Source of the DNA: Rickettsiales bacterium
GTDB taxonomy: Bacteria; Pseudomonadota; Alphaproteobacteria; Rickettsiales; JAJNBL01
NCBI GenBank assembly: GCA_021156175.1
Contig: JAJNBL010000002.1
Span: forward strand, 197,029 to 261,028
Length of the DNA: 64,000 nt
Direction: 5' to 3'
In this document: one piece after another, positions 1-64,000 of the stretch
Numbering within the stretch: the first letter of the stretch is position 1
Layout: each line of letters opens with the position of its first letter
The notes under the pieces: model-generated
What the model saw: the letters and a program-made list of their open reading frames with translations, nothing else
Databases searched by the model: none
What the model was told of the DNA's origin: nothing
Position numbers and translations under genes: made by a program

Positions 1-210
1 TTTCACCTCTATCGTATTATTTACAATAATCGATTGGCCGATTTTCCGCATCAGATACAGCATACGTTGCTTTGTCCTTCATCTAACCTGCCCAAAGAAG
101 GTTCTTTGAGTAGAATTATTTACCAAAAATTTACTTCAAAGTAGAATAAGGTATAAGGAGATAAACCAAAACACCAGAAAAATATCCTGGAAACTTGGAG
201 GGTTACTACA

Positions 211-618
211 ATGCCGTTCTTAAATAGCCCAATCATGGGTGCTGCTGCTGGAAAAATGGCCTATCTTGCCGAAAGGGAGGCGGTCATCTCGGAAAATATT
301 GCCAATGCCAATACTCCGGACTACCGCGCGAAAGACCTCCCTCCTGCCGATTTTAATGCCATGATGGTTAAGCATTATAACAAGCTCCCTATGACCCGCA
401 CCTCCTCCATGCATATGCAATCGGGCTTCACCCCAACCCGTTTTGAGGTCGTGGACGATCGCCAGGCAAGCGAAACCATTCCGGTGGGGAACAACGTGGT
501 ACTCGAAGAACAGGCCTTAAAGCTTTCCGAAACCGCCACCGATTACCAACTGGCATCCAAGCTTTATACAAAAATGCACGGGATGATGCGGTTAGCGGTG
601 CAACCGAGTAATCAGTAA
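211..618 (+). CDS. flgB: flagellar basal-body rod protein FlgB
   Basis: 135 aa; N-terminal rod-protein motif ENIANANTPDYRAKDL; followed by flgC and fliE in the canonical order. Confidence 0.9.
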   Translation: MPFLNSPIMGAAAGKMAYLAEREAVISENIANANTPDYRAKDLPPADFNAMMVKHYNKLPMTRTSSMHMQSGFTPTRFEVVDDRQASETIPVGNNVVLEEQALKLSETATDYQLASKLYTKMHGMMRLAVQPSNQ

Positions 619-640
619 ATAGGAAAGGTATCGATTCGCT

Positions 641-1051
641 ATGACAGACCTTAAAACAGCGATGCGCATTTCCGCCGCCGGCATGAGGGTACAATCCGAG
701 CGTTTGAAAGTCAGCGCACAAAATATCGCCAATGTTGATTCCACGGGCAGCGCCCCTGGCGCTGAGCCTTATCGCCGGAAAACCATAACGTTTGAGAATG
801 TGCTTGATCGCGAACTCGGAGTGGAAACCGTACGCGTACAAAACATTGGGGAAGATCAAAGTCCGTTTAAGATGATGTACGATCCTTCACACGTCGCTGC
901 GGATCAAAACGGCTATGTGCTAATGCCCAACGTATCAACCCAGATTGAAACGGTTGATGCAAAAGAAGCACAACGAAGTTACGAAGCAAATGTCAGCGCA
1001 ATTGAGGTTAGCAAAACCATGTTGCGCCAAACGCTGGACATGTTACGATAG
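641..1051 (+). CDS. flgC: flagellar basal-body rod protein FlgC
   Basis: 136 aa; SAQNIANVDST near the N-terminus and C-terminal PNVSTQIETVDAKEAQRSYEANV typical of FlgC. Confidence 0.9.
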   Translation: MTDLKTAMRISAAGMRVQSERLKVSAQNIANVDSTGSAPGAEPYRRKTITFENVLDRELGVETVRVQNIGEDQSPFKMMYDPSHVAADQNGYVLMPNVSTQIETVDAKEAQRSYEANVSAIEVSKTMLRQTLDMLR

Positions 1052-1075
1052 GACAAATAATGAGGAGAGGATTTT

Positions 1076-1423
1076 ATGGTAGCAGGAGTTGATGCGTTTA
1101 TAAGTGCAGCAGCCGCTTACGGCAATGCACGCAAAATGTCCGGCTTGACCGATCCAGGTTCTAGCGCGGCGATGGGACTAGCTCCTGCGCCGGCCGCTTT
1201 AAACGACTCCCAGTTTTTTAATATCGTTAAAGGCGTGGTTGGCGAAAGTATCAATTCACTCCGTCACTCAGAAAAAATATCCGCGGCCGCCTTGGTTGAC
1301 AAAGCACCGCTACACGAAGTGGTGACCCAAATTAATGAAGCCGAAATTGCGCTACAGACCGTTGTCGCTATACGTGATAAAGCGATCGGTGCGTATCAAG
1401 ACATCCTCCGGATGCCGATATAA
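1076..1423 (+). CDS. fliE: flagellar hook-basal body complex protein FliE
   Basis: 115 aa; conserved C-terminal helix ...ALQTVVAIRDKAIGAYQDILRMPI; sits after flgBC. Confidence 0.8.
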   Translation: MVAGVDAFISAAAAYGNARKMSGLTDPGSSAAMGLAPAPAALNDSQFFNIVKGVVGESINSLRHSEKISAAALVDKAPLHEVVTQINEAEIALQTVVAIRDKAIGAYQDILRMPI

Positions 1424-1436
1424 CGATCTAAATATA

Positions 1437-1558
1437 CTTTTCGCTAGGCTGAGTTGGAAAATGCCGTTTTTCCTTAAAGCCGGAGCGGAGCGTACTTCAA
1501 GGTATGTGAGCAACGGAAGTCAGGAAAACGGCATTTAACAACCAGCATTGTAGAAAAG
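1437..1558. repeat. nested-palindrome intergenic element, family A long form (copy A1)
   Basis: About 122 bp, near-identical in architecture to 45814-45935. Shared ends CTTTTCGCTAGGCTGAG...CAGCATNGTAGAAAAG. Core GAGCGTACTTCAAGGTATGTGAGC at 1488-1511. Arm 1459-1473 pairs with 1523-1536. Confidence 0.75.
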
Positions 1559-1565
1559 GATTGCC

Positions 1566-1841
1566 ATGGAAGGGATGGAATTGCTGGAAATTGGCAATAA
1601 TGCGTTGTGGGTGTTGATTAAAATATCCCTCCCACTCATGTTGGTTGCGCTCGTCGTGGGTCTTGCGATTTCGCTTTTTCAAGCCTTGACCCAAATCCAG
1701 GAGATGACGCTTTCTTTCGTACCGAAACTGTTGGCGATTTTCTTTTCATTGATGATACTGCTTCCTTATATCGGAAATGAGTTGATGACTCTTTCCCAAG
1801 AACTTAGCAAAAAAATTGAGCATATTTCGGATGCTCCGTGA
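1566..1841 (+). CDS. fliQ: flagellar type III export protein FliQ
   Basis: 91 aa two-TM protein; 4-nt overlap with the next gene fliR; AAGGA 5 nt upstream of the ATG. Confidence 0.9.
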   Translation: MEGMELLEIGNNALWVLIKISLPLMLVALVVGLAISLFQALTQIQEMTLSFVPKLLAIFFSLMILLPYIGNELMTLSQELSKKIEHISDAP

Positions 1842-2629
1842 TGATCACATCGCTTGACGCTATCACCACCCCCGATATCTATACGTTCCTACTGGTATTC
1901 TGCCGGATAGGAACCGCAATCATGGTGATGCCGGGAATCGGTGAATCCTATATCCCCCCGCGGGTACGGTTGCTTGCAAGCCTTACTATCAGCTTGGTGT
2001 TATTGCCTACCTTAACTCCTGTATTGCCTTCAATGCCCTCGGATGTACCCAGTCTTTTCTTGGATGTGGGAGGAGAAATTACCATTGGCGCATTTATAGG
2101 GCTGCTCACCCGGATGTTCATCAGTGTCATGCATATGGCCGGGATGATCATTGCCTATCAGTCTGGCCTTGCCTCCGCCGTGATGTTTGATCCCACCTCC
2201 GAATCACAAGGAACCACGATTGGTAACTTCATGGCGCTGACCGCTGTTGCGTTATTGATGATTACCGATTTCCATCATCTGATGCTTTACGCATTACGCG
2301 ACAGCTATCATGTCTTTGCCCCTGGAGCGAAGCTGCCGGTTGGAGATATGGCAGAAACCGCCACCGCCACCTTAGCCGATGCCTTTTTGATCGCGTTACA
2401 ATTTTCCTCTCCTCATATCGTGATCGGGTTGCTATTATATTTAACGGCAGGGCTAATGTCGCGCGTGATGCCAAACATGCAGGTATTTTTCATTCTGATG
2501 CCGTTGCAGATCCTTTTGAGTATTTTTGTCATGGCTGTTACGCTATCCGGCGGGATGTTATGGTATATTGGTCATATGCAAGAGCAGATCGGGATATTTG
2601 CGGCACCTTCATCCATCTCTACACGGTAA
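1838..2629 (+). CDS. fliR: flagellar type III export protein FliR
   Basis: 263 aa polytopic membrane protein between fliQ and flhB. Confidence 0.88.
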   Translation: MMITSLDAITTPDIYTFLLVFCRIGTAIMVMPGIGESYIPPRVRLLASLTISLVLLPTLTPVLPSMPSDVPSLFLDVGGEITIGAFIGLLTRMFISVMHMAGMIIAYQSGLASAVMFDPTSESQGTTIGNFMALTAVALLMITDFHHLMLYALRDSYHVFAPGAKLPVGDMAETATATLADAFLIALQFSSPHIVIGLLLYLTAGLMSRVMPNMQVFFILMPLQILLSIFVMAVTLSGGMLWYIGHMQEQIGIFAAPSSISTR

Positions 2630-2631
2630 GT

Positions 2632-2758
2632 TATAGCATTTTCGCTTTAAGTGTAGACCAGGAGCGCAAGGTGAGGAGGCCGTAAGCGTAGTCAATCTAC
2701 GTGCAGATCGACAAATCCGATGCACGACGACGTATACACTTAATTGGAGAATGCTATA
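2632..2758. repeat. palindromic intergenic element, family B (copy B1)
   Basis: 127 bp. Terminal inverted repeats TATAGCATT (2632-2640) and AATGCTATA (2750-2758). The central ~60 nt (2664-2723) is nearly identical to the reverse complement of 46952-47079. Confidence 0.8.
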
Positions 2759-2759
2759 A

Positions 2760-3836
2760 ATGGCTGATGACGATCAGGATGAGTCCCAGAAGACGGAGGA
2801 ACCCACCCACCGTCGATTAGAAGAAGCCTTTAAGAAAGGACAAGTTCCCTTCTCCCGTGAAGTCACAAGCTTCATGATGTTGCTCGCTTTCACGATTGCG
2901 CTCCTGTGGATTGCACCGTATGCCATGCGGAACGCCACGCTCTATCTCTCAAGCTATATCGAACATTCTTACAGTATTCCGGTTGACCCGGATTCCATCC
3001 GTCCTTTAGCATTGTATATGCTGGTGGGTACCGGCTCCATTATTGCCATACCTATTTTGCTCACCCTTGTCGCTGCCTTTGCAGGAGCGCTCATGCAAAA
3101 CGGGATTGTCACCTCTTCCGAGCCCCTCATCCCCAAACTTGAAAAGATTTCGCCGCTCAAAGGCTTAAAGCGGATGTTTTCATTAAAATCCTTTATCGAA
3201 CTCCTTAAAGGGGTGGTGAAGGTCACGCTTATTGGGGTGATTGCCTATATCGCCATCTTTCCCCATTTAGGTACGCTTGAAATCCTCCATACTTACAGCA
3301 TGGCCGGGCTGCTTGCCTTTATCTGGGAGCTGGCCAAACGTATTATGATCGGTGTCGCGTGCCTCATGCTCTTTGTTGCGCTTGCGGATTTCATTTACCA
3401 ACGTTTTGAGCATCGGAAATCCTTGCGCATGTCAAAGCACGATCTAAAAGAAGAATTTAAGCAGTCCGAAGGTAACCCGGAAGTCAAAGCCAAGCTTAGA
3501 CGGCTTCGTGCAGAACGTGCACAAAAACGTATGATGGCCGCGGTTCCTACCGCCGATGTGATTATCACCAACCCAACCCACTTTGCGCTCGCACTGAAAT
3601 ATGACGTAAAAGTGATGAAAGCCCCGATGTGCGTGGCCAAAGGCCAGGACCATGTGGCCCTTAAAATCCGGGAAGTCGCAAAAGAGCACAAGATTCCGAT
3701 TGTCGAAAACCCGCCACTTGCCCGGGCACTGTTTGAAAGCGTGGAAATTGACCAAGAAATCCCGGTGAAGCATTACCAGGCTGTCGCGGAAATCATCGGA
3801 TACGTTTACAAGCTCAAAGGAAAGATACCGCGGTGA
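2760..3836 (+). CDS. flhB: flagellar type III export switch protein FlhB
   Basis: 358 aa; acidic N-terminus, 4 TM segments, autocleavage motif NPTH (ITNPTHFALALKY). Confidence 0.92.
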   Translation: MADDDQDESQKTEEPTHRRLEEAFKKGQVPFSREVTSFMMLLAFTIALLWIAPYAMRNATLYLSSYIEHSYSIPVDPDSIRPLALYMLVGTGSIIAIPILLTLVAAFAGALMQNGIVTSSEPLIPKLEKISPLKGLKRMFSLKSFIELLKGVVKVTLIGVIAYIAIFPHLGTLEILHTYSMAGLLAFIWELAKRIMIGVACLMLFVALADFIYQRFEHRKSLRMSKHDLKEEFKQSEGNPEVKAKLRRLRAERAQKRMMAAVPTADVIITNPTHFALALKYDVKVMKAPMCVAKGQDHVALKIREVAKEHKIPIVENPPLARALFESVEIDQEIPVKHYQAVAEIIGYVYKLKGKIPR

Positions 3837-3905
3837 TATCCATCGTTGCCATCTAACCCAATATCCTATAAAACCAGCAGTATAACCTAATGTACTGATT
3901 ACTCC

Positions 3906-4673
3906 ATGAGCCACCCGCAAGAAGACAACCACGTCCCGTTCGGATTTACTTCGGTAAGTCCTCAAGAGAAAACACGCAAAGTGAAGGATGTTTTCTCACG
4001 CGTGGCGCGGAAATACGACATCATGAACGATCTCATGAGTGGCGGGCTGCATCATTTCTGGAAAGATACCCTCATCCGCACGCTTGCACCAGCTCCTGGC
4101 AGTAAATTACTCGATGTGGCCGGCGGAACGGGTGATATCGCCTTTCGCTTTATAAAAGCCACGGGCGGGGCAGCAACGGGCACAGAAGTCACCGTCTGCG
4201 ACCTCAACTCTTCCATGCTCGGCGAAGGCCGGAATCGTGCAATAGACAAAGGCTTAGCGAGTGGTCTCGAATGGGTGTGTGGCAATGCGGAATCCTTGCC
4301 CGTCCCCGACAGCACGTATGATTACTACACGATTGCCTTTGGAATTCGTAACGTCACCCGCATCGAAGAGGCCTTGCGCGAAGCTTACCGTGTCCTTAAA
4401 CCCGGCGGACGATTTTTGTGCCTGGAATTTTCGCATGTGAATAACCCCTTGCTTTCAACAATTTACGATGCCTATTCGTTCCAAATTATTCCCCGTGTTG
4501 GGCAGCTGGTGGCAGGGGATCGTGATTCGTACCAATATTTGGTCGAAAGCATCCGCACCTTTCCAACCCAGGCGAATTTCAAAAAGATGCTTGATGATGC
4601 AGGTTTCTCCCAAACCTCCTACCGGAATCTTTCCGGTGGAATCGTGGCGATCCATTCGGGTTGGCGGATTTAA
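3906..4673 (+). CDS. ubiE: demethylmenaquinone/ubiquinone C-methyltransferase UbiE
   Basis: 255 aa; [24 protein letters not shown] and SAM motif [12 protein letters not shown]. Confidence 0.92.
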
Positions 4674-6193
4674 GCATGTTAAAACCCCTCACCCACACGC
4701 TCCGCTTACTTCGCATTGTGACCGTCCTTGCGCGGCACGGAGCATTTCCGTTGCTGTTTCATAAACCGACCGAACCTTTTCCTTCGACCGTACGTCTTTC
4801 CCGCGCTTTTGAAAAACTAGGCCCAAGCTTCATCAAACTGGGGCAAACGCTTTCCACACGCCCCGATGTCATTGGCGAAGATGCCGCGCGCGACCTTGCA
4901 ACTCTCCAGGACCGCCTCCCACCGTTCGCTGGCGATATAGCCATTGCCTGGATTGAAAAGGAACTGGGAGCTCCGCTTGCCTCGCTGTTTTCCTCCTTCG
5001 ATAGCACTGCCATTGCCGCCGCTTCCATCGCACAAGTCCATAAGGCTGTAACGCTGGAAGGCAAAACCGTAGCCGTTAAAATCCTTCGCCCGCGTATTGA
5101 GAAAGCCTTCGCAAAAGATCTCGCCTTCTTTGCGTGGATTGCGCGCGTACTTGAACACTTCGTCCCTTCCGTCCGAAGGCTAAAACCTCGTGAAGTGGTT
5201 GCGATGTTTGCCGAAAGCGTGAAGCTCGAGATGGATTTACGTTTTGAAGCCGCAGCTGCGTCGGAACTCGCCGAAAATATGAAGAAGGATAAACACATCC
5301 GCGTGCCCGCCATTGATTGGCACCGCACCTCGCGCCGCGTGATGACGCTCGAATGGGCCGATGGCATCCCCATTCACGATCGAGAGGCACTCCTTGCCGC
5401 CGGACATGATTTAACCGGACTTGCGAACAAGCTCGCCCTCACCTTCTTTAACCAAGCCTACCGTGATGGATTCTTCCATGCGGATATGCATCCGGGCAAT
5501 CTGTTTGTGGATAAGGACGGCAATCTTGTGCCGGTCGATTTTGGTATTATGGGCCGCCTGGATCGCGAGAACCGGCTCTATGTCGCCCAAATCTTGCAAG
5601 GATTCCTCGAGCGGGATTACTTCAAAGTAGCTGAAATTCATATTAAAGCCGGCTATGTGCCCCCTTATACAAAAGTCGATTTATTTGCCCAAGCCTGCCG
5701 CTCGATCGGCGAGCCGATTATCGGCCTTCCCACCTCAAAAATCTCCGTGGCACGGCTGCTCGCCCAACTGTTTAAGGTAACTCAAGATTTCGCGATGGAA
5801 ACCCAGCCGCAGCTGCTTTTACTCCAAAAAACGATGGTACTCGTCGAAGGCCTAGGCGCTACTTTGAATCCTACTATCAATATGTGGCAGCTTGCCGAGC
5901 CCTGGATCAAAGAATGGGCGATCGACCATCTGGGCCCCGAAGCACGAATTAAGAACTACCTTAAGGACGCCTACCGTTCGGTTAAAAAACTCCCTAATCT
6001 TGTCACCACCCTAGAGCATGTGGCTTATGCCACCGCACGCGAAGGCTTTAGGCTCCATCCGGAAACTGTCCGAACGCTTGTCCGCGAACGCCACCGCCGT
6101 GCTCCGGGTGTTTCCCGTTACCCGCTGTTTCCCTGGCTGCTAGGGATCGCTATCGGCATTGCGGTAACGTTGACCCTTACCCATCTGAGCTAG
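4661..6193 (+). CDS. ubiB: ubiquinone biosynthesis regulatory kinase-like protein UbiB (ABC1 family)
   Basis: 510 aa; ABC1 motifs [11 protein letters not shown] and [12 protein letters not shown]; C-terminal TM. The track start is a TTG at 4661 overlapping the ubiE stop; an ATG at 4676 is an alternative start. Confidence 0.9.
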
Positions 6194-6272
6194 CTTCTTC
6201 ACTTTTTATCAACTCGTTTTCTGTATGATAAAGGCAAGATAACAGCTTCATTACCGAAGCAGATAGGGTGAT

Positions 6273-6692
6273 ATGATAAACGACCTCGAAGCCAAGAAAT
6301 TCAAACCAGGAGAGTATATCTTCAAGGAAGGCGATCCTTCTTGTGATGTATACCTCATTAATCAAGGCGAAGTGGAAATCACAAAAGAAAAGAATGGCAA
6401 GACCATTGTACTTGCCAAACGTGGCTTTAATGAGATTATTGGCGAAATGGCGCTGGTGTTAGAGTCCAACGAACGCTCTGCTTCCGCCAAAGCCGTCAAA
6501 GATACCTGGTGCTATGTGCTCACCGAAGATATGTTCCGCGAACGCTTAGATAAGCTTGATCCGTTCATGCAAGGGATTGTGAAGTCACTGGTCATGAATC
6601 TCCGCCTGATGAACGAACGCCACACCTCGCTACAAACCGCGGTGGATACGCATGGCAGCGGTGGTGAAGGCGGCCCGAAAACGTATTATTAA
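6273..6692 (+). CDS. stand-alone cyclic-nucleotide-binding domain protein
   Basis: 139 aa; cNMP-binding beta-roll signature FKEGDPSCDVYLINQGEVEI...IGEMALV...RSASAKA; no attached output domain. Confidence 0.7.
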   Translation: MINDLEAKKFKPGEYIFKEGDPSCDVYLINQGEVEITKEKNGKTIVLAKRGFNEIIGEMALVLESNERSASAKAVKDTWCYVLTEDMFRERLDKLDPFMQGIVKSLVMNLRLMNERHTSLQTAVDTHGSGGEGGPKTYY

Positions 6693-7618
6693 TCCCGTAT
6701 CTTATTATATGCCGCTGCTTTATAATTCGCAGGCGTTTCTTCACACCGGTCAATCCCATAGCATTCTCTCTCCAGCACCGCCACTGCATGGCCTATTGGC
6801 GCTTTGGCATAGGCTTTAATGGGGAGCATCTGCGCATCATCGCTTAAATAAAGATCAATCACCGGATCTTCTTCTTTCATCCGCTTCAATTCACCTGTCG
6901 TAAATCCTGCAACCGCCTCACGGCTTAGGGTCACGCGGATTGCCGATTGTTTTTTGCCATTGAATTCATCAACGACTTTGCCTTGAACAATAAGTTTATA
7001 ATCCCCCAAACGCCGTCCGTCATAGATAGGGAAATGGATTTCTTGTTTTTTTCCCGCTTTTACAGCGTCCCGGATCTGTTGATGCGCAATCAAAACCACC
7101 GTATGCGGGTCAAGTGCGCTCATTTTAAGCGTAAGTTCCACCGGCGGACGTTTTCCGGGATGATCCGCAGGTGTCACCGCTTCTTTCAGTAGCTGGCCTT
7201 TGGCGTCGTAATAAAGATCAATCGCGCGGGTTTTTTTGCGTAAATTCGATTTATTATGAAACTCTACCGGCTGGTAACCGGCGGCCGTTTTCTTCAGCAC
7301 GGACCGTGTTTCATTTCGATATTTAGTGACCTTCGCCATGCCTTTGGCCTCTAAGCGGCTGGTCATATAGTAAAGCCCGTCCTTCTCTTCAATTTGGACG
7401 AACATATTCCCCACATGCGCGTTCATCCAATAAGCCTTATACCAGCGCGTCACATTCGTACGTTCTTTCGGAGCCGTCAGAGAACTGACCGGAGGCTTTG
7501 TTTTTTTGACCGTGTTTTGTGTTGTGGCATGGGCCAACGGGCTAATACAGAGCATTCCCACAAGCCCAAGGATAATGGCTCTATTCCGATAGGCAGAAAA
7601 ATAAGAGTGTGTTTGCAA
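6689..7618 (-). CDS. secreted protein, DUF3108-like (tentative)
   Basis: 309 aa; N-terminal signal peptide (ILGLVGMLCISPLAHA). The overall pattern resembles DUF3108 proteins; assignment from memory only. Confidence 0.45.
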   Translation of the reverse strand: MQTHSYFSAYRNRAIILGLVGMLCISPLAHATTQNTVKKTKPPVSSLTAPKERTNVTRWYKAYWMNAHVGNMFVQIEEKDGLYYMTSRLEAKGMAKVTKYRNETRSVLKKTAAGYQPVEFHNKSNLRKKTRAIDLYYDAKGQLLKEAVTPADHPGKRPPVELTLKMSALDPHTVVLIAHQQIRDAVKAGKKQEIHFPIYDGRRLGDYKLIVQGKVVDEFNGKKQSAIRVTLSREAVAGFTTGELKRMKEEDPVIDLYLSDDAQMLPIKAYAKAPIGHAVAVLERECYGIDRCEETPANYKAAAYNKIRD

Positions 7619-7655
7619 GGAAGTAATCCTCGTGAGGTTGGACTTTTACAGCCTA

Positions 7656-7683
7656 CTTGAAACCCATAAAACATTTCTTATAT
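7656..7683 (+). promoter_or_regulatory. sigma-32 (RpoH)-type heat-shock promoter for clpB
   Basis: CTTG (7656-7659), 17-nt spacer, CTTATAT (7677-7683). This fits the alphaproteobacterial CTTG-N17/18-CYTATNT pattern and lies about 80 nt upstream of clpB. Confidence 0.5.
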
Positions 7684-7760
7684 ATTTTATATATGCCTTA
7701 GTATACTACCGGGGAGTGTAGCAGAACTCCCTAAAAGAAACAATTCGGGGTTAACACGTT

Positions 7761-10358
7761 ATGGACTTCTCAAATTATACCGAACGTTTACGCGGCTTCA
7801 TTCAATCCGCTCAATCCATGGCGATCGCACGCGGTCACCAACAATTCACATTAGAGCATATTTTCAAAACCCTAATGGATGATGAAGAAGGGCTGGCCGC
7901 TAGACTTATTTCCGCAAGCGGTGGTGAGCCTTCATTGGTTCTGCATCAGATTGAATCCGCACTCGAAAAACTTCCCAAAATTGGGGGCAGCGGTGCAGGC
8001 CAATTGCACCTAACGCCCGAAACCGCTAGGCTTTTTGAATCCGCCCAAACATTGGCCAAAAAAGCCGGCGATAGTTTCATAACAGTTGAGCGCATGCTCC
8101 AAGCGCTTTCTCTTGCAAAAGGGACTGCTTCCGCTGAAATTTTAGCCAAATCTGGCGTTACCCCACAGAATTTAGAGCGTGTAATCCAAGAAATGCGCAA
8201 AGGCCGTGCCGCCCATTCCGCCACCGCTGAAGATACCTACGAAGCACTCCAAAAATACACCAAAGATTTCACCGATCTCGCTGCCAAAGGCAAGCTTGAT
8301 CCTGTCATTGGCCGTGATGAAGAAATCCGCCGCACGATGCAGGTACTTTCCCGCCGCACGAAAAACAATCCTGTCCTTATCGGCGAACCGGGGGTCGGTA
8401 AAACCGCGATCATCGAAGGCTTAGCCCAACGTATGGTCGCAGGGGATGTACCCGAAAACTTGAAGAACAAAAAACTTATGGCACTCGATTTGGGCGCACT
8501 CGTTGCCGGTGCAAAATTCCGTGGAGAATTTGAAGAGCGCTTAAAATCCGTACTCTCTGAAATCACTGCTGCAGAAGGCGATGTGGTGTTGTTTATCGAC
8601 GAACTCCACACGTTAGTTGGCGCAGGTGCGGCAGAAGGCTCGATGGATGCCTCCAACCTCCTAAAACCAGCATTAGCGCGCGGAGAATTGCATTGTATCG
8701 GTGCAACAACACTTAATGAATACCGCAAATATATCGAAAAGGACGCAGCCCTCGCGCGCCGCTTCCAAACCGTATTTGTGAGTGAGCCCACCGTCCAGGA
8801 TACCATCTCCATCTTGCGGGGACTTAAAGAAAAATACGAACTCCATCATGGGGTTCGTATCACCGATGCCGCGATCGTAGCTTCAGCTACTTTATCGCAT
8901 CGCTATATCACCGATCGTTTCTTGCCCGATAAAGCAATCGACTTGATGGATGAAGCCGCCAGCCGTTTGCGCATGGAGGTCGATAGTAAGCCGGAATCCA
9001 TCGATGCACTCGACCGTCAAATCATCCAGCTTAAAATCGAAGCCGAAGCGCTTAAGAAAGAAAAAGACGCGGCCTCGAAAGAACGCCTCGAAACTCTTAC
9101 AAAGGAACTCCACGCGCTTGAAAAACAATCGGCGGAACTTACCAGCAAATGGCAAGCGGAGAAGCTTAAAATTGGGGAAGAACAAAAACTTAAAGAGCAA
9201 CTCGATAGCGCACGTATGGAGCTCGAGCGCGTCCAACGCGAAGGCAACCTCGCCCGCGCAGGAGAGCTCGCATACGGCATCATCCCGGAAACGGAGAAAA
9301 AACTTGCAGCGCTGCAAACCGCCAAGAACCATAGCGGCCTGCTTAAAGAAGAAGTAACCGACGAAGACATCGCCTCCATTGTCTCTCGTTGGACGGGCGT
9401 ACCTGTTGAGAAGATGTTGGAAGGCGAGCGCGAAAAACTGCTGCATATGGAAAACACCCTCGCCAAAACCGTCATCGGCCAGGATGATGCGATTAAAGCG
9501 GTGAGTAATGCCGTTCGCCGTGCTCGCGCTGGGCTACAAGATGCCGATCGCCCACTCGGTTCCTTCCTCTTCCTCGGGCCCACAGGCGTTGGGAAAACGG
9601 AACTTACCAAAGCGCTCGCGCAATTTATGTTTGATGATAAATCCGCACTCCTTCGCGTGGATATGTCCGAATTCATGGAAAAACATTCGGTGAGCCGATT
9701 GGTCGGCGCACCTCCCGGGTATGTGGGTTATGAAGAAGGCGGCGTCCTCACCGAAGCCGTTCGCCGTCGCCCTTACCAAGTTATCCTCTTTGACGAGGTA
9801 GAAAAAGCGCACCCGGATGTATTTAATATCCTGCTGCAAGTCTTGGATGAAGGCCATTTGACGGACGGACAAGGCCGCAAAGTTGATTTCAAAAACACGA
9901 TCATCATCCTCACCTCCAACCTCGGCGGCGACATCCTCGCGAACCAACCGATTGGCGAAGATACGACGCTTGTCCGCGAGCAAGTAATGGAAGTGGTACG
10001 TAACGCCTTCCGCCCCGAATTCTTGAACCGTTTGGATGAGATTATTCTCTTCCACCGCCTCAGCCGCGACCATATGGATGCGATCGTCAAAGTCCAGCTC
10101 GCACGACTGGAGAAGACGCTGGAAGACCGTCACATCGCCCTTACGCTGGATGAAGCCGCCACCACCTTTCTTGCCGATAAGGGTTATGATCCTATCTACG
10201 GCGCTCGCCCGCTTAAACGTGTGATCCAGCGGGAACTCCAAAACCCACTGGCGAATTTGCTGCTGGGGGGGGAAGTGTCGGAAGGGGATACGGTGCAGGT
10301 TTCTTCGGATGGAAAAACTTTAAGTATTTCAGCCAAGAAACGGAAGAAGAAGGCATAA
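7761..10358 (+). CDS. clpB: ATP-dependent disaggregase ClpB
   Basis: 865 aa; two AAA+ modules ([20 protein letters not shown]) separated by a long coiled-coil M-domain. Confidence 0.97.
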
Positions 10359-10456
10359 CCCGCCTTCTTTAAGCCCCTAGTTGTAAAACCTCCACTAAAC
10401 CCCATATTTTCAGCCTCTTAAACTCTGCTTTTGCGAGTATTTTTTACAATAATCCC

Positions 10457-10486
10457 TTGACTTTACCCCCCCTATTCCGTTAATAT
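10457..10486 (+). promoter_or_regulatory. sigma-70-like promoter for the small orphan gene
   Basis: TTGACT (10457-10462), 18-nt spacer, TAATAT (10481-10486). Confidence 0.35.
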
Positions 10487-10531
10487 AAAAACCTTCGCAA
10501 CGTAATAACAATGACATGGGGAGTAATTACT

Positions 10532-10852
10532 ATGGCTAAAGACATCACCGCTGCAAAACAAGTCGCTGACGATACCCTTAAGGCATTGAAAGACGCCGGT
10601 ATCAAATGTAACGACCAAGAGCTTAAAACCCACCTGGAAAGTTACCTTACAATCTGTACCATAGGCGCCGCCCCAGTAGGCGGTAAGCATTTCGACGGAA
10701 TAAGAGTATTTTTAAAAAATTGTGATAATTTATCTGCAATCGGCCTGGTACTTGCCGGTAAGCTTAAAGAATATGCCGTTAATAGGATACTATCCCAAAA
10801 TATTAACTATGCCGTAGGAACTACTGTAGGCTCGATATTACACAAGATCTAA
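10532..10852 (+). CDS. hypothetical small protein (106 aa)
   Basis: ORF 10511-10852. The ATG at 10532 has GGGGAG 8 nt upstream. I recognise no family. Confidence 0.45.
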   Translation: MAKDITAAKQVADDTLKALKDAGIKCNDQELKTHLESYLTICTIGAAPVGGKHFDGIRVFLKNCDNLSAIGLVLAGKLKEYAVNRILSQNINYAVGTTVGSILHKI

Positions 10853-11028
10853 CACGTACACATTAGTCGGAGACGACACCTGGCACTTTAATGCACCTGA
10901 GAGGGGCTTAACAACACAATCACAGCAAGCAGAAACACAAGGACAAGGTACCCATTCTGCACAATTAAGACACAGGACAAATACTTCTCAACCCGGACCT
11001 ACCTTATAGCCAATACCATAATACTCAT

Positions 11029-11061
11029 CAAACCCCGTACTTAGTTACGGGGTTTTCTTTT
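11029..11061 (+). terminator. rho-independent terminator
   Basis: AACCCCGTA / TACGGGGTT stem followed by TTCTTTTT. Confidence 0.65.
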
Positions 11062-11109
11062 TGCGCCTCCTATGCTATCCAAGAAGCATAACCTAACTCT
11101 CGAGGCCCC

Positions 11110-11685
11110 ATGTCCCCCAAACTCCTTTTCCTCTCTGGCAGTATCCGCAAAGAATCCTTCAACAGCAAACTCATCCGCGAAGCTGTCGCTCTCGCAAAAG
11201 AAGCGGGGGCGAAGGTCACCTTGATTGATTTAAAAGATTTCCCCATGCCCATCTATAATGGCGATCTGGAAGCCGAATCTGGTCTGCCTGAATCCGCCAA
11301 GAAGCTCAAAAAACTGTTTATTGAGCATACAGGCTTTATGATTGCCTCACCGGAATATAACAGCTCAATTTCGCCACTGCTTAAAAACTCACTCGACTGG
11401 ATTTCCCGGAAAGAAACTCCCGATGAGCCAGGCCTTATTGCTTTCACGGGAAAAGTCGCTGGCTTAGTTGCTGCCTCCACCGGTGGCTTCGGCGGTCTTC
11501 GCGGCCTTGTCCCGCTTCGTATGATGCTGAGTAATATCGGCGTATTCGTAATTCCAAGTCAACTTGCGATCCCTTTTGCCGATAAGGCTTTTGACGCCGA
11601 AGGCAAATTCGTTGAATCCAAACAACGCGAATCCTTACGTGGTGTGGTGAAGCAATTTATCGAGACAGCAAAGAAGTTTGCGTAA
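11110..11685 (+). CDS. NAD(P)H-dependent FMN reductase family protein
   Basis: 191 aa; LLFLSGSIRKESFNSKL N-terminus and EYNSSISPLLKNSLDW motif of the flavodoxin-like FMN reductase family. Confidence 0.8.
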   Translation: MSPKLLFLSGSIRKESFNSKLIREAVALAKEAGAKVTLIDLKDFPMPIYNGDLEAESGLPESAKKLKKLFIEHTGFMIASPEYNSSISPLLKNSLDWISRKETPDEPGLIAFTGKVAGLVAASTGGFGGLRGLVPLRMMLSNIGVFVIPSQLAIPFADKAFDAEGKFVESKQRESLRGVVKQFIETAKKFA

Positions 11686-11737
11686 TCATAAACCTTCCGA
11701 TATTATGCCTTGTTCTCGTATTTATAAGGTTCTGTGG

Positions 11738-11862
11738 AGATTCAAAAAAATCATGAGGTGATTTTTAGGAATTTTCGCACGCAGAGCCGCAGTGTACATA
11801 AAAGTACATGAGGATTCGAGTACGAAAATGACGCAAAAATTGACCATGAGAATTTGAATATC
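11738..11862. repeat. diverged family-A-like nested palindrome (copy A5)
   Basis: Outer inverted repeat GAGATTCAAA / TTTGAATATC; inner arms AATTTTCG / CGAAAAT. Core GTGTACATAAAAGTACAT (11792-11809) resembles the A core. Confidence 0.5.
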
Positions 11863-11873
11863 TTGGAACCTAT

Positions 11874-12863
11874 ATGACAGAACATTCTTTTTTCCTCGAA
11901 TCCCCGACCGTAACCGTATCAGTACGCGACGTATTTGGCATTGATTCTGACCTCGAGGTCAAAGCCTTTAGCCAACCCAACGAATACGTACCAGAAATTG
12001 ATGCGGCCTATCGCTTTGATCGCGATACGACGTTAGCGATTCTGGCGGGATTCAGCCATAATCGCCGTGTGATGATCCAAGGTTATCACGGCACGGGGAA
12101 ATCCACCCATATCGAACAAGTCGCAGCACGCCTTAATTGGCCATGTATTCGGGTCAACCTCGATGGGAACATCACCCGGATTGATTTGATCGGGAAAGAT
12201 GCCATTACGCTCAAAGACGGCAAACAAATCACGGAATTCCGCCAAGGGATTATCCCGTGGTCACTGCATCATCCGGTCGCGCTCGTATTTGATGAATACG
12301 ATGCTGCACGCCCTGATGTGATGTTCATTTTACAACGATTGTTGGAACTCGATGGCAAATTCACACTGCTCGATCAAAACCGTGTGATTCGCCCGCACGC
12401 CTATTTCCGCCTTTTTGCAACGGCCAATACAATTGGCTTGGGCGATACGACCGGCCTTTATCACGGCACACAGCCCATCAACCAAGGCCAAATGGACCGC
12501 TGGAATATCGTCGCAACGCTGAATTATTTGCCCGCTGCGGAAGAAGAGCGCATCGTACTGGCAAAGTCGCCTTCGTATAATTCTACGGAAGGCAAAAAGC
12601 AGATCAGCCAAATGGTGGCGATTGCGGATCTCACCCGCCAAGGCTTTATCGCTGGCGATATTTCCTGCCTGATGTCTCCTCGCACCGTCATCACCTGGGC
12701 AGAGAATGCTCGTATTTTCGGTGATGCCGATACCGCTTTCCGTTTAACGTTCCTCAATAAATGTGATGAAATGGAGCGGAGCATCATTGCGGAATATTAC
12801 CAGCGCTGTTTTGGCAAGGAGCTAAACGGCTTCACAACCACAAAAGAAACGATGTTGGCGTAA
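11874..12863 (+). CDS. cobS: CobS-type AAA+ (MoxR-like) ATPase
   Basis: 329 aa; Walker [14 protein letters not shown], Walker [12 protein letters not shown]; followed by its VWA partner. Confidence 0.85.
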
Positions 12864-12870
12864 TACCTAC

Positions 12871-14742
12871 GTGGCCTCACCTCCGACGAAACCCAGCTCT
12901 CCCTCTTCCCATACTGCCGAGGATGCGGTGGCAGCCACGTTACGCGCGCTTGCGCATGTACCTAACCTCACCGTTACCTTCCAAAGCCAAAACCATGGGG
13001 ATTACCTCTTAAGCCCACAGCGCGGCGAAGTTCGACTTCCGCATCTTGCCGCCTCTTCTACACAAGCAGAGCATCAACAGCTCCGCGGTATGGCTGATGC
13101 TGCTGCACTTAGCCTGCGTTATCACAATCCACAGCTTCATTCCAAACACGCGCCCGCGGATCGTTCCGCCCGTGCGATTTTCGATGCCGCTGAGCAAGCA
13201 CGGATCGAAGCCATCGGCACGTTACAACTCCCCGGCGTTGCACAGAACCTTAACGTACGTTTGGAACGTTATTGCTTGGATCAAGGTTATGATATCACCG
13301 GTGAAGCGCGGCCCGTTCCGCCGCTTGCGGATGTTGTATCGTTACTGGTGCGGGAACAATTGACCGGCCTTGCCGCTCCTGCTTCCACTCAAGGCATTAT
13401 GGAGAAATGGGGGAAATGGATTTCGCTCCGCGCAAGCTCGCAACTCAAAGCCTTGGCACATACACTCCACGACCAGGCAACATTCTCTGAACATATTCGG
13501 CACCTCATCCAGCTGCTTGATACCGATGGGGCAAACGATGCGCGGGAAGATACGGAATCAGAGCCCGAAAAATCTGAAAACGAAAACTCCGATGAACAAG
13601 GCGAGAACAACAATGTTGAATCCCTGCCATCAGGAAGCCTTTCTGGCGTGAGTTCGGACGACACAGACTCATCCCGCAAGCGCCAGCCAATTAAAGCAGG
13701 ATTGGCTTCTCAGGACCAGCAAGAGGGTGCCAGCGATTCGGATGAGGGAACAAGCGAAAGTGACACGCGCTTCCTTCCCAATTGGGATGAGGGAATTGAG
13801 CCTTCGTTCCATTACAAAGCTTTTACCACCGCCTTTGATGAAATTGTCCGCGCGGAAGAATTATGCTCTGCGGAAGAACTTACCAAGCTCCGGAGCCAGC
13901 TCGATCATAAACTTTCCGGCCTGCAAGATATCACGCGCAAGCTTGCTCATCGCCTGCAACGTAAGCTCTTGGCACAGCAAAACCGCTCCTGGGAGTTTGA
14001 CCGCGAAGAAGGCATCTTGGATAGCGCCCGCCTCTCTTCCGTGATTGCCGATCCCATGTTCCCGTATATTTACAAATGGGAGAAAGATATCGAGCAGATG
14101 GATACGGTTGTCACACTGCTCTTGGATAATTCTGGCTCGATGCGCGGCCGCCCCATCACCGTTGCGGCCTTGAGTGCGGATATTCTGGCCTGTACGCTCG
14201 AGCGCTGCGGAATTAAGGTCGAGATACTGGGCTTCACCAGCCGCGATTGGAAAGGCGGAGATTCCCGAAAACAATGGGAGAAACAAGGCAATCCGCAAAA
14301 TCCAGGACGCCTGAATGACCTTCGCCATATCATCTATAAATCCGCCGATCAACCCTGGCGCCGTGCGCGCAAGAACCTTGGGCTTATGCTGCGTGAAGGC
14401 ATCTTAAAAGAGAATATTGATGGCGAAGCCATCCTTTGGGCACATGATCGCTTGCTTGCTAGGCCAGAGAAACGTGCGATCCTGATGGTGATTTCCGACG
14501 GCGCGCCGGTGGATGACAGCACCCTTTCTACGAACACGGCACATTATCTAGACCGTCACTTGCGTGAAGTGATTGCGACGGTTGAGGCCCGTTCGCCGGT
14601 AGAACTCGTTGCTATTGGGATTGGCCACGATGTAACACGTTATTACCGCAAAGCCGTGACGATCCGCGATGTAGATCAATTAGGTGATACGATGTTTGGG
14701 CAGTTAGAGCAGCTGTTTGATCGGCCGCTGCGCGCAGCATAA
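12871..14742 (+). CDS. cobT: CobT-type protein with acidic linker and C-terminal VWA domain
   Basis: 623 aa; GTG start; acidic low-complexity segment ([23 protein letters not shown]); VWA MIDAS motif [11 protein letters not shown]. Confidence 0.82.
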
Positions 14743-14745
14743 AGA

Positions 14746-15549
14746 TCAATGCGCCGTCGGTATCCGACGTTTGGGAGGTAGATTTTCTATCAGCCGATTA
14801 AGCCAGGTCGCAAACACGCGACGATGGAACCATTCTTGCGTTAAACATCCCCAATCATAACCTTCCGGGATCGCTTCATATTCGCAGAGTTGCAACAAAT
14901 TATCTGTAATCACCTGGATGTCATTCACGTTATCGAGGTAAATATCAATCCAGCAATGGTGGTAATCCAAGTAGCTCTTAAGATCGAGCGGCATGTCGAG
15001 CGAAAAATCCAGCTCCCATTCCCCTTCTGCGAGCTCTCCTACGACTTCTAACTCCGATTGGAGTGCCATGTTGCCTGCCATTTCATAAAATTGATCCCCG
15101 CGGATTAAACGCTGTAACGCTTTACGGCTTTTCACCGTATAGACCACATTATCGTCCCGGTTAAAGAACCACATCAGCAGTGACGCCATCGTCAGCGGCC
15201 CACGCTTCTCTTCCTTATCCCCATAAGCCGTAAATGGCTCCAGCGCCTCACTCAAAGGGATGACATAATCGAGTGCGGCCTGCTCATTTTTGAATTTCGT
15301 TAGAATGCGCGCGATTTCTTTTTGCGCGGTGGGCGTGTCGCGATGTTTTTTTGGGAAAACGCTGGCTAACTTGGCATAAGCGAGCACTTTTTCGAACCAG
15401 GCATAGCTCACATCGGTTTCACGGCGCAATTGGTCATAAAGTGGCTTCTGGCGCACATTCCACTCCACCAACGCCTCCATGGCGTCCATAAGGCTTAAGG
15501 ACCGTAAAGACCGGTCACGGATGGGAGGAAGCCATACGATTTCTGCCAT
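14746..15549 (-). CDS. hypothetical protein (267 aa, acidic, Trp-rich)
   Basis: Long clean ORF that fills the whole cobT-folC gap apart from a 122-bp spacer before folC. No family recognised. Confidence 0.6.
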   Translation of the reverse strand: MAEIVWLPPIRDRSLRSLSLMDAMEALVEWNVRQKPLYDQLRRETDVSYAWFEKVLAYAKLASVFPKKHRDTPTAQKEIARILTKFKNEQAALDYVIPLSEALEPFTAYGDKEEKRGPLTMASLLMWFFNRDDNVVYTVKSRKALQRLIRGDQFYEMAGNMALQSELEVVGELAEGEWELDFSLDMPLDLKSYLDYHHCWIDIYLDNVNDIQVITDNLLQLCEYEAIPEGYDWGCLTQEWFHRRVFATWLNRLIENLPPKRRIPTAH

Positions 15550-15671
15550 AATACCTCTTAAAGACCGCGCCTTTCACGCGAAAACGGGGAAGGGGTCCCG
15601 ACAACGTTATGATCGTATCAGAGTGGCCTTAGCGAATGATTAACAGGCAAAGCGGGGAGCAGAGCGTTTTA

Positions 15672-16961
15672 CTATGCTGCTTCATTATAAAGCGTAATGT
15701 CGCCCGCCAGATATAATGATCCACAGACAATAATACGCCCTGGCGCATCTTTATACAATGTGGTTAAGGTAGAGATTGCATGTTCCACACTTTCAGCCGC
15801 AGTTGCTTTTATTCCCATTTCATGCGCCTCGAGTGCCACACGCTCCGCAGGATAGGCCGAAGGCTCCGATTCCACCCGCATGCCGCATAAATGTGTTATA
15901 CGGTGGCTAAACTGTTTCAGGAATTTTTTGATATCGCGTCCCTTGGTCATACCAAGAATACAATAAAGCGGCCGGTCTTTCCATTCTTCGGCCATATAAG
16001 CAATTAGCTCCGCCCCCGCCTCGTTATGCGCACCATCGAGCCATAATTCCCATCCTTCAGGGAGTAATTTCTTGAGTGCGCCTGACGTAATTGCCTCAAA
16101 CCGCGCAGGCCAGGTGGCTGTCCGAATCCCTTCCGCAATCGCTTCATCAGAAATCGCGAAACCTTCGGCACATTGTACCGCCGCCACGGCATTGCCCGCA
16201 TTGATATACTGATGCGGCCCAAGCAGCGACGGCTGCGGCAATAAGAGTTTTCCCTCTGTTTCCGCATAATACCAGCGGTCATCCGGCAACCGCTCCACGT
16301 TCCATTCATGCCCATAACGAAACAACGGCGCACCGACATTCACGGCTTCTTCTTCCACTGTCCGCATGCCTTCAGGGAATTGATAACTCACTACACACGG
16401 AACATCTTTTTTAAGGATGCCCGCCTTCTCCCGCATAATGCATTCAATCGTTGGTCCTAAATACTCCATATGGTCATAGGACACCGAACTGATTACGCTT
16501 ACCAGCGGACGGTCAATCACGTTCGTTGCATCCAGTCTTCCGCCCATCCCGGTCTCCAGCAGCAACACATCCGCCGGCACTTTCGCGAACGCGAGATACG
16601 CCATTGCGGTTGTTCCTTCAAAAAATGTCACGGGAATATCATCTTTGGCTGCAATTCGGCAGGTTTCTGCCATTTCATAAAGCATCTCATCGCTGATCTC
16701 TGATCCCGCCAGCACGATTCGCTCATTAAAGCGCACCAGATGCGGCGAGGTGTAACGATGAACGCGATACCCTGCCGCTTCAAAGATCGCTTTTAAAAAT
16801 GCAAGCGTCGAGCCTTTGCCATTGGTTCCGGCAACATGAATCACAGGGGGAATGCGATGGTGCGGATTACCTAAGCGCTTCAAGAGTTCGGTAATACGAT
16901 CGAGGTCAAAATCAATCGGACGGTTCCCAAGCGGGATGGGCCAATGGGGCATTTTCATCAT
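15672..16961 (-). CDS. folC: bifunctional folylpolyglutamate synthase / dihydrofolate synthase
   Basis: 429 aa; Mur-ligase P-loop VAGTNGKGST. Confidence 0.9.
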   Translation of the reverse strand: MMKMPHWPIPLGNRPIDFDLDRITELLKRLGNPHHRIPPVIHVAGTNGKGSTLAFLKAIFEAAGYRVHRYTSPHLVRFNERIVLAGSEISDEMLYEMAETCRIAAKDDIPVTFFEGTTAMAYLAFAKVPADVLLLETGMGGRLDATNVIDRPLVSVISSVSYDHMEYLGPTIECIMREKAGILKKDVPCVVSYQFPEGMRTVEEEAVNVGAPLFRYGHEWNVERLPDDRWYYAETEGKLLLPQPSLLGPHQYINAGNAVAAVQCAEGFAISDEAIAEGIRTATWPARFEAITSGALKKLLPEGWELWLDGAHNEAGAELIAYMAEEWKDRPLYCILGMTKGRDIKKFLKQFSHRITHLCGMRVESEPSAYPAERVALEAHEMGIKATAAESVEHAISTLTTLYKDAPGRIIVCGSLYLAGDITLYNEAA

Positions 16962-17016
16962 GGGAGACCTCTTGTCTTACGAATGGAACTGAGGTTTAAA
17001 TTTCCTAACACCTGAC

Positions 17017-17095
17017 GAAAAAAGGAGATTTCAAGACCTGTAGCGGAGCGTACCTTAAGGTACGTAAGCAACAGCAGCTTAAAAATCTCCTTTTT
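17017..17095. repeat. family A short form (copy A3)
   Basis: Core GAGCGTACCTTAAGGTACGTAAGC (17047-17069), flanked by GAAAAAAGGAGATTT ... AAATCTCCTTTTT arms. Confidence 0.7.
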
Positions 17096-17115
17096 GCAGT
17101 CCGTGACAGTAGAAT

Positions 17116-18519
17116 TTAAATATGAATCGCTTTGGAGAAGGCTGCTAGCGCTGCTTCTTTCACGGCTTCCGACAAATCCGGATGCGAGTGGCAGGTCCGC
17201 GCGATATCTTCCGAAGAGGCTTTATATTCCATCCCCAGCACCAATTCCGCCAAAAGCACACCGGCTTGCGGGCCAATAATATGTGCACCTAAAATCTGAT
17301 CGGTCTTTTTGCACGCGAGGATCTTCACGAATCCATCCGTATCCACGTTTGCACGCGCGCGGCTGTTCGCCAAGAAGGGGAACTTGCCCACATTATACTC
17401 GATCCCGGCTTCTTTAAGCTGCTCTTCGGTTTTACCGACCGCAGCGACTTCCGGATGGGTATAAATCACGCCTGGGACTTTATCATAATCCACGTGCCCT
17501 TTCTGACCCGCCATGATCTCTACCGCTGCAATACCATCTTCTTCGGCTTTATGTGCAAGCATCGGACCTGCAATTACGTCTCCGATCGCATAAATACCTT
17601 TCACATTGGTCTCGAAATGGTGATCAACGTTAATCCGGCCACGTTCGTCCTTTTGTACTCCCGCAGCTTCCAAGCCCAAACCATTTGTAAATGCCCTACG
17701 GCCAATCGCCACCAACACTACATCGGCTTTTAAGTTCTCTGCCGCTCCGCCTTTGGCAGGCTCTAATGTCAAGGTAACCGATTTCCCTGCCACTTTCGCA
17801 CCCGTCACTTTTGTGCCAAGCTTAAATATAACGCCTTGTTTTTCAAGAATTTTTTTGAATTCTTTACTCACTTCACCGTCCGATGTTGGCGCGATACGAT
17901 CCAAATATTCCACGACTGTTACTTCCGATCCCAAACGACGCCATACCGAGCCAAGCTCCAGGCCAATCACGCCCCCGCCAATCACCACCAATTTCTTTGG
18001 CACTTCCGATAACTCCAGCGCGCCGGTCGAAGACACAATCCGGTCTTCGTCAATCTCTACACCCGGGAGCGGCATCACTTCCGAACCCGTCGCAATCAGG
18101 ATGCGTTTGGTTTTAATAATATCCGATGCACCTTTCTCACCTTTCACTTCGACTTCGCCTGCGGATTTAATAATCCCGGTGCCTTTCAAATAGGTAATTT
18201 TGTTTTTCTTGAATAAGCCTTCGATGCCTTTGGTGAGGTTGGAAACTACGTTATCTTTGTTCCCCATCATCGCTTTAAGATCAAGCTCTAAGCCTTTGAT
18301 TTTAATCCCATGCCCTGCAAAATGCTTGCTCGCATCTTCAAATTTTTCTGAAGAATTCAATAGCGCTTTTGACGGAATACAGCCCACATTCAAGCACGTT
18401 CCACCCAATACTCCACGTTTCTCCACGCACGCGACATTCATCCCCAATTGCGCCGCTTTAATTGCTGCAACATAACCGCCAGGGCCACCGCCAATTACTA
18501 CGAGATCAAATGTCGTCAT
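17116..18519 (-). CDS. lpdA: dihydrolipoyl dehydrogenase (E3)
   Basis: 467 aa; FAD motif GGGPGGY and redox-active [13 protein letters not shown]. Confidence 0.96.
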
Positions 18520-18600
18520 TTTAGAGTACCTTTCTTTAGAACATTTTCACAATGCTTCTGAAATGTATCTCAGAAGCATTGTCTTACTATATCAATAAAA

Positions 18601-18616
18601 TGTTTCACGTGAAACA
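18601..18616. other. parS centromere-like site
   Basis: TGTTTCACGTGAAACA, a perfect 16-bp palindrome matching the parS consensus; extended palindrome 18599-18618. Confidence 0.85.
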
Positions 18617-18624
18617 TTCCGACA

Positions 18625-18652
18625 AGAAAAAGGCCGGATCTCTCCAGCCTCT
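18625..18652 (-). terminator. rho-independent terminator after sucB
   Basis: On the minus strand, AGGCTGGA/TCCGGCCT stem (one mismatch) followed by TTTTT. Confidence 0.5.
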
Positions 18653-18671
18653 TTTAAAACCTTTGTGCAAA

Positions 18672-19883
18672 TTACATATCCAAAAGCAAACGTTGCGGAT
18701 CTTCAATGCACTCTTTCACGCGCACAAGGAACGTCACCGCTTCCTTGCCATCAATAATCCGGTGATCATAGGACAGCGCAATATACATCATTGGACGCGC
18801 TTCGATTTTATTCCCTTCCACGACCACAGGACGCATCTGGGTTTTATGCATACCCAAAATTCCTGATTGTGGTGGGTTGATGATCGGCGTAGACATCAAT
18901 GAGCCGTACACACCGCCGTTAGAAACGGTGAAGGTGCCACCGGTCATATCTTCCATGGTCAATTTGCCATCGCGTGCTTTTTTGCCGTAATCGTTGATTG
19001 TTTTCTCAACGCCCGCAAAGGAAAGATGATCCGCGTTACGAACAACAGGTACCACAAGACCTTGCTCGGTTCCTACTGCCACGCCAATATCATAATGATT
19101 CTTGTATACGAGATCATCGCCATCAATTTCTGCATTCACCGCAGGAATTTCTTTAAGCGCATTCACGGCTGCTTTTACGAAGAAAGACATAAAGCCCAGC
19201 TTCACGCCATGCTTTTTCTCAAACGCATCTTTATATTGATTGCGCAGCGCCATGACGTTCGTCATATCAATTTCGTTAAACGTGGTGAGGATTGCTGCGG
19301 TATTTTGCGACTCTTTCAAGCGCTCTGCGATACGCTTACGAAGGCGGGTCATTTTTACACGCTCTTCGCGCGGGCCAGAAGTCACCGCCGCAGAAATATG
19401 CGCCACACTACCACCATCAATGGCTTTTAGCACATCGCCTTTGGTCACGCGACCATCTTTACCAGAGCCTGGAATCGATGCAGGATTGATGCCCTGCTCC
19501 GCGGCAAGCTTACGCACCGCAGGTGGGTTGTTATCCGCGGGAAGCGATACAGACACCGCCACAGGAGCGGGTGCAAATGCGGGAGCCGCTGGTTTTTGCG
19601 CTTTCGCATTGCTGTTTGCGACTTTCACTTCGCCTTCTTCAATCAGGCCAAGAAGCGTACCAACGCTCACCGTTTCGCCTTCTTTCACATTAATTTGAGA
19701 AAGCACGCCGCTGGCCGGAGCATTCACTTCCAAGGTAACTTTATCGGTCTCTAATTCGACCAAAATTTCATCGGCATTCACCGATTCACCAGCAGATTTA
19801 AACCACTTTGCAATGGTTGCTTCCGTAACCGATTCGCCTAAGGATGGAACCAGAATTTTTGCACTCATGTTGCTATGCTCCAA
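18672..19883 (-). CDS. sucB: dihydrolipoamide succinyltransferase (E2 of the 2-oxoglutarate dehydrogenase complex)
   Basis: 403 aa; lipoyl motif [11 protein letters not shown]; catalytic SYDHRIIDG. Confidence 0.95.
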
Positions 19884-19887
19884 TTAA

Positions 19888-22794
19888 TTATTTTACAGTT
19901 AGTGCTTGGTCGATCAGCGCTTTTTGCTCCACGACGTGTAATTTCATATAGCCTGCCGCAGGAGAAGCCGCCTCTTTGCGTCCCACATAGGAAGCACGTT
20001 TGCCTTTAATGCCTGCCGCGATCAACGCTTCTTCGATTTTTGGCTCCACAAAGAACCAGCCTGCCATATTTTTTGGCTCTTCCTGGCACCATACGATTTC
20101 AGCGTTTTTGTATTTTTGCACTTCTCGTACGACTTCTGCCGCCGGGAATGGATAAAACTGCTCCATACGCACGAGCGCTACATCTTGAACGCCACGCTTC
20201 TCGCGCTCCTCTAACAAGTCATAATATACTTTTCCGCTACAGAATACCACACGCTTCACTTTCGCATCTGCGGCAATCGTATGCGTTTCGCCGATAATTG
20301 GCTCAAAGCTTGTACCTTCTGCGAAATCTTTAAGCGCAGATACCGCGAGCTTATGACGCAGCAATGATTTTGGTGTTGCGATAATTAATGGCTTACGGAA
20401 TTTCCGGTGCAATTGGCGGCGCAGAATATGGTAGTAAGACGCAGGCGTCGTACAATTTGCCACCTGAATATTATCTTCCGCACAAGACTGCAAGAAGCGC
20501 TCAATCCGCGCCGAGCTATGCTCAGGCCCTTGGCCTTCATAACCATGCGGGAGGAGCATTACCAGGCCGCTCATACGCAACCATTTCACTTCGCCTGAGG
20601 TGATGAACTGGTCAATCATGACCTGTGCACCGTTTACGAAATCCCCGAACTGGCCTTCCCACAGGGTAAGCGCATTCGGCTCCGCCAAGCTATAACCATA
20701 TTCGAAACCCAGCACCGCAAACTCGGAGAGGTTACTATCCACGATTTCCAGGCTCGCCTGCTTTGGATCAAGCTGTGCAAGCGGCGTATAGCGCGCTTCC
20801 GTCTTCTGATCAATGATCGAGGAATGGCGATGCGAGAATGTCCCGCGCACGGCATCCTGGCCCGTTAAACGCACCGGATGGCCTTCTAACATCAAAGAAC
20901 CAAACGCCAGTGCTTCACCGGTTGCCCAGTCAAAGCCCCGTCCGGTTTTGAACATTTCCTGCTTCGCTTCAAACTGGCGGACGATTTTCGGATTCACATT
21001 GAAATCCTGCGGAATCGCGCTAATGACTTTTCCAATTTTTTCTAAGGTCGCTTTCTTCACACCGGTTTCAGATTTTTCTGCCTTTCCGCCACGCTTAGAT
21101 TGCTCTAACCCCGCCCATTTCCCTTCCAGGAAATCTGCTTTCTCAGGCTTGAATTTCTCTGCTTTCTTGCGCTCTTCTTCAAGGAAGGCTTTGAAATCTT
21201 CAACTTTCTTCTCGAACTCCGCCCGGGATATCACGCCTTCCGCTATGAGTTTTTCGCCATAAATGGACATCGGACGCTTATGCTCGCTGATTTCCGTATA
21301 CATCACCGGCTGGGTGAAGAACGGCTCATCCCCTTCGTTATGGCCATAACGGCGATAACAAATGATATCAAGCACGATATCTTTTTTGAATTCGGCACGG
21401 AATTCCGCCGCGATTTGCGCAACAAACGCCACCGCCTCAGGATCATCCCCGTTCACGTGGAAAATCGGTGCCTGAACGATCTTCGCCACTTCCGTTGGGT
21501 ATGGGCTAAGACGTGCATTTTTCGGGCTAGTCGTAAAGCCGATCTGGTTATTCACGATCACATGGATCGTACCGCCGGTCGTATAGCCTTTCAAATCGCC
21601 AAGAGAGAGCGTCTCCGCCACCACACCTTGTCCCGCAAATGCCGCATCACCATGGAGCAATACGCCCACAACTTTCGAACGGCTCGTATCGTTATGCTGA
21701 TTTTGCTTCGCACGCACGCGCCCCACAACAACGGGATTAACGGCCTCCAAGTGCGAAGGGTTCGGGCTTAAAGAAAGATGGATCGTATTGCCGTTAAAAT
21801 CTCGGTCCGCCGATTTACCTAAATGGTATTTCACGTCGCCTGCAATATCCATACTTGCAGGATGCGCCAGCTCACCCATAAATTCAGAAATCATCGAGAA
21901 ATATGGCTTTTGCACAACAGACGTCAGGACGTTCAAACGTCCACGGTGCGGCATCCCTATCACCGCTTCTTTCACACCATGTTCACCGGATTTTGCCAGC
22001 GCCATATCCATCGCAACAATCGTGCTTTCGCCGCCCTCGATAGAGAAGCGTTTGGTGCCTGGGAATTTCACATGCAGGAATTGCTCGAAGGTCTCAGCCT
22101 TCATGATTTTTTCAAAAATTTCGCGTTTGGCTTCCGCAGAGAAATTAAACTGCCCCTGCACAGGCTCCAGCCGGGCTTCAATCCACTCACGCTCCGCCAG
22201 CGACTCGATATGCATGAATTCCGCACCGATGGTCGCGCAATAGGTCCGCCTTAAGGTCGCCAAGATCTCGCGCACCGTGGCGCTCTCATGGCCCAACACC
22301 CCACCCAAATAGATTGGACGATCATAATCAGCTTCCGAGAAACCATAGGTGGCGGGATTAAGGTCTGGATGGCCTTTGCCGCCTTCTAAATTAAGCGGAT
22401 CAAGCTTTGCCATCAAATGGCCGCGCATGCGGTAGGCACGGACAAGCATAAGCGCTTTGATACTGTCGCTCGCACTTGACGCCGCTTCATTTTTCGGCGC
22501 TTTTGCCGCTGCCGCGGCGGCAGCTTTCGCTTCTTCAGGATCACGATAACCTACAATCCGTGGCGCTTTCTTTGCCCAGGATGGCCCTTGCGTTCCCCGC
22601 AAAACAGCCTGGATATCGTCGCCCAAGTCACGGAAAAAATGTTGCCATTTTTCATCCACCGACGAAGGGTCTTGAACATAGCGGTTATACAGTTCTTCGA
22701 TGAAGACGGTATTCCCACCAAAAAGATACGTGGTTGCATTGAGACTATCGGCCATAGCAGATTCCTCGGGTTTTACCTTTGCATTCATGTTCAC
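19888..22794 (-). CDS. sucA: 2-oxoglutarate dehydrogenase E1 component
   Basis: 968 aa; sits between sucD and sucB; ThDP-enzyme motifs. The start may be the internal Met at 22758 (MADSLNA). Confidence 0.95.
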   Translation of the reverse strand: MNMNAKVKPEESAMADSLNATTYLFGGNTVFIEELYNRYVQDPSSVDEKWQHFFRDLGDDIQAVLRGTQGPSWAKKAPRIVGYRDPEEAKAAAAAAAKAPKNEAASSASDSIKALMLVRAYRMRGHLMAKLDPLNLEGGKGHPDLNPATYGFSEADYDRPIYLGGVLGHESATVREILATLRRTYCATIGAEFMHIESLAEREWIEARLEPVQGQFNFSAEAKREIFEKIMKAETFEQFLHVKFPGTKRFSIEGGESTIVAMDMALAKSGEHGVKEAVIGMPHRGRLNVLTSVVQKPYFSMISEFMGELAHPASMDIAGDVKYHLGKSADRDFNGNTIHLSLSPNPSHLEAVNPVVVGRVRAKQNQHNDTSRSKVVGVLLHGDAAFAGQGVVAETLSLGDLKGYTTGGTIHVIVNNQIGFTTSPKNARLSPYPTEVAKIVQAPIFHVNGDDPEAVAFVAQIAAEFRAEFKKDIVLDIICYRRYGHNEGDEPFFTQPVMYTEISEHKRPMSIYGEKLIAEGVISRAEFEKKVEDFKAFLEEERKKAEKFKPEKADFLEGKWAGLEQSKRGGKAEKSETGVKKATLEKIGKVISAIPQDFNVNPKIVRQFEAKQEMFKTGRGFDWATGEALAFGSLMLEGHPVRLTGQDAVRGTFSHRHSSIIDQKTEARYTPLAQLDPKQASLEIVDSNLSEFAVLGFEYGYSLAEPNALTLWEGQFGDFVNGAQVMIDQFITSGEVKWLRMSGLVMLLPHGYEGQGPEHSSARIERFLQSCAEDNIQVANCTTPASYYHILRRQLHRKFRKPLIIATPKSLLRHKLAVSALKDFAEGTSFEPIIGETHTIAADAKVKRVVFCSGKVYYDLLEEREKRGVQDVALVRMEQFYPFPAAEVVREVQKYKNAEIVWCQEEPKNMAGWFFVEPKIEEALIAAGIKGKRASYVGRKEAASPAAGYMKLHVVEQKALIDQALTVK

Positions 22795-22828
22795 AATCCT
22801 GATTCAACATGCTTTCTTTGTGTATAGA

Positions 22829-23704
22829 TTATGCCGCAAGCAGATTTTTCATGGTTTTGCCAAGCGCTGCAGGCGAATCTGCAACCACGATCCCCGCGCG
22901 CTTCATCGCTTCGATTTTATCTTCTGCTCCACCTTTACCGCCAGCAACAATCGCGCCCGCGTGGCCCATACGCTTGCCTGGAGGTGCGGTACGTCCCGCA
23001 ATAAACCCTACTACTGGCTTCTTCACTTTGGATGTACGGAGGAAATCTGCCGCCTCTTCCTCTGCGCTACCGCCAATTTCTCCAATCATGATCATCGCTT
23101 GGGTTTCATCGTCCGCCAAGAATAATTCGAGCACATCGATGAAGTTCGTCCCATTTACAGGATCACCACCGATCCCTACGCAGCTTGATTGGCCTAAGCC
23201 CGCCTGCGTAGTTTGATGCACGGCTTCATAGGTCAATGTACCAGAGCGCGACACAATCCCGATTCTGCCTTTCTGGTGAATATGGCCCGGCATAATCCCG
23301 ATTTTGCATTCGCCTGGCGTAATCACGCCCGGGCAGTTTGGCCCAACCAGACGGGTTTTAGAGCCCGACAGCGCACGCTTTACGCGCACCATGTCTTGGA
23401 CCGGAATCCCTTCGGTAATGCAGATCGCAAGCTCGATCTGAGCATCAATTGCTTCTAAAATTGCATCCGCAGCGAACGGAGGCGGCACATAAATCACGGA
23501 CGCATTCGCGCCGGTTTTCGATTTCGCTTCCGCCACCGTGTTGAATACTGGCAAGTCTAAATGTTTTTCGCCACCTTTACCCGGAGTCACACCACCAACC
23601 ATTTTGGTGCCATAGGCAATCGCTTGTTCTGAGTGAAAAGTTCCTTGGGAGCCGGTAAATCCCTGGCAAATAACTTTGGTATTTTTATTGACGAGAATAG
23701 CCAT
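22829..23704 (-). CDS. sucD: succinyl-CoA synthetase alpha subunit
   Basis: 291 aa; [27 protein letters not shown] and SRSGTLTYE. Confidence 0.96.
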
Positions 23705-24903
23705 TACGCTGCCTCCCTTTGTACGGCTTTCACAATCTTTTCTGCTGCATCCTCAAGATTATCTGCAGAAATGACGCGAAGGCCTGATTTGTTGATAATG
23801 TCTTTGCCCAATTGCACGTTGGTTCCTTCTAGGCGAACAACCAGCGGCACATGGAGTGATACTTCTTTCGCCGCAGCGATAATCCCTTCCGCGATAATAT
23901 CGCAGCGCATGATTCCGCCGAAAATATTGACGAGAATTCCTTCAACGCTCGGATCCGAAAGAATAATTTTAAACGCTTTGGTCACGCGCTCTTTCGTCGC
24001 GCCACCGCCCACATCGAGGAAGTTTGCAGGCCCGCCGCCTTTAAGCTTAATGATGTCCATGGTTGCCATCGCAAGACCGGCACCATTGACCATGCAGCCG
24101 ATATTCCCGTCCATTTTCACATAGCTCAACTCATGGCGCTTCGCCTCGAGTTCAGACGGCTCTTCTTCCGACACATCGCGCATTTCTTCGATATCTTTGT
24201 GACGGAAAAGCGCGTTATCATCAAAATCAAATTTCGCATCAAGCGCGATAAAATCCCCTTCCGCGGTTTCCACCAGCGGGTTGATCTCCAGCTGAGAGGC
24301 ATCCGTATCGGTGAATGCACGATAAAGCGCGGCCACGAATTTCGAAAATTTCTTCACTTGATCGCCTGAAAGACCTAAGCCATAAGCAAGCTTACGAGTA
24401 TGGAAGCCTTGAATGCCGGTTACGGGATCAATAGAGACGCTAAAAAGCTTTTCCGGGTGTGAGTGCGCCACTTCTTCGATATCCATTCCGCCTTCGGTGG
24501 AGGCAATGAAAGTAATACGGCTATTTTCGCGGTTTACAAGCGCGCTTAAATAGTATTCTTTCGCGATATTGGAACCTTCTTCAATATAGACGCGATTCAC
24601 TTGCTTGCCTTCCGGGCCCGTCTGGATTGTCTCCAGCACCTCACCGAGCATTTCTTTCGCGTTTTCCCATACTTCCGCAGGAGATTTCACGACGCGTACG
24701 CCGCCCTTACCTTTCGGATTATTTTTAAAACGTCCTTTACCCCGGCCACCGGCATGGATCTGGGATTTCACCACCAATACCGGCACCCCCAACTCCTGAG
24801 CCGCGGTTTTCGCGTCATCCGCAGTAAATGCCACTTTTCCGTTAGGGACGGGCACTTGGTAGCGCCGCAAGATTTCTTTTGCCTGGTATTCATGAATATA
24901 CAT
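23704..24903 (-). CDS. sucC: succinyl-CoA synthetase beta subunit
   Basis: 399 aa; [16 protein letters not shown]-terminus, ATP-grasp domain. Confidence 0.96.
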
Positions 24904-24936
24904 GGACAGTTCCTTTTATGCTTCTTATTCAATCAG

Positions 24937-25887
<951 letters not shown>

Positions 25888-25973
25888 CTACCTCGTATGC
25901 AGAGTGGTTAAATTCATTCGGCAGCGCCTCTTTCTCTTAAGGAAAAAACGCTAGCCCCACTCCGTATATAACC

Positions 25974-27419
25974 TTACGAATTCATTGCGTCAAAGAATTC
26001 GTTGTTATCCTTGGTCGCTTTCATCTTGCCGATGAGGAATTCCATCGCATCCAGACTTCCCATCGGGGAAAGAATACGGCGAAGCATCCAGCTCTTTGTA
26101 AGGATTTCCTTATCAAGTAGCAATTCTTCTTTCCGTGTTCCGGATTTGGTGACATCAATCGCCGGGAAGACCCGCTTATCTGCGATTTTCCGATCAAGGA
26201 TAATCTCGGCGTTACCTGTACCTTTGAATTCCTCGAAGATTACCTCATCCATGCGTGAGCCGGTTTCAATCAGAGCGGTCGCGATAATGGTCAGTGATCC
26301 ACCATGCTCGATATTTCGTGCAGCACCGAAAAAGCGCTTAGGGCGTTGCAGCGCATTGGCATCCACACCCCCGGTTAATACTTTCCCAGACGATGGCACC
26401 ACGGTGTTATACGCACGAGCCAGACGGGTTATGGAATCCAGCAGGATTACCACGTCTTTCTTGTGTTCTACCAAACGCTTGGCTTTTTCAATCACCATTT
26501 CCGCTAATTGTACGTGGCGGGTCGCTGGCTCATCAAAGGTCGAGCTAACGACTTCGCCTTTCACGGAACGCGCCATATCCGTCACTTCCTCGGGGCGCTC
26601 ATCAATCAAGAGAACGATTAGCTCCACTTCCGGATGGTTTGCAGTAATCGCATGGGCTATATTTTGCATTAGCATGGTTTTACCGGTACGTGGCGGCGCA
26701 ACAATCAATGCCCGCTGGCCTTTACCGAGCGGCGCTACGAGTTCAATCACCCGTGTGCTAAAATCGGTTGCAGTCGGGTTCGGGAATTCGAGTTTCAGTT
26801 TTTGTTGTGGATAGAGTGGGGTCAGGTTATCGAAGTTAATCCGGTGACGGACTTCTTCCACAGGACCACCATTGATGCTGGTCACTTTTAGGAGCGCGAA
26901 ATAACGCTCACCTTTTTTCGGAGAACGAATTTGCCCATCGACCGTATCACCAGTACGAAGCCCAAAACGGCGCACCTGGCTTGGAGAAACATAGATATCA
27001 TCCGGGCCTGCACAATAGTTCGCTTCCGGTGAACGTAAGAATCCAAAACCGTCTTGAAGTACTTCGAGCACCCCCTCGCCGGTAATGATTCCGCCTTGTT
27101 CGGCGGATTTTTTCAAAATCGCGAAGATCATCTCCTGCTTTAACAAGCCGCCGACATTCTCCACTTTATATTCTTCAGCAATCGCAAGCAGCTCATCCGG
27201 TGCTTTGCGTTTGAGTTCTTTAATGTTCAGTTCTTTACCTGATCCTGGCAAGGGCGCTTCGCCATTGGCGCTCATAGCTTCATTCGCCTCTTCATCGTTG
27301 TCGCTCATCCCCATATCCTGCATCTGAGAAGAAGGGGCTTGCTCATCTCGTGAACGGCGGTGATGGGTGGAGTTAGAATGGTGCTGTCTTTCAGGAAAAT
27401 CTTTGTTAGGTCTGTGCAT
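25974..27419 (-). CDS. rho: transcription termination factor Rho, with about 60 aa of N-terminal low-complexity extension
   Basis: 481 aa; Walker A APPRTGKT; RNA-binding domain GFGFLR. The start could be a later Met. Confidence 0.95.
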
Positions 27420-27662
27420 AGAAACCTTAGGCTTAATGATTTATATTAAGGTGAGGGAATATTCTTGCTGCTTTTTAAAAGCGCTCCAACCGGATATTAT
27501 TCCTGCAATCCATGCGTATATTCACGGGTGTAGGGGATAATAAAAAAGGAGGATAATAACAAGAAGGACCTTTGCGGGACGCTGGTTTCACGCCCACGTG
27601 TCCTATTTGAGCTACCAGATAGTAATCTACGTGTCAAACAAAAAGATACGCTTTAGCTCTAA

Positions 27663-28103
27663 TTAGAATGGCTTCACCACCGCCAATACCACAATAATGA
27701 TCATCAAAACTGCCGGTATCTCATTGATAATACGGAAAAATTTCTCCGATTTCGTATTTTTCCCTTGAGCAAAGGATTTTCGGTATTTTGAGAACATTCC
27801 ATGGAGTCCAAACATCCCCAACAGCAATAGCGCCTTCGCATGGAACCACTTAAGCTCACCCGGATAACCCGCATGGGTAATATAAATCAGCATTAGACCA
27901 AAAATAAGGCTCAGAATCATCGCGGGATTGATAATTACCCGCATGAGTTTGCGTTCCATCAGCTGGAACCGTTGATCCTCTTTGGAACCCACTTTCACTT
28001 GGGTGTGATACACAAACAGCCTTGGTAAATAGAGCATTCCCGCCATCCAGGAAATGACCGAAATAATATGTAAGGCTTTGATCCATAAGTAATATTCTGT
28101 CAT
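27663..28103 (-). CDS. hemJ: protoporphyrinogen IX oxidase HemJ
   Basis: The track ORF runs to 28136. I prefer the ATG at 28103 (MTEYYLWIKALH...), one nucleotide beyond the hemH stop. Signature ALHIISVISWMAGMLYLPRLFVYH. Confidence 0.8.
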   Translation of the reverse strand: MTEYYLWIKALHIISVISWMAGMLYLPRLFVYHTQVKVGSKEDQRFQLMERKLMRVIINPAMILSLIFGLMLIYITHAGYPGELKWFHAKALLLLGMFGLHGMFSKYRKSFAQGKNTKSEKFFRIINEIPAVLMIIIVVLAVVKPF

Positions 28104-28104
28104 A

Positions 28105-29139
28105 TTATTCTCCTTTTGCACATACACATTTTCCAAATTCAGCCGGGCAATTGTTGCCTCCTGAAGCTCTGGATATCGGTTTTTCTGAGTCTTTTAATCC
28201 CAAACATAGCGACGCCAATGACGCTATAAAATGCTCATTCACCCCAAGCGCTGGAACCCGCGCATAATAGGGTATTCCCACTTCTTCGGCTTTTTTCCGG
28301 TATTCAATATCCAGCTCCACGAGCGTCTCAGAATGTTCCGACACAAACGCCACCGGCACCACCACCACCGGAACATTATCCTTCCCCGCCCGCGCTATCT
28401 CATCCCCAAGTGATGGGCCTATCCAAGCCAGCGGCCCTACCCGGCTTTGATAACAAATCGCATAATCAAGTTTCTCGATATTTAAGCGTTTCACGATAGC
28501 TGCAACGGTTTGTTCCACCTGCCATTGATATGGATCTCCGGCTTTGACGATTTTTTCTGGCAAACCATGGGCAGAAAATAAAATGCGTGGATTTCCCTCT
28601 TTTTTTGTTTCCTCATAGACCGGCCGAAGTAATGTTTCATACGCTTCTATAAACGCAGGTTCTTGTGGATAACACCCTATCGCCTGGGTAGGAACATCCA
28701 GTCTTTGTGCTTTTGCTTGCTCGTTCCAATCGTCCAAAGAGGATCCGGTCGTAGTAGTCGAAAATTGGGGATAGAGTGGAAGGAGTATCACCCGATCCGG
28801 CTGGTAGGTCTTCACCTGCTTCACCACTTCTTTGCTCATCGGATGCCAATACCGCATCGAGACAAACACACGATAACCTGTTCCCAATTTTGCTTCTAAG
28901 CTTTGCGCTTGCGCTTGGGTGAGTGGCAAGATCGGCGATCTTCCTCCCATTTCCTGATAAATTGCTTGGGCTTTTTGATTCCGTCCGCGGGAAATTATTT
29001 TTGCCAGCAAAAACCGAAAAGGTTGAGGAAGTGCAATGATCGCTTTGTCGCTAAAAAGATTGAAGAGAAACGGCTTCACTGATTCCAGACAATCAGGCCC
29101 ACCTAAATTAAATAAAACTACCGCAACACGTGCATTCAT
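28105..29139 (-). CDS. hemH: ferrochelatase
   Basis: 344 aa; VVLFNLGGPD N-terminus; SAHGLP motif. Confidence 0.93.
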   Translation of the reverse strand: MNARVAVVLFNLGGPDCLESVKPFLFNLFSDKAIIALPQPFRFLLAKIISRGRNQKAQAIYQEMGGRSPILPLTQAQAQSLEAKLGTGYRVFVSMRYWHPMSKEVVKQVKTYQPDRVILLPLYPQFSTTTTGSSLDDWNEQAKAQRLDVPTQAIGCYPQEPAFIEAYETLLRPVYEETKKEGNPRILFSAHGLPEKIVKAGDPYQWQVEQTVAAIVKRLNIEKLDYAICYQSRVGPLAWIGPSLGDEIARAGKDNVPVVVVPVAFVSEHSETLVELDIEYRKKAEEVGIPYYARVPALGVNEHFIASLASLCLGLKDSEKPISRASGGNNCPAEFGKCVCAKGE

Positions 29140-30191
29140 GCCGCTTGTTTCCTTTTCCAGCTTCGCACGGTTTCGACCAACAGCTCAACATTTTCGATCG
29201 GCGTCGTCGGTAGAATCCCATGCCCTAAATTCACGATAAATGGCCCGTGTTTTAATGCTTCTAGCAATGAAATAATCTGATCCCGAAGCATCCCCTTTTC
29301 CGCAAATAACATCACCGGATCCAAATTCCCTTGCACCGGTTTCTTTGTTTGGAGCTGCTTTGCTGCCCATATCAGAGGAATGGTGGTGTCGAGACCTACT
29401 GCATCCACGCCTGTTTGCTTGAGATACGCTTCGTAATAAAACCCAGCGCCGCGTGGGAATCCGATGATAGGAATCGCAGGATGCCGTAATTTAAGCTTTT
29501 CTACAATTTTGCGCGTCGGTTCAATTACCCATTGCGAAAACGCTTCTTCGGGTAATACACCCGCCCAGGAATCAAACAATTGCACCGTTTCCGCACCGGC
29601 TTGAATCTGAAGCGATAAATGTTCGACCGTCGCTTCTATCAAAATATCGATCAATTTTCCAAATGCAGACGGTGTGGCATAAGCCCAACGTTTGCTTTCC
29701 AAAAATTCTTTGCTGCTGCCGCCCTCGAGCATATAGGTTGCTACCGTCCAAGGGCTTCCTGCGAAACCAATGAGGGTGGTGTGTGTGGGTAATTGTTGTT
29801 TGATTTCTGCGACTGCTTCATAAACGGGGGAAAGATGGGAAGCGATACGTTCAGGCTTTAATCCTGCTAATGCTTTTTCCGATGTGATTTTTTCGAGTAT
29901 CGGCCCTTTTTTCTCTTCAAAGGTCACATGCATGCCGAGTGCATCGGGAATCACCAAAATATCGGAAAATAAAATCGCTGCATCAAAACCAAAGCGACGA
30001 ATAGGCTGCAACGTCACTTCAGCCGCGAGTTTCGGTGTATAGCACATCTGTAAGAAACTGGAGACATCTTTTCTGATTTCACGATATTCCGGTAAATATC
30101 GTCCGGCTTGACGCATCAACCATAACGGAGGAGTATCAAGTTGTTTCCCCTTCAATGTCTCTAATAATGGCTTTCCAGTCTGCTTTACCAT
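29136..30191 (-). CDS. hemE: uroporphyrinogen decarboxylase
   Basis: 351 aa; PPLWLMRQAGRYLPEYR signature. Confidence 0.95.
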   Translation of the reverse strand: MVKQTGKPLLETLKGKQLDTPPLWLMRQAGRYLPEYREIRKDVSSFLQMCYTPKLAAEVTLQPIRRFGFDAAILFSDILVIPDALGMHVTFEEKKGPILEKITSEKALAGLKPERIASHLSPVYEAVAEIKQQLPTHTTLIGFAGSPWTVATYMLEGGSSKEFLESKRWAYATPSAFGKLIDILIEATVEHLSLQIQAGAETVQLFDSWAGVLPEEAFSQWVIEPTRKIVEKLKLRHPAIPIIGFPRGAGFYYEAYLKQTGVDAVGLDTTIPLIWAAKQLQTKKPVQGNLDPVMLFAEKGMLRDQIISLLEALKHGPFIVNLGHGILPTTPIENVELLVETVRSWKRKQAA

Positions 30192-30650
30192 GATGACACT
30201 CTACAATTTCCCACGTCTTTTTGAAAAGCCCTTATACATTTTTTTTCACGAGAAGTATCCTACTATCTAATAAGTATTTATTAGAGAAATAAAGTAGAGG
30301 TAATAGTTGTCCTTCCGGATATGGGGATACAATAGTTTACACGGAGTTTTCCACATAGTGATGGGAGTTGAAAATAGTTGGGGATAATTATGGGGATATA
30401 GAGTATAAGCTATTGTTATTGTATTAAAAATAATAGGGTTTATATATATAGTTATAAAGGACATTACTACTTACTCCCATTATCCCGATCCCTACTTAGC
30501 AACTTATCCTCAGGGGATAAATCATGAATCACTTGTGGTATTTTTGTTGAGAAAACCCCTTTAGCTGCGTAAGATCACTTTCGCACAGAGTTATGCAAGC
30601 GGTTATCCTCACGCTTATCCACAATTTTAGAAATAAATGATTTAACACCT
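30192..30650. other. candidate chromosomal replication origin (oriC)
   Basis: 459-bp non-coding gap between hemE and the RP001/PDRP homologue. Perfect DnaA box TTATCCACA at 30615-30623; at least 7 one- or two-mismatch boxes; AT-rich core about 30400-30470. Confidence 0.65.
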
Positions 30651-31490
30651 ATGACAACTCAGACCGTCCACTTACATCTAGTTTCCGATTCGACAGGAGA
30701 AACGGTCAGCAGCGTATCCCGTGCCGCGTTAGCCCAATTTGAAGGGATAGAAGTCGAGGAACATGTATGGTCACTGGTGCGTACCTCCGGCCAAATGCAA
30801 AAGGTTTTAGACCATGTTCGTGATAATCCCGGCATTGTCATGTATACCATTACACAAAAAAAGCTTCGGGAAGAACTTAAACAAGGCTGTGCCAAGTTAA
30901 ATGTCTTGTGTATACCAATATTATCAAGAGTTATCAAAGACTTACAAGCATATTTTGGACAGAAAGTTTCCTCGAGCCGTCCTGGAAAACAACATGAAAT
31001 GGATGAAGATTATTTCGAACGCGTGGAAGCGATTAACTTTGCTTTAGCGCATGATGATGGCCAAATGACCTGGGATTTAGAAGAAGCCGATGTTGTCGTG
31101 ATAGGTGTATCGCGGACGTCCAAATCGCCGACCTGTGTGTATCTCGCCTATCGCGGCCATCGCGCGGCAAATATTCCCTTTGTTCCTATTGTCCCCTTCC
31201 CGATTGAGCCAGAGCAGGTGAAAAATACGCTTGTGGTGGGATTAACTATCAGCGCGGAACGGCTTGTCCAAATTCGCAAAAGCCGCTTACTGTCGCTTAA
31301 TGAAGACCGCGAAACGGAATATGTGGATATCGAATCCATCCGCGCGGAAATCGCGGAAGCGCGCAAACTCTTCCAGAAATTCCGCTGCCCAGTGATTGAT
31401 GTGACGCGCAAATCTGTTGAGGAAACCGCGGCGACCATTATTCAGCATATCCAAGAACGCAGAGAGCAGAAAAAAGAGGTCATTTCATGA
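30651..31490 (+). CDS. pyruvate,phosphate dikinase / PEP synthase regulatory protein (DUF299; RP001 homologue)
   Basis: 279 aa; HLVSDSTGET N-terminus and P-loop GVSRTSKSPT. Confidence 0.88.
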   Translation: MTTQTVHLHLVSDSTGETVSSVSRAALAQFEGIEVEEHVWSLVRTSGQMQKVLDHVRDNPGIVMYTITQKKLREELKQGCAKLNVLCIPILSRVIKDLQAYFGQKVSSSRPGKQHEMDEDYFERVEAINFALAHDDGQMTWDLEEADVVVIGVSRTSKSPTCVYLAYRGHRAANIPFVPIVPFPIEPEQVKNTLVVGLTISAERLVQIRKSRLLSLNEDRETEYVDIESIRAEIAEARKLFQKFRCPVIDVTRKSVEETAATIIQHIQERREQKKEVIS

Positions 31491-32317
31491 TTACTGGAAA
31501 TGCCCTTATTGCAGGAGTCATCGGATATCCTGTTCGCCATTCGCTATCTCCACGTCTGCATAATTACTGGCTGGAGTACTATAAATTATCGGGTGCCTAT
31601 ATCCCGCTTGAAATCGCGCCGGAATACCTTGCTTCCTTTATTCGTACCCTCCCGCTTATTGGCAATTGGCGAGGCTTGAATGTCACCGTTCCCCATAAAG
31701 AAGCGGTATTAGGATTAATGGATGAAGTCGATCCTGTCGCTAAACGTATTGGTGCAGTAAATACGGTGATTATCCGCGAAGGAAAACTCTTTGGGACGAA
31801 TACCGATGCCTATGGTTTTATCGCTAACCTTAAAGAACAGGCGCCCCATTTCAGTTTCCACGGAAAAACGGCATTGGTATTAGGTGCAGGTGGTGCTGCA
31901 CGGGCCGTATGTGCCGGCCTCCAAGATGCAGGCATCAAAGAAATTATCCTCGCCAACCGCACGATTGCCAGAGCGGAAGAAGTGGCTAATGCTTTAGGTG
32001 GAAACATCCGTGTGCATACCTGGGAACAGGTGCAAAAAATTCTTCCTGACATAGGGTTGCTTGTGAATACCACAACACTTGGAATGGAAGGCAAGCCGGC
32101 GCTTAATTTTTCGCTCGTCTCCCTGCCCCGCGAGGCGCTGGTATCCGATATTGTCTATGTCCCGCGTGTCACATCACTACTGGAAACCGCCAAAGCCCAA
32201 GGTAATCCGATTGTGACAGGATTAGGGATGCTGTTCCATCAAGCCGTTCCCGGTTTTGAAGCTTGGTTTGGGGTAAGGCCGGAGGTAGACCCCGCCCTTG
32301 AGGTGCTTATAAGATAA
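31487..32317 (+). CDS. aroE: shikimate dehydrogenase
   Basis: 276 aa; SLSPRLHN and NVTVPHK motifs; GAGGAARA Rossmann motif; 4-nt overlap with the upstream gene. Confidence 0.92.
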   Translation: MITGNALIAGVIGYPVRHSLSPRLHNYWLEYYKLSGAYIPLEIAPEYLASFIRTLPLIGNWRGLNVTVPHKEAVLGLMDEVDPVAKRIGAVNTVIIREGKLFGTNTDAYGFIANLKEQAPHFSFHGKTALVLGAGGAARAVCAGLQDAGIKEIILANRTIARAEEVANALGGNIRVHTWEQVQKILPDIGLLVNTTTLGMEGKPALNFSLVSLPREALVSDIVYVPRVTSLLETAKAQGNPIVTGLGMLFHQAVPGFEAWFGVRPEVDPALEVLIR

Positions 32318-32323
32318 GGGGTT

Positions 32324-32950
32324 TTACATCCCCACCCCTTGAAACCACCGTTCTAACTCCAGCGCATCCATAATAAGCTCCACCGAAAAAGCCGCCAATA
32401 TCATTCCCATCACTTTAACCAGGATCGCCGCTCCGTTCTGCCCAATCACCTTTAAGATATGGTCCGAGCAGATCATCATGAGATAGGTAATAGAGAGGAC
32501 AATTGCCATCATCCCGGTAGTAATCGCCTGTTGTGGCAAGCTAAACGCATTATTATCGGTCAGCATAATCACCGCCATAATCGAACCCGGCGCTGCAATG
32601 ACGGGAACCGCCAAAGGGAATACCGCCATATCGTGATTACCGTTGGTTTCGGCTCCCCAGTCGGTGGCAAGGATATTCTCAAAAATCATCTTGAGTCCGA
32701 AAATAAGAAGAATAATGCCGCCCGCAATTTCAAGCGCAATGAGCTTGATGCCCATGCCCGTTAAAATAATTTGTCCGGCGATGATAGAGACAAAAAGAAT
32801 GATAAAGGCATAGACCACGGATTTACGAGCGATCCGCCGCCGTTCTGCATAATCCTTGGAGGCAGTCAGCGCAGCAAAAATGGCAAGGGCACCGATGGGA
32901 TCTACGGTGGTCCATATCAGAAGAAAATCTCTGACAGTCTGATCGAACAT
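32324..32950 (-). CDS. MarC-family integral membrane protein
   Basis: Polytopic membrane ORF. I chose the internal Met (MFDQTVRDFLL) as the start; the 36-codon upstream extension looks non-genic. Confidence 0.7.
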   Translation of the reverse strand: MFDQTVRDFLLIWTTVDPIGALAIFAALTASKDYAERRRIARKSVVYAFIILFVSIIAGQIILTGMGIKLIALEIAGGIILLIFGLKMIFENILATDWGAETNGNHDMAVFPLAVPVIAAPGSIMAVIMLTDNNAFSLPQQAITTGMMAIVLSITYLMMICSDHILKVIGQNGAAILVKVMGMILAAFSVELIMDALELERWFQGVGM

Positions 32951-33228
32951 AGCATTTCCTGGGATGAGCTTACTAGAATACACCTTTGGAAGTATTTGTA
33001 CATATTTTAACGTATGCACTGAGAAATTTCTAACGTGTAGAACCGTACGGAATCCCAAGAGAAAGTTGCATAATTACCCTTTCAGGTTGTATAAAAATGC
33101 CATACGGTAGAATTGTGAATAATAATTATTCGTAGGATGTAACGTTAAAAGGAGAGTGAGCGGTTACTCGAGCAAAAGCAGACAAAAAAGAAACAGAAGA
33201 AAAACTGAAAAACGACAAGCTGGAGCTC

Positions 33229-33426
33229 GTGGAGGTAGTAGTAAAGGATCATAAAAATATTTCAAAAGAAGAGGCAAAAGTGCATATAGAAGATAAAATA
33301 GAAAAGGAACAAGAAAAGCTAGAAAAGGCGACTCAAACCTGGGCAGAAAAAAATCCAAACAGAGCTAATCTAAGAGCAAGCAACCGATGGGTATCTCACG
33401 CAAGCGACAGATGTAATATACTCTAG
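33229..33426 (+). CDS. hypothetical small Lys/Glu-rich protein (start uncertain; GTG 33157 or GTG 33229)
   Basis: Short ORF in an A-rich segment, followed by a strong terminator. No family recognised. Confidence 0.3.
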   Translation: MEVVVKDHKNISKEEAKVHIEDKIEKEQEKLEKATQTWAEKNPNRANLRASNRWVSHASDRCNIL

Positions 33427-33442
33427 TTTTTTAAGTGCTGGA

Positions 33443-33475
33443 ATTGGCCGGGGCTTATCCTCCGGCCAATTTTTA
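33443..33475 (+). terminator. rho-independent terminator
   Basis: ATTGGCCGG / CCGGCCAAT 9-bp stem followed by TTTT. Confidence 0.7.
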
Positions 33476-33553
33476 TTGGGATCGACAGAGAATAAAAAAA
33501 GCCCCATTCAAGGCTTTTACGCGTGTGGGTGCACGGTAGTTTATGGGAAGAAA

Positions 33554-33626
33554 TGGCTGGGGCGCCAGGATTGGCTTCGCCGTATCTCGGCCTGTTGGCC
33601 TCGTGGTCGAACGTCGTTCGAACCTG
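33554..33626 (-). pseudogene. partial, interrupted copy of the tRNA-Gln 3' end
   Basis: 33554-33572 is identical to the 19 nt at 33688-33706 (acceptor 3' strand, CCA and T-stem). TTCGAACCTG at 33617-33626 repeats the T-loop and stem. About 44 nt of unrelated sequence lies in between. Confidence 0.6.
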
Positions 33627-33687
33627 ACACTTAAAATCACTTAATAAAACAAGGCGCATTGTTATGCCTATGCCATGTTTTATTAAG

Positions 33688-33761
33688 TGGCTGGGGCGCC
33701 AGGATTCGAACCTGGGGTGGCGGGATCAAAACCCGCTGCCTTACCGCTTGGCTACGCCCCA
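33688..33761 (-). tRNA. tRNA-Gln (anticodon UUG), CCA encoded
   Basis: The reverse complement TGGGGCGTAGCCAAGCGGTAAGGCAGCGGGTTTTGATCCCGCCACCCCAGGTTCGAATCCTGGCGCCCCAGCCA folds as a cloverleaf. It closely parallels the E. coli tRNA-Gln(UUG) sequence as I recall it. Confidence 0.93.
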
Positions 33762-33846
33762 ACAAATGACGCAACTTACGGGGAAGCCCCGCGCGTGCGG
33801 GAGCATTACTACACCACCTTTTGGAAAGTTGCAAGCGCTTCACGCA

Positions 33847-34179
33847 CTATTTTATGCTCTTTTTAACCCACGAAAGAAAGTCGGGGTTTCCCTCTTCGAT
33901 AGGCAAGGTGACAATACAAGGGAATTCATAGGAATGCAGCGCTTTGACGGCCTCTATTGCAAGCTTCGCCTTATCCTTCGTCGTTTTGGCAAAAATCAAG
34001 GTTTCGGAGGCTTCCTGGAGTACTCCTTCCCAGTGATACAGGGAGGTCATCCCGGGCACAATATTCACGCAAGCCACAAGCTTTTTCTCAAGTAAGCGCT
34101 GGCCAATGGCCCGGGCCTCCTTGACAGAGCTTGCGGTCATATAGAGAAATACTAAGGAAGTAGATTCCATAACAACCAA
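33847..34179 (-). CDS. cutA: divalent-cation tolerance protein CutA
   Basis: 110 aa; LVACVNI...YHWEG...E motif pattern of the CutA1 family. Confidence 0.85.
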   Translation of the reverse strand: MVVMESTSLVFLYMTASSVKEARAIGQRLLEKKLVACVNIVPGMTSLYHWEGVLQEASETLIFAKTTKDKAKLAIEAVKALHSYEFPCIVTLPIEEGNPDFLSWVKKSIK

Positions 34180-34294
34180 TTATCTTTCAGGTACTTAACG
34201 TTATTTTAATATTAAAAGCGGAGAGTGGAAAACAGTAACGACTGCCTAAGATAAGCAGTATAACCAAATCAGAATGACATACAAGGAGAGGCAT

Positions 34295-34894
34295 ATGTTT
34301 GGCCGTAAACCGACCCACCCCGCGCAAGGCGCATCCGAAACCGGACAACGGGCGGGCCATGACGAAGAACAGAATGCCGCGGAAGCCCTCTTGCTACTCG
34401 AAGAAGAAATTATGGTCGATGGTATAGAAGAGACTGCATTAATGGCGCCCGCTCATGCCGCGTCAGAGAGGCTCCGGAGTTTCACGAAAGTAGAAGCTCC
34501 GATTGAGCGCGTGCTCACGGTTGGGTTTGAGACAGCCTTAAAAGGCGATATTTCGGGCTGCGATCGTTTAAAGATCGAAGGCCATGCGGAAGTGAATGTT
34601 ACCGAGATTGCCATTATGGAAATCAACGAAACCGGCACCTTCAAAGGCACGGCGATTGTTGGAACGGCGCTCATCGGCGGGATATTTTCAGGTGATTTGA
34701 CCGTAACCGAGCGTTTGGTGATACTCGAAACGGGCCGTGTGACCGGTACAATAAGCTACCATAGCCTTGAAATTCAGCCGGGCGGCAAAATTGCTGGTAC
34801 GATTGATGTAATTCCGGATGAAGCCGTTGCAGGAGAGCCTAGCCGCCAACGTGCATCTGGCCATCGCATACAAGAAGAACATTATTCGGCGTAA
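34295..34894 (+). CDS. bactofilin (polymer-forming cytoskeletal protein)
   Basis: The track ORF starts at 34274. I prefer the ATG at 34295 (AAGGAG 6 nt upstream), giving an N-terminus MFGRKP like the bactofilin membrane-targeting motif. Beta-helical repeats (IEGHAEVNV..., LTVTERLVILETGRVTGTISYHSLEIQPGGKIAGTI). Confidence 0.82.
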   Translation: MFGRKPTHPAQGASETGQRAGHDEEQNAAEALLLLEEEIMVDGIEETALMAPAHAASERLRSFTKVEAPIERVLTVGFETALKGDISGCDRLKIEGHAEVNVTEIAIMEINETGTFKGTAIVGTALIGGIFSGDLTVTERLVILETGRVTGTISYHSLEIQPGGKIAGTIDVIPDEAVAGEPSRQRASGHRIQEEHYSA

Positions 34895-34935
34895 AGGAGC
34901 GTCGAACTTTTAGGAACCCCCCACTAACCACTCAC

Positions 34936-34970
34936 AAAAATGCCCCAGATATCTATCGGGGCATTTTTGT
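34936..34970. terminator. bidirectional rho-independent terminator
   Basis: AAAAATGCCCC ... GGGGCATTTTT hairpin flanked by an A-run and a T-run. Confidence 0.75.
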
Positions 34971-35095
34971 TTAAATTCTTCTTCCCAAAATACCGAAAAA
35001 TAGATAAACAGCTTAACCACCCTTTAAACGCTAATATGTTAGAATATTTTTTAGCGGTTCTTGACATGATGCAAAGAATCTCACGGGAGATGGTA

Positions 35096-36856
35096 ATGTA
35101 CAAAGAATTGGATCACAGCAAAGCGTTATTCCGGGCATTGATGCTCGCGATGATCCTGTCCTTCTGCACGGTTCCTGCCATCGCTGCCGAGAACGAAGAA
35201 GAAGCGGAAACCGAAGAAGCGAACCCTTCCGATTTCCTTTCTGCCAAAGAATACCAAGTGTCAATGAAACTGGCGCTGGATAAGGCTTTAGGGCGTAAAG
35301 AGTTGGCCTCCCCCTATACAAGGAGCTTACGCGAATTTTATGTAAAACGCCATTATGTGCCCGCGTGGATCACGCGTTATGGATTAAACCGGCAGGCCCG
35401 CCAGGTGCTAAAAACCATCAGTGCAGCAAGTGAAGAAGGGCTTAACCCGTCGAATTATGCGCTCGATCGGATTGCTTCCTTACATGAAAGCAAAGTGCTT
35501 GAGGATGTTGCGCGGCTTGAGGCCTTAGTAAGTCTGGCGGTAATTGAATATGCCGCCGATATGCATTTTGGCCAAACACCGGCCGATACGATCAATAAAA
35601 TCAAAAATCCCCATGGTTCGGATCGCCTGAAATATGCGAAAGCAATACTCGAAACCGCAACCGAAAATGGCGATATGGAAGGCCTCGTGCCAGATATGGC
35701 AGAATATGCGATACTCAAAGCAACGCTTGCCAAATACCGGAAAATTGCGGAACAAGGTGGGCTGCCAACCTTGACGGAAGGCGATCCGATTGAACCAGGC
35801 CAGCAGGATCGCAGAATCGCCATCCTCCAAGATATTCTCATCAAAACAGGGGAGTTCTCGGGAGGATCGCTTCGCGGATTCTACCGCTCCGACCGTTATA
35901 CCTATAATTATCCTCTGGTGGAGGCTGTGCGCACCTTCCAGCGCCATCATGGATTGTGGGATGATGGGGTGATTGGACCTGAGACGGTGGATGCGCTGAA
36001 TCTTCCAGTGGAGGAGCGTATTGCCCAGATTATCGCGACCATGGAGCGTATGCGCTGGTTTGAAGATGATAAAGAAGGACGCTATATCCTGGTCAATGTT
36101 CCGGGCTATTACCTCAAAGCAGTCAGTGCCGGTAAAAAAGAGCTGGAGATGAAAGTGATTGTGGGCAGGGATTCCCGCCCTACCCCACTCTTTAGCAATA
36201 TCATTAATGCGGTTGTCTTCAGCCCAACCTGGGGAGTTCCGGATAAAATTGCGGCAACAGACATGCTGCCAAGAATCAAAAAAGACCCGACCTTCCTTGC
36301 GAAACAAGGGTTCCAACTGCTCGCCTATGATGATGGCGAAACCCAGGCCGTAAATCCTGAGGAGATCAATTGGGAAAAAATGGAAGAAAACGAATTTATC
36401 TCCCGTTACCGGTTACACCAGAAACCGGGCGAAGATAATGCGCTGGGTCGGGTGAAATTCATGATTCCGGATTCTTCGTCGATTTACCTGCATGGGACTT
36501 CGACACCCGTATTATTTGAACAGGTGGCGAGAAGCTTTAGCTCGGGCTGTATCCGGGTGGAATACCCAAAAGAGCTGACCCATTTTATCTTAGCGGAGAA
36601 TTCTGGATGGGATGTGGCGCGAATTGATGAGACGTATGATACATTCCAGAAGCCCCTCTACACGGCACTCACGCATCCTGTGCCAGTTCATCTGGTTTAT
36701 TGGACGGTATGGGTGGATGATGACGAGCAAGTGCATTTTAGCCCGGATATCTATAACAAGAATGCCAAACTCGTGACCAAACTTCTGCCTGCGGAAACCA
36801 GGAATAATGCGGTGCGGATGGCATCAATTAAAGACAATGAGCCTGCAGCGCAGTAA
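35096..36856 (+). CDS. L,D-transpeptidase with peptidoglycan-binding domain (YcbB-like)
   Basis: Signal peptide after MYKELDHSKALFRALMLAMILSFCTVPAIAA. PG-binding segment VRTFQRHHGLWDDGVIGPET. Catalytic HGTS...SSGCIRV. Start moved downstream of the terminator (GGGAGA 5 nt upstream). Confidence 0.85.
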   Translation: MYKELDHSKALFRALMLAMILSFCTVPAIAAENEEEAETEEANPSDFLSAKEYQVSMKLALDKALGRKELASPYTRSLREFYVKRHYVPAWITRYGLNRQARQVLKTISAASEEGLNPSNYALDRIASLHESKVLEDVARLEALVSLAVIEYAADMHFGQTPADTINKIKNPHGSDRLKYAKAILETATENGDMEGLVPDMAEYAILKATLAKYRKIAEQGGLPTLTEGDPIEPGQQDRRIAILQDILIKTGEFSGGSLRGFYRSDRYTYNYPLVEAVRTFQRHHGLWDDGVIGPETVDALNLPVEERIAQIIATMERMRWFEDDKEGRYILVNVPGYYLKAVSAGKKELEMKVIVGRDSRPTPLFSNIINAVVFSPTWGVPDKIAATDMLPRIKKDPTFLAKQGFQLLAYDDGETQAVNPEEINWEKMEENEFISRYRLHQKPGEDNALGRVKFMIPDSSSIYLHGTSTPVLFEQVARSFSSGCIRVEYPKELTHFILAENSGWDVARIDETYDTFQKPLYTALTHPVPVHLVYWTVWVDDDEQVHFSPDIYNKNAKLVTKLLPAETRNNAVRMASIKDNEPAAQ

Positions 36857-36866
36857 ACGCTTTAGG

Positions 36867-37412
36867 TCAGACGCGCGTAGACAGCCAAATGGCGGCCTTG
36901 CTTCCCGCTTTAATCACCTGGGATAGCACGTGATAACCCGGCGCCAGCTCTGCTTCATGTTCCAGCCCAATATCCCGGTGTTCCAGTTCTTCTTGGCGGA
37001 ATTGTTCGATCTTGCTCCGAAGCTCCGTCTCATTTTCAGGCAAATGGCCCAGCTGATGCCGATAATGTTCATCGATTACTTCTTCCACCGCGACCGTACA
37101 TGCCATTGCGGCGCGTTTTCCGAGTAGCGCGGTTGCGGCACCGAGTGCAAACCCTGCGATATTCCACAGCGGCGAAAGTGCGGTTGGGCGGACGTGACGT
37201 GCCGCAAGCTCTTTGGAGAAATAGTCTAAATGCACTTCTTCCTGTTCGGCCATATGGTGAAGCGTTGGCCCAAGTTCTGTTTTCTCAAGAATCGCTAATT
37301 GTCCGGCATAAATACGTTTTGCACCAAACTCTCCGGCATGGTTCACCCGAATCATTTGCGAAACCTGGTGGGAGGTATGTTTGTCGCCCGGAAGAATCAG
37401 TGGCCTAGGCAC
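36867..37412 (-). CDS. coq7: demethoxyubiquinone hydroxylase, COQ7/Clk-1 di-iron family
   Basis: 181 aa; RVNHAGEFGA plus EExH pairs (EQEEVHLDYF, QEELEHRDIG). Confidence 0.85.
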   Translation of the reverse strand: MPRPLILPGDKHTSHQVSQMIRVNHAGEFGAKRIYAGQLAILEKTELGPTLHHMAEQEEVHLDYFSKELAARHVRPTALSPLWNIAGFALGAATALLGKRAAMACTVAVEEVIDEHYRHQLGHLPENETELRSKIEQFRQEELEHRDIGLEHEAELAPGYHVLSQVIKAGSKAAIWLSTRV

Positions 37413-37932
37413 GGTAAATCACTCCTTTGGATCTCTTCGGACGCCACGCACGTAAGGCGGTGAGAAGCAGGATTGCCGCATAGATCATGTTCCAGGCGGC
37501 CATAGAAAGCCCTAGGAACACAAATGCAGGGATATCGCAGCGAACGGCATCCGCGGCCATTAGGCTTTCTAAAAGCGCTTGAGGATCGTCTACGGGCATG
37601 GTGTCGCCGGAACAGGTCTCAAGCCCGGCAAACCAATGATACTCCACACCCATATGATAAAATGCGAGTCCCGCATTCGCAGCCAGCGCAAGCAGGCACA
37701 GCACCAAAAGGGCGGGCGCAAGCCGTGGATTTAAAATTCTGAGCAATCCTAGGAGTGAAAGGCCAACCACTACCGCGTAAGGGATGCGTTGGTAAACACA
37801 GAGCGTACAAGGCTCCAGCCCAAAACGGTATTCACTGATAAAGGCCACTATGAGCGCAAGCAAACTTCCCACAAAGAGTATAAAAAATACTCGTGGTTTG
37901 GCAGTATGTGCTCGTCTGCTCATCTCGGTCAT
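37405..37932 (-). CDS. dsbB: DsbB-family disulfide bond formation protein
   Basis: 175 aa; 4 TM; CTLCVYQRIPY CxxC motif in the first periplasmic loop and a second Cys pair (C...C); 8-nt overlap with coq7. Confidence 0.7.
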   Translation of the reverse strand: MTEMSRRAHTAKPRVFFILFVGSLLALIVAFISEYRFGLEPCTLCVYQRIPYAVVVGLSLLGLLRILNPRLAPALLVLCLLALAANAGLAFYHMGVEYHWFAGLETCSGDTMPVDDPQALLESLMAADAVRCDIPAFVFLGLSMAAWNMIYAAILLLTALRAWRPKRSKGVIYRA

Positions 37933-37974
37933 GTGGGCTATTGTACAAGAGTCGTGCGAGTGTGCAACAGTAGT

Positions 37975-38742
37975 TTAGAAATGATCTTTTTCTTTGCGTA
38001 ATCGGCCAAAAATCTGGGAAGGCGGTAATCCTTTCACACCCAAATGCTTCTGAATTTCGGGCTGGTTGACGCGCAAGAAAGGATTCGTCGCGCATTCTAA
38101 TCCGATGGTCGAGGGAATTGTAGGGATTCCTTTCTCCCGTAAATCCGCTACTTCTTTTATCCGTAATTGTAGATCCCGATTGTTGGGCTCGACATGCAGC
38201 GCAAACCGTCCATTGGCTTCTGTATATTCATGCGCGCAAAAGACCCGAGTCTCGGGGGGCAGCGCCATAAGTTGCGAAAGGCTTTCCCACATCTGTTCCG
38301 GCGTTCCTTCGAATAACCGTCCGCAGCCGAGCGAAAATAACGTATCGCCGCAAAACAGTGCGGCCTCTGTTTTGAAATAAAATGCGATATGTCCCAGCGT
38401 ATGGCCAGGCAAGAACAGCATTGTCGCTTCACTCATCCCGAGTTTCCAGCAAGCACCTTTTGTGAGTTTTATATCAATGCCGGGAATGCGGTGGGCGTCT
38501 TCTGCAAAGCCCACAATCTTGCAACCCATTGCTTCTTTAAGCGCAAGGTTGCCGCCCACATGATCGCCATGGTGGTGGGTGTTGAGGATGTAATCGAGTT
38601 TCGGATAGCGGTATGTGTGAAGTGCTTCAAGTACTGGAGCCGCATCTGCAGGGTCCACCGCCGCCGTGGTGCCCGTGGAGTCATCGCGAAGGAGAAAAAT
38701 ATAATTATCCTGCCGTGCGGGAAGAAGGTGAATTGTCAGCAT
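37975..38742 (-). CDS. gloB: hydroxyacylglutathione hydrolase (glyoxalase II)
   Basis: 255 aa; metallo-beta-lactamase motif NTHHHGDHVGGN. Confidence 0.92.
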   Translation of the reverse strand: MLTIHLLPARQDNYIFLLRDDSTGTTAAVDPADAAPVLEALHTYRYPKLDYILNTHHHGDHVGGNLALKEAMGCKIVGFAEDAHRIPGIDIKLTKGACWKLGMSEATMLFLPGHTLGHIAFYFKTEAALFCGDTLFSLGCGRLFEGTPEQMWESLSQLMALPPETRVFCAHEYTEANGRFALHVEPNNRDLQLRIKEVADLREKGIPTIPSTIGLECATNPFLRVNQPEIQKHLGVKGLPPSQIFGRLRKEKDHF

Positions 38743-38783
38743 CGCTCTTTACTTTCTGTTAAAACGCAATTATGGCGAGGGAT

Positions 38784-38863
38784 TTTTTTGAAATCAGGTT
38801 CTTAAAAAGCGGAGCGTACTTAAAGGTACGTGAGCATTATTTAGGGTTCTGATTTCGAAAAAA
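38784..38863. repeat. family A short form (copy A4)
   Basis: Core GAGCGTACTTAAAGGTACGTGAGC (38813-38835), flanked by TTTTTTGAAATCAGG... / ...CTGATTTCGAAAAAA arms. Confidence 0.7.
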
Positions 38864-38882
38864 GCACCGGCAGAATTGTGTT

Positions 38883-39551
38883 TCAGCTGCTTGCCTCTGC
38901 AATCGCGCGGTTATAAGCAGCAACCGCCGCTTTCGGACCGTCTTTATGTTCCCATACGCCTGTAACGACCGCTAAGAAATCCGCTCCGGCGTTGACCAGT
39001 GGCGCGCAATTATCCGGCGTGATGCCACCAATCGCGCAGACCGGAAGTTCGGTGTGGGTCGTCCACCAGGAGAGGATCGAAGGATCCGGGCGGCCTTTAG
39101 GCGTTTTGGTTTTGGTGGGATAAAATGCGCCGAATGACACATAATCCGCATCCTGTTCGCCAGAGGCCATCGCAAAATCACGTGAGGCGTAACAGCTTGT
39201 GCCAATCACATAATCCTTGCCCAAGTCTTTGCGAATCTTTGACACAGCATGATCGCGCAAACTTTCTTCGCTTAAGCCCACATGTACACCGTCTGCACCG
39301 AGTTTTTTTACCAAGTTCGGTCGGTCGTTAATGATCAGTGCAATGCCCTGTTCGCGGCACAAAGGGAGGAGCGCTTCAGCCGTGCGGGAAATAGCACTAT
39401 CATTGGCAGGTGTATCGTTATCGTCTTCTTTCAAGCGCACCTGGAGGCAGGCAATATCGCCGCCATCGCGTGCTTTTTTAAATTCTTCGACCAACGTATT
39501 CAAAGCAAAACGTGGCGGAGTGATGAGATAAAGACGGCAAGCTGGCAGCAT
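38883..39551 (-). CDS. thiE: thiamine-phosphate synthase
   Basis: 222 aa; LYLITPP start, GADGVHVG and GGI motifs. Confidence 0.88.
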   Translation of the reverse strand: MLPACRLYLITPPRFALNTLVEEFKKARDGGDIACLQVRLKEDDNDTPANDSAISRTAEALLPLCREQGIALIINDRPNLVKKLGADGVHVGLSEESLRDHAVSKIRKDLGKDYVIGTSCYASRDFAMASGEQDADYVSFGAFYPTKTKTPKGRPDPSILSWWTTHTELPVCAIGGITPDNCAPLVNAGADFLAVVTGVWEHKDGPKAAVAAYNRAIAEASS

Positions 39552-39744
39552 TTATTTTGATAACCCGATTTTATCCATGAAATGAGGGAAAAATTCGTTT
39601 AGGCCTAAATAGATGAGGTAAAACACAAGGATGACAAAAAGTCCGCGAAAGATAAAAGCAAGCATGGGAGAACCATTGTTAAATAATGGGATAAGTTACA
39701 AGAATATTATATTCTTTACTAGTAAAGTCCAGTGTTTATAGCAA

Positions 39745-40851
39745 TTATTTCTTGCAGGATTGCTCAACGAGATCGGCCAAATTTTTTGCCGCTTCCGGTT
39801 GTCCAACCTGATAAGCCGCTTTCGCGGCTTTCTCAAGTCTTACCGGCTCCCTAAAAAGTGATTCTAATAGCGCGGTAAGGGCATTGCTGGTAAATTCCGG
39901 TTGCGGGATCACCCACGCTCCGCCCGCCGCCGCCAAAGCCCGCGCATTCTCGGTTTGATGGTCATCCATCGCATGCGGATAGGGAACCAAAATCGAAGGG
40001 CGGCCAGCAACCGCAAGCTCAGTCACAGTCGAAGCCCCTGCCCGCGCGATCACCAATTGTGCTGTTTCCATATGGCGTGGAAGATCGACAAAAAACGGTG
40101 CAACGGTGGCAGAGATGCCAAGCCCTGCATAATATCCGGTAATCTCCGCCTCATCGTCCTTGCGGCATTGTTGGGTAATCACCAATCGTGCGCGCAAAGC
40201 ATCGGGAAGTGCTGCAATGGCTTTGGGAACCACTTCGCCAAATACGGTGGCGCCTAAACTTCCGCCGGTGATGAGAATATGGATTTTCCCGGTATCTCTG
40301 GGGGGCATATAGGTCATTGAACGTAATGCCTGGACATTCGCCCGCACGGGGTTGCCGGTGGGATAAGTACGTGAACGGGCGGACGTTGGAATGCCTTTCA
40401 CTTCCGGAAAACCCGTGGCCAGTGCCGAAATTTTGGTGCTTAAGAACCGATTCACCCGGCCAAGCAGTGCATTTTGTTCATGGATAATCGAAGGCACGCC
40501 AAATTGCGTTGCCATTAACAGCGGCGGGAACGAAGGATATCCCCCAAATCCAACCACCGCATCGGGCTTAAGATGCGCGAGCAAATAACCCGAACGGATA
40601 ATCCCCAAGCCCAATCGTACTGCGCCTTTGAGTTTTCCGATCAAGCCGCCCGAGAGGCTTGCGCACGGGATCGTATAAATCGGGATATCCGCGAACGCGC
40701 CTTTCTTGTAACGATCATCGAAGCGTTTATCGGTGATGAGGATCGGCTTATGCCCACGCGCAATGAGTATTTCCGCTAATGCTTGTGCGGGAAAAATATG
40801 GCCGCCCGTGCCGCCGGTTGCGAGGAAAATCGTAAGAGGAGAGGTGCTCAT
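39745..40851 (-). CDS. murG: UDP-N-acetylglucosamine--N-acetylmuramyl-(pentapeptide) pyrophosphoryl-undecaprenol N-acetylglucosamine transferase
   Basis: 368 aa; GGTGGHIFPA N-terminal motif; GT28 C-terminal domain. Confidence 0.92.
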   Translation of the reverse strand: MSTSPLTIFLATGGTGGHIFPAQALAEILIARGHKPILITDKRFDDRYKKGAFADIPIYTIPCASLSGGLIGKLKGAVRLGLGIIRSGYLLAHLKPDAVVGFGGYPSFPPLLMATQFGVPSIIHEQNALLGRVNRFLSTKISALATGFPEVKGIPTSARSRTYPTGNPVRANVQALRSMTYMPPRDTGKIHILITGGSLGATVFGEVVPKAIAALPDALRARLVITQQCRKDDEAEITGYYAGLGISATVAPFFVDLPRHMETAQLVIARAGASTVTELAVAGRPSILVPYPHAMDDHQTENARALAAAGGAWVIPQPEFTSNALTALLESLFREPVRLEKAAKAAYQVGQPEAAKNLADLVEQSCKK

Positions 40852-40855
40852 AATA

Positions 40856-41662
40856 TTATCTCGATTTAAGTAAGCTGGAAATACTCATAGAAAGCATGAA
40901 CCCTATCACGCACACGACAACAATGGCGGGTCCGGCAGGAGCGTTAGTTGCAAGCGAACCGCCAAGCCCTCCGCACACGCCGATACATCCAATCAAAGAA
41001 GCATATAGCGCCATCTGTTCGGGTGTTCGTGCAAATCCGCGTGCGGCTGCCGCAGGAACCACGAGAAGTGCCGTAATCAGCAATACGCCCACGATTTTTA
41101 TCGACAGTGCCACAAGCAATGCAAGCAATAACATAAACACCAACCGCAACCGATCGACCGGAATGCCGCGTGCGCGCGCTAAATCGGTGTGAAGGGTGGA
41201 AAGCAATAACGGATTCCAAATCAACGCCAGGCCTAAGAGAATGCCCACGCCACTGAGATAAATCGTGATGATATCTTTATCCGAAATCGCAAGAATATCC
41301 CCAAACAAATACGGCAACAGATCAAGCTGGATCGTATCGACCAGTGCAATCGCCACCAAGCCCGTCGCCAGCGCTCCATGCGCCATGATGCCCAAGATCG
41401 TATCGCTTGAATAGCTTTTCCCGCGTTGTAAGTACGCCACGGCCACGGAGAAAAATAACGCAAAGATTACGATCCCCAACATAATGTGGATGTCGCATAA
41501 AATCGCAAGCGCGACACCTAACAAGGCTGAATGCGATAGCGCATCACCAAAATACGCCATCCGCCGCCAAACGACAAACGCACCGAGTGGACCCGCGACG
41601 ATCGCCACGCCCATTCCGCCGAGCGCTGCTCGTATGATAAAATCATCGAGTCCTAATATCAT
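40856..41662 (-). CDS. znuB: metal (Zn/Mn-type) ABC transporter permease
   Basis: Polytopic ABC-3 family permease (LGVALAILCDIH..., DTILGIMAHGALA). The preferred ATG at 41662 forms an ATGA overlap with the upstream gene's stop. Confidence 0.8.
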   Translation of the reverse strand: MILGLDDFIIRAALGGMGVAIVAGPLGAFVVWRRMAYFGDALSHSALLGVALAILCDIHIMLGIVIFALFFSVAVAYLQRGKSYSSDTILGIMAHGALATGLVAIALVDTIQLDLLPYLFGDILAISDKDIITIYLSGVGILLGLALIWNPLLLSTLHTDLARARGIPVDRLRLVFMLLLALLVALSIKIVGVLLITALLVVPAAAARGFARTPEQMALYASLIGCIGVCGGLGGSLATNAPAGPAIVVVCVIGFMLSMSISSLLKSR

Positions 41663-42438
41663 CGTTTTTCTGCCCGTTCTGCCCAAATCTGGTTGGGGTT
41701 AGTATGCGCATGATAGATCAGGCGTAAAGGATGCTGTGAGGCTGTAGTTAAGGGGATACGAATCGTGCGTTTGGTGTAAGGATACAGCAGTGAAACACCA
41801 CGCACTTCGCCAATCACTTTCTCGCCATCGAATACTTTAAAATCGCCATAAACGGAACGATTGCCGGTGCGGGTCAAGGTCGCATCCAATGTTTTTGCGG
41901 AAGCTTTAAGCGAATCAATCGTCGTGGTCGCGGAAAGTTCTCCTTGCTCTACAATCACCGGGATCGAGACCCCAAAAATCGGCGTGAGTTTAACCGACAG
42001 CTTTTCTTCGCCTGTTGCCAAAGATTCTGCGTCATTGCCGGTGTTTTCCGGAGGAACGGTTTGGAAATACAAATGCGAACGGTATTCACCCGCCTTAAGA
42101 TCCGCAGGTTTTGTCACCATCACGCGGACAATTTGCGACTCTCCCGCCTTTAACGTGATTTGCCGTGGGGCAAACCGTAAGAGCGTATCCGCAAATTGTT
42201 CGCCGTTGGCCGGAGCGGTGATTTCCTCAAAACTCCCATTTTCATGCATCCGCATATGTTTAAGTGACAGGCGGTAGGTGGCTTCTTTATCGCCCCGATT
42301 TACTAAAGTGACTTCTTGGGTGCGCGTTCTTCCTTCAAACACCAAACGCGTTGGTGCCACCATCAGTGTACCTTCGGACTCGGCATAGGCCGCATTGCCC
42401 AAAAGTATCAGCAGGAGGGTACTAAATAAAAATCGCAT
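41659..42438 (-). CDS. periplasmic PapD-like (pilus-chaperone fold) protein, orphan
   Basis: 259 aa; signal peptide ending AYA. LMVAPTRLVFEGRTRTQEVTLVNRGDKEATYRLSL resembles the N-terminal chaperone domain pattern. No usher or pilin is adjacent. Confidence 0.55.
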   Translation of the reverse strand: MRFLFSTLLLILLGNAAYAESEGTLMVAPTRLVFEGRTRTQEVTLVNRGDKEATYRLSLKHMRMHENGSFEEITAPANGEQFADTLLRFAPRQITLKAGESQIVRVMVTKPADLKAGEYRSHLYFQTVPPENTGNDAESLATGEEKLSVKLTPIFGVSIPVIVEQGELSATTTIDSLKASAKTLDATLTRTGNRSVYGDFKVFDGEKVIGEVRGVSLLYPYTKRTIRIPLTTASQHPLRLIYHAHTNPNQIWAERAEKR

Positions 42439-42575
42439 GTCATTCCCTTCGCAATCAATGGATTGGAATATATTCCTTATACGGAAATTTACGACTTGTA
42501 AACCTATGCTCGCCTATGGTGAGATCGTATAGTCATTTCGCTTCATGGGTAATTCTAAATTGAAACAACTATAAT

Positions 42576-43280
42576 ATGTACAAACACCATGATATTCCTT
42601 TGACGGCCTACCCCACGCGCGAAGCGTTAAGCATCGCGCTTGCCGATAAGGCAGAGCTCCTCCTTTCCCGTGCGATCATGGAAAAAGGTTATGCAAGTAT
42701 GGTGGTTTCCGGTGGTACAACGCCCAAACCCTTCTTTGTCGAACTTCACACGCGGAAACTTCGCTGGGATAAGCTGACGATTACGCTTGCCGATGAGCGT
42801 TGGGTGCCAGTGACGTCAGAGGAAAGCAACGAGCATCTGGTTCGCGAATATTTGCTTCATGAGGGTGTAAAATTTATCGGGCTTAAAAACGATGCGTTGA
42901 CGCCGGAAGAAGGGGCTGCTCAGGCTAACCAGGCAATTTTGGGGATTCCTCGTCCGTTTGATCTGGTGATTTTAGGTATGGGTGAAGATGGCCATACAGC
43001 ATCACTTTTCCCGCGGGTGGAGTCTGCACTCAAGGCGCTGGATTGTGATAATGACGCGCTCTGCATGCCCATTCGACCGGCGCAATCCTTAGCGCCGCGG
43101 ATGAGTTTAACGGCGTCTTGTTTGCTAAACAGCCATGCGCTGTGGTTCCATATCACCGGACAAAAAAAACGTGAGGTGATTGAAGCCGCATGGGAGAAAG
43201 GAAAGCCGGAAATGATGAGTCCGGTGAGTATATTTTTACACCAGGATACGGCTCCGGTATCGGTATTTTGGGCGGAGTAA
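42576..43280 (+). CDS. pgl: 6-phosphogluconolactonase
   Basis: 234 aa; SGGTTPKPFF and GMGEDGHTASLFP motifs. Confidence 0.9.
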   Translation: MYKHHDIPLTAYPTREALSIALADKAELLLSRAIMEKGYASMVVSGGTTPKPFFVELHTRKLRWDKLTITLADERWVPVTSEESNEHLVREYLLHEGVKFIGLKNDALTPEEGAAQANQAILGIPRPFDLVILGMGEDGHTASLFPRVESALKALDCDNDALCMPIRPAQSLAPRMSLTASCLLNSHALWFHITGQKKREVIEAAWEKGKPEMMSPVSIFLHQDTAPVSVFWAE

Positions 43281-43298
43281 TAAACATAAAGGAAACCT

Positions 43299-45134
43299 AT
43301 GCCCCATCCAGTGATTGAACAGGTAACGGCACGCATTATTGAGCGCAGCGAAACCTCGCGGGGAGCATACCTTGCCCGCATGCAGCTTGCGCATGAAGAA
43401 CATGTTGCGCGCGCAAGTCTCGATGCAGGCAATCTTGCCCATGGTTGTGCTGCCTGTGGGAGCGAAGAGAAAACCCGTCTTATGGGGAAGAAGGCGCCGA
43501 ATATCGCGATTGTCTCGGCCTATAACGATATGCTTTCTGCACATCAGCCGTATGAAGCCTATCCTGCCGTCATTAAAGAAACGGCGAAGGAATTAGGGGC
43601 AGTCGCCCAATTTGCGGGCGGGGTTCCGGCCATGTGCGATGGGATTACTCAAGGGCATGAAGGGATGGAGCTTTCGCTCTTTAGCCGCGATACGATTGCC
43701 ATGTCTGCCGGGATTGCGCTCTCGCACCGGATGTTCGATGGCGTGCTCGCACTTGGGATTTGCGATAAGATCGTTCCGGGGCTTTTGATGGGAGCGTTGA
43801 GTTTCGCGCATCTGCCTGTGGTGTTTGTCCCCGCAGGACCGATGCCTACAGGGATTTCCAATAAAGAGAAGCAACATATCCGCCAGCAATTTGCCGAAGG
43901 AAAAGTGGGGCGTGAGGCGTTGCTGCAATCGGAAATGGCGGCGTATCATAGTGTGGGAACCTGTACGTTTTATGGCACGGCGAACAGCAACCAAATGCTT
44001 ATGGAAATTATGGGTTTGCAATTGCCGGGAAGTGCTTTTGTGAATCCAGGTACACACTTACGCGATGTGCTCACCCGTGAAGCCACGCGTACGGTGATTA
44101 ATAACACCTCGCTTTTAGGAGAAGCAAAGCCGCTTTTTGAAATATTTGACGAGCGCACGGTGGTCAATGGCATCATCGGGTTGCTTGCCACCGGCGGCTC
44201 AACAAATCATACGCTGCATCTCGTTGCGATTGCGCGTGCCGCAGGGATACGCATTGATTGGGATGATTTCTCTAAGTTATCGAAAGTGATTCCGCTCTTA
44301 ACCCGGATTTACCCCAATGGTGAAGCGGATATCAACCATTTCCACGCAGCAGGAGGAATGGGTTTCCTAATCCGTAGTTTACTCGAAGCGGGATTACTTC
44401 ATGACGATGTCAGGACGATTACCGGAGAAGGGCTGGAGGCCTATACGCGTGAGCCATTCTTGGATATCGCTCGTCCGGGTCGTGCCACCTGGCGGGAAAG
44501 TCCTAAAGTAAGTGGAGATGAAGCGGTGGTGCGCAATGCCGCGACTCCGTTTAGTCCGCAAGGCGGCTTGGTGCTTATGGAAGGAGTAATTGGCCGCGCG
44601 GTGATGAAGATTTCTGCGGTAAAACAAGAGCATCACCGGATTGAAGCCCCTGCCCGCGTCTTTCCAAGTCAAGGAGCGCTCATTGCCGCGTTTAAGGCCG
44701 GGCAATTGCATGGTGATATGGTCGCGGTGATTCCCTATCAAGGCCCGAAAGCCAATGGAATGCCGGAACTCCATAAGCTGACGCCAACGCTTGCCAGCCT
44801 TCAGGATATGGGCTTTAAGGTCGCAATCCTGACCGATGGTAGGATGTCGGGCGCCTCAGGAAAAGTTCCTGCAGTCATCCATGTAAGCCCAGAAGCGGCA
44901 AGTGGTGGGTTAATTGGTAAGATCCGCGATGGGGATAAAATAACGCTCGATGCGACAACCGGAGAAATCACGATCGATGTCCCAACCGATGACTTGAGCG
45001 CGCGGCCTTCTTTGCCATTTAAGAAGGAAGCGAGCGAATTTGGTGTAGGGCGGGAATTATTCTCGACCATGCGTCAAACAGTCAATAGCGCCGAAGAAGG
45101 TGCTTCGTTTATTCAAAGCTCGTGGAAGGAGTAG
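43299..45134 (+). CDS. edd: phosphogluconate dehydratase (Entner-Doudoroff)
   Basis: 611 aa; IlvD/Edd family motifs (CDGITQG, CDKIVPG). Confidence 0.93.
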
Positions 45135-45137
45135 GCT

Positions 45138-45752
45138 ATGAAGGAAATATTCGCACTAAGTCCTGTTATGCCTGTCATTGCACTCGAACGCGAAGAAGAT
45201 GCGATTCCCTTAGGCGAAGCCTTGCTTGCGGGGGGGATTAAGGTCATGGAAATCACCCTTCGGACCCCTGCTGGGCTTCCCTCAATTGCGCGGTTACGAA
45301 AATCCTTACCAGAGATGACCGTAGGAGCCGGAACCATCACAACACCCGAACAATTCGGTGCAGCCAAAGAGGCAGGAGCTCAATTTATCGTAAGTCCTGG
45401 CGCAAGTTCGCGTCTTTTTTCGGTGGCAAAAGAAAGTTCGCGCCTTCCCTTTTTACCCGGAGCTGTGACTCCATCGGAAATCATGGCGGCACGCGAGGAA
45501 GGATTTACCTGCCTCAAATTTTTCCCGGCAGTCGCCGCGGGAGGAATTGCGATGCTTAAAAGCATTGAAGCCGTATTTCCGGATGTCTCTTTCTGCCCGA
45601 CCGGAGGGATTGATGCGGGAAATTATCGTGATTTCCTAGCGCTTTCCAACGTTGCATGCGTAGGCGGAACCTGGCTGGTTGCGAAACCGCTCTTGTCTGC
45701 TCGCGATTGGAAAGCCGTCACCGCTCATGCGAAAGCGATTCCTAAGCGGTAA
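45138..45752 (+). CDS. eda: KDPG / KHG aldolase
   Basis: 204 aa; GIKVMEITLRTP and LKFFPA motifs; directly follows edd. Confidence 0.9.
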   Translation: MKEIFALSPVMPVIALEREEDAIPLGEALLAGGIKVMEITLRTPAGLPSIARLRKSLPEMTVGAGTITTPEQFGAAKEAGAQFIVSPGASSRLFSVAKESSRLPFLPGAVTPSEIMAAREEGFTCLKFFPAVAAGGIAMLKSIEAVFPDVSFCPTGGIDAGNYRDFLALSNVACVGGTWLVAKPLLSARDWKAVTAHAKAIPKR

Positions 45753-45813
45753 AATATATTTACCCCCACCCAAATTCTGCTAGGATGCAGCCGAAATACC
45801 TTAAGATAACGTA

Positions 45814-45935
45814 CTTTTCGCTAGGCTGAGCCGGAAAATAGTAATTTTCCTAAAGCCGGAGCAGAGCGTACTTAAGGGTACGTGAGCACAGGAAGTTAGG
45901 AAAATTACTAGTTAACGGCCAGCATAGTAGAAAAG
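45814..45935. repeat. family A long form (copy A2)
   Basis: Same ends and core as 1437-1558. Arm TAGTAATTTTCC (45839-45850) pairs perfectly with GGAAAATTACTA (45899-45910). Confidence 0.75.
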
Positions 45936-45940
45936 AAACC

Positions 45941-46954
45941 ATGCGTATCCTAGCCATTGAGAGTAGCTGTGATGAAACCGCGGTCGCGATTGTAAGCGAT
46001 ACCCGCGAAATCCTTGCGCATACGGTCGTTTCCCAATTAGAAGAACATCGCCCCTATGGTGGTGTGGTGCCGGAGATTGCAGCCCGGTCGCATATTATGC
46101 ATCTGGATCAGCTGGTTGCAAAGACATTGAAAGATGCTGGTTTAAGTTATTCCGATCTCGATGCGGTGGCGGCAACGGCGGGCCCAGGATTGATTGGTGG
46201 CGTGATGGTAGGCGTGATGACCGCCAAAGCCATTGCGAGTGCGGCTTCCCTTCCCTTCATCGCTGTGAATCACTTAGAAGGCCATGCGCTGACCATTCGC
46301 CTCACCGATAACCTTCCCTTTCCTTATCTTCTCCTCCTTGTTTCCGGCGGGCATTGCCAATTATTGGCGGTGGAAGATGTTGGAAAATATCAGCGCTTAG
46401 GTTCTACGATCGATGATGCGCTTGGGGAAGCTTATGACAAGGTCGCGAAGATGCTGGGTTTGGGTTATCCGGGAGGTCCCAAGGTTGAGCAATATGCGCT
46501 TAAAGGCAATGCGAAGCGTTTTGCACTCCCTCGGCCATTGCTTGGGCGCCCAGACTGCAATTTTTCTTTTTCCGGCTTAAAAACGGCTGTTAAACGCGAA
46601 GTAGATGCATTGGGCGAAGGACTTTCCAGGCGAGATGCAGAAGATATCTGTGCCTCCTTCCAAGCGGCGATTGGTGATGTGCTTAACGATCGCGTTGCTC
46701 GGGCGTTAGTGCAGTTCTCAGCACTCTATCCCGATGCAAGACGCTTTGTCCTTGCGGGTGGCGTTGCGGCAAATCAGTATATCCGTGGAAGGTTAGAGTC
46801 GTTATTACGCGATCACGGATTTACACTTCATGCCCCTCCTCCGGCATTATGTACGGATAATGCCGCAATGATCGGTTGGGTCGGAGTAGAACTCTTCACC
46901 CGCGGCATTACCCATGACCTCGATATCGGCGCGCGCGCCATGTGGCCACTGTAG
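45941..46954 (+). CDS. tsaD: tRNA N6-adenosine threonylcarbamoyltransferase TsaD
   Basis: 337 aa; [15 protein letters not shown]-terminus; NHLEGH metal motif. Confidence 0.94.
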
Positions 46955-47079
46955 AGCATTTTCCATTTCCGTATATAGGTTGTCGGGCATCGGATTTGTC
47001 GGTCTGCACGTAGATTGACTACGCTTACGGCCTCCTCAGCTTGCGCTTCTAGTCTATACGGAAAGCGAAAGCGCTCTTA
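46952..47079. repeat. family B element, inverted copy (B2)
   Basis: Its reverse complement aligns over about 128 bp with 2632-2758. Its first 3 nt are the tsaD TAG stop codon. Confidence 0.8.
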
Positions 47080-47177
47080 TATGCTACCCTCACTTAATCA
47101 CCTTCTCTTAACACTTATCTTTTATACTGCTTTCCAAAGAGCGTATAAATTGCGCATCGTATAAGGAATGTACAAAG

Positions 47178-47876
47178 ATGTTATCTAGCCGCCGCCTAAA
47201 ACAAGGGTTTACCTTAGTAGAGATGAGTATCGTGCTCACGATTATTGGCCTGTTGATCGGTGCTGTAATCGGAGGATTAAAAGTGAAGCGCAGCCTCGAA
47301 GTAAACCAGGCGATGGAAGGGATCACAACGTTACGGGAAGCGATAGCGACCTTTAAAAAACGCTATAACGGCCTTCCGGGGGATTTATGGAATGCGCAAA
47401 CGTTATTTGGTACGACGAATACGAGCAATGGCAATGGGGATGGTCTTTTGACCGATACTTCCGCAGATAATTTGCGTTTCTTCCAACATCTATCATTAGC
47501 GGGCGTGATTGCTGGAGCCTATGATGGCGCAACGATTAAGCCAGGTGTAGGGCTTATGGCGGGAAGTATTCGGGGATCCGCCTATAGTATTGTTTCTCTG
47601 AATTCCTCTTCCCATTATCTCTTTTTTTCAAAATTTAGAGATACCGATGGAGACGGGGCCATTGAATGGATTTTTAGTGAGGATGCACTTGCGGTTTTGA
47701 CCCCTCAAGAGATGTGGAAAATTGATACAGAAAATGACGATGGCAATCCCGCTGCAGGCCGGATCCAAAGCTTTGATGGTTCGGATGTTACGGCAGGAAG
47801 CTGCGTTACCGGTGGAGCTTATAACCTTTCGTACAAATCAGACGCCTGCGTAGTGCAAGTACAGCTAAATGAATAG
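47178..47876 (+). CDS. prepilin-type N-terminal cleavage/methylation domain protein (type IV pilin / pseudopilin-like)
   Basis: 232 aa; class III signal KQG|FTLVEMSIVLTIIGLLIGAV; C-terminal Cys pair. Confidence 0.78.
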   Translation: MLSSRRLKQGFTLVEMSIVLTIIGLLIGAVIGGLKVKRSLEVNQAMEGITTLREAIATFKKRYNGLPGDLWNAQTLFGTTNTSNGNGDGLLTDTSADNLRFFQHLSLAGVIAGAYDGATIKPGVGLMAGSIRGSAYSIVSLNSSSHYLFFSKFRDTDGDGAIEWIFSEDALAVLTPQEMWKIDTENDDGNPAAGRIQSFDGSDVTAGSCVTGGAYNLSYKSDACVVQVQLNE

Positions 47877-47897
47877 CTGTAAAATAAATTTACCAAA

Positions 47898-47913
47898 TGT
47901 TTCACGTGAAACA
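47898..47913. other. parS centromere-like site
   Basis: TGTTTCACGTGAAACA; extended 22-bp palindrome 47895-47916. Confidence 0.85.
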
Positions 47914-47920
47914 TTTTAGA

Positions 47921-47955
47921 ATACCGACCGATAATTAAAAATCAGTCGGTATTTT
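47921..47955. terminator. bidirectional terminator between convergent genes
   Basis: ATACCGAC / GTCGGTAT stem followed by a T-run; abuts the gdh stop codon. Confidence 0.6.
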
Positions 47956-50900
47956 CTATTCCGCATTTCGTTGGGAAACCGCACAAATTGCTTCCACCCG
48001 TTTCGCTGCCACGACTAACATCGCGCTGTCAATATGCTCAGATGATTTAAGATCATTCACAAATTGATCGTAACGCGAAATCTCTTTGTTATTCGCCTCA
48101 CACCAATTCGCAACCGCTGTTAAGCAAAATACATCATTGCAATTATGTTTGATGACTTCTGCGGTCAGGCGCATTTGCTGATCGTACATATCTTCCGTCA
48201 ACATGCGCAAGGACAGACGATCCCAGTAGCCTTCTGCGGGTTGTTCGGCAATGTAAGAACGCAAGAGCCCAAGGCTTAAACGGCCACCGAGTTCGAAATA
48301 GATCTTCCCTACGGCATCGACGGGTAACGCACCATTTTGCGCCACTTTCACGATGTCGCACGCAGAGGCAAGTACGCCCAATCCTGCGATTTGACGCGCC
48401 AGTGTCTCCGGCACGCCCGCTTCGTGATAACGCGTAAAGCGTGCACGGTAATGTTTCATCGCGATGGGCGACAACAAGGTCTCTAGTGCGCTTGACAGCG
48501 TTTTCACGCCGGCAGCATAAACGTCCACGAGCTTCGCCACTTGCAGAGGCTGGCTATGGTTACGCAAGAACCACATGGCGTTACGTTCGATAAGTTTCTG
48601 GATTTCCAGGAAAAGCTCCACACCAATCGCGACCGGAACGGTTTCATCCAATGCTTCAATATCATCCCATAACGTCCTTAAACCAAAGGCATCGCGGGTG
48701 ATCGCATAGGCACGGGCAACATCACATCCTTTCATGCCGGTATCTTCCATCAAACTATGGAAGAAGGTAATGCCTGCACGGTTGACGATGCTGTTGGTCA
48801 CATGGGATGCGATAATTTCACGACGCAGCGGATGGGAAGTCAGTGCTTCCGGGAAACGTTCGCGCATTTGGGTTGGGAAATAAATCAGCAAATCTTCCAT
48901 GAAATAAGATTCATCGCCAAGATTCGATGGCAATAGATCCGTATAGATGGATTGTTTCGAGTACGAAAGAAGGATCGCAAGTTCAGGGCGGGTAAGGCCA
49001 CTTTTCTCCGCTTTTCTCCGTGCGATGACATGGCTATCAGGCAAGAACTCGATTTTGCGGTTTAAAAGCTTCTTAGACTCCAGGCGGGTCATGAGGCGCT
49101 CTTGTTGCTCAAGCTGACTATGGCCTTGAAGCTCTGCAACAGTCAAGGCCTGGGCCTGAAGCTCGTTATCACGGAGTACGAGGCGTGCCACTTCATCCGT
49201 CATTTCTTCAAGCAAGGTATTGCGTGCCGCTTGGGTAAGCTTTTTGGATTGTACCAATCCACCCAAAGCGATTTTGATATTCACCTCATGGTCAGAGCAA
49301 TCCACACCTGCGGAGTTATCAATAAAGTCGGTATTAATCCGGCCACCTTTTAAAGCGTATTCGATACGGCCTTTTTGGGTAACGCCCAGATTTCCGCCTT
49401 CGCCCACGGCTTTACAGCGAAGCTCGTGGCCGTTGATACGTAAATTATCGTTGGCTTTATCGCCTACATCCGCATGGCCTTCATCCGCCGATTTGATATA
49501 GGTCCCAATACCGCCGTTCCACAAGAGATCCACCGGCGCTTTCAAAATCGCACGGATGAGTTCATCAGGAGTAAGGGCATCTTCTTCGATATCCAGGCGC
49601 GCTTTGACTTCCGCAGTCAAAGGAATCGATTTTGCCGAACGTTCAAATATTCCGCCGCCTTGTGAGATCAAGGATGCATTATAATCCTTCCAGGTCGAGC
49701 GTGGGAGATTGAAGAGGCGTTTGCGCTCATCAAAACTCTTTGCTGCATCTGGGTTTGGATCAAGGAAGATATGTATATGGTTAAATGCCGCAACGAGGCG
49801 GATATGACGGGAAAGCAACATCCCGTTGCCAAATACGTCGCCCGCCATGTCACCAATCCCGGTGACAGTGAAATCGGTGGTTTGGGTGTTGATACCCATT
49901 TCTTTGAAGTGACGCTGAACAGAAACCCATCCACCGCGCGCAGTAATCGCCATTTTCTTATGGTCATATCCTGCAGAACCACCTGAGGCAAACGCATCGC
50001 CAAGCCAGAATCCGTAAGCTGCGGAAACGCTATTCGCGATATCGGAGAAGGATGCCGTCCCTTTATCCGCCGCGACTACCAAATATGGATCATCTGCATC
50101 ATGACGTACGACTTGTTTTGGTGGGACAACCGCACCGTTTATAATGTTATCCGTGATGTCAAGCAAACCGCTCAAGAACGTTTTGTAGCAGGCAATCCCT
50201 TCTTGTAGATAGGCTTCACGTCCGCCTTCCTGAGGGGGTTGTTTCACAACGAAGCCACCTTTAGAGCCAACAGGTACGATCACCGCGTTTTTGGTCATCT
50301 GTGCCTTCATGAGGCCCAATACTTCGGTGCGGAAATCTTCCGCACGGTCAGACCACCGCAAACCACCGCGGGCGACTTTACCGCCGCGCAAGTGAATTCC
50401 TTCCACACGCGAAGAATAGACGAAAATCTCAGCGTACGGCCGTGGCAATGGCAGGCCTGGCACAAGAGCAGAATCGAATTTGAAGGAGATATAGGCTTTG
50501 TGTACGTTCTCGTTGTCGCCCGATTGGAAATAATTGGTACGCAATGTCGCCAGGATTAAGTCCATATAACGGCGGATAATGCGGTCATCCGTCACATCGG
50601 AAACAGACGCAAGTGCGGCTTCAATTTCCTGCTGCAAGGTTTCCATCACGCTCACGCGGTCTTGCTTATTTGATGGGTCAAATCGTGCATCGAACAAGGC
50701 AACCAGTTTACGTGTAATGCCAGGATGGCGGCTCAGGGTTTGTTCAACAGAGGTTTGGCTATAGGTGAAACCAATCTGGCGCAAATATTTCGCATAAGCG
50801 CGCACTAATACGACTTGGCTCCATGCAAGGCCGGCACAGAGAATAAGTTGGTTAAACCCATCATTTTGCACTTCGCGTTCCCAGACTTTTGACAGCAAGG

Positions 50901-52869
50901 ATTCAAAGTTATCTTTAATATCTTGAATTTTCGGGCGAATTTGACCATCTGGAGGTGTCAATCGGAAATGGTGAACCCATACGGCCTGTTTGCCCTTTGG
51001 TGCCACTTTATAGGTATGCTCATCGATAATCGGGAAGCCCATATTTTCGAGGATTGGCATGATGTCCGAAAGGCGAAGCTGTTTTTCGCACGAGTAGATT
51101 TTCAGCTGCAACCAATCTTTATCATTGTCGTTAGTCTCATAGAGATCAAACAGAATGCCGCCTTGGGCATACATGCGTTCCATGCTTTTGATATCCCAAT
51201 AGGCATGGTAGGCAGTAAAGCGCTCGCAATAAGCTGCAGAGAAGGCTTCCGCATAGGTTTCAAATAATTTCTCGCGTTGGCCCTCATCGGCTTTTTGCGC
51301 GATCTCATCTTTTAAAGTATCTCCCCAAATCCGTGCGACTTCCGCGAGTTTGGCTTCTACATCGGTGATATCGTAGGCGGGAATCGCGCCCGGTTCGGTT
51401 TTCACAATCAGGTTAAGGCGAGCGAAAGGCGAATCGGTAACTTGGGTATAATAGTTGACCACATCGCCGTTAAACGCTTGCTCAAGCACGATCTGAATTT
51501 TCTTCCGAAGACCGGTGCTGAAGCGTTCCCGTGGGATAAACAGGATGCAGCTGATAAAGCGCTCAAATTTATCTTTGCGCGCGAATAACCGCACCCGGCG
51601 TTGAACCGCAAGCGACACAATTCCCATACAGGTTTCAAACAATTCGTCTTCCGAAATTTGGAAGAGCTCATCGCGCGGGAAGGATTCCAGCGCAGATGCA
51701 AGTTCCTTGCCGCTATAGCCGCCTTTCGGGAAGCCAGCACGGTTGAGTACGGAAGCCATTTTCTGGCGGATCATTGGAATATGGTCCGCACTTTGGTAAT
51801 ACACGATCGAGGTGAATAATCCGCGGAAACGGTGCTCCCCAATCACATTCCCTGACGCATCAAAGCGTTTGATGCTGATATCGTCCATATGAATAGGGCG
51901 ATGGATCACGGAACGGTTAGATTTGGTAATCTCAACGAAGTTCGGATTGCGTAAGAAATGCTGCACCTCTTTTGGGACGAGCTGGACGCTTTTTTGGCTT
52001 TCGTCCTTTAATATCCCAAGCTCATGGCTGCTTTTGATATCAAGCCCTTTGCCGGTCTCGACAAAATCATATTGGGCATAGCCCAAGAAAATAAAGTTCT
52101 TATCGCAAAGCCAGCGGATGAAATCTTGGGTCTCCGCGAGGTAATTTTCAGCAGAAACAGGACTTTCCGGGGTATAATGTTTTTTCAAAGCAGGAAGGGC
52201 GGATTCGGTTTCTTTTAACATCGATTCTGCTTGCGCAAGCATCGCCTTCCAGTCTTCCACGGCTTGGCGGATGGTGCTTAAGGTGTGACGAATATCCGCC
52301 GATACTTCTTCCAAGAAGACCGGATCATGAATGGCGGCCACACGGAAATGGATCACCGATTCTGCCGAGCCTTTAGGACTCGCGCCTGTGCCATTGGTGG
52401 ATTCAGCCGCGGGGTATATGGTTTCTAGTGCGCCCTTCGCATTCCGAGAAACGCGCAAGACTGGATGCAAAATACACTGAATTTGCAGGCGGTGGCGAGT
52501 TAAAGCCTCCGTGCAGGAATCCACTAAGAACGGCATATCATCATTGATGACTTCAATCACCGTATAAGGCCCGGTCCATCCATGTTCTTTGACAGAAGGA
52601 TTATAAACCCGGAGAGAGGGGGTATTGGGGGTGCGGGATTTTAAGAAATTAAAGCTAGAGCGGGCAATGGCGGCGAGTTCAGAAGGGCTAAATACGGCGA
52701 TATCGTCTTTCGGAGTTCGCAAATAGAGTTGTCGCGCAAACTCTGCCGCGTCGCCTTTTTCTTTAAAAACTGTCAGGATTTCCCCGATCAGTGGGCTGTT
52801 TGCAGTTAAATAACTCGTTGTGGAAGGAGACGTAATGGTCTCGTCAGTTGCGCGTTTTTCCTTAGCCAT
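47956..52869 (-). CDS. gdh: NAD-specific glutamate dehydrogenase, large (~180 kDa) class
   Basis: 1637 aa, a size characteristic of the giant NAD-GDH family. Central ELFV-dehydrogenase-like region (VPVGSKGGFV..., GDMAGDVFGNGML). Confidence 0.9.
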   Translation of the reverse strand: MAKEKRATDETITSPSTTSYLTANSPLIGEILTVFKEKGDAAEFARQLYLRTPKDDIAVFSPSELAAIARSSFNFLKSRTPNTPSLRVYNPSVKEHGWTGPYTVIEVINDDMPFLVDSCTEALTRHRLQIQCILHPVLRVSRNAKGALETIYPAAESTNGTGASPKGSAESVIHFRVAAIHDPVFLEEVSADIRHTLSTIRQAVEDWKAMLAQAESMLKETESALPALKKHYTPESPVSAENYLAETQDFIRWLCDKNFIFLGYAQYDFVETGKGLDIKSSHELGILKDESQKSVQLVPKEVQHFLRNPNFVEITKSNRSVIHRPIHMDDISIKRFDASGNVIGEHRFRGLFTSIVYYQSADHIPMIRQKMASVLNRAGFPKGGYSGKELASALESFPRDELFQISEDELFETCMGIVSLAVQRRVRLFARKDKFERFISCILFIPRERFSTGLRKKIQIVLEQAFNGDVVNYYTQVTDSPFARLNLIVKTEPGAIPAYDITDVEAKLAEVARIWGDTLKDEIAQKADEGQREKLFETYAEAFSAAYCERFTAYHAYWDIKSMERMYAQGGILFDLYETNDNDKDWLQLKIYSCEKQLRLSDIMPILENMGFPIIDEHTYKVAPKGKQAVWVHHFRLTPPDGQIRPKIQDIKDNFESLLSKVWEREVQNDGFNQLILCAGLAWSQVVLVRAYAKYLRQIGFTYSQTSVEQTLSRHPGITRKLVALFDARFDPSNKQDRVSVMETLQQEIEAALASVSDVTDDRIIRRYMDLILATLRTNYFQSGDNENVHKAYISFKFDSALVPGLPLPRPYAEIFVYSSRVEGIHLRGGKVARGGLRWSDRAEDFRTEVLGLMKAQMTKNAVIVPVGSKGGFVVKQPPQEGGREAYLQEGIACYKTFLSGLLDITDNIINGAVVPPKQVVRHDADDPYLVVAADKGTASFSDIANSVSAAYGFWLGDAFASGGSAGYDHKKMAITARGGWVSVQRHFKEMGINTQTTDFTVTGIGDMAGDVFGNGMLLSRHIRLVAAFNHIHIFLDPNPDAAKSFDERKRLFNLPRSTWKDYNASLISQGGGIFERSAKSIPLTAEVKARLDIEEDALTPDELIRAILKAPVDLLWNGGIGTYIKSADEGHADVGDKANDNLRINGHELRCKAVGEGGNLGVTQKGRIEYALKGGRINTDFIDNSAGVDCSDHEVNIKIALGGLVQSKKLTQAARNTLLEEMTDEVARLVLRDNELQAQALTVAELQGHSQLEQQERLMTRLESKKLLNRKIEFLPDSHVIARRKAEKSGLTRPELAILLSYSKQSIYTDLLPSNLGDESYFMEDLLIYFPTQMRERFPEALTSHPLRREIIASHVTNSIVNRAGITFFHSLMEDTGMKGCDVARAYAITRDAFGLRTLWDDIEALDETVPVAIGVELFLEIQKLIERNAMWFLRNHSQPLQVAKLVDVYAAGVKTLSSALETLLSPIAMKHYRARFTRYHEAGVPETLARQIAGLGVLASACDIVKVAQNGALPVDAVGKIYFELGGRLSLGLLRSYIAEQPAEGYWDRLSLRMLTEDMYDQQMRLTAEVIKHNCNDVFCLTAVANWCEANNKEISRYDQFVNDLKSSEHIDSAMLVVAAKRVEAICAVSQRNAE

Positions 52870-53112
52870 ATACCCCTACCTTTTCGTCGTATCTAAAATA
52901 GACGTAACGATCTGAATTGTCAGTGTTATTACGTTAAGTTTGTAAAATATTCTATTGTGTTTATTCCCTTTTTCAGGTAGTAAACACGACTGTTCTCATT
53001 GTCTTGAGATGAGAATATTTAGAATTTCTCACCCTACCTCTATAGGCTAGGGCGCTGAATAAATCAATTACTATCCGACATGAATGTACGCTTTAAATAG
53101 TTTATAGAGTAT

Positions 53113-54465
53113 ATGGCCGATACAATTTTTGCTCTTTCTACGGCTCCCGCGGTTTCTGGGGTGGCGATTGTCCGCATCTCGGGTGCGGGTGCGAAAGAGG
53201 CGTTGGCGCTTACCGAAACGTTTAAAAGGGAAGGGCTTCCTGCCCCTCGCCAAGCCCGGTTGGTCGCGCTTTCTCACCCCACAACAGACGAACTGATTGA
53301 TAAAGGATTGGCGCTTTGGTTTCCGGGGCCACACAGTTTTACCGGGGAAGATACGGTCGAATTCCATATCCATGGGAGTCGTGCAGTAATCCAGGAGTTG
53401 CTCGAGGTGCTTCGAAGGTTTCCCAACTTCCGTATGGCGGAGCCTGGTGAATTTTCGCGTCGTGCGTTCTTGAATGGAAAAATGGATTTAACCCAAGCCG
53501 ATGGTTTGGCGGATTTGATCGAAGCCGAAACCTCGCTCCAAAAGCGCCAAGCCCTTCGTCAAATGGAAGGGGAACTTTTCACTCTTTACGAAGGGTGGCG
53601 GAGTGGGTTGATTCGGATGTTGGCGCTGCTCGAGGCCTATATTGATTTCCCGGATGAAGATATCCCCGAGGATGTCCTGGAGGAACTGAAGGCGGGCGTT
53701 GCCGGTTTACAAGAAGAAATCCAGGCGCATTTACACGATGGGCACAAAGGGGAAAAGCTTAAAAGTGGCTTGCAGGTGGTGATTGTTGGCGCGCCAAACG
53801 CTGGAAAGTCCAGCCTTATGAACTGCCTAGCAAGACGGGATGTGGCAATAACCTCCCCCATTGCCGGAACCACGCGCGACACGATTGAAATCCAAATGGA
53901 TGTGGGCGGTTATCCCATTGTTCTTGTGGATACAGCAGGGCTTCGAGAAAGTAGTGATCTTATTGAAAATGAAGGAATAAAGCGGGCCAAAGCAAAAGCC
54001 GTTAATGCCGATCTGGTGCTGGCCTTGTTTGACCAAGATGCGCTTCCCCGTATGGATAAGGCGACGTATGAAATGTTAGGGCCGGACGCGCTGGTATGTA
54101 TCAGTAAAATAGATAAAAACCCTCAAAGTTCTAACCTAGAGTTGCCAGAGGCGCTTGCCTCCCATAAGCCCGTAAGGCTTTCCACCGAAACCGGAGAGGG
54201 CATCGACGCGTTACTTAAGGCACTGGAAGAAAAAGCAAAAACCTATCTCGGGGTGGGGGCGTCGCCGCTTATTACCCGTGCCCGGTACCGGGAGGCGTTA
54301 GGCCATTGTATGGAATCGTTGGAGCGTTTTAGTTTCGATATTCCGTTGGAGCTGGCGGCGGAAGATCTGCGGATGGCGGGTCGCTCGCTTGGGCGGATTA
54401 CGGGTCGGATAGATGTGGAAGATATTCTCGACAGCCTCTTCCAGCAGTTTTGTATAGGAAAATGA
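53113..54465 (+). CDS. mnmE: tRNA modification GTPase MnmE
   Basis: 450 aa; G1 motif GAPNAGKSSL; C-terminal CIGK. Confidence 0.95.
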   Translation: MADTIFALSTAPAVSGVAIVRISGAGAKEALALTETFKREGLPAPRQARLVALSHPTTDELIDKGLALWFPGPHSFTGEDTVEFHIHGSRAVIQELLEVLRRFPNFRMAEPGEFSRRAFLNGKMDLTQADGLADLIEAETSLQKRQALRQMEGELFTLYEGWRSGLIRMLALLEAYIDFPDEDIPEDVLEELKAGVAGLQEEIQAHLHDGHKGEKLKSGLQVVIVGAPNAGKSSLMNCLARRDVAITSPIAGTTRDTIEIQMDVGGYPIVLVDTAGLRESSDLIENEGIKRAKAKAVNADLVLALFDQDALPRMDKATYEMLGPDALVCISKIDKNPQSSNLELPEALASHKPVRLSTETGEGIDALLKALEEKAKTYLGVGASPLITRARYREALGHCMESLERFSFDIPLELAAEDLRMAGRSLGRITGRIDVEDILDSLFQQFCIGK

Positions 54466-54531
54466 GTGGTTTTCTGATATATGGTTCTTCCACTTTAAAA
54501 TTCCTCATGGCTGTAATGGATTTACAGAAAA

Positions 54532-54547
54532 TGTTTCACGTGAAACA
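54532..54547. other. parS centromere-like site
   Basis: TGTTTCACGTGAAACA; extended 24-bp palindrome 54528-54551. Confidence 0.85.
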
Positions 54548-54593
54548 TTTTATTACCAAGATTAACGATTGAATCCCCGGGAAGCGTAAAAAT

Positions 54594-56510
54594 ATGAGCC
54601 AATATTCCTATGATGTGATTGTCATCGGTGGTGGGCATGCGGGGACGGAAGCCGCCTCAGCGGCCGCGCGCGTGGGTGCAAAGACGCTTCTGATTTCACA
54701 TAGGCTGGAAACGATTGGCGAAATGTCCTGTAACCCGGCCATTGGTGGGGTCGCGAAAGGAACGTTGGTTAAAGAAATAGATGCGCTTGATGGCGTGATG
54801 GGGCGGGCAATTGACCGCGCCGGCATTCATTATCGAATGCTTAATCAGCGCAAGGGCCCGGCCGTATGGGGGCCTCGCGCGCAAGCTGACCGTGCGTTAT
54901 ACCGTGAAGCGATCCAGGATATTCTCCATTCGCAAGAGAATCTAACGATCCGCGCGGCATCTGTTGAAGACATTATAATAGAGAATAATGAAGTCCAAGG
55001 CATCGTAACTGCGGATGGCGAAACGATTCGTGCGCCGAAAGTGATCTTAACCACGGGAACCTTTTTAAGGGGACTTATCCATCAAGGGAAGACCCAAATC
55101 CCGGCAGGTAGGGTAGGTGAGGCTCCGTCCATTGGGCTTTCCGACACGCTCCATCGGGTCGGCTTCATGATGGGGCGCCTTAAAACCGGGACGCCCGCGC
55201 GCCTTGATCGCGAGACGATTAATTGGTCGATTTTGGAAGAGCAGGCGGGGGATAATCCACCGCGTCCGTTTTCGACCCTCACGGACAAAGTTTTGGTTCC
55301 GCAAATTTCTTGTTACATTACCTATACGAATGCGGCAACTCATGCAGTGATTCGGGAAAATATCCATCAATCGCCGATGTATTCAGGCCAGATTGAAAGC
55401 CGGGGACCGCGTTATTGCCCTTCGATTGAAGATAAGATTGTTCGCTTTGCCGATAAAGAGCGGCACCAGATTTTCTTGGAGCCGGAAGGTTTGAATGACC
55501 CGACGGTTTATCCGAATGGCATTTCGACGTCATTGCCGGAAGATGTCCAAAAAGCTTTAATCAAAACGATTCCAGGTTTGGAAAATGTTGTGATGTTCCG
55601 GGCGGGCTATGCGATTGAGTATGATTATGTCGATCCTCGCGAACTTCACCCCACCTTGGAAACGAAAAAAGTGCGCGGGCTTTATCTTGCAGGTCAGATC
55701 AATGGAACAACCGGTTATGAAGAAGCGGGCGGGCAGGGGCTGATTGCGGGTTTCAACGCGGCATTGTCGGCGTCAGGATCCGAGCCGTTTGTGGTGGATC
55801 GTGCGGAAGGCTATATCGGCGTGATGATCGATGATTTGGTGACGCTTGGCACCAAAGAACCGTACCGGATGTTTACCTCCCGTTCGGAATACCGTCTGTC
55901 GCTTCGCGCGGATAATGCAGATTTGCGTTTAACCGAGCGTGCGATTGCGATCGGTGCAACATCGATCAGGAGAGAAAAAGCCTTTACCGAAAAGAAAACG
56001 GCGCTGGATGCGGCGCGGGAATTTTTGCGTAGCCATAGCTTAACTCCGAACAAAGCGGAAGCCTATGGTATTGTGATAAAGCATGATGGTGTGCCGCGCA
56101 ATGGAATAAGCTTGTTGCGTTTTCCGGAGGTTACCATGGAAAAGCTGCGGAGCATCTGGCCAGAAATGCCTTCGTTCAATCCGGATGTGGCCGAGCAATT
56201 GATGATTGAGGCGACCTACGATGCCTATTTAGAACGTCAGGAAGCGGACATTGCTCTCTTTAAGAATGATGAGAAAATCCGTATTCCAGAAGGGTTTGAC
56301 TACCATAAGGTCGGCAGTCTTTCCAACGAAGTGCGCGAGAAATTATCAATGCTTAAGCCCGTGACGCTTGGCGCAGCGGGCCGTATTCCAGGTATTACGC
56401 CAGCGGCCGTGACGGCATTGATGGTGCATTTGCGTCAATCGGCAAAAACATCTCGGAATACGAAGCCAGAAAACAATGATTCAGATGAGGAGGACCATGC
56501 AGCCGCCTAA
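54594..56510 (+). CDS. mnmG: tRNA uridine 5-carboxymethylaminomethyl modification enzyme MnmG (GidA)
   Basis: 638 aa; [17 protein letters not shown] motif; acidic C-terminal tail. Confidence 0.96.
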
Positions 56511-57171
56511 GATACCTCCTACGGTAAAAGCACAAATTGATAAATATATTAGTGAAAATGTTTCACGTGAAACATTTGAGCGTCTCGATCAGTATGTCGT
56601 TGATCTTTTGCAATGGAACCAATCGATCAATCTTATCGGCAAGAATACGGAAGTTATGATATGGGATCGGCATATTTTAGATTCCGCCCAACTGCTTTCG
56701 CATATTCCTGAGCACACAAGAATCATTACAGATATCGGAAGCGGTGCGGGATTGCCCGGAATGGTGCTGGCGATTCTTGGGAATTTTTTGGAAGTACATT
56801 TAGTAGAAAGTGATCGAAGGAAAGCTCTGTTTTTGGAGGCGGTTGCTCCGCTTGGAGGAGATACGCGAGTGATCGTGCATAAGAGCCGGGCTGAAATTTT
56901 GGGTGCATCCGCGACATGGGAAAGCGATGTTATCACCGCGCGGGCCTGTGCGCCGCTTACCACATTGTTAGAACTTATCTCTCCTTTTATAGAAGGTAAG
57001 CAAAAAAAATGCTTATCACTCCTCCTAAAAGGGAGTAGTGTGGAGAAAGAGTTAGAGGAAGCAGCGCGTAAATGGAATATTCTTTCGTATGATGCCCATC
57101 CCAGCATTACACATGACGAGGGGCGAATTTTGGCGATTCAGGAATTTCATCTGCGTTCTAAAACCTCTTAA
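56497..57171 (+). CDS. rsmG: 16S rRNA (guanine527-N7)-methyltransferase RsmG (GidB)
   Basis: SAM motif [10 protein letters not shown]. Start ambiguous (ATG at 56476, 56485 or 56497). Contains a parS site read as NVSRETF. Confidence 0.88.
56559..56574. other. parS centromere-like site inside the rsmG coding sequence
   Basis: TGTTTCACGTGAAACA, identical to the four intergenic copies. Confidence 0.85.
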
Positions 57172-57203
57172 GAAAAAATCGGTAAATAGGCGGAGGCACG
57201 GCA

Positions 57204-58037
57204 ATGGGTAACGAAAAACCAAGTTGTAAAGTCATCGCGATTGTAAACCAAAAAGGCGGCGTGGGGAAAACCACGACGGCAGTGAATTTGGCAACCGCGC
57301 TCGCGGCGGTGCGCAAACGGACATTATTACTCGATCTTGATCCTCAAGGGAATGCAAGTACCGGGGTGGGAATTCCACCGGATAATCGTAAGGTAACGAT
57401 ATACCAGGTGATTTCAGGATTAGAAGCGCCGGAATCAGCAATTCTCAAAACGGCGGTGCCGTATTTAGATGTGATTCCTGCCGATATGGATTTGGCAGCG
57501 TCGGAAATGGAGCTGGCGCCGATTGCGCGTCGAGAATTTGTCGTCCGTCAGATTATCGACATACTTGCTCCCAAATACGACTATATATTAATTGACTGTC
57601 CGCCCTCATTGAGTTTATTGACGGTCAATGCATTGGTCGCGTCCAATACCGTATTGATCCCGGTGCAGTGCGAATATTTTGCACTCGAAGGCTTAAGTCA
57701 TTTGTTAAAGACGATTAAGCTTGTGAAGAAACGTTTGAACCCGGCGCTTCGGATCGAAGGCCTGGTGTTGACCATGTATGATAAGCGCAACCGCCTGACG
57801 GAACAAGTGGAAGGCGAGGTGCGGGAGTATTTTACGGATCTGGTTTATAAGACGGTGATTCCACGTAATGTTCGATTGTCGGAAGCGCCCTCGCATGGGA
57901 AGCCGGCAATTATTTATGATTTACAATGTCCGGGCTCGAAGGCCTATCTGCATTTGGCGCGCGAATTATTGAAGCGTCAGACAGAGATGAAAAAATTACG
58001 GCAAGACGAAACCATGGAAGAGGAGAAAGTTGCATGA
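57204..58037 (+). CDS. parA: chromosome partitioning ATPase ParA
   Basis: 277 aa; deviant Walker A NQKGGVGKTTT. Confidence 0.95.
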   Translation: MGNEKPSCKVIAIVNQKGGVGKTTTAVNLATALAAVRKRTLLLDLDPQGNASTGVGIPPDNRKVTIYQVISGLEAPESAILKTAVPYLDVIPADMDLAASEMELAPIARREFVVRQIIDILAPKYDYILIDCPPSLSLLTVNALVASNTVLIPVQCEYFALEGLSHLLKTIKLVKKRLNPALRIEGLVLTMYDKRNRLTEQVEGEVREYFTDLVYKTVIPRNVRLSEAPSHGKPAIIYDLQCPGSKAYLHLARELLKRQTEMKKLRQDETMEEEKVA

Positions 58038-58972
58038 TCCCAGGGAAGAATCAAGGTTTAGGCAAGGGGTTGGCTGCGCTCATTGGCGATATTGAAGAAG
58101 AAACAATTGCCATAGAAAAAAGCGGGCGCGTACCGCCGACCGTTGAACGGAGAAAAGGGGAGTGGCAAGTCGAATTCCTTTCCGTGGATTTGCTTGAGGC
58201 GGGGCCGTATCAGCCACGCGCCTATTTTGACGAAGAGGCACTTCGCGAACTTGCGGATTCTATTAAAGAGCGCGGAGTGTTGCAGCCGGTGGTCGTTCGT
58301 CCGATGGGAGGAAATGGAAAACATCCGATTATTGCGGGAGAGCGCCGGTGGCGTGCTTGTCGGTTAGCGGGACTTTCCGTGATTCCAGCGATCGTTCGGG
58401 ATCTTACCGAAAAAGAAGCGCTGCAAGTTGCACTGATTGAAAACATCCAACGTAAAGATCTTACGATTGTAGAAGAAGCAGAAGGGTATAGCCGACTGAT
58501 TGAGGAATTCTATTATACCCAAGAACAGCTTGCCGACCAGTTAGGGAAAAGCCGTAGCCATATCAGCAATTTGCTGCGTTTGTTGCAATTGCCGGACGAA
58601 GTGAAAAATATGCTCAATGATGGGGTGCTCTCAATGGGGCATGCGCGGGCGTTACTCAATGCACATAATCCTTCCGAGGTGGCGCGTTCGATTGTTGCGC
58701 GAGGATTAAATGTTCGGCAAACGGAAGCTTTGATGCGCGGCGAGGCGTTGGACAAGGAACATGAGCGTCAGGATCGGAACCGCCAACCCTTCGGTGGAAA
58801 AGTACAAAAACCCAAAGACGAAGATTTGGTACAGCTTGAGCAAATGCTTTCCGAGCGGATGGGATTGCCGGTCACTATTTATGAACAAGAAAAAGGTGGT
58901 CAAGTGCAAATCCAATTTAGTAATCTTGAAGAGCTCGATAAAATTCTTCAACGCCTTACCGCCACTGTCTAA
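58034..58972 (+). CDS. parB: chromosome partitioning protein ParB
   Basis: The track ORF starts at 57926. I prefer the ATG at 58034 (ATGA overlap with the parA stop; N-terminus MIPGKNQGLGKGLAALI). ParB box GERRWRA; HTH segment. Confidence 0.93.
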   Translation: MIPGKNQGLGKGLAALIGDIEEETIAIEKSGRVPPTVERRKGEWQVEFLSVDLLEAGPYQPRAYFDEEALRELADSIKERGVLQPVVVRPMGGNGKHPIIAGERRWRACRLAGLSVIPAIVRDLTEKEALQVALIENIQRKDLTIVEEAEGYSRLIEEFYYTQEQLADQLGKSRSHISNLLRLLQLPDEVKNMLNDGVLSMGHARALLNAHNPSEVARSIVARGLNVRQTEALMRGEALDKEHERQDRNRQPFGGKVQKPKDEDLVQLEQMLSERMGLPVTIYEQEKGGQVQIQFSNLEELDKILQRLTATV

Positions 58973-58974
58973 AA

Positions 58975-58990
58975 TGTTTCACGTGAAACA
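58975..58990. other. parS centromere-like site
   Basis: TGTTTCACGTGAAACA, starting 3 nt after the parB stop. Confidence 0.88.
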
Positions 58991-59062
58991 TTTGGTTAAC
59001 AAAATTAATTGGGAGGGGCTGTATAGCCTCTCCTTTTGTACAAATAGGAATGAGTAAAACAA

Positions 59063-60643
59063 ATGAGCAACCTACGCGAAACCGCACTCTTAAGCACCGC
59101 TTGGCCGTTTGTCGAAGCGAAAAAGATTTTGGAACGGATAGAAGGGAAGACTCCAAAGAAAGGATATGTCCTGTTTGAAACAGGGTATGGCCCTTCAGGG
59201 TTGCCACATATAGGAACGTTTGGTGAAGTCGCGCGGACACAAATGGTGCGTAAAGCTTTTGAGGCGATGTCCGATATTCCGACCAAACTCATTTGCATTT
59301 CCGATGATATGGATGGACTCAGGAAAGTGCCGGAAAATCTTCCGAACACGGAAATGCTAGCGAAATATATAGCAAAGCCGCTGACCTCGGTGCCGGATCC
59401 ATTTGGAACCCATGAGAGTTATGGGCATCATATGAATGCGCGGCTGCGCGCGTTTTTGGATCATTACGGTTTTGATTATGAGTTCAAAAGCTCGACCGAA
59501 TGTTACAAAAACGGCGAGTTTGATGAGAAGCTTTTGGCGTTGCTGAAACGTTATGATGATGTGATGAAAGTAATGTTGCCAACCTTAGGGGCTGAGCGTC
59601 AGGCAACTTATAGTCCGTTTCTCCCGATTTCACCAAAAACCGGAAATGTGCTCTATGTCCCGGTGGTGCCGAATGTCGCGAAAGGGACGATTTCTTTTGC
59701 CGATGAAGATGGAACCCCGACGGAATTACCAGTGACGGGCGGGCATTGTAAGTTGCAATGGAAACCCGATTTGGGCATGCGTTGGGCTGCGTTTGATGTG
59801 GATTTTGAGATGTATGGGAAAGACCATTTGGCGTCGGCTCCGCTTTATACCAAAATTTGCGAGATTGCCGGAGGCAAAGCGCCAGAACAATTTAAATACG
59901 AATTGTTTCTTGATGAAAAAGGCGAGAAAATTTCGAAGTCAAAGGGGAATGGGATCACCATTGACGAATGGCTGCGTTATGCACCAACGGAAAGTTTGTC
60001 GCTCTATATGTATCAAAGTCCGAACAAAGCAAAGCGTCTGTATTTTGATGTGATCCCTCGTCAGATGGATGATTACCTGACGTTCTTGCAAAAATATCCT
60101 GAGCAAGATGACGCGACGAAATTGGCCAATCCGGTATGGCATATCCATCAAGGAAAACCGCCCATATCCCAACTTTCTGGACTGTCGTTTAGCTTGTTGT
60201 TGAACTTGGCGAGCGCCTGTAACCCCGAAGACCCTTCGGTATTATGGGGCTTTATTTCTCGTTATGCACCGGGTGTGACAGAAGAAAAAGATGTGATCCT
60301 TAAAGACATGGTGAAGCACGCGCTGGTCTATTACCACGATTTCATTAAGCCAAATAAGCAATACCGTGCACCAAGCAATGAAGAACGTGAAGCATTGATC
60401 GCGCTGGCGGAGGCACTTAAAGCTGTGCCGGCGGGTTCCTCTGCGGAAGAGATCCAGAATGTCGTGTATGCGGTGGGGCGGGATCGGTTTGCGGATCAGA
60501 AATTGTGGTTCCAGGCGCTTTATGAAGTCTTGTTAGGTGCAAGCCAAGGTCCGCGTTTTGGTTCATTCATTGCGCTGTATGGCATCAAGGAAACGCTTGG
60601 GCTTATCGGTAAGGCACTCGAAGGCAAAGACTTAGCGGCATAA
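59063..60643 (+). CDS. lysK: lysyl-tRNA synthetase, class I
   Basis: 526 aa; HIGH-type motif PHIGTFGE and KMSKS-type motif KISKSKG. Confidence 0.9.
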
Positions 60644-60695
60644 AGGGAATCCCTCTTCGGGTGTTGTGATTTCCTTGGAAAAGGAGTCATGCACC

Positions 60696-61427
60696 ATGAA
60701 GAACAAAAGCCAATCCTACTGGAGCCATGTGCGCACAGTAATTCTGCAGTTAAGTGGCAAGATTACGCGCATTCGGGTAATTTGGCTGTTGGTGATTTTC
60801 CTGACCCTTAGCGTATTCTTTTTAATCCCCTCTTTTTTTCTCGAATCCCTGATCGAGATGCTAGAAAAAATTTGGCACTCTCCCTTGATCCAGGGCATTA
60901 AAGTAACCGACCTCTTTATGCTTAGTGTCATGACTGGAGGGCTCGCTATATCGCGGCGCCAAAAAGAAATTCAGGTACAGCAAGCCCATATTCTCGTTGA
61001 GCAGCATCAGATCCAAAAAGGACGGCTTTATCCGTTTGTTATACGGTACCGTAAACAGGGAGATTTGCGCGTGGAAATCCACAATGAATCGGATTGTACC
61101 TGTGGAATTTCGGGGATTTCCTATCACTTTGCAGAAGAAGATAATCTAGAGATGCGGGATATTGACGAATGCGGGACGGGAGGAGCCAAGCAAGAACCCT
61201 ATGATGTGGCGACATGGGATAAAGAGGAGTGGGTTCAAAACGGTAAGAAGACGGTAGAATATCGGTTTGCAGTAATCCTGCGGCGTAATACCATGTTTGG
61301 ATTCACGATGAGGAAATTAGGTAAAGCAGATCCTTCATGGGATAATGTAAGAATATGGATTAGATTTCAGCTTGCCAGCGGCGAAAAAGAAGCGTTGATC
61401 ACCAACGAGCGAATTGAATGGCTATAA
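60696..61427 (+). CDS. hypothetical membrane protein
   Basis: ATG at 60696 with AAGGAG 8 nt upstream. Two predicted TM helices, then a Cys-containing soluble domain. No family recognised. Confidence 0.55.
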   Translation: MKNKSQSYWSHVRTVILQLSGKITRIRVIWLLVIFLTLSVFFLIPSFFLESLIEMLEKIWHSPLIQGIKVTDLFMLSVMTGGLAISRRQKEIQVQQAHILVEQHQIQKGRLYPFVIRYRKQGDLRVEIHNESDCTCGISGISYHFAEEDNLEMRDIDECGTGGAKQEPYDVATWDKEEWVQNGKKTVEYRFAVILRRNTMFGFTMRKLGKADPSWDNVRIWIRFQLASGEKEALITNERIEWL

Positions 61428-61470
61428 TAAGTCATTCCACTTTAGAAATCCCCCTGACTGCAAATGCTGC

Positions 61471-63279
61471 TTATGTTGCCTTTGCGTAACGTCCCGGTGC
61501 TGCTTCGATAATCGGCATTTCTCCTTCTCCCGGACGCGGTGCGGGAACAAGTGCTCCGGCGTAATCGCGTTGCCAGCGATCCCAATGTATCCACCAGGAG
61601 CCGTCATGTTGAGTGGCTTGCTCAAGCCAGCGATCAGCAGGAAGAGCGGTGTTTGAATTTGTCCAGTAACCGTATTTTTGTTTGGCAGGAGGATTCACCA
61701 CGCCAGCCACATGGCCCGACATCGACAGCACAAAGGTCAACGGGCCTGAAAATCGTTTTGTGATGGTGAAAGTGGAAGCCCACGGCGCGATATGGTCTTC
61801 GCGCGCGGAGAGGAAATAGCAAGGTGTATCCACGGTCGTAAGATCGATCGGTACACCGTCAAATACAAGTTTCTTCGGCTTTATAAGGTTGTTCTCCAAA
61901 TACATATTCCGCAGATAAAAACTATGGGTTTTGAGCGGAAGGCGCGTAGCATCGCTGTTCCAATAAAGAATATCAAACGGGAAGGGCGATTTGCCAAGTA
62001 GATAATTATTCACTACGAATGACCAGATGAGGTCATTGGCTCGCAAAATACTAAAGATGGCGGACATATCCGCGCCATCGAAATAGCCATCATGTTCCAT
62101 GCGCGCTTCAACGAGCGCAAGCTGCGCTTCATCAATAAATACGCCGAGTTCACCGGATTCTTCAAAGTCGGTGAGGGTGGTGAGGAAGGTTGCGCTCGCG
62201 ATGCGATCGGATTGTTTTTTTGCTTTTAAATATGCCAGGGTAATGGAAAGGAGTGTTCCGCCTAAGCAATAGCCCATCGCGGCGACTTGTTTAGCGCCCG
62301 TGGCGCGTTCAATCGCATCCAGTGCGGCAATCGGGCCTTCTAAGAGATAATCCTCAAAGGCTTTATTTCGGTGTTGTTGGGTAGGGTTTACCCAGGAAAT
62401 CATGAAGACAGTATAGCCCTTCTCGACCATCCAGCGGACAAGGGAATTTTCTGCCTGGAGATCCAAAATATAATAGCGATTGATCCAGGCAGGGATAATC
62501 AACACGGGATTTGCGTGTGCCTGTTCGGTGGTGGGGGAATACTGAATCAGCTGCATGAGATCGTTCTGGAAAATCACTTTTCCCGGTGTCATGGCGAGAT
62601 TTTTTCCCACACCAAAGGCTTTCATGTCGGAGGTGGTGATTGTAAAGCCGGATTCGCTGATATTCAGATCATGAATCAAGTTTTCCAAACCGCGCACCAG
62701 GCTCTCTCCGTTCGTCTCCAGCGCCTCTTTCATCGCTACAGGATTGGTCAGCACAAAGTTGGTAGGCGAAAGCGCATCGAGCCACTGGCGGGTATAGAAA
62801 TCGAGTTTGCGTGCTTCTTTGGGAGAAAGGTTAGCGGTATCTTTCACCACTTCTTCGACCCAACGGGCATTGAGTAAATAAGATTGCTTCACGAAATCAT
62901 AAAAAGGATTTGTCGTCCAAGCAGGATCTTGGAAGCGTTTGTCGCGCTGTTCGGGAGTATAGAGCGGTTCTGCCTCATCGCCTAGCATTCGGAGCGTGAC
63001 GTTGCTCAGCAGGTTCGTATAACGTTCCGCAAGGGTGATTGTATGTTCCGCACATTTCTCGGGTTTCCCCAGCATGGAAATCCACATGTCTGTAAAGGTT
63101 TCGGAGACATGTAAGGGATCAATAGAACCAGAACTATGGCGCGCAAGATGCTGTTGTTTATCCATCAATAGGCTAACAAATTCCTGATATTTTTCAGCAG
63201 CCTTCGCGAGGTTCTCGGCAAAGAGAGCGGCATCGGTAGTATCGTGATGGTCAGACGCTTTGTGTGCACTCATACCCAT
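61471..63279 (-). CDS. phaC: class I poly(3-hydroxyalkanoate) synthase
   Basis: 602 aa; lipase-box-like GYCLGG; alpha/beta-hydrolase core. Confidence 0.92.
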   Translation of the reverse strand: MGMSAHKASDHHDTTDAALFAENLAKAAEKYQEFVSLLMDKQQHLARHSSGSIDPLHVSETFTDMWISMLGKPEKCAEHTITLAERYTNLLSNVTLRMLGDEAEPLYTPEQRDKRFQDPAWTTNPFYDFVKQSYLLNARWVEEVVKDTANLSPKEARKLDFYTRQWLDALSPTNFVLTNPVAMKEALETNGESLVRGLENLIHDLNISESGFTITTSDMKAFGVGKNLAMTPGKVIFQNDLMQLIQYSPTTEQAHANPVLIIPAWINRYYILDLQAENSLVRWMVEKGYTVFMISWVNPTQQHRNKAFEDYLLEGPIAALDAIERATGAKQVAAMGYCLGGTLLSITLAYLKAKKQSDRIASATFLTTLTDFEESGELGVFIDEAQLALVEARMEHDGYFDGADMSAIFSILRANDLIWSFVVNNYLLGKSPFPFDILYWNSDATRLPLKTHSFYLRNMYLENNLIKPKKLVFDGVPIDLTTVDTPCYFLSAREDHIAPWASTFTITKRFSGPLTFVLSMSGHVAGVVNPPAKQKYGYWTNSNTALPADRWLEQATQHDGSWWIHWDRWQRDYAGALVPAPRPGEGEMPIIEAAPGRYAKAT

Positions 63280-64000
63280 GCAGTTCTCCTGTATCCTTGC
63301 GCGTAAAGAAGGGCGGTTAAATCCGTATGGTTGATGCGGGCAGAGGCTTCTTTCTGCACAGAAGGTTTCGCGTAGTAGGCAACACCGAGTCCAGCAGCTT
63401 TGAGCATCGGAAGATCATTCGCACCGTCGCCGATTGCGAGAATATTTTCAGGACCAAATCCCTTCTCCGCGGAATGGGACTCTAGACTCGCAAGCTTCGC
63501 GTGCTTATCTTTGATGGGATCGAGTACGATGCCGGTGAGCTTGCCATCTTTAACTTCCAAAACGTTACTCTCATGAAAATGAAAGCCCAAATCTTCCGCT
63601 ACACGATGCGTGAAAAAGGTGAATCCACCTGAGACTAACATGCAATGCGCACCCGCTTTTCGCATAGTCGCGACGAGTGTTTTTGCGCCTGGAGTGAAGG
63701 TGATGCGCTCTTTATAGGCGGTCAGCAGAGTCGCTTCCGGTAGGCCTTTTAAGAGATGCACCCGTTCCACTAAAGCGGCTTTAAAATCTAGATCGCCATT
63801 CATTGCACGTTCGGTGATTTCGGCGACTTTCGCTTTCACGCCTACGAAATCCGCAAGCTCATCAATACATTCTTGCTGGATCATGGTGGAATCCATATCT
63901 GAAATTAGCATTTTCTTCTGCCGGGATGCGGTGGGCTGGAGGATGAAATCGATGGGAAGATCGCCTAATTCCTGTTCAATCGCCTCTTGCGCTGCGGTAG
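63270..64000 (-). CDS. serB: phosphoserine phosphatase SerB (5' end beyond the window edge)
   Basis: HAD motif I DMDSTMI; GDGANDLPM motif. The frame stays open upstream of the track's Met (…DFILQPTASRQKKMLISDMDST) to position 64000, so the gene is truncated by the window. Confidence 0.88.
   Translation of the reverse strand, partial: TAAQEAIEQELGDLPIDFILQPTASRQKKMLISDMDSTMIQQECIDELADFVGVKAKVAEITERAMNGDLDFKAALVERVHLLKGLPEATLLTAYKERITFTPGAKTLVATMRKAGAHCMLVSGGFTFFTHRVAEDLGFHFHESNVLEVKDGKLTGIVLDPIKDKHAKLASLESHSAEKGFGPENILAIGDGANDLPMLKAAGLGVAYYAKPSVQKEASARINHTDLTALLYAQGYRRTAWV

Follow-up and report, generated by a model that had tools for sequence, protein, structure and literature searches.

How can the arms of a long palindrome change in sequence and yet remain complementary to each other? 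The question is raised by two elements of about 122 bases located in the window (the whole 64-kb stretch of DNA analysed here), for which a preliminary description had proposed common ends, a common core, internal arms that differ but stay paired, and selection on a folded RNA or single-stranded DNA. Palindromic intergenic repeats such as ERIC, Bru-RS, RIME and REP are usually seen as lineage-specific clutter, and most of them have no known mode of propagation. The copies of the present Rickettsiales-labelled metagenome-assembled genome share a strand-specific hairpin plan and a near-identical tip of 24-30 nt with elements of many phyla.

Both palindromes are present as described. They have in common their ends (CTTTTCGCTAGGCTGAG ... 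CCAGCATWGTAGAAAAG) and their core (GCCGGAGCRGAGCGTACTT..GGTAYGTGAGCA), patterns for which 0.05-0.23 matches are expected in shuffled sequences, and their mean column identity is 87% (147 columns, short flanks included). Folding shows that the + strand of each forms a single nested hairpin, with an energy of -53.3 kcal/mol (z = -7.4) for copy 1 and of -53.7 kcal/mol (z = -8.7) for copy 2, values equalled in either case by none of 200 shuffles. The - strands fold more weakly (-40.1 and -47.5 kcal/mol, respectively). When the folds are read against the alignment, seven compensatory pairs distinguish the two copies. Five of them are consecutive pairs of the inner arm, altered on both sides with Watson-Crick pairing kept (UGCCGU/ACGGCA in copy 1, UAGUAA/UUACUA in copy 2), and in the two others UU/AA is replaced by CC/GG. 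The gene context also proved correct. Copy 1 lies in a flagellar cluster, where FliE, FliQ, FliR and FlhB were identified by Pfam; it starts 13 nt past the fliE stop codon and ends 7 nt before the ATG of fliQ, and an AAGGA sequence (1555-1559) straddles its end. Copy 2 ends 5 nt before the ATG of tsaD; Edd and Eda were identified by Pfam and the identity of TsaD was also confirmed, the synteny around the nearest TsaD relative (76% identity) being different from that of the window. The flanks of the two copies (..ATA| and |GAT.. for copy 1, ..GTA| and |AAA.. for copy 2) display no target duplication.

The two elements are not a pair on their own. A 24-nt core is found four times in the window, and a covariance model, built without copy 5, adds this fifth, degenerate copy (Table 1). 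The five copies belong to three subfamilies and all lie on the + strand, which the model scores at 36-105 bits against 10-20 bits for the antisense strand. Each is intergenic, between co-directional genes, in a spacer of 140-188 nt that would otherwise be short, and CTAG is present in the window copies. Copies 1-4 match the superfamily core with no or one mismatch; in copy 5, whose core is CAGTGTAC..GTACATGAGG (11790-11813), the apical stem is kept through a compensatory change of C-G to U-A. The superfamily is thus not confined to this pair. Of the exact subfamily, on the other hand, no third copy was found, and scanning metagenomes with its specific 5' end yielded a single chance match in a coding region.

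Table 1. Location of the five hairpin elements and of their modules in the window.
Feature	Position	Strand	Covariance-model match	Score	Description
Copy 1	1437..1558	+	1429-1566	89.5 bits	Subfamily A, 122-nt nested hairpin; fliE–fliQ spacer, sense to both genes
Copy 1, apical module	1484..1512	+			AGC-GGA-GCGTAC / loop / GTATGT-GA-GCA; 6-bp stem with G.U closing, tandem GA on both strands, GC/GC clamp
Copy 1, variable helix P3, 5' arm	1459..1473	+			Partner 1523-1536; includes the five consecutive pairs altered on both sides relative to copy 2
Copy 1, variable helix P3, 3' arm	1523..1536	+			
Copy 2	45814..45935	+	45806-45943	99.3 bits	Subfamily A, 122-nt nested hairpin; eda–tsaD spacer, sense to both genes
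Copy 2, apical module	45860..45888	+			
Copy 3	~16994..17121	+		105.5 bits	Separate subfamily, same modules; between two minus-strand genes (dihydrolipoamide-dehydrogenase-like, Mur-ligase-like), antisense to both; outer stem contains the stop codon of the upstream gene
Copy 4	~38758..38887	+		50 bits	Third subfamily; flanked by a glyoxalase II-like and a thiE-like gene, both on the minus strand, and antisense to both
Copy 5	11736..11863 (hairpin)	+	11732-11868	36.4 bits, E = 9e-8	Degenerate; sense to flanking genes; hairpin end ~11863, model match ending 5 nt before the ATG at 11874

The element is defined by one strand that folds as a single long imperfect hairpin of about 120-150 nt, with the superfamily core, GAGCGTAC-N5-GGTAYGTRAGC, at its tip. 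The tip is strongly conserved in sequence and comprises a 6-bp stem, GCGUAC/GUACGU, with a G.U closing pair; both strands carry a tandem GA, and a GC/GC clamp is usually present. The core invariance in our alignments is partly artificial because the copies were collected with the exact core pattern, and copies reached by other routes show small differences in the core. Beneath the tip, the sequence of the nested, covarying helices is free as long as they pair, and a few internal loops are conserved between them; alignment and RNAalifold delineate the joints CGAAAA / UUUGCAG (as in CGAAAA...UUUGCAG) and GGCYGAG / CCRGCAU. Internal loops of this kind, with their G.A and G.U pairs, would suit an RNA equally. 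Conservation decreases outwards: the inner layers are kept, the outer ones vary from genus to genus and the ends are the most variable part.

The tip and the elements are absent from Rfam and from the genome annotations examined. None of 4227 covariance models passed its gathering threshold when the window and 18 loci were searched, the elements themselves gave only noise at E values up to 10, and the L2-Alphaproteobacteria leader stayed at 15.5 bits, below its cut-off of 37.8. In the literature, the core, written as DNA or as RNA, turned up in unrelated primers only. Several known motifs were considered and set aside: the k-turn (bulge of the wrong length), group II intron domain V, the dif/Xer site, the integron attC site (conserved at its base instead of its tip) and CsrA binding (CsrA is missing from most alphaproteobacteria). 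A likeness to the sarcin-ricin loop of 23S rRNA extends to 14 of 17 bases, yet about 0.4 such matches are expected by chance.

The core was found at 119 loci at least, against about 17 chance matches for the whole collection by a hand estimate. In Rhizobiales, Sphingomonadales, Bacillota, Actinomycetota, Chloroflexota and others, it tops long hairpins whose arms are unrelated; the matches listed include Paenibacillus and Desulforudis isolates as well as metagenome-assembled genomes of Actinomycetota, Chloroflexota, Polyangiales and Syntrophales. Over 57-80 nt, the window copies can be aligned at about 80% identity with elements from Mesorhizobium, Brucella/Ochrobactrum and others, and related copies occur in replicons of Sphingobium, Shinella, Agrobacterium vitis, Ensifer and Bosea, annotated in none of them. 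At two Mesorhizobium loci (L082 and L110), GTAG-tagged REPs form separate insertions within the hairpin element. Outside the alphaproteobacteria, the arms alone fold with z < -3 in 28 of the 53 matches listed, and many matches were scored over their full length, at 30-48 bits, by the model built from alphaproteobacterial copies. Three viral contigs were recovered, all with the alphaproteobacterial type, which leaves a phage vector unsupported.

Are the arms simply independent flanking sequences? Among the matches listed, 60 alphaproteobacterial copies were used to address pairing and covariation. In these, 92% of the cells pair, whereas shuffles give 77% and slid controls about 32%. Double changes occupy 290 cells against 106 in shuffles, a value reached in none of 500 shuffles, and compensatory changes affect 25 of the 33 pairs. 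The helix directly beneath the core covaries across phyla as well (double changes in 48 cells, 16.7 being the shuffled value and none of 500 shuffles reaching the observed one). Pairing is therefore conserved. Moreover, the two strands are not equivalent: among the matches listed, folding is better on the sense strand for 113 of 121 copies and, with the arms taken alone, for 90 against 30 (p = 2e-11). This advantage stems from G.T/G.U pairs. Hence, the proposal of selection on a folded RNA or single-stranded DNA stands as regards the maintained pairing and the favoured strand, and covariation by itself cannot tell RNA from DNA. The sense strand is also the locally C-rich one in 77 cases against 39 among the matches listed, which corresponds to a weak replication-strand bias. 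IS608-type elements have a replication-strand bias opposite to this weak bias. The window copies keep their + orientation on both sides of a hemE-linked origin, which, like the weak and opposite bias, weighs against the mobile reading favoured below.

The reading that we favour, and to which we give an even chance of being right, is that of a mobile repeat, non-autonomous and dependent on its hairpin, with Bru-RS-type elements and perhaps ERIC among its relatives. The stems would stay paired since a trans-acting factor, encoded elsewhere, would use one folded strand as its substrate. This factor would read the tip and the shape of the hairpin on that single strand, most likely of DNA, and would copy or move the element into short intergenic spacers, leaving the target unduplicated. 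Copies that lose their pairing would no longer be propagated, and subfamilies would arise from master copies that have acquired paired changes, from which the compensatory differences between copies 1 and 2 would follow. We infer the existence and the nature of such a factor, as well as a DNA rather than an RNA substrate; single-strand transposases of the HUH/Y1 type are no more than the best analogy. If the tip is a recognition site, it would provide a handle on the trans-acting factor and shed new light on ERIC; thousands of unannotated elements could be annotated and miscalled ORFs avoided.

Alternatively, the hairpin may be a functional RNA structure of operon transcripts, selected to control mRNA decay, processing or translation, in which case the spacing of 5-7 nt before fliQ and tsaD and the overlap with a Shine-Dalgarno sequence would be the very purpose of the element. 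Precedents exist, since ERIC in Yersinia and REP in E. coli act on transcripts, and ERIC, the closest described analogue, alters transcript stability in an orientation-dependent manner (PMC2229807; PMC10969869). All three sense copies of the window stop 5-7 nt short of a start codon, the better folding of one strand relies on G.U pairs, and the conserved internal loops contain tandem G.A, as RNA motifs typically do. The distance between the fliE stop codon and copy 1 also falls within the range over which REPs are reported, as cited in PMC5082802, to stall ribosomes. Orientation, however, argues against this alternative. The orientation relative to the downstream gene that was said to be shared is indeed common to copies 1 and 2, but not to the family, two of the five window copies being antisense to their neighbours. 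Across genomes, the elements located between co-directional genes are sense in 19 cases and antisense in 21 among the matches listed, and others lie between convergent (18) or divergent (13) genes, again among the matches listed. Thus, orientation is unrelated to gene direction. In addition, the same tip occurs across phyla beside unrelated housekeeping genes, which fits poorly with gene-specific regulation, no Rfam family matches, and the copy that A. vitis gained or lost lay antisense within an operon. A role as RNA control element is consequently unlikely, if far from negligible, and a gene-specific riboregulator is not supported. On the other hand, a mobile repeat located in operons, a few bases from start codons, is predicted to be transcribed too, and effects on mRNA decay or translation may arise as a side effect, by analogy with what is reported for ERIC. 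Whatever their origin, hairpins within flagellar and other operons, close to start codons, may modulate expression.

Mobility is supported by one clean comparison of a filled and an empty site. In Agrobacterium vitis S4 and CG78, a 142-nt copy with a perfect 9-bp terminal inverted repeat, antisense within the operon, occupies a 39-nt operon spacer exactly between ACGGT and CAGATTTT; three other strains, with flanks 90-96% identical, lack it. The copy is a clean gain or loss, with a target duplication of at most 1 nt. Sites in Sphingobium and Phyllobacterium are messy, their filled/empty comparison showing either a remnant and a different element at the same TAG or replaced sequence; remnants and deletions at the hairpin base are seen in Sphingobium.

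Such remnants may also be taken as signs that the elements are inert relics. In this second alternative, template switching or arm-to-arm repair (quasi-palindrome correction) would copy changes from one arm to the other, folding itself being unselected. Copies 1 and 2 differ by five pairs in an unbroken block, a change more easily obtained by templated copying than by stepwise mutation, and the replacement of outer layers from genus to genus with inner layers kept goes in the same direction. Nevertheless, arm correction predicts Watson-Crick pairs on both strands, whereas the sense strand is favoured through G.T/G.U pairs (the 90 against 30 given above for the arms among the matches listed), and this asymmetry is not in the direction of the replication-linked C-to-T bias. 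Conserved unpaired loops and a tip common to several phyla require selection or recent spread, and the clean insertion or excision of 142 nt points to an active process. Passive correction thus appears quite improbable. As to chance, an assembly artefact, or an ordinary Rho-independent terminator or promoter element, suggested by the metagenomic origin of the window and by the frequency of terminators among intergenic hairpins, they are effectively refuted by five copies in unique gene contexts on one contig, by the occurrence of the family in cultured isolates with complete genomes, by fold z-scores of -5 to -9 for the window copies, by the lack of a GC-rich hairpin with a T-run on either strand at copies 1 and 2, and by promoter matches that show no consensus and stay at the level of shuffles.

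If the element is a mobile repeat, where is its partner gene? As had been reported, no transposase, RAYT or integrase is visible in the window: none was found, Y1/RAYT included, among the 40 window ORFs scanned. Clustering all ORFs against all at 119 loci, among the matches listed, returned common housekeeping families only, Pfam detected no mobility gene among 10 neighbours from six phyla, and no insertion sequence with ends like those of the element came to light as a possible parent. The same ORF clustering brought up spurious ORFs that overlap the elements at the 119 loci among the matches listed. Brucella is not known to carry RAYT-type genes, which would count against the mobile reading if the Brucella copies are Bru-RS elements.

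Known repeats share parts of this description. CIR, the CcrM-associated intergenic repeats found in Caulobacter and Brucella, and the Rickettsia palindromic elements are likewise alphaproteobacterial intergenic repeats of about 110-150 bp. CIR is described as a pair of arms with a linker between them and conserved GANTC sites (PMC2229807); in copies 1 and 2, as read from their sequence, GANTC is absent and the fold is a single hairpin. Rickettsia palindromic elements often lie in frame inside genes, unlike the intergenic window copies. Bacterial MITEs (Correia, RUP, Nezha) are also small, non-coding, AT-tolerant, intergenic elements that form long hairpins and display presence/absence polymorphism between strains. 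However, they keep their terminal inverted repeats, the transposase binding sites, vary inside and duplicate their target. Conservation is reversed in the present element, where the ends are the least conserved part, no duplication is seen and no transposase recurs nearby.

REP and REPIN resemble the element as dispersed extragenic hairpin repeats present in many copies without target-site duplication. Their proposed propagation relies on strand-specific recognition of a single-strand hairpin by a RAYT partner encoded by a single-copy gene elsewhere in the genome. REPs measure 20-40 nt and bear at one end a conserved tag, GTAG or CGTC (PMC3733652), which sets them apart from a single hairpin of 122-150 nt. 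A GTAG is found near the 3' end of window copies 1-3, and is absent from the Mesorhizobium-type consensus. Moreover, REPIN conserve their arms and leave the loop free, the reverse of a conserved tip on free arms.

Bru-RS1, Bru-RS2 and the rhizobial RIME are closer, being palindromic intergenic repeats of about 100 bp from Rhizobiales. Two related subtypes of the element occur at the Brucella/Ochrobactrum loci, to which window copies align with 80-92% identity over 39-80 nt. Bru-RS are described as mutually related repeats of 103 and 105 bp that are hot spots for IS711 at YTAR (PMC3163539; PMC10800456). The likeness is drawn from these descriptions and from the similarity to unannotated Brucella/Ochrobactrum repeats rather than from the published consensus. 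Bru-RS and RIME are described as genus- or order-specific, whereas the element crosses phyla; a conserved tip, a strand asymmetry and a cross-phylum spread are not mentioned in the papers on Bru-RS and RIME consulted, all other than the original descriptions.

Finally, ERIC, or IRU (127 bp), has a similar size and forms one long imperfect hairpin, its central inverted repeat, from which the ERIC1R and ERIC2 primers are taken, being the most conserved part and its periphery freer. Like the element, for which transcription in the window is predicted, it occupies short transcribed intergenic spacers in either orientation, and its partner gene is not known. ERIC is reported only from Enterobacteriaceae and Vibrionaceae (PMC10969869), and is described with 7-bp terminal inverted repeats with TA target duplications (PMC2229807), to be compared with the unduplicated flanks of the window copies and with at most 1 nt in A. 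vitis. When the alphaproteobacterial model was applied to E. coli ERIC, it aligned over its full length and on the right strand, but with a score of only 12.6 bits (E = 0.007 for 844 nt searched), while blastn detected no match between ERIC and any element, none in the arms; homology to ERIC is therefore a lead rather than a result. The design of the tips is nevertheless alike (CCCCAG-GA-GCTTAC-ATAA-GTAAGT-GA-CTGGGG in ERIC, CCGG-A-GC-G-GA-GCGTAC-N5G-GTACGT-GA-GC-A-CCGG in the element): both have a tandem GA on each strand and a 6-bp stem with a G.U closing pair and are one compensatory pair apart, ERIC being devoid of the GC/GC clamp and of the bulged G. The strand asymmetry of ERIC, -52.3 against -38.2 kcal/mol, is also like that of the element. 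It can tentatively be proposed that ERIC, the Bru-RS-type repeats, the five window copies and the hairpins of Bacillota, Actinomycetota, Chloroflexota, Myxococcota and others form one superfamily, ancient or spreading horizontally, whose tip would dock a single, widely conserved protein copying the elements from one folded strand. If this possibility, which we would not yet call probable, were true, the members of the superfamily would have an almost invariant tandem-GA / GCGUAC tip as their defining feature, and the 35-year-old question of the nature and movement of ERIC would become testable.

Two 122-nt elements with common ends and a common centre had been recognised, and both are confirmed (copies 1 and 2 of family A, see table). 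Their shared strings, expected 0.05-0.23 times in shuffled sequence, are seen two to three times, far above chance. On the + strand, both copies form one nested hairpin each (about -53 kcal/mol; z = -7.4 for copy 1 and -8.7 for copy 2, with 0 of 200 shuffles as good), and the complementary strands fold 6-13 kcal/mol more weakly because several + strand pairs are G.U. When the folds are set against the alignment, five consecutive base pairs of the inner helix differ between the copies, all being Watson-Crick in both (UGCCGU/ACGGCA in copy 1, UAGUAA/UUACUA in copy 2), and two further pairs differ in the lower helix (UU/AA versus CC/GG). The compensatory stem changes proposed in the preliminary description are thus borne out, with 5 + 2 pairs altered on both sides; the structural inference is sound and the finding is real. 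The neighbours are also as claimed: copy 1 is surrounded by the genes for FliE, FliQ, FliR and FlhB, copy 2 by those for Edd, Eda and TsaD, the element ending 7 nt before the start codon of fliQ and 5 nt before that of tsaD. The TsaD encoded here shows 100% identity to a protein from a 798-kb contig of a MAG labelled Rickettsiales.

Repeats and related features in the window and at three loci of other genomes
Feature	Positions	Remark
Family A, copy 1	1437-1558	fliE/fliQ spacer
Family A, copy 2	45814-45935	eda/tsaD spacer
Copy 3 (different subfamily)	~16994-17121	antisense
Copy 4 (third subfamily)	~38758-38887	antisense
Copy 5 (degenerate)	11732-11868	covariance-model match
Family B, 124 nt	2635-2758	directly after fliR stop
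Family B, 124 nt	46952-47075	directly after tsaD stop
22-nt direct repeat	33551-33572; 33685-33706	95% identity, ~134 bp apart
tRNA gene	33691-33761 (-)	sole tRNA gene of the window
Probable replication origin	29136-30650	
Palindrome AAATGTTTCACGTGAAACATTT	18598-18618; 47895-47917; 54529-54552; 56556-56578; 58970-58993	perfect, five copies
Tandem elements, locus L022	5541-5759; 5771-5905	same orientation
Tandem elements, locus L050	582-763	same orientation
Element, locus L044	6549-6662	Paenibacillus sp. D2_2 chromosome

The 24-nt core GAGCGTAC-N5-GGTAYGTRAGC, which forms the hairpin tip, occurs four times in the window, on the + strand every time. The copies at about 17.0 and 38.8 kb have the same modules as copies 1 and 2 with quite different arms; being flanked by minus-strand genes, they are antisense to transcription. 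An unfiltered search of the window with a covariance model trained on 60 alphaproteobacterial copies (alpha model) recovered the four core-bearing copies at 50-105 bits and a fifth one from outside the training set (36 bits, E = 9e-8), in which a C-G pair of the apical stem has become U-A by changes on both sides. Antisense scores were merely 10-20 bits. The possibility that only two copies exist is not borne out for the superfamily, of which this search gives five copies in 64 kb; of the exact subfamily no third copy was found. Each of the five occupies almost the whole of a spacer (140-188 nt) between co-directional genes, and where the copy is sense, as it is in three cases, it or its covariance-model match stops 5-7 nt ahead of the next start codon. 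The orientation relative to the downstream gene, described as shared by copies 1 and 2, is not kept across the family, the window having three sense and two antisense copies.

A second repeat family (B), unrelated to A, is present as two copies in inverted orientation with 85% identity. From their positions after the fliR and tsaD stops, each of the two family-A copies has a family-B copy 1-2 genes downstream. Family-B folding is moderate (z = -3.4 and -1.6). The 22-nt direct repeat overlaps the 3' end of the tRNA gene; it resembles an attachment-site pair, or the scar, left by an integrated element.

An exact-core scan of one genome per species gave at least 119 loci, for a chance expectation of about 17 in the whole collection (hand estimate). 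About half of the matches listed belong to Mesorhizobium, Brucella/Ochrobactrum, Phyllobacteriaceae and other Alphaproteobacteria, and similarity between these elements and the window copies extends far outside the core (~80% over 57-80 nt). The remaining listed matches come from isolates of Paenibacillus and Desulforudis and from MAGs of Bacillota, Actinomycetota, Chloroflexota, Polyangiales, Syntrophales, Nitrospirota, Spirochaetales, Rikenellaceae and Gamma/Betaproteobacteria. At the non-alphaproteobacterial loci, the core is the tip of long hairpins with lineage-specific arms. The arms alone fold significantly (z < -3) in 28 of 53 loci, with 6/6 for the Actinomycetota tested and 1/8 for Paenibacillus; in this test, loci L033 and L105 look like chance core matches. 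Many non-alphaproteobacterial elements are scored full length by the alpha model (30-48 bits), and arm motifs read from the loci recur across phyla (CGAAAA...UUUGCAG; GCAAGG opposite AACGCAG). Moreover, in an ungapped cross-phylum alignment, the 4-bp helix directly below the core covaries, with 48 double-change cells versus 16.7 in shuffles (0/500). Among viral contigs the core was met in just three, each with the alphaproteobacterial type. No Rfam 15 family matches the elements, in the window or at 18 loci, and PLSDB records (Sphingobium, Shinella, Agrobacterium vitis, Ensifer, Bosea) carry the elements without annotation. Copies 1 and 2 are not a regulator dedicated to fliQ and tsaD; they form a new subfamily within a superfamily of hairpin repeats that is widespread and for the most part unannotated.

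Several individual loci deserve mention. In Paenibacillus, the subfamily arms pair poorly in a simple test; the L044 element separates mraZ from rsmH (mraW), where the division and cell-wall cluster begins. A Brucella/Ochrobactrum-type copy with arms typical of Rhizobiales, found in contig00007 of 'Bacillus subtilis SK6B4' (L115), is probably an alphaproteobacterial contaminant of that assembly. One member of the L022 tandem pair is enlarged to 219 nt by a big internal insertion. In two Mesorhizobium species (L082, L110), a GTAG-tagged REP-like hairpin of ~25-30 nt (TCAGTTCTACYGCG...GTAGAAC) sits inside the element at the identical position, just 3' of the core GTGAGC; at L015 a similar CTAC...GTAG hairpin follows ACCGG. 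This site may be a preferred REP entry point.

Covariation was examined on the 60 alphaproteobacterial copies. RNAalifold predicts 33 pairs, 25 of which show compensatory double changes. Paired cells amount to 92%, versus 77% in column shuffles and ~32% when partners are slid, and double-change cells number 290 versus 106, a value reached by 0 of 500 shuffles. The arms are thus not independent flanks. Conservation is layered, onion-like; that the apical stem is 100% conserved in the alignments is partly built in, because copies were collected by the exact core pattern, and copies reached by other routes (copy 5, A. vitis, Sphingobium) keep the stem with small differences. The sense strand is the better folder in 113 of 121 copies. 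With the core swapped for a neutral loop, the arms still favour it (90 versus 30, Wilcoxon p = 2e-11), and the preference persists with DNA energy parameters (103 versus 18).

Element orientation is unrelated to transcription: of the copies between co-directional genes, 19 are sense and 21 antisense, while convergent spacers hold 18 copies and divergent ones 13. The elements show no match to a terminator or promoter consensus. Together these results speak against the element being a cis-regulatory RNA by design, and against the constant placement relative to the downstream gene suggested in the preliminary description. The sense strand lies on the locally C-rich strand in 77 cases versus 39, a modest bias; this replication-strand signal is weak, since the window copies keep their + orientation on either side of the origin region. 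All five are on the + strand in both gene orientations (two-sided chance ~0.06), too few copies for interpretation. The chromosomal replication origin probably lies within the window: cumulative GC skew is lowest near 30-32 kb, and a non-coding gap of 460 bp, where gene orientation flips, adjoins hemE (URO-D), the usual neighbour of alphaproteobacterial origins. Palindrome AAATGTTTCACGTGAAACATTT contains the canonical ParB binding site parS, TGTTNCACGTGAAACA; these parS-like palindromes cluster around mnmE-gidA-gidB-parA-parB (53-59 kb), and together with that gene cluster they are a further mark of the origin region.

Evidence for mobility comes from A. vitis megaplasmids, where one 39-nt spacer between two co-oriented genes is empty in VAT03-9, F2/5 and VAR03-1, whereas S4 and CG78 have a copy of 142 nt in it, with flanks 90-96% identical. 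The inserted block has exact limits, AAAAGTCTGT to ACAGACTTT, a perfect 9-bp terminal inverted repeat that is the hairpin base; it lies between ACGGT and CAGATTTT, antisense to the operon, with a duplication of at most 1 nt. Two other polymorphic sites are not clean, unlike that of A. vitis. In Phyllobacterium, ~50 nt are replaced by the element. A Sphingobium plasmid site (L124-L128) occurs in three states and is thereby a turnover hot spot for small elements: it has the family element, no more than 10-12 nt of its right end (CCCGCACATCC-TAG), or, inserted at the adjacent TAG, another palindromic element of ~120 nt.

The best-supported reading is that of a non-autonomous repeat whose propagation depends on its hairpin. 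One strand, once folded, would be recognised by a trans-acting factor through a sequence-specific tip, the stems being free in sequence; selection on propagation would maintain pairing, and subfamilies would diverge by paired changes. The chief alternative, a role as RNA at the level of the host like that shown for ERIC and REP, leaves random orientation and the cross-phylum tip unexplained. It may still hold for single sense copies, copies 1 and 2 among them; the hairpin base of copy 1 overlaps the fliQ Shine-Dalgarno region, and the copy lies 13 nt past the fliE stop. Purely mechanical arm-to-arm correction would account for block-wise paired changes, but not for strand asymmetry, conserved loops or the tip.

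An analogy with REP/RAYT and IS200/IS605 is inferred from three features in common: the substrate would be a hairpin of one strand, the target is not duplicated, and the partner would be encoded at another place. The bias in replication strand is at odds with such a model. In agreement with the preliminary description, no transposase or integrase was seen among the 40 window ORFs scanned, no enzyme for such propagation was found there or among the neighbours of the copies, and no recurrent gene adjoins the family loci. REP/REPIN, classical MITE, CIR and terminator were considered as identities, and each definition fails at least one tested feature.

ERIC/IRU is the closest described element and the nearest functional and architectural analogue. 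Of 5426 complete E. coli genomes, 5424 contain an exact 44-mer of its central inverted repeat, the one used for the ERIC1R and ERIC2 primers, which reads CCCCAG-GA-GCTTAC-ATAA-GTAAGT-GA-CTGGGG. ERIC shares the tandem GA on both strands and the G.U-closed 6-bp stem, one compensatory pair apart from GCGUAC/GUACGU, as well as similar size, centrally concentrated conservation and strand asymmetry (-52.3 versus -38.2 kcal/mol). The alpha model aligns an ERIC copy at full length on the right strand. Its score is only 12.6 bits, blastn finds no similarity in the arms, TA duplications are described for ERIC (PMC2229807), and ERIC is reported from Enterobacteriaceae and Vibrionaceae only (PMC10969869); ERIC is thus an analogue rather than the family of these copies, and possibly a distant relative. 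The members in Brucella/Ochrobactrum are probably Bru-RS1/2, repeats described as palindromic, 103 and 105 bp long, and hot spots for IS711 (PMC3163539, PMC10800456). As far as the accessible literature shows, neither the conservation of the tip across phyla nor its resemblance to the core of ERIC has been described, and both are worth a dedicated study.

Follow-up and report, generated by a model that had tools for sequence, protein, structure and literature searches.

The spacer between fliR and flhB is filled by a 127-nt repeat that folds as a long hairpin (B1, positions 2632 to 2758, plus strand), and an inverted copy of it (B2, 46952 to 47079, minus strand) sits at the end of tsaD in the same 64-kb window, i.e., the whole stretch of 64,000 nt analyzed here. 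In our judgment, the two copies rather probably represent a palindromic repeat that is lineage-restricted, non-coding, and non-autonomous and belongs to the broad class of the MITE, ERIC, Correia, RPE, and REPIN elements. Their constant parts are the single-stranded fold, the central hairpin AG-YGTAN-loop-N'TACRT-G, and the flanking blocks AGGAGYGC and CGACRACG, whereas the termini vary. The general kind of repeat is already known; new here are this unusual pattern of conservation and a family wider than first seen.

B1 and B2 are found at unrelated loci and are reverse complements, as the first-pass annotation had claimed, with 85% identity over 124 to 131 nt. The nearly identical centre of ca. 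60 nt that it described was also recovered, with 58 of 60 positions the same (2664 to 2723 in B1, plus strand), two differences, and one run of 36 nt that is fully identical. A 29-mer taken from this core occurred exactly twice in the window and never in 100 shuffled versions. Both copies (127 to 128 nt, with stop codons in most reading frames) fold on the B1-sense strand as a single long interrupted hairpin, with a free energy of -42.1 kcal/mol for B1 (z=-4.6) and -38.8 kcal/mol for B2 (z=-3.0). The middle of the centre is occupied by the central hairpin, AGCGTAG-TCAAT-CTACGTG in B1 (2685 to 2703, plus strand; 47007 to 47025, minus strand, in B2), a motif that extends to the whole superfamily described below.

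The arms forming the outer stem (2632 to 2658 on the left and 2732 to 2758 on the right in B1, both plus strand) follow another pattern. Their sub-terminal parts read AAGTGTA/TACACTT in B1 and CCGTATA/TATACGG in B2, and the terminal pairing differs too (TATAGC/GCTATA against TAGAGC/GCTCTA). The stem changes between the copies comprise four double compensations and two single changes that preserve a wobble. All 19 outer-stem pairs were kept even with 10 of 38 columns changed, a result that none of 20,000 trials equalled when as many stem columns were substituted at random, and that bears out the earlier claim of compensatory arms in a dispersed repeat. Differences between B1 and B2 were concentrated in the arms (15/56 columns, compared to 5/70 in the centre; Fisher p=0.003). 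The compensatory changes are of the Watson-Crick type and thus compatible with either strand, and with DNA as well as RNA.

A third copy of B, whole or partial, was not detected by sensitive BLAST, nhmmer, or a covariance model in the window plus 16.6 kb of adjoining contig sequence (10 kb on the left side, 6.6 kb on the right), so that the census is based on two copies in about 80 kb, and the arm sequences of B1 and B2 had no further occurrence in the window. The small number of countable copies is what could be said for a chance similarity or a segmental duplication with no repeat family behind it. This reading, to which we give practically no credence, is refuted by the similarity between B1 and B2 stopping exactly at the hairpin ends, with unrelated flanking sequence, by the zero matches expected from shuffles, by the stem pairing kept between the copies, and by the homologues carried by other organisms. 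The repeat also leaves its trace in public assemblies of this organism, where the identical 36-nt core breaks de Bruijn unitigs. Thus, Logan unitigs of SRR35179664 (the 3' end of L093, the 5' end of L002, and the 3' end of L099) terminate within it, with breaks on both sides of B1 and after tsaD, as expected for a repeat longer than the assembler k-mer.

In agreement with the first-pass annotation, B1 starts 2 nt after the stop codon of fliR (1838 to 2629, plus strand; stop at 2627 to 2629) and ends 1 nt before the ATG of flhB (2760 to 3836, plus strand; ATG at 2760, with an N terminus that agrees with the FlhB consensus), taking up 127 of the 130 nt of the gap. The fliR and flhB genes share 11 nt in L086, the closest relative, and are separated by 14 nt in another relative (L089). 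Across 66 loci of reference genomes, the median spacer was 12 nt (≤50 nt in 55 loci and ≥100 nt in 6), estimated with approximate start codons. Judged by these junctions, B1 stands out clearly as an insertion into a very short gene-to-gene boundary. The comparison of fliR-flhB spacers suggested by the first-pass annotation hence revealed empty sites, the opposite of a leader carried by relatives at the orthologous position. A repeat has been wedged into an operon junction that relatives keep at 0 to 14 nt, and flhB stays expressible because B1 donates a ribosome-binding site, which would make it a tangible example of selfish DNA recruited by an essential flagellar export operon.

That site is the Shine-Dalgarno (SD)-like GGAG at 2746 to 2749 (plus strand), located in the right arm of B1, 10 nt upstream of the ATG. 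If the element were absent, the fliR stop and the flhB ATG would be about 5 nt apart, with no SD sequence between them. The claim that the right arm holds the only GGAG before flhB, with GGAA in its place in B2, was confirmed: it is the sole anti-SD-complementary site within 25 nt upstream of the ATG, and the G of B1 still pairs, as U.G. From these positions, the right arm supplies the only SD sequence of flhB, which the gene would have acquired from the element. The predicted mRNA fold pairs G2747 to G2749 with the left arm, right behind the fliR stop. When this arm was masked, simulating a terminating ribosome, the mean unpaired probability of the SD sequence rose from 0.39 to 0.57. A ribosome terminating on fliR would open the stem, and translation of flhB would be coupled to that of fliR. 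The predicted gain in accessibility is compatible with such coupling and gives it modest support, its small size being a point against the model.

At the second locus, the TAG stop codon of tsaD (45941 to 46954, plus strand; stop at 46952 to 46954) makes up the first three plus-strand bases of B2, exactly as annotated, and a prepilin-type (pseudopilin-like) gene follows downstream (47178 to 47876, plus strand). TsaD ends here in ...RAMWPL, its last conserved residues, exactly at the conserved WPL, while in E. coli and most relatives it runs 2 to 15 residues beyond. One homologue likewise ends at WPL, and truncation by B2 was rejected as a line of evidence for this reason. To go by the sequence, B2 may possibly have truncated TsaD or supplied its stop. 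As for an empty site downstream of tsaD, the gene is not syntenic in the closest relative (there it comes 5 nt after era, and the 74 nt downstream of it contain no element), and so this relative offers no orthologous site for B2. The proposal that the elements have become part of start and stop signals hence stands for the SD sequence in the right arm of B1, the supply of a stop to tsaD being compatible with the data.

B had been described as a family of its own. It is indeed a two-copy repeat, although the first-pass annotation missed that it is a branch of a larger set that includes family A. Four members of A are present in the window, all listed on the plus strand: A1 (1437 to 1560) in the fliE-fliQ spacer, A2 (45814 to 45935) in the eda-tsaD spacer, A3 (16977 to 17112) between two minus-strand genes, and A4 (38763 to 38882) between a thiE-like and a gloB-like gene, both on the minus strand. 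In addition, C1 (11727 to 11871, plus strand) is a singleton hairpin of 145 nt (z=-7.3) with B-like blocks, located between an FMN reductase gene and cobS and ending 2 nt ahead of the cobS start. A1 to A4 and C1 are long hairpins of 120 to 145 nt with z values from -4.5 to -7.5, and all the copies are intergenic. Family A has a conserved centre, AGCGGAGCGTAC..GTACGTGAGCA, and its arms are 83% identical between A1 and A2 and unalignable in A3 and A4. The combination of a conserved centre and variable arms seen in B is repeated in families A and C.

The seven elements of the window (four A, two B, and one C) have in common the central hairpin AG-YGTAN-(3-6 nt loop)-N'TACRT-G, which in C1 reads AGTGTAC-ATAAAA-GTACATG, and the same hairpin appeared in three elements of related uncultured organisms (L086, L098, and L014). 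When nine centres were aligned, all six pairs of the hairpin were formed in 100% of the cells. Pair 19-34 covaried (CG in seven, UA in two), as did pair 23-30 (CG in five, GC in two, and UA in two), and a flanking pair switched between GC (five) and CG (four). The covariation score was 0.427, compared to 0.175 for shuffled alignments (0/500), and controls slid along the sequence collapsed. Over their whole length, A and B showed no significant local alignment (z≤1.1), and the putative kinship between them is drawn solely from the central hairpin and a short TTCGC block. This block, TTCGC(T/A), is found in the left arm of 8 of the 10 elements (at 2643 to 2648 in B1, and in B2, A1, A2, C1, L086, L098, and L014, where it reads CTCGCT), at a variable distance from the centre and opposite an internal loop in B and A.

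A centre conserved between arms that are variable yet always paired would also be expected of multicopy small-RNA genes, in which the centre (about 35 to 60 nt) would be the product and the complementary arms a processing stem, as around rRNAs. The closing G.U of the central hairpin fits this reading, since it was invariant in the nine aligned centres and is found in the tenth member, L098, as well. So does the strand asymmetry of family A, in which A1, A2, A4, and the element at L086:607-748 have 16 G.U pairs on the forward strand and none on the reverse, and the forward fold is more stable by up to 23 kcal/mol. Even A4, which is antisense to its neighboring genes, folds at -48.1 kcal/mol forward and -24.6 kcal/mol in reverse. 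However, the B-type copies have no such G.U asymmetry, and neither promoter-like nor terminator-like sites, including intrinsic terminators (a G+C-rich stem with a T run), were found in, overlapping, or adjoining B1 or B2. B1 lies 2 nt and 1 nt from its flanking genes, which leaves no space for signals of its own. No Rfam family matched either: the scan at gathering thresholds returned tRNA only, the E-value scan of the whole window added one unrelated sub-threshold match, and that of B1 gave two negligible sub-threshold matches in the flanks and none inside the element. Altogether, we regard small-RNA genes as improbable.

The host lineage is isolated, with the closest FlhB at 64% identity and the closest TsaD at 76%, and the top FlhB match among 185,579 species-representative genomes had an identity of 51%. 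Homologues of the elements were found in related uncultured organisms. The closest relative, the source of this 64% identical FlhB, carries a clear family A member (L086:607-748) just upstream of fliQ, as is A1. A B-like element in a "Candidatus Jidaibacter" MAG (L014:125-265) was flagged independently by nhmmer, a B-only model, and the motif scan. The third (L098:505-631), from a relative whose TsaD is 68% identical, was a non-training match of the centre model (34.5 bits, E value of 8e-11) and adopts a long-hairpin fold (z=-5.7). B1, B2, L014, and L098 have in common the blocks AGGAGYGC to the left and CGACRACG to the right of the centre, the left one being off by one position in B2 and L014 (AGAAGCGC and AGGAGCCC). 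All four start 0 to 10 nt past a stop codon, with two copies oriented like the gene that ends there and two oriented against it, in line with the association to gene boundaries noted initially. A scan for the motif plus arms over 1.13 Mb of loci detected hairpins of this type in the window and its nearest relatives and hardly anywhere else, and no superfamily members appeared in about 1 Mb of loci from other bacteria. In total, A-like and B-like elements occur in organisms with a TsaD or FlhB only 46 to 76% identical. The unfiltered full-length B model (R1) gives a score to any long hairpin and is not discriminating. This unspecific model also aligned a 55-nt hairpin at L014:4282-4336 to the arms of B, with the 77-nt centre absent (22.9 bits), which could be a pair of arms lacking the core or just an AT-rich hairpin.

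The persistence of the elements at such low identities, together with the presence of an A-type element before fliQ in two organisms that share only 64% identity in FlhB, could mean a host function. The elements might, then, be cis-acting RNA structures selected by the host to set the expression of neighbors within polycistronic mRNAs, either by RNase III/E processing or by protection of the 3' end of the upstream cistron. Further routes would be stalling of termination by a stem within about 15 nt of the stop, and SD sequestration or translational coupling of the downstream gene. An effect of REP sequences on termination was reportedly described by Liang, Rudd and Deutscher in 2015. The covariation that preserves the stems speaks for this reading, as do the start of the four B-like copies so close to a stop codon, the SD sequence of flhB held within the stem of B1, and the nearly one-stranded G.U pairs of family A. 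REP, ERIC, and Correia elements are known to have comparable effects on expression (PMC3184786, PMC10969869). Likewise, all seven window elements fill spacers between co-directional genes, although this is not significant against a background of 20/27. On the other hand, 4 of the 10 elements are antisense to their flanking genes (6 are sense), so that the conserved asymmetric centre would not be in the mRNA in the same sense, which speaks against a strand-dependent role within mRNAs. The flanking genes have no functional relation to one another, and the fliR-flhB junction of relatives works without any spacer. For these reasons, we deem host-selected RNA structures rather unlikely.

Searches in larger collections gave no match. 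The exact 24-mer of the B core was absent from the 185,579 species-representative genomes, and a 20-mer had three matches in JGI metagenome contigs, all of them due to chance within coding DNA; the source metagenome is evidently outside this collection. Neither the plasmids of PLSDB nor viral contigs matched B. A six-frame chimeric peptide query of both B copies against 5.8 billion protein clusters, used to detect copies overlapped by gene calls, returned nothing at E≤10. Integron attC sites, retrons, hammerhead ribozymes, and K-turns were rejected on inspection, since their defining sequences or partner genes are absent.

Among the known repeats, RPEs are palindromic dispersed repeats of 105 to 150 bp that form several families (PMC3184786, PMC10969869). 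B resembles them in its Rickettsiales-type host, in being a palindromic dispersed repeat of similar size, and in having several families. RPEs are typically in-frame insertions within ORFs that encode a conserved peptide, whereas every copy of B is intergenic and has no protein match, a distinction of position and coding. ERIC elements are imperfect palindromes of about 127 bp with TA at both ends that form a long RNA hairpin; they are intergenic, often at the 3' ends of genes and in either orientation, and are co-transcribed and able to alter the fate of the mRNA (PMC3184786, PMC10969869). B is like them in size, long hairpin, intergenic location at gene 3' ends, either orientation, and TA ends. 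However, B1 had no blastn match (word 11) in 5,426 complete E. coli genomes, so that B is not ERIC by sequence; moreover, its host differs at the phylum level, and in B conservation is confined to the centre, with compensated variation at the termini.

The Correia/NEMIS elements of Neisseria (104 to 157 bp) form a long mRNA hairpin next to genes, are RNase III substrates, and donate expression signals (PMC10969869). They share with B the size range, the long hairpin, and insertion beside genes, but of their conserved 26-bp terminal inverted repeats, TA duplication, and IHF site, none is conserved between the copies of B. REP/REPIN elements, mobilized by RAYT, and B are both built on a hairpin unit with a short conserved sequence and no classical terminal inverted repeat or clear target-site duplication, are located in operon spacers and at 3' ends, and have pairs that evolve in concert keeping the longer hairpin. 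REPINs, however, have conserved REP arms and a variable tip, and B a conserved tip and variable arms; no RAYT or Y1 transposase gene for a REPIN-type mobilization was found within the window. Finally, B is small (<~400 bp), non-coding, and multicopy, like a MITE, but each copy has its own terminal inverted repeat, different from that of the other, and it is the centre that is conserved. For elements of such size, fold, and TA flanks, co-transcription and cleavage by RNase III or RNase E are known, and some of them contribute a ribosome-binding site or promoter (PMC3184786, PMC10969869).

Returning to the mobile repeat that we favor, a conserved centre with variable termini suggests that what is recognized is a single strand in its folded form, bearing a specific hairpin at the apex. 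That strand, DNA or RNA, would probably be recognized and propagated by a factor encoded elsewhere in the genome. The arms would be free to drift as long as pairing holds, the pairing being kept by selection or by templated correction within the hairpin, a process proposed in bioRxiv 10.1101/2021.04.15.439925. Once inserted, the element would be co-transcribed with its neighbors in whichever orientation and form an interrupted RNA stem of ~40 bp right after the stop codon. By analogy with REP, ERIC, and Correia elements, such stems may affect termination, processing, or stability.

Several observations weigh against a mobile repeat. Only two copies of B were seen in about 80 kb, no presence/absence polymorphism was found between strains, and the pattern of conservation is the reverse of that of a classical MITE. 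The window carries housekeeping genes throughout, and neither its 64 kb nor the flanks contain a transposase, integrase, or Y1/HUH gene. Nor is there an unambiguous target-site duplication: TA is found at both ends of B1, and with a 1-nt offset in B2, but a flanking TA is self-complementary and could simply extend the terminal palindrome, from which a duplication is indistinguishable.

More tentatively, as a possibility to which we attach a lower probability, A, B, C, and the homologues in three uncultured Rickettsiales-like lineages could together be an undescribed class of structured single-strand elements with an apical hairpin recognized by a partner. The identity of this putative class would lie in the strand-asymmetric apical hairpin, with its invariant G.U, and in a few blocks within internal loops, the long stem that carries them being free in sequence. 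Its candidate partners would be a DNA enzyme specific for hairpins (HUH/Y1-like) or a protein that binds or processes RNA. If this were true, we would be dealing with a new mobilization system or a genome-wide post-transcriptional signal and not with decaying MITEs. The invariant centre and co-evolving arms, maintained across families and distant uncultured lineages, provide a motif with which to look for that enzyme or protein.

The region of the chromosome was also considered. The cumulative GC skew reaches its minimum at ~28 to 32 kb of the window (~30 kb, beside hemE), and gene orientation diverges at the same place. An AT-rich spacer of 459 nt (~30192 to 30650, 34% G+C) adjoins hemE (29136 to 30191, minus strand). 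In alphaproteobacteria, the usual place of the replication origin is beside hemE, and from the skew minimum, the diverging genes, and the long AT-rich spacer, the window probably spans the oriC region. The sequence TGTTTCACGTGAAACA, which we take to be the canonical parS consensus, has five perfect copies (18601 to 18616, 47898 to 47913, 54532 to 54547, 56559 to 56574, and 58975 to 58990), each embedded in AAATGTTTCACGTGAAACATTT just past a gene end, and parA/parB are located at ~57204 to 58972 (Pfam ParA/ParB).

This setting, with parAB and five perfect parS sites, together with the presence of seven elements in 64 kb compared to none in 16.6 kb of flanking sequence, would suit a DNA-level site, acting as a cruciform or bound by a protein, tied to the origin-proximal region of the chromosome. 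Such a site is, however, very improbable: loop length and half-site spacing vary, the arms have no conserved sequence, the homologues in L086, L098, and L014 are found in unrelated contexts, and the orientation of the elements does not follow the replichore (5/7). Besides, an ORF of 1,637 residues (47956 to 52869, minus strand), unrelated to the hairpin elements, has the Pfam domains of a large NAD-specific glutamate dehydrogenase (Bac_GDH).

Follow-up and report, generated by a model that had tools for sequence, protein, structure and literature searches.

Intergenic hairpin repeats in a Rickettsiales genome and their probable place in a widespread ERIC-like family

The seven hairpin elements found in a 64,000-nucleotide stretch of a Rickettsiales genome (the window) are probably dispersed non-coding repeats of a very widespread family that resembles the ERIC elements, with two of the seven representing a lineage-specific branch. 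We give this reading, including the mechanism proposed below, a probability of roughly 0.55. The elements possess a conserved apical structure with covariation and paired arms that differ from lineage to lineage, copies were inserted into spacers, and no gene is linked to them. The initial annotation of this DNA had divided the copies into families A (A1 to A5) and B (B1 and B2) and joined them through a common apical hairpin. What it overlooked is that family A belongs to a cross-phylum family with a core like the centre of ERIC and is not specific to this genome.

The seven elements of the window

All seven elements are intergenic and form long hairpins (fold z -4 to -8) of about 80 to 145 nt, and every long local inverted repeat of the window falls in one of them. 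Their positions are as follows.

A1: 1437-1558, plus strand, 122-nt hairpin between fliE and fliQ; core at 1484-1512, GCGGAGCGTAC-TTCAAG-GTATGTGAGCA
B1: 2631-2759, plus strand, 129-nt hairpin element that fills the fliR-flhB spacer; apical hairpin at 2685-2703
A5: 11728-11870, plus strand, 143-nt hairpin (z -6.4) between an FMN reductase gene and cobS; core at 11787-11813
A2: 17019-17095, plus strand, short form flanked by two minus-strand genes, lpdA and a Mur-ligase-like gene; core at 17042-17070
A3: 38783-38863, plus strand, short form flanked by the minus-strand genes thiE and gloB; core at 38808-38836
A4: 45814-45935, plus strand, sister of A1, between eda and tsaD; core at 45860-45888
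B2: 46952-47077, minus strand, sister of B1, between tsaD and a pilin-like gene; apical hairpin at 47007-47025

The cores of A1 to A4 all match AGCRGAGCGTAC-N6-GTAYGTRAGCA on the plus strand (4 of 4). Together with the diverged copy A5, the five A copies are uniformly on the plus strand (5 of 5) and have the core form AGCGTAC-N6-GTAYGTR. The core of A5, CCGCAGTGTAC-ATAAAA-GTACATGAGG, was detected by covariance model only (16.8 bits, E 0.05); its pair 7:22 is T:A instead of C:G, and its flanks are akin to those of a subtype found in Holosporales. A1 folds with -54.9 kcal/mol (z -7.4) and scores 48.9 bits with the model built from C:G cores, R1. The arm differences between A1 and A4 are compensated. 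A2, A3, and A5 have about 30 apical nucleotides in common with A1 and A4, and their arms are unrelated yet paired. Those of A2 pair perfectly over 13 bp and bear no relation to the arms of A1 and A4, while those of A3 were found in no other copy. Read on the minus strand, the A2 arms (AAAAAGGAGATTT and AAATCTCCTTTTT) are followed by a T run and resemble an intrinsic terminator of lpdA that carries the core in its loop. Given this terminator-like appearance, the core module may be able to occupy existing hairpins or to insert into them.

The B1 core, AGCGTAGTCAATCTACGTGCAGA, lies at 2685-2707 on the plus strand, at the apex of the 129-nt hairpin, and its 19-nt stem-loop, AGCGTAG-TCAAT-CTACGTG, is identical in B2. 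The two B elements are 85% identical overall, with the differences mostly in the 19-bp basal stem, where four pairs are doubly compensated, two change to or from G.U, and none is broken. B1 is the only window copy noted with TA...TA flanks. Assembly breaks occur inside B1 in two independent assemblies. Contigs L247 (1-82) and L251 (8904-8975), both from the independent read set SRR35179664, end and begin within it, as would be expected if B were repeated elsewhere in that genome.

Pattern counts set the hairpin apart from the background of the window. AGCGTAS-N4-7-STACGTG has four matches against 0.00 expected and the looser GCGTAN-N4-7-NTAYGY has seven against 1.09, of which the match at 25070 is spurious. 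The six-bp stem GCGUAN/N'UACGU with a Watson-Crick closing pair is present in all seven copies. The full core, with the GC(R) clamp, tandem GA, and trailing A at the hairpin apex, is carried by A1 to A4 (47.6 to 49.7 bits with R1) and in diverged form by A5; B1 and B2 lack it and are aligned at model positions 16-34 only. With respect to their surroundings, A1, B1, A4, and A5 are co-oriented with their own operons and A2, A3, and B2 are antisense to both neighbours.

Two further features of the window were noted beside these elements. The sequence TGTTTCACGTGAAACA, the parS consensus bound by ParB, occurs five times exactly (18601-18616, 47898-47913, 54532-54547, 56559-56574, and 58975-58990; 0.01 expected), and these copies flank an mnmE-mnmG-rsmG-parA-parB cluster at about 53 to 59 kb. 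An AT-rich spacer of 460 nt at 30192-30650 adjoins hemE, coincides with a change in the sign of the GC skew, and contains TTATCCACA (30616) and several variants of TTATCCTCA and TGGGGATA. It is presumably the chromosomal replication origin, a position next to hemE being typical of Alphaproteobacteria.

Core structure, covariation, and distribution

Modelled from its base upward, the apex would consist of a helix, an A.A mismatch, a 2-bp G-C clamp (G1C2:G26C27), a bulged R3, and the tandem G4.A25 and A5.G24 mismatches. Above these the model places a 6-bp stem running from G6.U23 to C11:G18 (5'-GCGUAS...SUACGU-3') and a variable loop. Of 122 copies, 120 have an A directly after the core; directly before it the base is mostly A, which gives the A.A mismatch, and the adjoining positions are paired in about 90%. 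The loop has 4 to 6 nt and is free in sequence. By eye the apex recalls a canonical K-turn, a likeness that we rejected because the bulge has one nucleotide and not three, and an 11-6-11 recombinase site, which we rejected because the loop length varies. Likenesses to the sarcin-ricin loop and, through an AGC triad and a G.U pair, to group II intron domain V were likewise seen only by eye.

According to the initial annotation, the closing pair of the hairpin is inverted between the families, C:G in A and G:C in B, and this swap constitutes covariation. Both statements hold. Three closing states, C:G, G:C, and T:A, occur across the wider family. A scan for cores with a non-C at position 11 and a non-G at position 18, which did not select for pairing, gave 59 G:C, 59 T:A, 2 T.C, and 1 G.T among the 121 matches listed. 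Of these 121 closers 118 are Watson-Crick pairs, and the swap seen between A and B is accordingly a normal, compensated state of the hairpin. The closing state varies in 8 of 62 clusters of related arm sequences, each with at least two states and the largest with all three, so the switches are repeated independent events. In copies that were found by the model and missed by the pattern, pair 1:27 has gone from G:C to A:T and pair 7:22 from C:G to T:A (the latter also in A5), each change being compensated; the compensated pairs of the core are thus 1:27, 7:22, and 11:18. The arms covary as well, with double changes at 15 of 34 arm pairs in one alphaproteobacterial subfamily. All of these covariation counts are drawn from pattern-selected sets and are to be read as such.

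Exact-pattern scans located the core GCGGA-GCGTAC-N6-GTACGT-GAGCA at no fewer than 120 loci. The scan covered one genome per species with the pattern GCRGAGCGTAC-N6-GTAYGTRAGC, for which about two chance matches are expected, as estimated from information content. The matches listed include Rhizobiales, Rickettsiales, Holosporales, Nitrospirota, Desulfobacterota, Bacillota, Rhodanobacteraceae, and Binatota, with Mesorhizobium, Ochrobactrum/Brucella, Devosia, Nitrospira, Desulfobacterales, Clostridia, Paenibacillus, and Desulforudis among the taxa. Mesorhizobium, Ochrobactrum/Brucella, Paenibacillus, and Desulforudis are represented in the same listed matches by isolate genomes. In every match inspected the core is the apex of a hairpin, and the arms are lineage-specific and match the base composition of the lineage. 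Two loci contain tandem arrays, L005 (three copies with a period of 126 bp) and L056. Five matches lie in viral contigs; all are ordinary copies of the alpha type, in high-GC contigs.

A conserved internal-loop module was observed below the core in part of these elements, with the strands UUCGAGMAC-CCGG and CCGG-AAGCGCAG. Alpha-type (Mesorhizobium-type) elements carry its first strand in the 5' arm, whereas those of Holosporales (L030, L062, and L067) and Rhodanobacteraceae (L019, L033, and L047) and A5 carry it in the 3' arm. With its first strand on the opposite arm, the module is upside-down relative to the apex, an arrangement that simple DNA inversion cannot produce. The Firmicutes versions of the element (L004 at 1575-2275, L126, and L216; Paenibacillus-type) have a branched fold with the core arm and a second small hairpin, and they occur with two alternative 3' halves. 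In L004, two inverted copies flank an ORF for a 97-aa membrane protein.

No Rfam 15 family matched the window or 31 element-bearing loci, at either gathering or permissive thresholds, and a search of literature full text for core substrings, as DNA and as RNA, returned unrelated primers only. Two weak overlaps, RF03142 (15.5 bits) and RF00512 (31.5 bits), are both below their cut-offs. The RF03142 overlap (L2-Alphaproteobacteria leader; cut-off 37.8 bits) is at 1456-1526 of the window and depends on GCAAACGGAAGACAGAAA, the 3' stretch that is unpaired in that model and is akin to a motif in the 3' arm of alpha-type elements. The seed of RF03142 may include, or resemble, such repeats.

Relation to ERIC and the standing of the B elements

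By sequence comparison, the closest known relative of the core is the central hairpin of ERIC. The ERIC centre, as given by the standard ERIC-PCR primers, was found in 5424 of 5426 E. coli genomes at 100% identity. In the E. coli locus the centre reads CCCCAG-GA-GCTTAC-ATAA-GTAAGT-GA-CTGGGG, and its central inverted repeat, GGAGCTTAC-ATAA-GTAAGTGAC, has 14 positions identical to the core and one compensated pair. The top match of the variant-inclusive model R2 in a 3-kb E. coli locus is this same centre (11.8 bits, E 0.04). Its architecture is that of the A core (a helix, then tandem G.A/A.G, then a 6-bp stem opening with G.T), and its sequence is nearly so; like the present family, ERIC consists of imperfect palindromes of about 125 nt that are intergenic and dispersed and in which the centre is conserved and the termini are not. 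However, pair 8:21 is T:A in ERIC and G:C in the present family, the GC(G) clamp and the A.A mismatch of the A core are absent from ERIC, and the arms are unrelated, with whole-element alignments that are not significant (z 0 to 3). ERIC has been described as a MITE of about 127 bp, limited to Enterobacteriaceae and Vibrionaceae, flanked by TA, and with an RNase E-dependent effect on mRNA decay (PMC10969869, PMC3184786). In contrast, the present elements come from Rickettsiales and many other phyla, and TA flanks are not enriched among them. Because the centre is nearly the same, whereas the arms cannot be aligned and the host range and TA flanks are unlike, we call the family ERIC-like and not ERIC.

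Other named repeats can be set beside it. Bru-RS1 and Bru-RS2 of Brucella are palindromic intergenic repeats of about 103 to 106 bp with more than 35 copies, and canonical copies of the present family are found in Ochrobactrum/Brucella genomes (L016, L028, L063, and L069). Bru-RS1/2 may be the local Brucella name of the present family. MITEs such as Correia/NEMIS, RUP, and RPE resemble the present elements in their size, hairpin form, intergenic or intra-operon insertion, and absence of coding capacity, but they carry conserved terminal inverted repeats that match an IS, whereas in the present elements conservation across phyla lies in the apex and the termini are variable. An origin as IS-derived MITEs failed on this point: A1/A4, A2, A3, A5, and B have differing termini, as do the various lineages, and the window has no IS.

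The standing of the B elements is less straightforward. In the initial annotation the seven copies were united into one superfamily, and this stands in so far as the apical stem-loop is present in all seven. The likeness is also non-random, as had been claimed: B has all 12 invariant stem positions (A-GCGTA...TACGT-G) together with a paired closer, a combination that only 2 of 20,000 dinucleotide shuffles of B1 equalled (p about 1e-4). Nevertheless, B has no clamp, carrying GTAA for the GCGG and GCAG for the GAGC of the family, although the GCGG...AGCA clamp is near-invariant otherwise. Nor does a single covariance model, the check that the annotation had proposed, capture both families in full. 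R1 does not report B at E<=10, and R2, which includes the G:C and T:A variants, takes only the 18-nt hairpin (a local match at positions 16-34, 12.1 bits, window-wide E 0.75). B is thus not a full member of the core family and, since it keeps only the stem-loop, is at best a distant relative.

A second link proposed between the families was a left end containing TTTTCGCT. This octamer is present in A1, A4, and B1, but B2 has CTTTCGCT and A2 and A3 lack it; in the window as a whole it is not enriched (7 occurrences against 4.9 expected). A1/A4 and B1/B2 do have in common a basal YTC-GCT internal loop, which is found in one alphaproteobacterial subfamily elsewhere. A by-eye likeness between the interiors of B and ERIC was discarded, as its alignment is not above shuffles.

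It is conceivable that B is an unrelated palindromic repeat and that the likeness of its apex to the core arose fortuitously or through convergence on a stable GC/TA stem. The failure of R1 to find B and the short, low-scoring match with R2 would agree with this, as would the altered clamp, the local alignments of the whole B element with A and other family members that do not rise above shuffles (B1 z <2), and the absence of any match to the 21-nt B core in the scanned metagenomes. We consider it unlikely nonetheless. The rarity of the combination among shuffles has been given above, and the hairpin module sits at the exact apex of the 129-nt element. The stem of B, GCGTAG/CTACGT, is the same as in the 59 G:C variants of the wide family, its YTC-GCT loop is as in A1 and A4, and clamp-less hairpins exist in other genomes (L259, L050, and L111). 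In L259, a contig of a relative, the clamp-less hairpin TTTT-AGCGTAC-GAGTA-GTACGTG-AATTTTA is carried by each unit of a tandem repeat at 11100-11450, downstream of flhB, that is broken by a scaffold gap. Having the hairpin module in common with the family, B probably descends from the same system or answers to it.

Insertion into spacers and possible mode of action

Comparison with the spacers of relatives shows A1 and B1 to be insertions into flagellar-operon spacers. The fliE-fliQ spacer, which contains A1, is 142 nt here versus 15 to 21 nt in relatives, and the fliR-flhB spacer, with B1, is 130 nt versus an overlap or 14 to 88 nt. A search of these two spacers in the relatives with the model gave no match. 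In L248, a closer relative, an alpha-type copy closed by a T:A pair lies immediately upstream of fliQ. The FlhB of the window is 64% identical to that of the next relative.

We found no transposase, RAYT, or reverse transcriptase gene nearby; the genes of the window are housekeeping genes only, with no IS element among them. All-against-all clustering of 1014 ORFs that neighbour about 250 copies revealed no recurrent protein family. Of the copies between co-directional genes 45 were co-oriented with these genes and 49 opposed, a further 37 lay between convergent and 19 between divergent genes, and orientation relative to GC skew was likewise without bias (58 versus 70). No clear target-site duplications emerged: the flanks of 118 long elements were not enriched in TA and showed only a slight excess of direct repeats of 4 to 6 nt. 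A bias does exist in folding: with the core removed, the arms fold better on the core-sense strand in 188 elements versus 45. Shared ancestry affects these counts, and the bias persists at the level of the 62 arm clusters (51 versus 11). It also persists with DNA energy parameters, as tested on the window copies.

Our results suggest a mechanism in which the apex, rather than the termini, would define the family. Below it the arms would need only to pair, and they differ between lineages and within this genome. Because the core-sense strand folds better, the element would act as a strand-specific folded single strand. The apical module would be the recognition site of a putative trans-acting factor that is not encoded nearby. 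This factor could mobilise the element, or it could bind or process its transcript, for which ERIC and RNase E offer a precedent, and the two roles do not exclude each other. The B branch would have kept the apical stem, with the G:C closer that is common elsewhere, and the YTC-GCT loop, and would have replaced the clamp and the interior.

In principle, the elements could be mainly structured RNA and not mobile DNA. They could form a protein-binding or RNase-processing module of transcripts, for which ERIC in Yersinia is a demonstrated example, or a small RNA with its own transcription; the apex would in that case be a motif for RNA-protein recognition, K-turn-like on account of its tandem G.A pairs. 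The folding bias toward the sense strand, including its G.U pairs, would fit such a role, as would the compensated changes in core and arms, the conserved internal-loop sequences, the branched Firmicutes variants, and the co-orientation of A1, B1, A4, and A5 with operons. ERIC has also been reported to alter mRNA decay via RNase E (PMC10969869, PMC3184786). However, orientation is independent of flanking transcription, A2, A3, and B2 being antisense to both neighbours; Rfam offered no matching family; conserved promoters or terminators were not evident; and the invariance across phyla of Watson-Crick stem bases is unusual for RNA helices. We regard a mainly RNA role as possible but somewhat doubtful, and the lack of orientation bias argues against a purely cis-acting mRNA role in particular. 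The core might instead be a double-stranded DNA site for a dimeric protein, arranged as 11-6-11 like a dif or other tyrosine-recombinase site or like an operator, with an incidental palindrome. Its layout of GCGGAGCGTAC, N6, and GTACGTGAGCA, with 5 to 6 inner palindromic nucleotides and unlike outer parts, a spacer of free sequence, and stem bases invariant across phyla, is what such a site could look like. Yet spacers of 4 to 6 nt occur, covariation at the closing positions follows base pairing, pairing of the arms is maintained by compensated changes, and the stability of folding differs between the strands, all of which makes this explanation improbable.

The initial annotation had likened B to REP sequences, and mobilisation of REP/REPIN-type elements by a RAYT (Y1 HUH) transposase is the least probable of the explanations considered here, to the point that we give it hardly any weight. 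REP elements are likewise hairpins dispersed among intergenic regions, and for both kinds action as a single strand and mobilisation in trans have been proposed; strand-specific folding and the GTAG/CTAC of B would be in keeping with them. But REPs are GC-rich, are 20 to 40 nt long, and flank a single-copy RAYT gene, none of which was seen in the DNA covered here. By definition (PMC6006769) their GTAG or GTGG precedes the foot of a short GC-rich hairpin on the 5' side, at a distance of 0 to 2 nt, whereas the GTAG of B is inside the stem beside the loop, as its last four stem positions, and A has GTAC. The partner gene that had been suggested, of the Y1/RAYT/IS200-IS605 type, did not turn up either: there is no Y1 gene in the approximately 80 kb covered (the window and about 16 kb of flanks) or beside the roughly 250 copies, and few or no tnpA-Y1 genes are known in Alphaproteobacteria (PMC6006769). 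The absence of any orientation bias, including one relative to GC skew, also argues against lagging-strand single-stranded DNA transposition of the IS200/RAYT type.

Returning to the reading of dispersed ERIC-like repeats recognised by their apex, a near-identical central hairpin with about 20 invariant nucleotides, combined with lineage-specific arms and presence in many phyla, points to a common recognising factor. We tentatively propose, as one joint claim that is still on the unlikely side, that one widely distributed machinery, either a mobilising enzyme or a nucleic-acid-binding host factor, recognises the 29-nt apical module, and that ERIC, probably Bru-RS, and the elements of Alphaproteobacteria, Nitrospirota, Desulfobacterota, and Bacillota are branches of one ancient pan-bacterial class. 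If this were true, the apex and not the termini would be what defines the class, and its members might move or act via a strand-specific single-stranded intermediate. ERIC elements have served for strain typing for more than 30 years, and their spread and the conservation of their centre have so far been unexplained. The core also provides a compact annotation signature for a class of repeats that is absent from Rfam and breaks short-read assemblies.

Follow-up and report, generated by a model that had tools for sequence, protein, structure and literature searches.

Two hairpins in the 64-kb stretch of DNA analyzed here (the window), one downstream of lpdA and one downstream of thiE, present the same core of ~30 nt at their tips, and the question they raise is whether a small mobile sequence has settled in the loops of resident terminators or whether each hairpin arrived as a whole. 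The earlier note described the arms at both sites as ordinary bidirectional intrinsic terminators, unrelated to the arms of a longer form found elsewhere in the window, and proposed either that the core alone is mobile or that the apical motif may be presented on any long stem. Both short forms have the sequences and positions that it quoted. The two sites are copies of a hairpin-forming repeat, not ordinary terminators invaded by a mobile core, and as loci they represent a known kind of element; the breadth of their family and its tie to the enterobacterial repeat ERIC are the interesting part.

A search of the window for GCGGAGCGTAC-N5-GGTACG with at most 3 mismatches returned matches at 1485, 17043, 38809, and 45861, all on the + strand; shuffled sequences gave an expectation of 0.10 matches, and none of 100 shuffles reached four. 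The core is real, with four intact copies and one degenerate copy against 0.1 expected by chance. The features are listed here with the evidence for each in parentheses.

17002 to 17114, + strand: probable full inserted unit of short form 1, 113 nt (fold, arm alignment, and TTTAAAT bounds)
About 17012 to 17099, + strand: hairpin proper of short form 1 (fold)
17043 to 17070, + strand: apical core of short form 1, GC-G-GA-GCGUAC(C)-UUAA-(G)GUACGU-AA-GC-A (model R1, 54.5 bits, E = 1e-11)
16995 to 17001, no strand: left copy of TTTAAAT, a candidate target-site duplication (chance of a shared flanking 7-mer, ~1.5 to 3%)
17115 to 17121, no strand: right copy of TTTAAAT, overlapping the lpdA stop codon at 17116 to 17118
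38783 to 38863, + strand: short form 2, divergent, with T7-stem...stem-A6 arms (fold; R1, 44.9 bits)
38809 to 38836, + strand: core of short form 2 (pattern match; R1)
1437 to 1558, + strand: long form 1, between fliE and fliQ, with its core at 1485 to 1512 (fold; R1, 56.4 bits)
45812 to 45935, + strand: long form 2, between eda and tsaD, with its core at 45861 to 45888 (fold; R1, 58.9 bits)
11730 to 11868, + strand: fifth, degenerate copy, a 139-nt hairpin (R1, 15.3 bits, E = 0.1; fold)

All five copies in the window are single long hairpins of 80 to 139 nt with the core at the tip. The short forms, for which this layout had been predicted, fold at -33.1 and -32.9 kcal/mol (z = -5.1 and -6.6), and short form 2 folds at -32.9 kcal/mol on the + strand and at -17.1 on the - strand. 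Long form 2 carries an A in place of the bulged G of the core. In the fifth copy, which folds at -40.7 kcal/mol (z = -5.2), the covariance model match spans 11770 to 11831, and the apex reads GUGUAC-AUAAAA-GUACAU, with a compensated change from C-G to U-A. This copy sits between open reading frames at 11110 to 11685 and 11874 to 12863, and its ends, GGTTCTGTGGAGATTCAAA and TTTGAATATCTTGGAACC, contain a GANTC site.

The assignment of the two short forms to the regions downstream of lpdA (TIGR01350, 572 bits) and thiE (TIGR00693, 149 bits) stands, with folC and gloB as the second neighbors at sites 1 and 2, respectively. Because the flanking genes at both sites lie on the - strand, the core would appear in their mRNAs as its complement. 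The genes that flank the five copies differ in strand, although every copy is on the + strand. GC skew passes from negative to positive at ~30 to 33 kb in the window, possibly at an origin or terminus of replication; in that case, the five copies have no common orientation relative to replication. The gene content of the window is alphaproteobacterial, and NCBI assigns an LpdA protein identical to that of the window to a Rickettsiales MAG. The window's largest open reading frame encodes 1,637 amino acids (47956 to 52869, - strand).

The resemblance to intrinsic terminators is confined to one site. The A-tract, stem, and T-tract described for both hairpins are present at site 1, where the stem is flanked by A6 and T5 as in a terminator, but at site 2 the order is the wrong one, T7-stem...stem-A6. 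What follows the stem at site 2 is A6 on the + strand and A7 on the - strand, tracts that merely lengthen the stem, and with no run of T after the stem on either strand, the hairpin is terminator shaped on neither. Site 1 has T5 after the stem on the + strand and T6 on the - strand, yet its stem of ~40 bp is interrupted by internal loops, its apex is conserved, and its A and T tracts are part of CGAAAAnGG...CCnUUUGCAG, a family module seen again in copies from Rhizobiales, Actinomycetota, and Bacillota MAGs. A scan for intrinsic terminators made no call at site 1 or site 2.

Alignments of the arms, scored with the core left out, trace the stem of site 1 to the same family. Its arms match those of ~110-nt elements in Rhizobiales, with z = 7.4 to 8.2 against Rhizobiaceae copies, and the ends of the 113-nt unit, TTCC...GGAA, match those of a copy in Agrobacterium albertimagni. 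Against the two long forms of the window, the same arms reach only z = 1.9 and 3.7, so the description of the arms as unrelated to the long form is right as a direct comparison; it fails as a statement of ancestry, since the long-form arms in turn match Rhizobiales copies with z = 6 to 8. Similarity between the short and long forms also extends ~10 nt past the core on either side. For the arms of site 2, the arms-only alignments found no significant relative, the best match (z = 4.1) being of low complexity.

These comparisons do not support the reading in which the core alone moves into terminator loops. The arms of site 1 are family arms and not a resident terminator, site 2 is not shaped like a terminator, direct repeats lie outside the arms (TTTAAAT at site 1, and whole-element duplications in Paenibacillus), and among the ~240 loci in the matches listed there is no core without arms. 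The second reading, that any long stem is tolerated if the apex is presented, is borne out by a near-invariant apex, arms that differ, and a stem below the apex that covaries. As to orthologous terminators, the comparison that the earlier note had suggested, the nearest relatives of the window organism (LpdA 76 to 81% identical) have no core in 61 kb, and one of them has a plain terminator after lpdA, but synteny downstream of that lpdA is broken, and the terminator is therefore not an empty site.

Beyond the window, a scan for the exact core pattern in one genome per species returned at least 120 loci, with ~50 chance matches to this pattern expected over the whole collection by our arithmetic. 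In about 119 of the 126 listed loci, a long hairpin carries the core at its tip, with model R1 scores of 35 to 72 bits; L047, L050, L079, L092, and L109 are likely chance matches. Among the matches listed, core loci are labeled as six or seven phyla, the labels being those of record titles and many of the records being MAGs. By these titles, the carriers in Rhizobiales include Mesorhizobium, Brucella/Ochrobactrum, Phyllobacterium, Devosia, and others, and other Alphaproteobacteria are represented by Sphingosinicella (Sphingomonadales), Acidocella (Acetobacteraceae), and a Rickettsiales MAG. Carriers also occur in the former delta-proteobacteria (Syntrophales, Smithellaceae, and Polyangiales), in one gammaproteobacterial MAG, in Bacillota (Paenibacillus, with many species, and Desulforudis, Thermoanaerobacteraceae, and Eubacteriales), in Actinomycetota (Coriobacteriales and Solirubrobacteraceae), and in Bacteroidota (Rikenellaceae and Bacteroidales).

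Each copy among the matches listed is one long hairpin; the copies occupy intergenic sites that are unrelated to one another, lie in both orientations, and have no neighboring gene in common. Their orientation relative to flanking open reading frames is close to random in the same set (30 opposite to both genes, 28 along both, 18 between convergent genes, and 12 between divergent genes), with a weak bias against the local GC skew (75 to 51). The 8-kb loci seldom contain a further copy (2 in 756 kb), and the core occurs at 26 places on one 2.7-Mb Paenibacillus replicon. Tandem duplicates in the same orientation were seen in L052 (685 to 893), L117 (two copies 141 nt apart), and L230. Only 10 matches fall on viral contigs, so the element is not enriched in phages. 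Rfam gave no match for the element at the gathering score or at E <= 10 and returned only a tRNA and a tmRNA elsewhere, and a search of paper text for the element's literal sequence found nothing relevant.

The unit of ~80 to 300 nt folds as one long imperfect hairpin whose arms vary in sequence, remain paired, and keep a few internal-loop motifs (CGAAAA / UUUGCAG, CGAG..AGCGCAG, and CAAGGC / AACGC). The apical hairpin, which the earlier note took to be the functional determinant, is its most constrained part and is near-invariant in loci labeled as many phyla: GC-G-GA-GC(G/U)UAC-loop-GUA(C/A)GU-GA-GC-A, a 6-bp stem closed by a G.U pair and standing on two facing GA dinucleotides. Read from the 5' side, the consensus runs through P2, an unpaired A or 1x1 mismatch, GC, a bulged G (sometimes A), GA, and GCGUAC to a loop of 3 to 7 nt that is free in sequence, and it returns through GUACGU, GA, GC, an unpaired A, and P2'.

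Covariation indicates that the pairing below the apex is maintained. P2 shows 49 double-change cells against 11.3 in shuffled alignments, with 0 of 500 shuffles reaching 49 and far lower values in slid controls. The apical stem looked invariant because the search pattern had fixed it. A metagenome scan that kept the frame and substituted ERIC's pair, GCGGAGCTTAC-N3-7-GTAAGTGAGC, found this U-A variant, which differs by one compensatory pair (G-C to U-A), on at least 120 contigs. Its copies are long hairpins with diverse arms, and three of them (L163, L172, and L221) have typical Rhizobiales arms. In the mixed alignment, apical pair 3 is G-C in 29 copies, U-A in 28, and G.U in 1, with no broken pair. 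All variants, ERIC and the decayed fifth copy among them, retain the closing G.U pair and both GA dinucleotides.

Among the matches listed, the sense fold is more stable than the antisense fold in 85 of 97 and 117 of 126 elements. An apparent strand asymmetry of G.U pairs in the arms was not replicated in a nonredundant independent set (7.7% against 7.3%), and the energy difference therefore comes from the core alone. A core that is strand asymmetric and has a loop of free length fits recognition of a folded single strand, and sites for duplex-binding dimers are excluded because loop length varies. Known motifs compared by eye were rejected: a kink-turn (the bulge is 1 nt and not 3, and ERIC has none), a hammerhead core (mismatched at the CUGANGA and GAAA motifs), group II intron domain V (which has a differently paired 3' strand), and the 23S rRNA segment GGUACGYGAGCUGG (a different pairing partner). 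Integron attC R'/R'' sites, dif/Xer sites, and transcription factor palindromes were likewise set aside by eye.

In Paenibacillus, copies measure 166 to 282 nt, contain optional internal modules, and bear signs of insertion as whole units. On either side of them stand direct repeats of 6 to 9 nt that differ by copy, among them TCTATAAG, TCTTTAAG, CTTAAAGT, CTATATGT, TATTAG, and TAATAG, and these repeats are AT-rich target duplications, not parts of the hairpin. At one locus shared by two Paenibacillus species, the copies are ~90% identical and the adjoining gene ~68% identical. Slow evolution in place was considered for this pair and rejected, as the differing duplications (TAAAA versus TAATAG) favor independent insertions. 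TTTAAAT at site 1 is only suggestive as a target duplication, and no clear duplication was seen at the Mesorhizobium copies, the long forms of the window, or site 2. No empty site was recovered, and other assemblies of the window organism show the same intergenic spacing.

The loci searched yielded no autonomous parent with the same termini and no linked transposase; a pair of copies in L051 flanks flagellar genes and not a transposase. The termini GGTTCTGT..., GGCTGTTGAAAAAC, and GGCTGCTGCAAAAC, with duplications of ~8 bp, may resemble IS6/IS26- or ISL3-type ends, a likeness on which we base no claim. [quoted passage not shown] Unlike ordinary MITEs, it is more conserved at its center than at its termini, the reverse of what recognition of terminal repeats would give, and no autonomous insertion sequence with matching termini was present among the loci searched.

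Paenibacillus elements (L002, L016, L019, L023, L045, and others) are also mosaic, with optional modules of ~40 to 75 nt, such as ACCTGAAATGTTTCCGCAGGAAACATGCTTCGGAAGCATC, that enter at fixed internal points and combine freely with two arm types. They resemble the insertions at fixed internal sites reported for ERIC. In Mesorhizobium (for example, L026, L039, L041, L061, and L065), the outermost stem of the 150-nt element varies between copies and stays complementary (GGTGTGT/ACACACC, GGCAGTG/ATGCTGCC, and GAGGTCTGCC/GACAGACCTC), often abutting a stop codon.

The known repeat closest to the family is ERIC (enterobacterial repetitive intergenic consensus, also called IRU or RU-1, 127 bp), which reviews describe only in Enterobacteriaceae and Vibrionaceae, a host range to which the alphaproteobacterial window does not belong, and whose copies are cotranscribed, vary widely in number, and have an unknown transposase (PMC3184786, PMC10969869, PMC2229807). 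A keyword search of the literature found no paper extending ERIC beyond the gamma-proteobacteria. Our ERIC query was a 44-mer made from the ERIC primers, the reverse complement of ERIC1R joined to ERIC2; it matched 5,424 of 5,426 E. coli genomes at a median of 5 places per genome. The E. coli ERIC that separates ybhJ from ybhI folds into a hairpin of 127 nt with the center CCCCAG-GA-GCTTAC-ATAA-GTAAGT-GA-CTGGGG.

Both ERIC and the family form a single long imperfect hairpin with intergenic copies in either orientation, and the central inverted repeat of ERIC, GGAGCTTAC-ATAA-GTAAGTGA, has the same layout of stem, GA, 6 bp with a G.U pair, loop, 6 bp, GA, and stem. Eighteen of 21 positions are identical to the core, and the remaining difference is the compensated pair. 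The core here is framed by an extra GC pair, a bulged G, and an unpaired A, all missing from ERIC, which has TA at its termini where the family has duplications of 6 to 9 nt. By sequence, the link is weak: searches with nhmmer in either direction between ERIC and the family found nothing, and model R1 ranked ERIC fourth in 50 kb of E. coli (E = 1.8). Model R2, built from nonenterobacterial copies of both stem variants, placed it first in 50 kb of E. coli at 23.0 bits (E = 0.0013, a rough value). Global alignment of the ERIC arms gave z = 3.6 to 4.4 against delta-type and Mesorhizobium copies and ~1 against others, with motifs in common in the 5' arm (GCAGGAAGGCG in ERIC, GCGGAAGGCG and GCAAGGCG in the family) and in the 3' arm (AACGCAAACGCAG in ERIC, UAACGCUGCAG in the family). 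As judged from their sequences, ERIC and the family share the apical module, and they very probably have a common origin, for which these motif-level resemblances are evidence and not proof.

A bolder proposal, which we put forward tentatively and would not yet call probable, is that a single superfamily, with ERIC as its trimmed enterobacterial branch, spans Pseudomonadota, Bacillota, Actinomycetota, Bacteroidota, and the former delta-proteobacterial phyla and that its apex, not its termini, is the part recognized. Recognition of the apex would imply a widely conserved partner, either an enzyme that mobilizes a folded strand or a protein that binds RNA or DNA. ERIC has long served as a typing target, yet its mobility and its conserved center lack an explanation, and the proposal, if true, gives a handle on the thirty-year question of what moves ERIC and why its center is conserved. 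A core present in hundreds of genomes labeled as several phyla, together with a compensatory pair, makes this a tractable problem: protein families can be compared across genomes with and without the core, and the apex offers a well-defined bait in pull-downs. With models R1 and R2 it is possible to annotate elements that lie outside any Rfam family, and in the window itself, the tempting tale of terminators colonized by a mobile loop gives way to loci that can be annotated as copies of a repeat element.

Other dispersed palindromes share features with the family without matching it. REP/BIME sequences and REPINs with RAYT are also dispersed extragenic palindromes at the 3' ends of genes, with proposed roles in mRNA stability and termination. 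REPs, however, are 20 to 40 bp with a GTAG or CGTC tag (PMC3733652), and they are lineage specific and coevolve with a linked RAYT gene. The family described here has neither tag in its consensus and no linked gene, and conservation is centered on the apex of a hairpin that measures at least 100 nt.

The palindromic intergenic repeats of the Alphaproteobacteria, namely Bru-RS1/2 of Brucella, CIR of Caulobacter and Brucella, and RIME of Rhizobium, were compared by description only; they measure ~103 to 116 bp and are conserved between genera (PMC10800456, PMC2229807). Our copies from Brucella and Ochrobactrum have the same size, and as in that group, Mesorhizobium copies of our family carry a GANTC site (GAGATTC); CIR is unlike it in being described as two arms joined by a linker and not as one hairpin (PMC2229807). 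Correia/NEMIS, RUP, bcr1, and Rickettsia palindromic elements, also compared by description only, agree with the family in size, hairpin transcripts, target duplications, and variable copy number, but they are confined to a genus or family and conserve their termini.

On balance, we think it somewhat probable that both sites are dispersed copies of a nonautonomous, MITE-type hairpin repeat belonging to a superfamily that includes the enterobacterial ERIC/IRU. A trans-acting enzyme would insert the whole unit and leave a short AT-rich target duplication, and the inserted element would be cotranscribed with its neighbors in whatever orientation it had landed, with no role beyond that of any stable hairpin. 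The copy at site 1 would be terminator-like in both directions by virtue of A and T tracts that belong to the family, and it could stop or stabilize transcripts either way. The apex would be conserved because copies need it for propagation or recognition and not because terminators need it. The degenerate fifth copy represents decay in place, and a host function that depends on a sense apex at each site is hard to reconcile with copies oriented at random to the genes.

The alternative that fares best, although we consider it unlikely, is that the apex is a host-selected, cis-acting RNA module that binds a protein or nuclease and sets mRNA 3' ends or stability, so that any long stem could present it and copies would be retained as beneficial to the cell. 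Extreme conservation of the apex with a compensated pair, covariation in the stem below it, more stable sense folds, and the location of copies between cistrons or just past stop codons are all in keeping with such a role, and copies of ERIC in Yersinia are reported to alter mRNA decay via RNase E (PMC3184786, PMC2229807) in an orientation-dependent manner (PMC2229807). However, with 28 copies along both flanking genes and 30 opposite to both among the matches listed, some half of the host transcripts would contain the complementary strand, with neither the GA/GA nor the G.U features, and both short forms of the window fall in this class. The patchy, lineage-specific distribution of copies, the target duplications that they carry, the decay of one copy in the window, and the lack of strand asymmetry in the G.U pairs of the arms in the nonredundant set also speak against it.

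We regard as quite improbable a route in which the elements spread as single strands of fixed polarity, whether hairpin DNA processed by an HUH-type enzyme or RNA copied back into DNA, with the apex as that enzyme's recognition site. Such a route would make sense of a strand-asymmetric core (GA/GA, G.U, and the bulged G and A) with a loop free at 3 to 7 nt, of a center more conserved than the termini, and of AT-rich targets with duplications of variable length. Known HUH elements, however, leave no target duplication, the loci searched contain no linked reverse transcriptase or HUH gene, the bias against local GC skew is weak, and the arms show no strand asymmetry; in addition, no short bacterial element is known to be retrotransposed. 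We give hardly any credence to the idea that only the ~30-nt core hairpin is mobile or copied by conversion into the loops of existing terminators or palindromes, because the arm homology at site 1, tracts included, the direct repeats around whole hairpins, the shape of site 2, the consistent presence of arms among the loci listed, and the long-form similarity that runs past the core weigh against it more than the arms of site 2, the plain terminator after lpdA in one relative, or four metagenome copies with one arm exchanged weigh in its favor.

In those four copies (L173, L224, L233, and L237), the 5' arm is replaced by a small unrelated hairpin, AAGTGCCAGTA...ACTGGCACT, that abuts the core, and they may be truncated or recombined elements. 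Two Mesorhizobium copies are altered on the other side: one (L014, ~575 to 600) is interrupted immediately 3' of the core by TCAGTTCTACTGCGACGCAGTAGAAC, a palindrome of 26 nt, and the other (L043, after 1070) has its 3' arm replaced by unrelated sequence. The element may itself be a target for insertion, as has been reported for Bru-RS1, which can carry IS711. In two Paenibacillus species, a conserved block, TTTTTGGGTAATCTTGAGAA, lies just upstream of the element (L071, 5053 to 5072, and L113), and the rest of the upstream region is unrelated between them.

Follow-up and report, generated by a model that had tools for sequence, protein, structure and literature searches.

The chromosomal origin of Caulobacter crescentus, Cori, has been mapped experimentally between hemE and CC0001, a gene of the DUF299 family, and the origin proposed for Rickettsia prowazekii lies between RP885 (hemE) and RP001 (PMC1914354, PMC6393856). 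Origins predicted for Rickettsiales (Brassinga 2002; Ioannidis 2007) likewise have hemE and a COG1806 gene as flanks and an A+T content above the genome average; those of Rickettsia measure 383-395 bp, and the number of CtrA sites per Rickettsiales origin varies from 0 to 7, several origins having none or one (PMC1914354). In the basal unwinding system of Bacillus subtilis, which is made up of DnaA boxes 6/7 together with DnaA-trios, the trio consensus is 3'-GAT-5' and the trios are located on the 5' tail adjoining the boxes (PMC8287927).

The window, that is, the whole 64-kb stretch of DNA analysed here, contains an intergenic gap of 459 bp at 30192-30650 with the same boundaries. The gap had been put forward in the original prediction as a candidate oriC, and the limits and size given there are exact, since the flanking ORFs end at 30191 and begin at 30651. 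On the left it is bounded by hemE, encoding uroporphyrinogen decarboxylase (29136-30191, minus strand; TIGR01464, E = 8e-127), and on the right by the divergent gene for PDRP, the pyruvate phosphate dikinase/PEP synthase regulator (30651-31490, plus strand; NF003742, E = 6.5e-101; PF03618), a member of DUF299/COG1806 and homologue of RP001 and CC0001. The identification of these flanks, followed by aroE, was borne out by the family matches, and the PDRP protein is identical to one of a MAG labelled 'Rickettsiales bacterium'. The gene order rho-hemJ-hemH-hemE / gap / PDRP-aroE is that of the mapped Caulobacter origin, with rho and the heme genes on one side (PMC6393856, PMC1914354). The G+C content of the gap is 34%, compared with ~49% for the window (A+T 66% versus ~51%), and, as in Cori, the gap is richer in A+T than its surroundings. 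The genome has a much higher G+C content (~49%), in which it differs from the case of the predicted Rickettsia and other Rickettsiales origins.

On the basis of its DnaA box cluster, the local skew minimum, the presence of the weakest DNA of the window, its flanking genes and its conservation in relatives, the whole hemE/PDRP intergenic region is predicted to be, very probably, an uncultured alphaproteobacterium's chromosomal oriC and to belong to the hemE-linked type, of which the Caulobacter origin was the first to be mapped. Every independent computed line (boxes, skew, duplex stability, flanks and 68 relatives) supported the candidate. An oriC at this position is an ordinary example of a type of origin already mapped, and is unsurprising to specialists. 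Among the features by which hemE-linked origins were recognised by Ioannidis 2007, after Brassinga 2002 (PMC1914354), the gap has the position, the DnaA boxes and the A+T content, and lacks the CtrA and IHF sites. Its description as the largest non-coding gap of the window is valid only if a gene is present at 33059-33687; otherwise that stretch, which is 629 bp long and lies between a NAAT transporter gene and tRNA-Gln, is the larger one. It contains small ORFs only, and those that were scanned gave no family match. A search of the origin gap against Rfam found no match, tRNA-Gln being the sole RNA of the window. A 65-aa ORF within the gap (30267-30464, minus strand) has no family match and was deemed spurious. 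In the origin gap of a relative a 99-aa 'protein' without a Pfam match has been called (L008, 4686-4985; L009, 133-432), and this call and the 65-aa ORF both probably represent origin DNA mistaken for a gene.

The genes to the left of the gap are hemE, hemH, hemJ, rho, mdh, sucC, sucD, sucA, sucB, lpdA, folC and an unassigned gene. These 12 genes (14746-30191) are all on the minus strand and point away from the gap, as the original prediction had it, and forks moving leftwards from the gap would be co-directional with each of them, from hemE to 14746. Further to the right are mnmE, mnmG, rsmG, parA (57204-58037), parB (57926-58972) and lysS; the group mnmE-mnmG-rsmG-parA-parB and five perfect parS sites are at most ~28 kb from the gap. 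One parS copy, TGTTTCACGTGAAACA, is at 18601-18616, and the others start at 47898, 54532, 56559 and 58975. Their reported number within about 30 kb is correct, all five being perfect 16-nt palindromes situated 11.6-28.4 kb from the gap, and together they mark an origin-proximal partition domain. The dnaA gene is absent from the 64-kb window.

The cumulative G-C minimum of the 64-kb window is located at 30267, inside the gap, and is a local minimum within the contig of ~798 kb. To the left of the gap, the plus-strand skew is -0.049 in plus-strand genes and -0.128 in minus-strand genes, while to the right the corresponding values are +0.106 and -0.007. Because genes split by side and strand still show the switch, it is independent of gene orientation, and represents a replication-type asymmetry on top of the transcription effect. 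The GC-skew switch of a bacterial oriC is therefore found at the locus, as local evidence.

The gap contains nine DnaA boxes, comprising one perfect box, four with one mismatch and four with two mismatches, the last being counted only if the ATCC core was kept; all the motifs listed in the original prediction were found in their places. In the left half, box GTATCCCCA (30322-30330, minus strand, two mismatches) points to hemE and anchors the conserved hemE-side module discussed below. It is followed by TTTTCCACA (30347-30355, plus strand, one mismatch) and by a tandem pair with a 3-bp gap, consisting of TTATCCCCA (30379-30387, minus strand, one mismatch), which points to hemE, and ATATCCCCA (30391-30399, minus strand, two mismatches); the motif TGGGGATA occurs at 30322, 30379 and 30391. 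In the right half, TTATCCCGA (30480-30488, plus strand, two mismatches) points to PDRP, and TTATCCTCA (30504-30512, plus strand, one mismatch) is met by the converging box TTATCCCCT (30512-30520, minus strand, two mismatches), with an overlap of 1 nt, the motif GGGGATAA at 30513-30520 abutting the 30504 box. A second tandem pair with a 3-bp gap is directed to PDRP and is made up of another copy of TTATCCTCA (30603-30611, plus strand, one mismatch) and the perfect box TTATCCACA (30615-30623, plus strand). The left array (30322, 30379, 30391) thus faces hemE and the right array (30480, 30504, 30603, 30615) faces PDRP, with two exceptions: box 30347 points to PDRP although it is in the left half, and box 30512 points to hemE from within the right half. 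In E. coli oriC, DnaA forms opposed left and right sub-complexes, which the two-array layout of the window recalls by analogy.

Boxes with at most one mismatch to TTATCCACA number 24 in the window, five of them in the gap, and the largest such cluster in any other 460-bp stretch of the window has two members; no comparable set of boxes exists in any other 460-bp stretch of the 64 kb. When the 64-kb window was simulated 100 times with a first-order Markov model, five boxes were never reached, and none of 5000 simulations with the composition of the gap itself, for which the mean was 0.18, gave that number either. The hexamer GGGGAT is present in four copies in the gap, compared with 0.14 expected. 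Apart from the perfect box, the boxes are variants of the TTATCC[C/T]CA type, changed at position 7, which probably bind DnaA more weakly. In this respect the gap is similar to Cori, whose boxes are also mostly non-consensus and probably weak, DnaA dependence being a prediction for the window. The TTATNCACA rule used for Rickettsiales origins fits only one box in the gap, a difference from the predicted origins of that group. The designation of the GGGGAT-core boxes as 'G-boxes' was considered and rejected, as the Caulobacter G-boxes are defined by a T-to-G change (PMC4468827) and not by a change at position 7.

Some further observations concern the boxes and their surroundings. The strain variant L007 has four differences in the gap, none of them inside boxes, a count that is not statistically meaningful. 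A 14-nt AT-rich direct repeat with 12/14 identical positions, ATTAGAGAAATAAA and ATTTTAGAAATAAA, is found at 30280-30293 and 30624-30637, one copy being just 5' of the trinucleotide run described below and the other just 3' of the pair that includes the perfect box; in DNA of such A+T richness it may have arisen by chance. The genes flanking the gap also contain DnaA boxes, of which one is perfect and two have a single mismatch, at 28664-28672 (hemH), 29784-29792 (hemE) and 31322-31330 (PDRP). Similar boxes in flanking genes have reportedly been noted for other Rickettsiales origins.

In searches of the gap, CtrA, IHF and CcrM sites were either not found or no more frequent than background. 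No TTAA-N7-TTAA is present in the gap, the loose form TTWW-N7-TTWW has three matches there against 0.5 expected, neither form of the IHF consensus WATCAANNNNTTR is matched, and GANTC occurs once, compared with five times in Cori. The gap differs from Cori in having no TTAA-N7-TTAA and no IHF consensus. The absence of CtrA sites, remarked upon in the original prediction as a possible difference from Caulobacter, holds for the gap, but it is not a notable departure, given the variable and often low counts in Rickettsiales origins (PMC1914354). Absence of consensus CtrA and IHF sites is common among alphaproteobacterial origins. Only two perfect TTAA-N7-TTAA sequences are found in the window, of which one (34195-34209) is ~65 bp upstream of a bactofilin gene (34274-34894) and the other (35013-35027) is inside an L,D-transpeptidase gene.

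Two AT-rich tracts are candidates for the site of unwinding. The central tract (30400-30470) contains the least stable 40-mer of the 64-kb window, at 30417-30456 (-36.9 kcal/mol, compared with a mean of -55.2 and sd of 4.1). The hemE-side tract (30232-30291), at relative position 0.19 of the gap, holds the cumulative G-C minimum, and the 40-mer that ranks third from the bottom in stability within the window (30260-30299) overlaps it. The presence of another AT-rich tract, the central one, distinguishes the gap from Cori.

For comparison with relatives, a PDRP-homologue alignment against species-representative genomes was used, which returned 80 loci; from these and four further contigs, 68 loci with divergent hemE and PDRP genes were obtained. 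They span Rickettsiales-like MAGs, Rhodospirillales, Reyranella, Phenylobacterium and Caulobacter, and their hemE/PDRP gaps have a median length of 430 bp. Single-protein scans of genome contigs and of metagenome contigs found no close relatives, and the closest PDRP among the species-representative genomes is 64% identical. In the case of L001, the closest relative, whose PDRP is 76% identical, the sequence stops 171 nt upstream of PDRP, and the hemE side is missing; it carries boxes but gave no convincing alignment with the window. On the contigs with the nearest PDRP homologues (63-69% identity) the order rho-hemJ-hemH-hemE / PDRP-aroE is kept, and the gaps, estimated at 300-440 bp with 19-31% G+C, contain five to seven boxes at the one-mismatch level, of which one to four are perfect. 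Low-G+C relatives have 3-7 boxes per gap, which is ~4-40 times the density of the flanks, while the gaps of high-G+C Caulobacterales have few E. coli-type boxes, which fits the weak G- and W-boxes of Cori (PMC6393856).

Many of the relatives share a module that, read from hemE to PDRP, consists of an AT-rich tract, a 3-nt periodic run (for example, GGTAGTAGTAGTAG or GTAGTTGTTGTTG), a G+C-rich spacer of small size and then a single box or two boxes abutting each other, of the form TGTGRATnn / nGGGGATTA and pointing to hemE. Runs with at least four of five T[ATG]G triplets are present on the plus strand in 24 of the 68 gaps, compared with one on the minus strand, and all 24 are in the hemE-side quarter of the gap. 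Boxes with the GGGGAT core are ~10-fold enriched in the gaps of relatives and show the same polarity as the window's arrays, pointing to hemE mainly in the left 60% of the gap and to PDRP mainly in the right 40%. The box-proximal triplets of relatives (L012-L091) are often TTG or TGG rather than TAG, so that the outer T and G are kept and the central base varies; this contrasts with the published stress on the central adenine in DnaA-trios.

A comparable module is present in the window, where 30284-30330 reads ...AGAAATA AAG TAG AGG TAA TAG TTG TCCTTCCGGATA TGGGGATAC. The degenerate periodic run (30292-30309, plus strand) resembles DnaA-trios, as 5'-TAG-3' corresponds to 3'-GAT-5', and it is directly followed by the G+C-rich spacer (30310-30321) and the 30322 box. 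This element is close to the modules of the relatives L063 and L043. Searched with a module profile built from 38 relatives and excluding the window, the window gave its best match at 30284-30343 on the plus strand, with a modest score (E = 0.02, 10.8 bits), the next best having E = 0.71; the match provides homology to the relatives' repeat/box module in the same place and on the same strand. By triplet score alone the run is not exceptional, having three of five T[ATG]G, with 31 equally good runs in the window.

The order and polarity of the element match those of the B. subtilis basal unwinding system and of DUE-R1 of E. coli: an AT-rich sequence comes first, then triplets of the 5'-TAG-3' type and a short G+C-rich spacer, and last a box that faces the triplets. 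The arrangement 5'-AT-rich / TAG-type triplets / spacer / box-3', with the box written as TGnGGATA or TGTGGATAA, is that expected for DnaA-trios, whose polarity was deduced from PMC8287927 and E. coli oriC, and is also that of E. coli DUE-R1, for which sequence and polarity were checked and found identical in 5,423 E. coli genomes. The spacer of 15 bp is within the 0-16 bp allowed for the basal unwinding system (PMC8287927). Unlike in B. subtilis, the run in the window is interrupted and the origin is not beside dnaA. The published trio rule (Pelliciari 2021) allows a box at most two mismatches and a spacer of 0-16 bp and needs an uninterrupted series of three or more NAN triplets on the strand 5'-trios...TGTGGATAA-3'; the segment 30292-30330, with two box mismatches, a 15-bp spacer and triplets interrupted by AGG, failed it. 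The gap has only two strict matches, one at 30520-30553 and one at 30480-30511, the latter overlapping another box; the two look trivial and were rejected. In relatives the strict rule is unspecific, being satisfied at the hemE end in 23 of 68 gaps compared with 11-19 in controls. Since the strict matches in the gap are trivial and the rule is unspecific in relatives, a canonical basal unwinding system is not claimed.

The original prediction placed the unwinding element in the central tract at about 30400-30470. This tract is indeed AT-rich and includes the weakest DNA of the window, but as the site of unwinding the hemE-side tract (~30232-30291) is the likelier one, because in 58 of the 68 relatives the least stable 40-mer is in the hemE-side fifth of the gap, followed by the conserved repeat/box module, which the window carries. 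Melting would therefore, on balance, take place in the hemE-side tract; the central tract is a considerable although lesser possibility, and melting elsewhere appears unlikely. An explanation in which the gap is the origin, melting occurs centrally and the hemE-side module is a degenerate relic is less likely than not, but has to be taken seriously. It agrees with the position of the least stable 40-mer between box arrays on both sides, and with the degeneracy of the hemE-side run and its failure under the strict trio rule. It does not agree with the orientation of the boxes on either side of the central tract, which, except for 30512, point away from it; the seeding box of E. coli, like that of the Bacillus-type system, is directed at the DNA that is unwound (PMC8287927); moreover, the weakest DNA is central (0.4-0.6 of the gap) in only 5 of the 68 relatives, and the module profile still detects the hemE-side element in the window. 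The central tract may instead be a bend or spacer between the box arrays, or a region of divergent promoters.

That last function could in principle account for the gap as a whole, if it were an ordinary divergent promoter region in which DnaA acts as a transcription factor or is titrated, the true origin being elsewhere, for example beside dnaA. The gap must hold both promoters, and sigma-70-like hexamers are present at 30424-30458 and 30547-30575; in addition, dnaA is absent from the window, and the skew minimum, computed within 64 kb, is local. The promoter-like matches are at chance level, however (three compared with 2.1 expected), and the gap is where the skew switch coincides with the least stable DNA, with the cluster of parS sites and with a conserved module of unwinding type. 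The mapped alphaproteobacterial origin is, moreover, hemE-linked and not dnaA-linked (PMC1914354, PMC6393856). This explanation is quite improbable. The dense cluster of mostly imperfect boxes would also suit a DnaA-titrating or reactivating locus, similar to datA or DARS, close to the origin but distinct from it. Against such a locus is the position of the cluster, which coincides precisely with the skew switch and with the weakest DNA, within conserved origin synteny; a locus of this kind is considered extremely improbable. We know of no datA- or DARS-like loci described for the group.

Under the preferred interpretation, an origin that melts on its hemE side, DnaA would fill the nine 9-mers, arranged as two opposed arrays, and, starting from the 30322 box, a DnaA oligomer would grow across the G+C-rich spacer as far as the triplets of the plus strand at 30292-30309. 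The adjoining AT tract (~30232-30291) would then melt, and helicases would be loaded there. A more general proposal, which is speculative and rather doubtful at present, is that the hemE-side module (AT tract, (TAG)n(TTG)n run, a spacer resembling GGSC, and weak boxes that abut and have GGGGAT at their end) might be a pan-alphaproteobacterial unwinding element whose box-proximal trios lack the central adenine, and that the lineage of the window might have a DnaA-only origin. Elsewhere, the central adenine of trios is considered essential. If the proposal were true, the gap would represent an origin dependent on DnaA alone, with no CtrA, IHF or CcrM inputs, with an extra central AT tract and with boxes varying at position 7, and would be a natural test case of how trio sequence and box polarity specify melting.

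For the genome to which the window belongs, from an uncultured lineage that is Rickettsiales-like, the prediction fixes coordinate zero, the orientation of the replichores and the partition domain close to the origin, and the position of the origin allows growth rates to be estimated from metagenomic coverage. The comparison of 68 gaps reveals, across Alphaproteobacteria, a markedly strand- and position-specific repeat/box module at the hemE end and an outward-pointing layout of two box arrays. The hemE-side module gives a concrete, testable melting location for alphaproteobacterial origins, which, to our knowledge, have been the subject of experiments in Caulobacter only.

The genes beyond aroE differ between the window and its relatives. 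In L002, L005, L008 and L010 aroE is followed by coaE-dnaQ-secB-Tim44-mltA-Smr, without a called coaE in L010, and coaE-dnaQ occupies this place in many relatives. In the window (comparison region 31487-34179) what comes after aroE is, instead, a gene for a NAAT/MarC transporter, a small unassigned ORF, for which there is a clear terminator hairpin at 33440-33475, tRNA-Gln and cutA; this lineage has therefore undergone a rearrangement of the origin's right flank. A duplicate of the 3' end of tRNA-Gln (33688-33761, minus strand) is present 134 bp downstream of the gene (22 nt, 95% identity; 33551-33572 compared with 33685-33706). The duplicate, located in a gene-poor stretch of 1.2 kb from the NAAT transporter gene to cutA, has the appearance of a tRNA fragment or of a scar of the att type. 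At the left end of the window are the flagellar genes fliE, fliR (Bac_export_1) and flhB (1076-3836), and the Rickettsiales-like organism probably has a flagellum.
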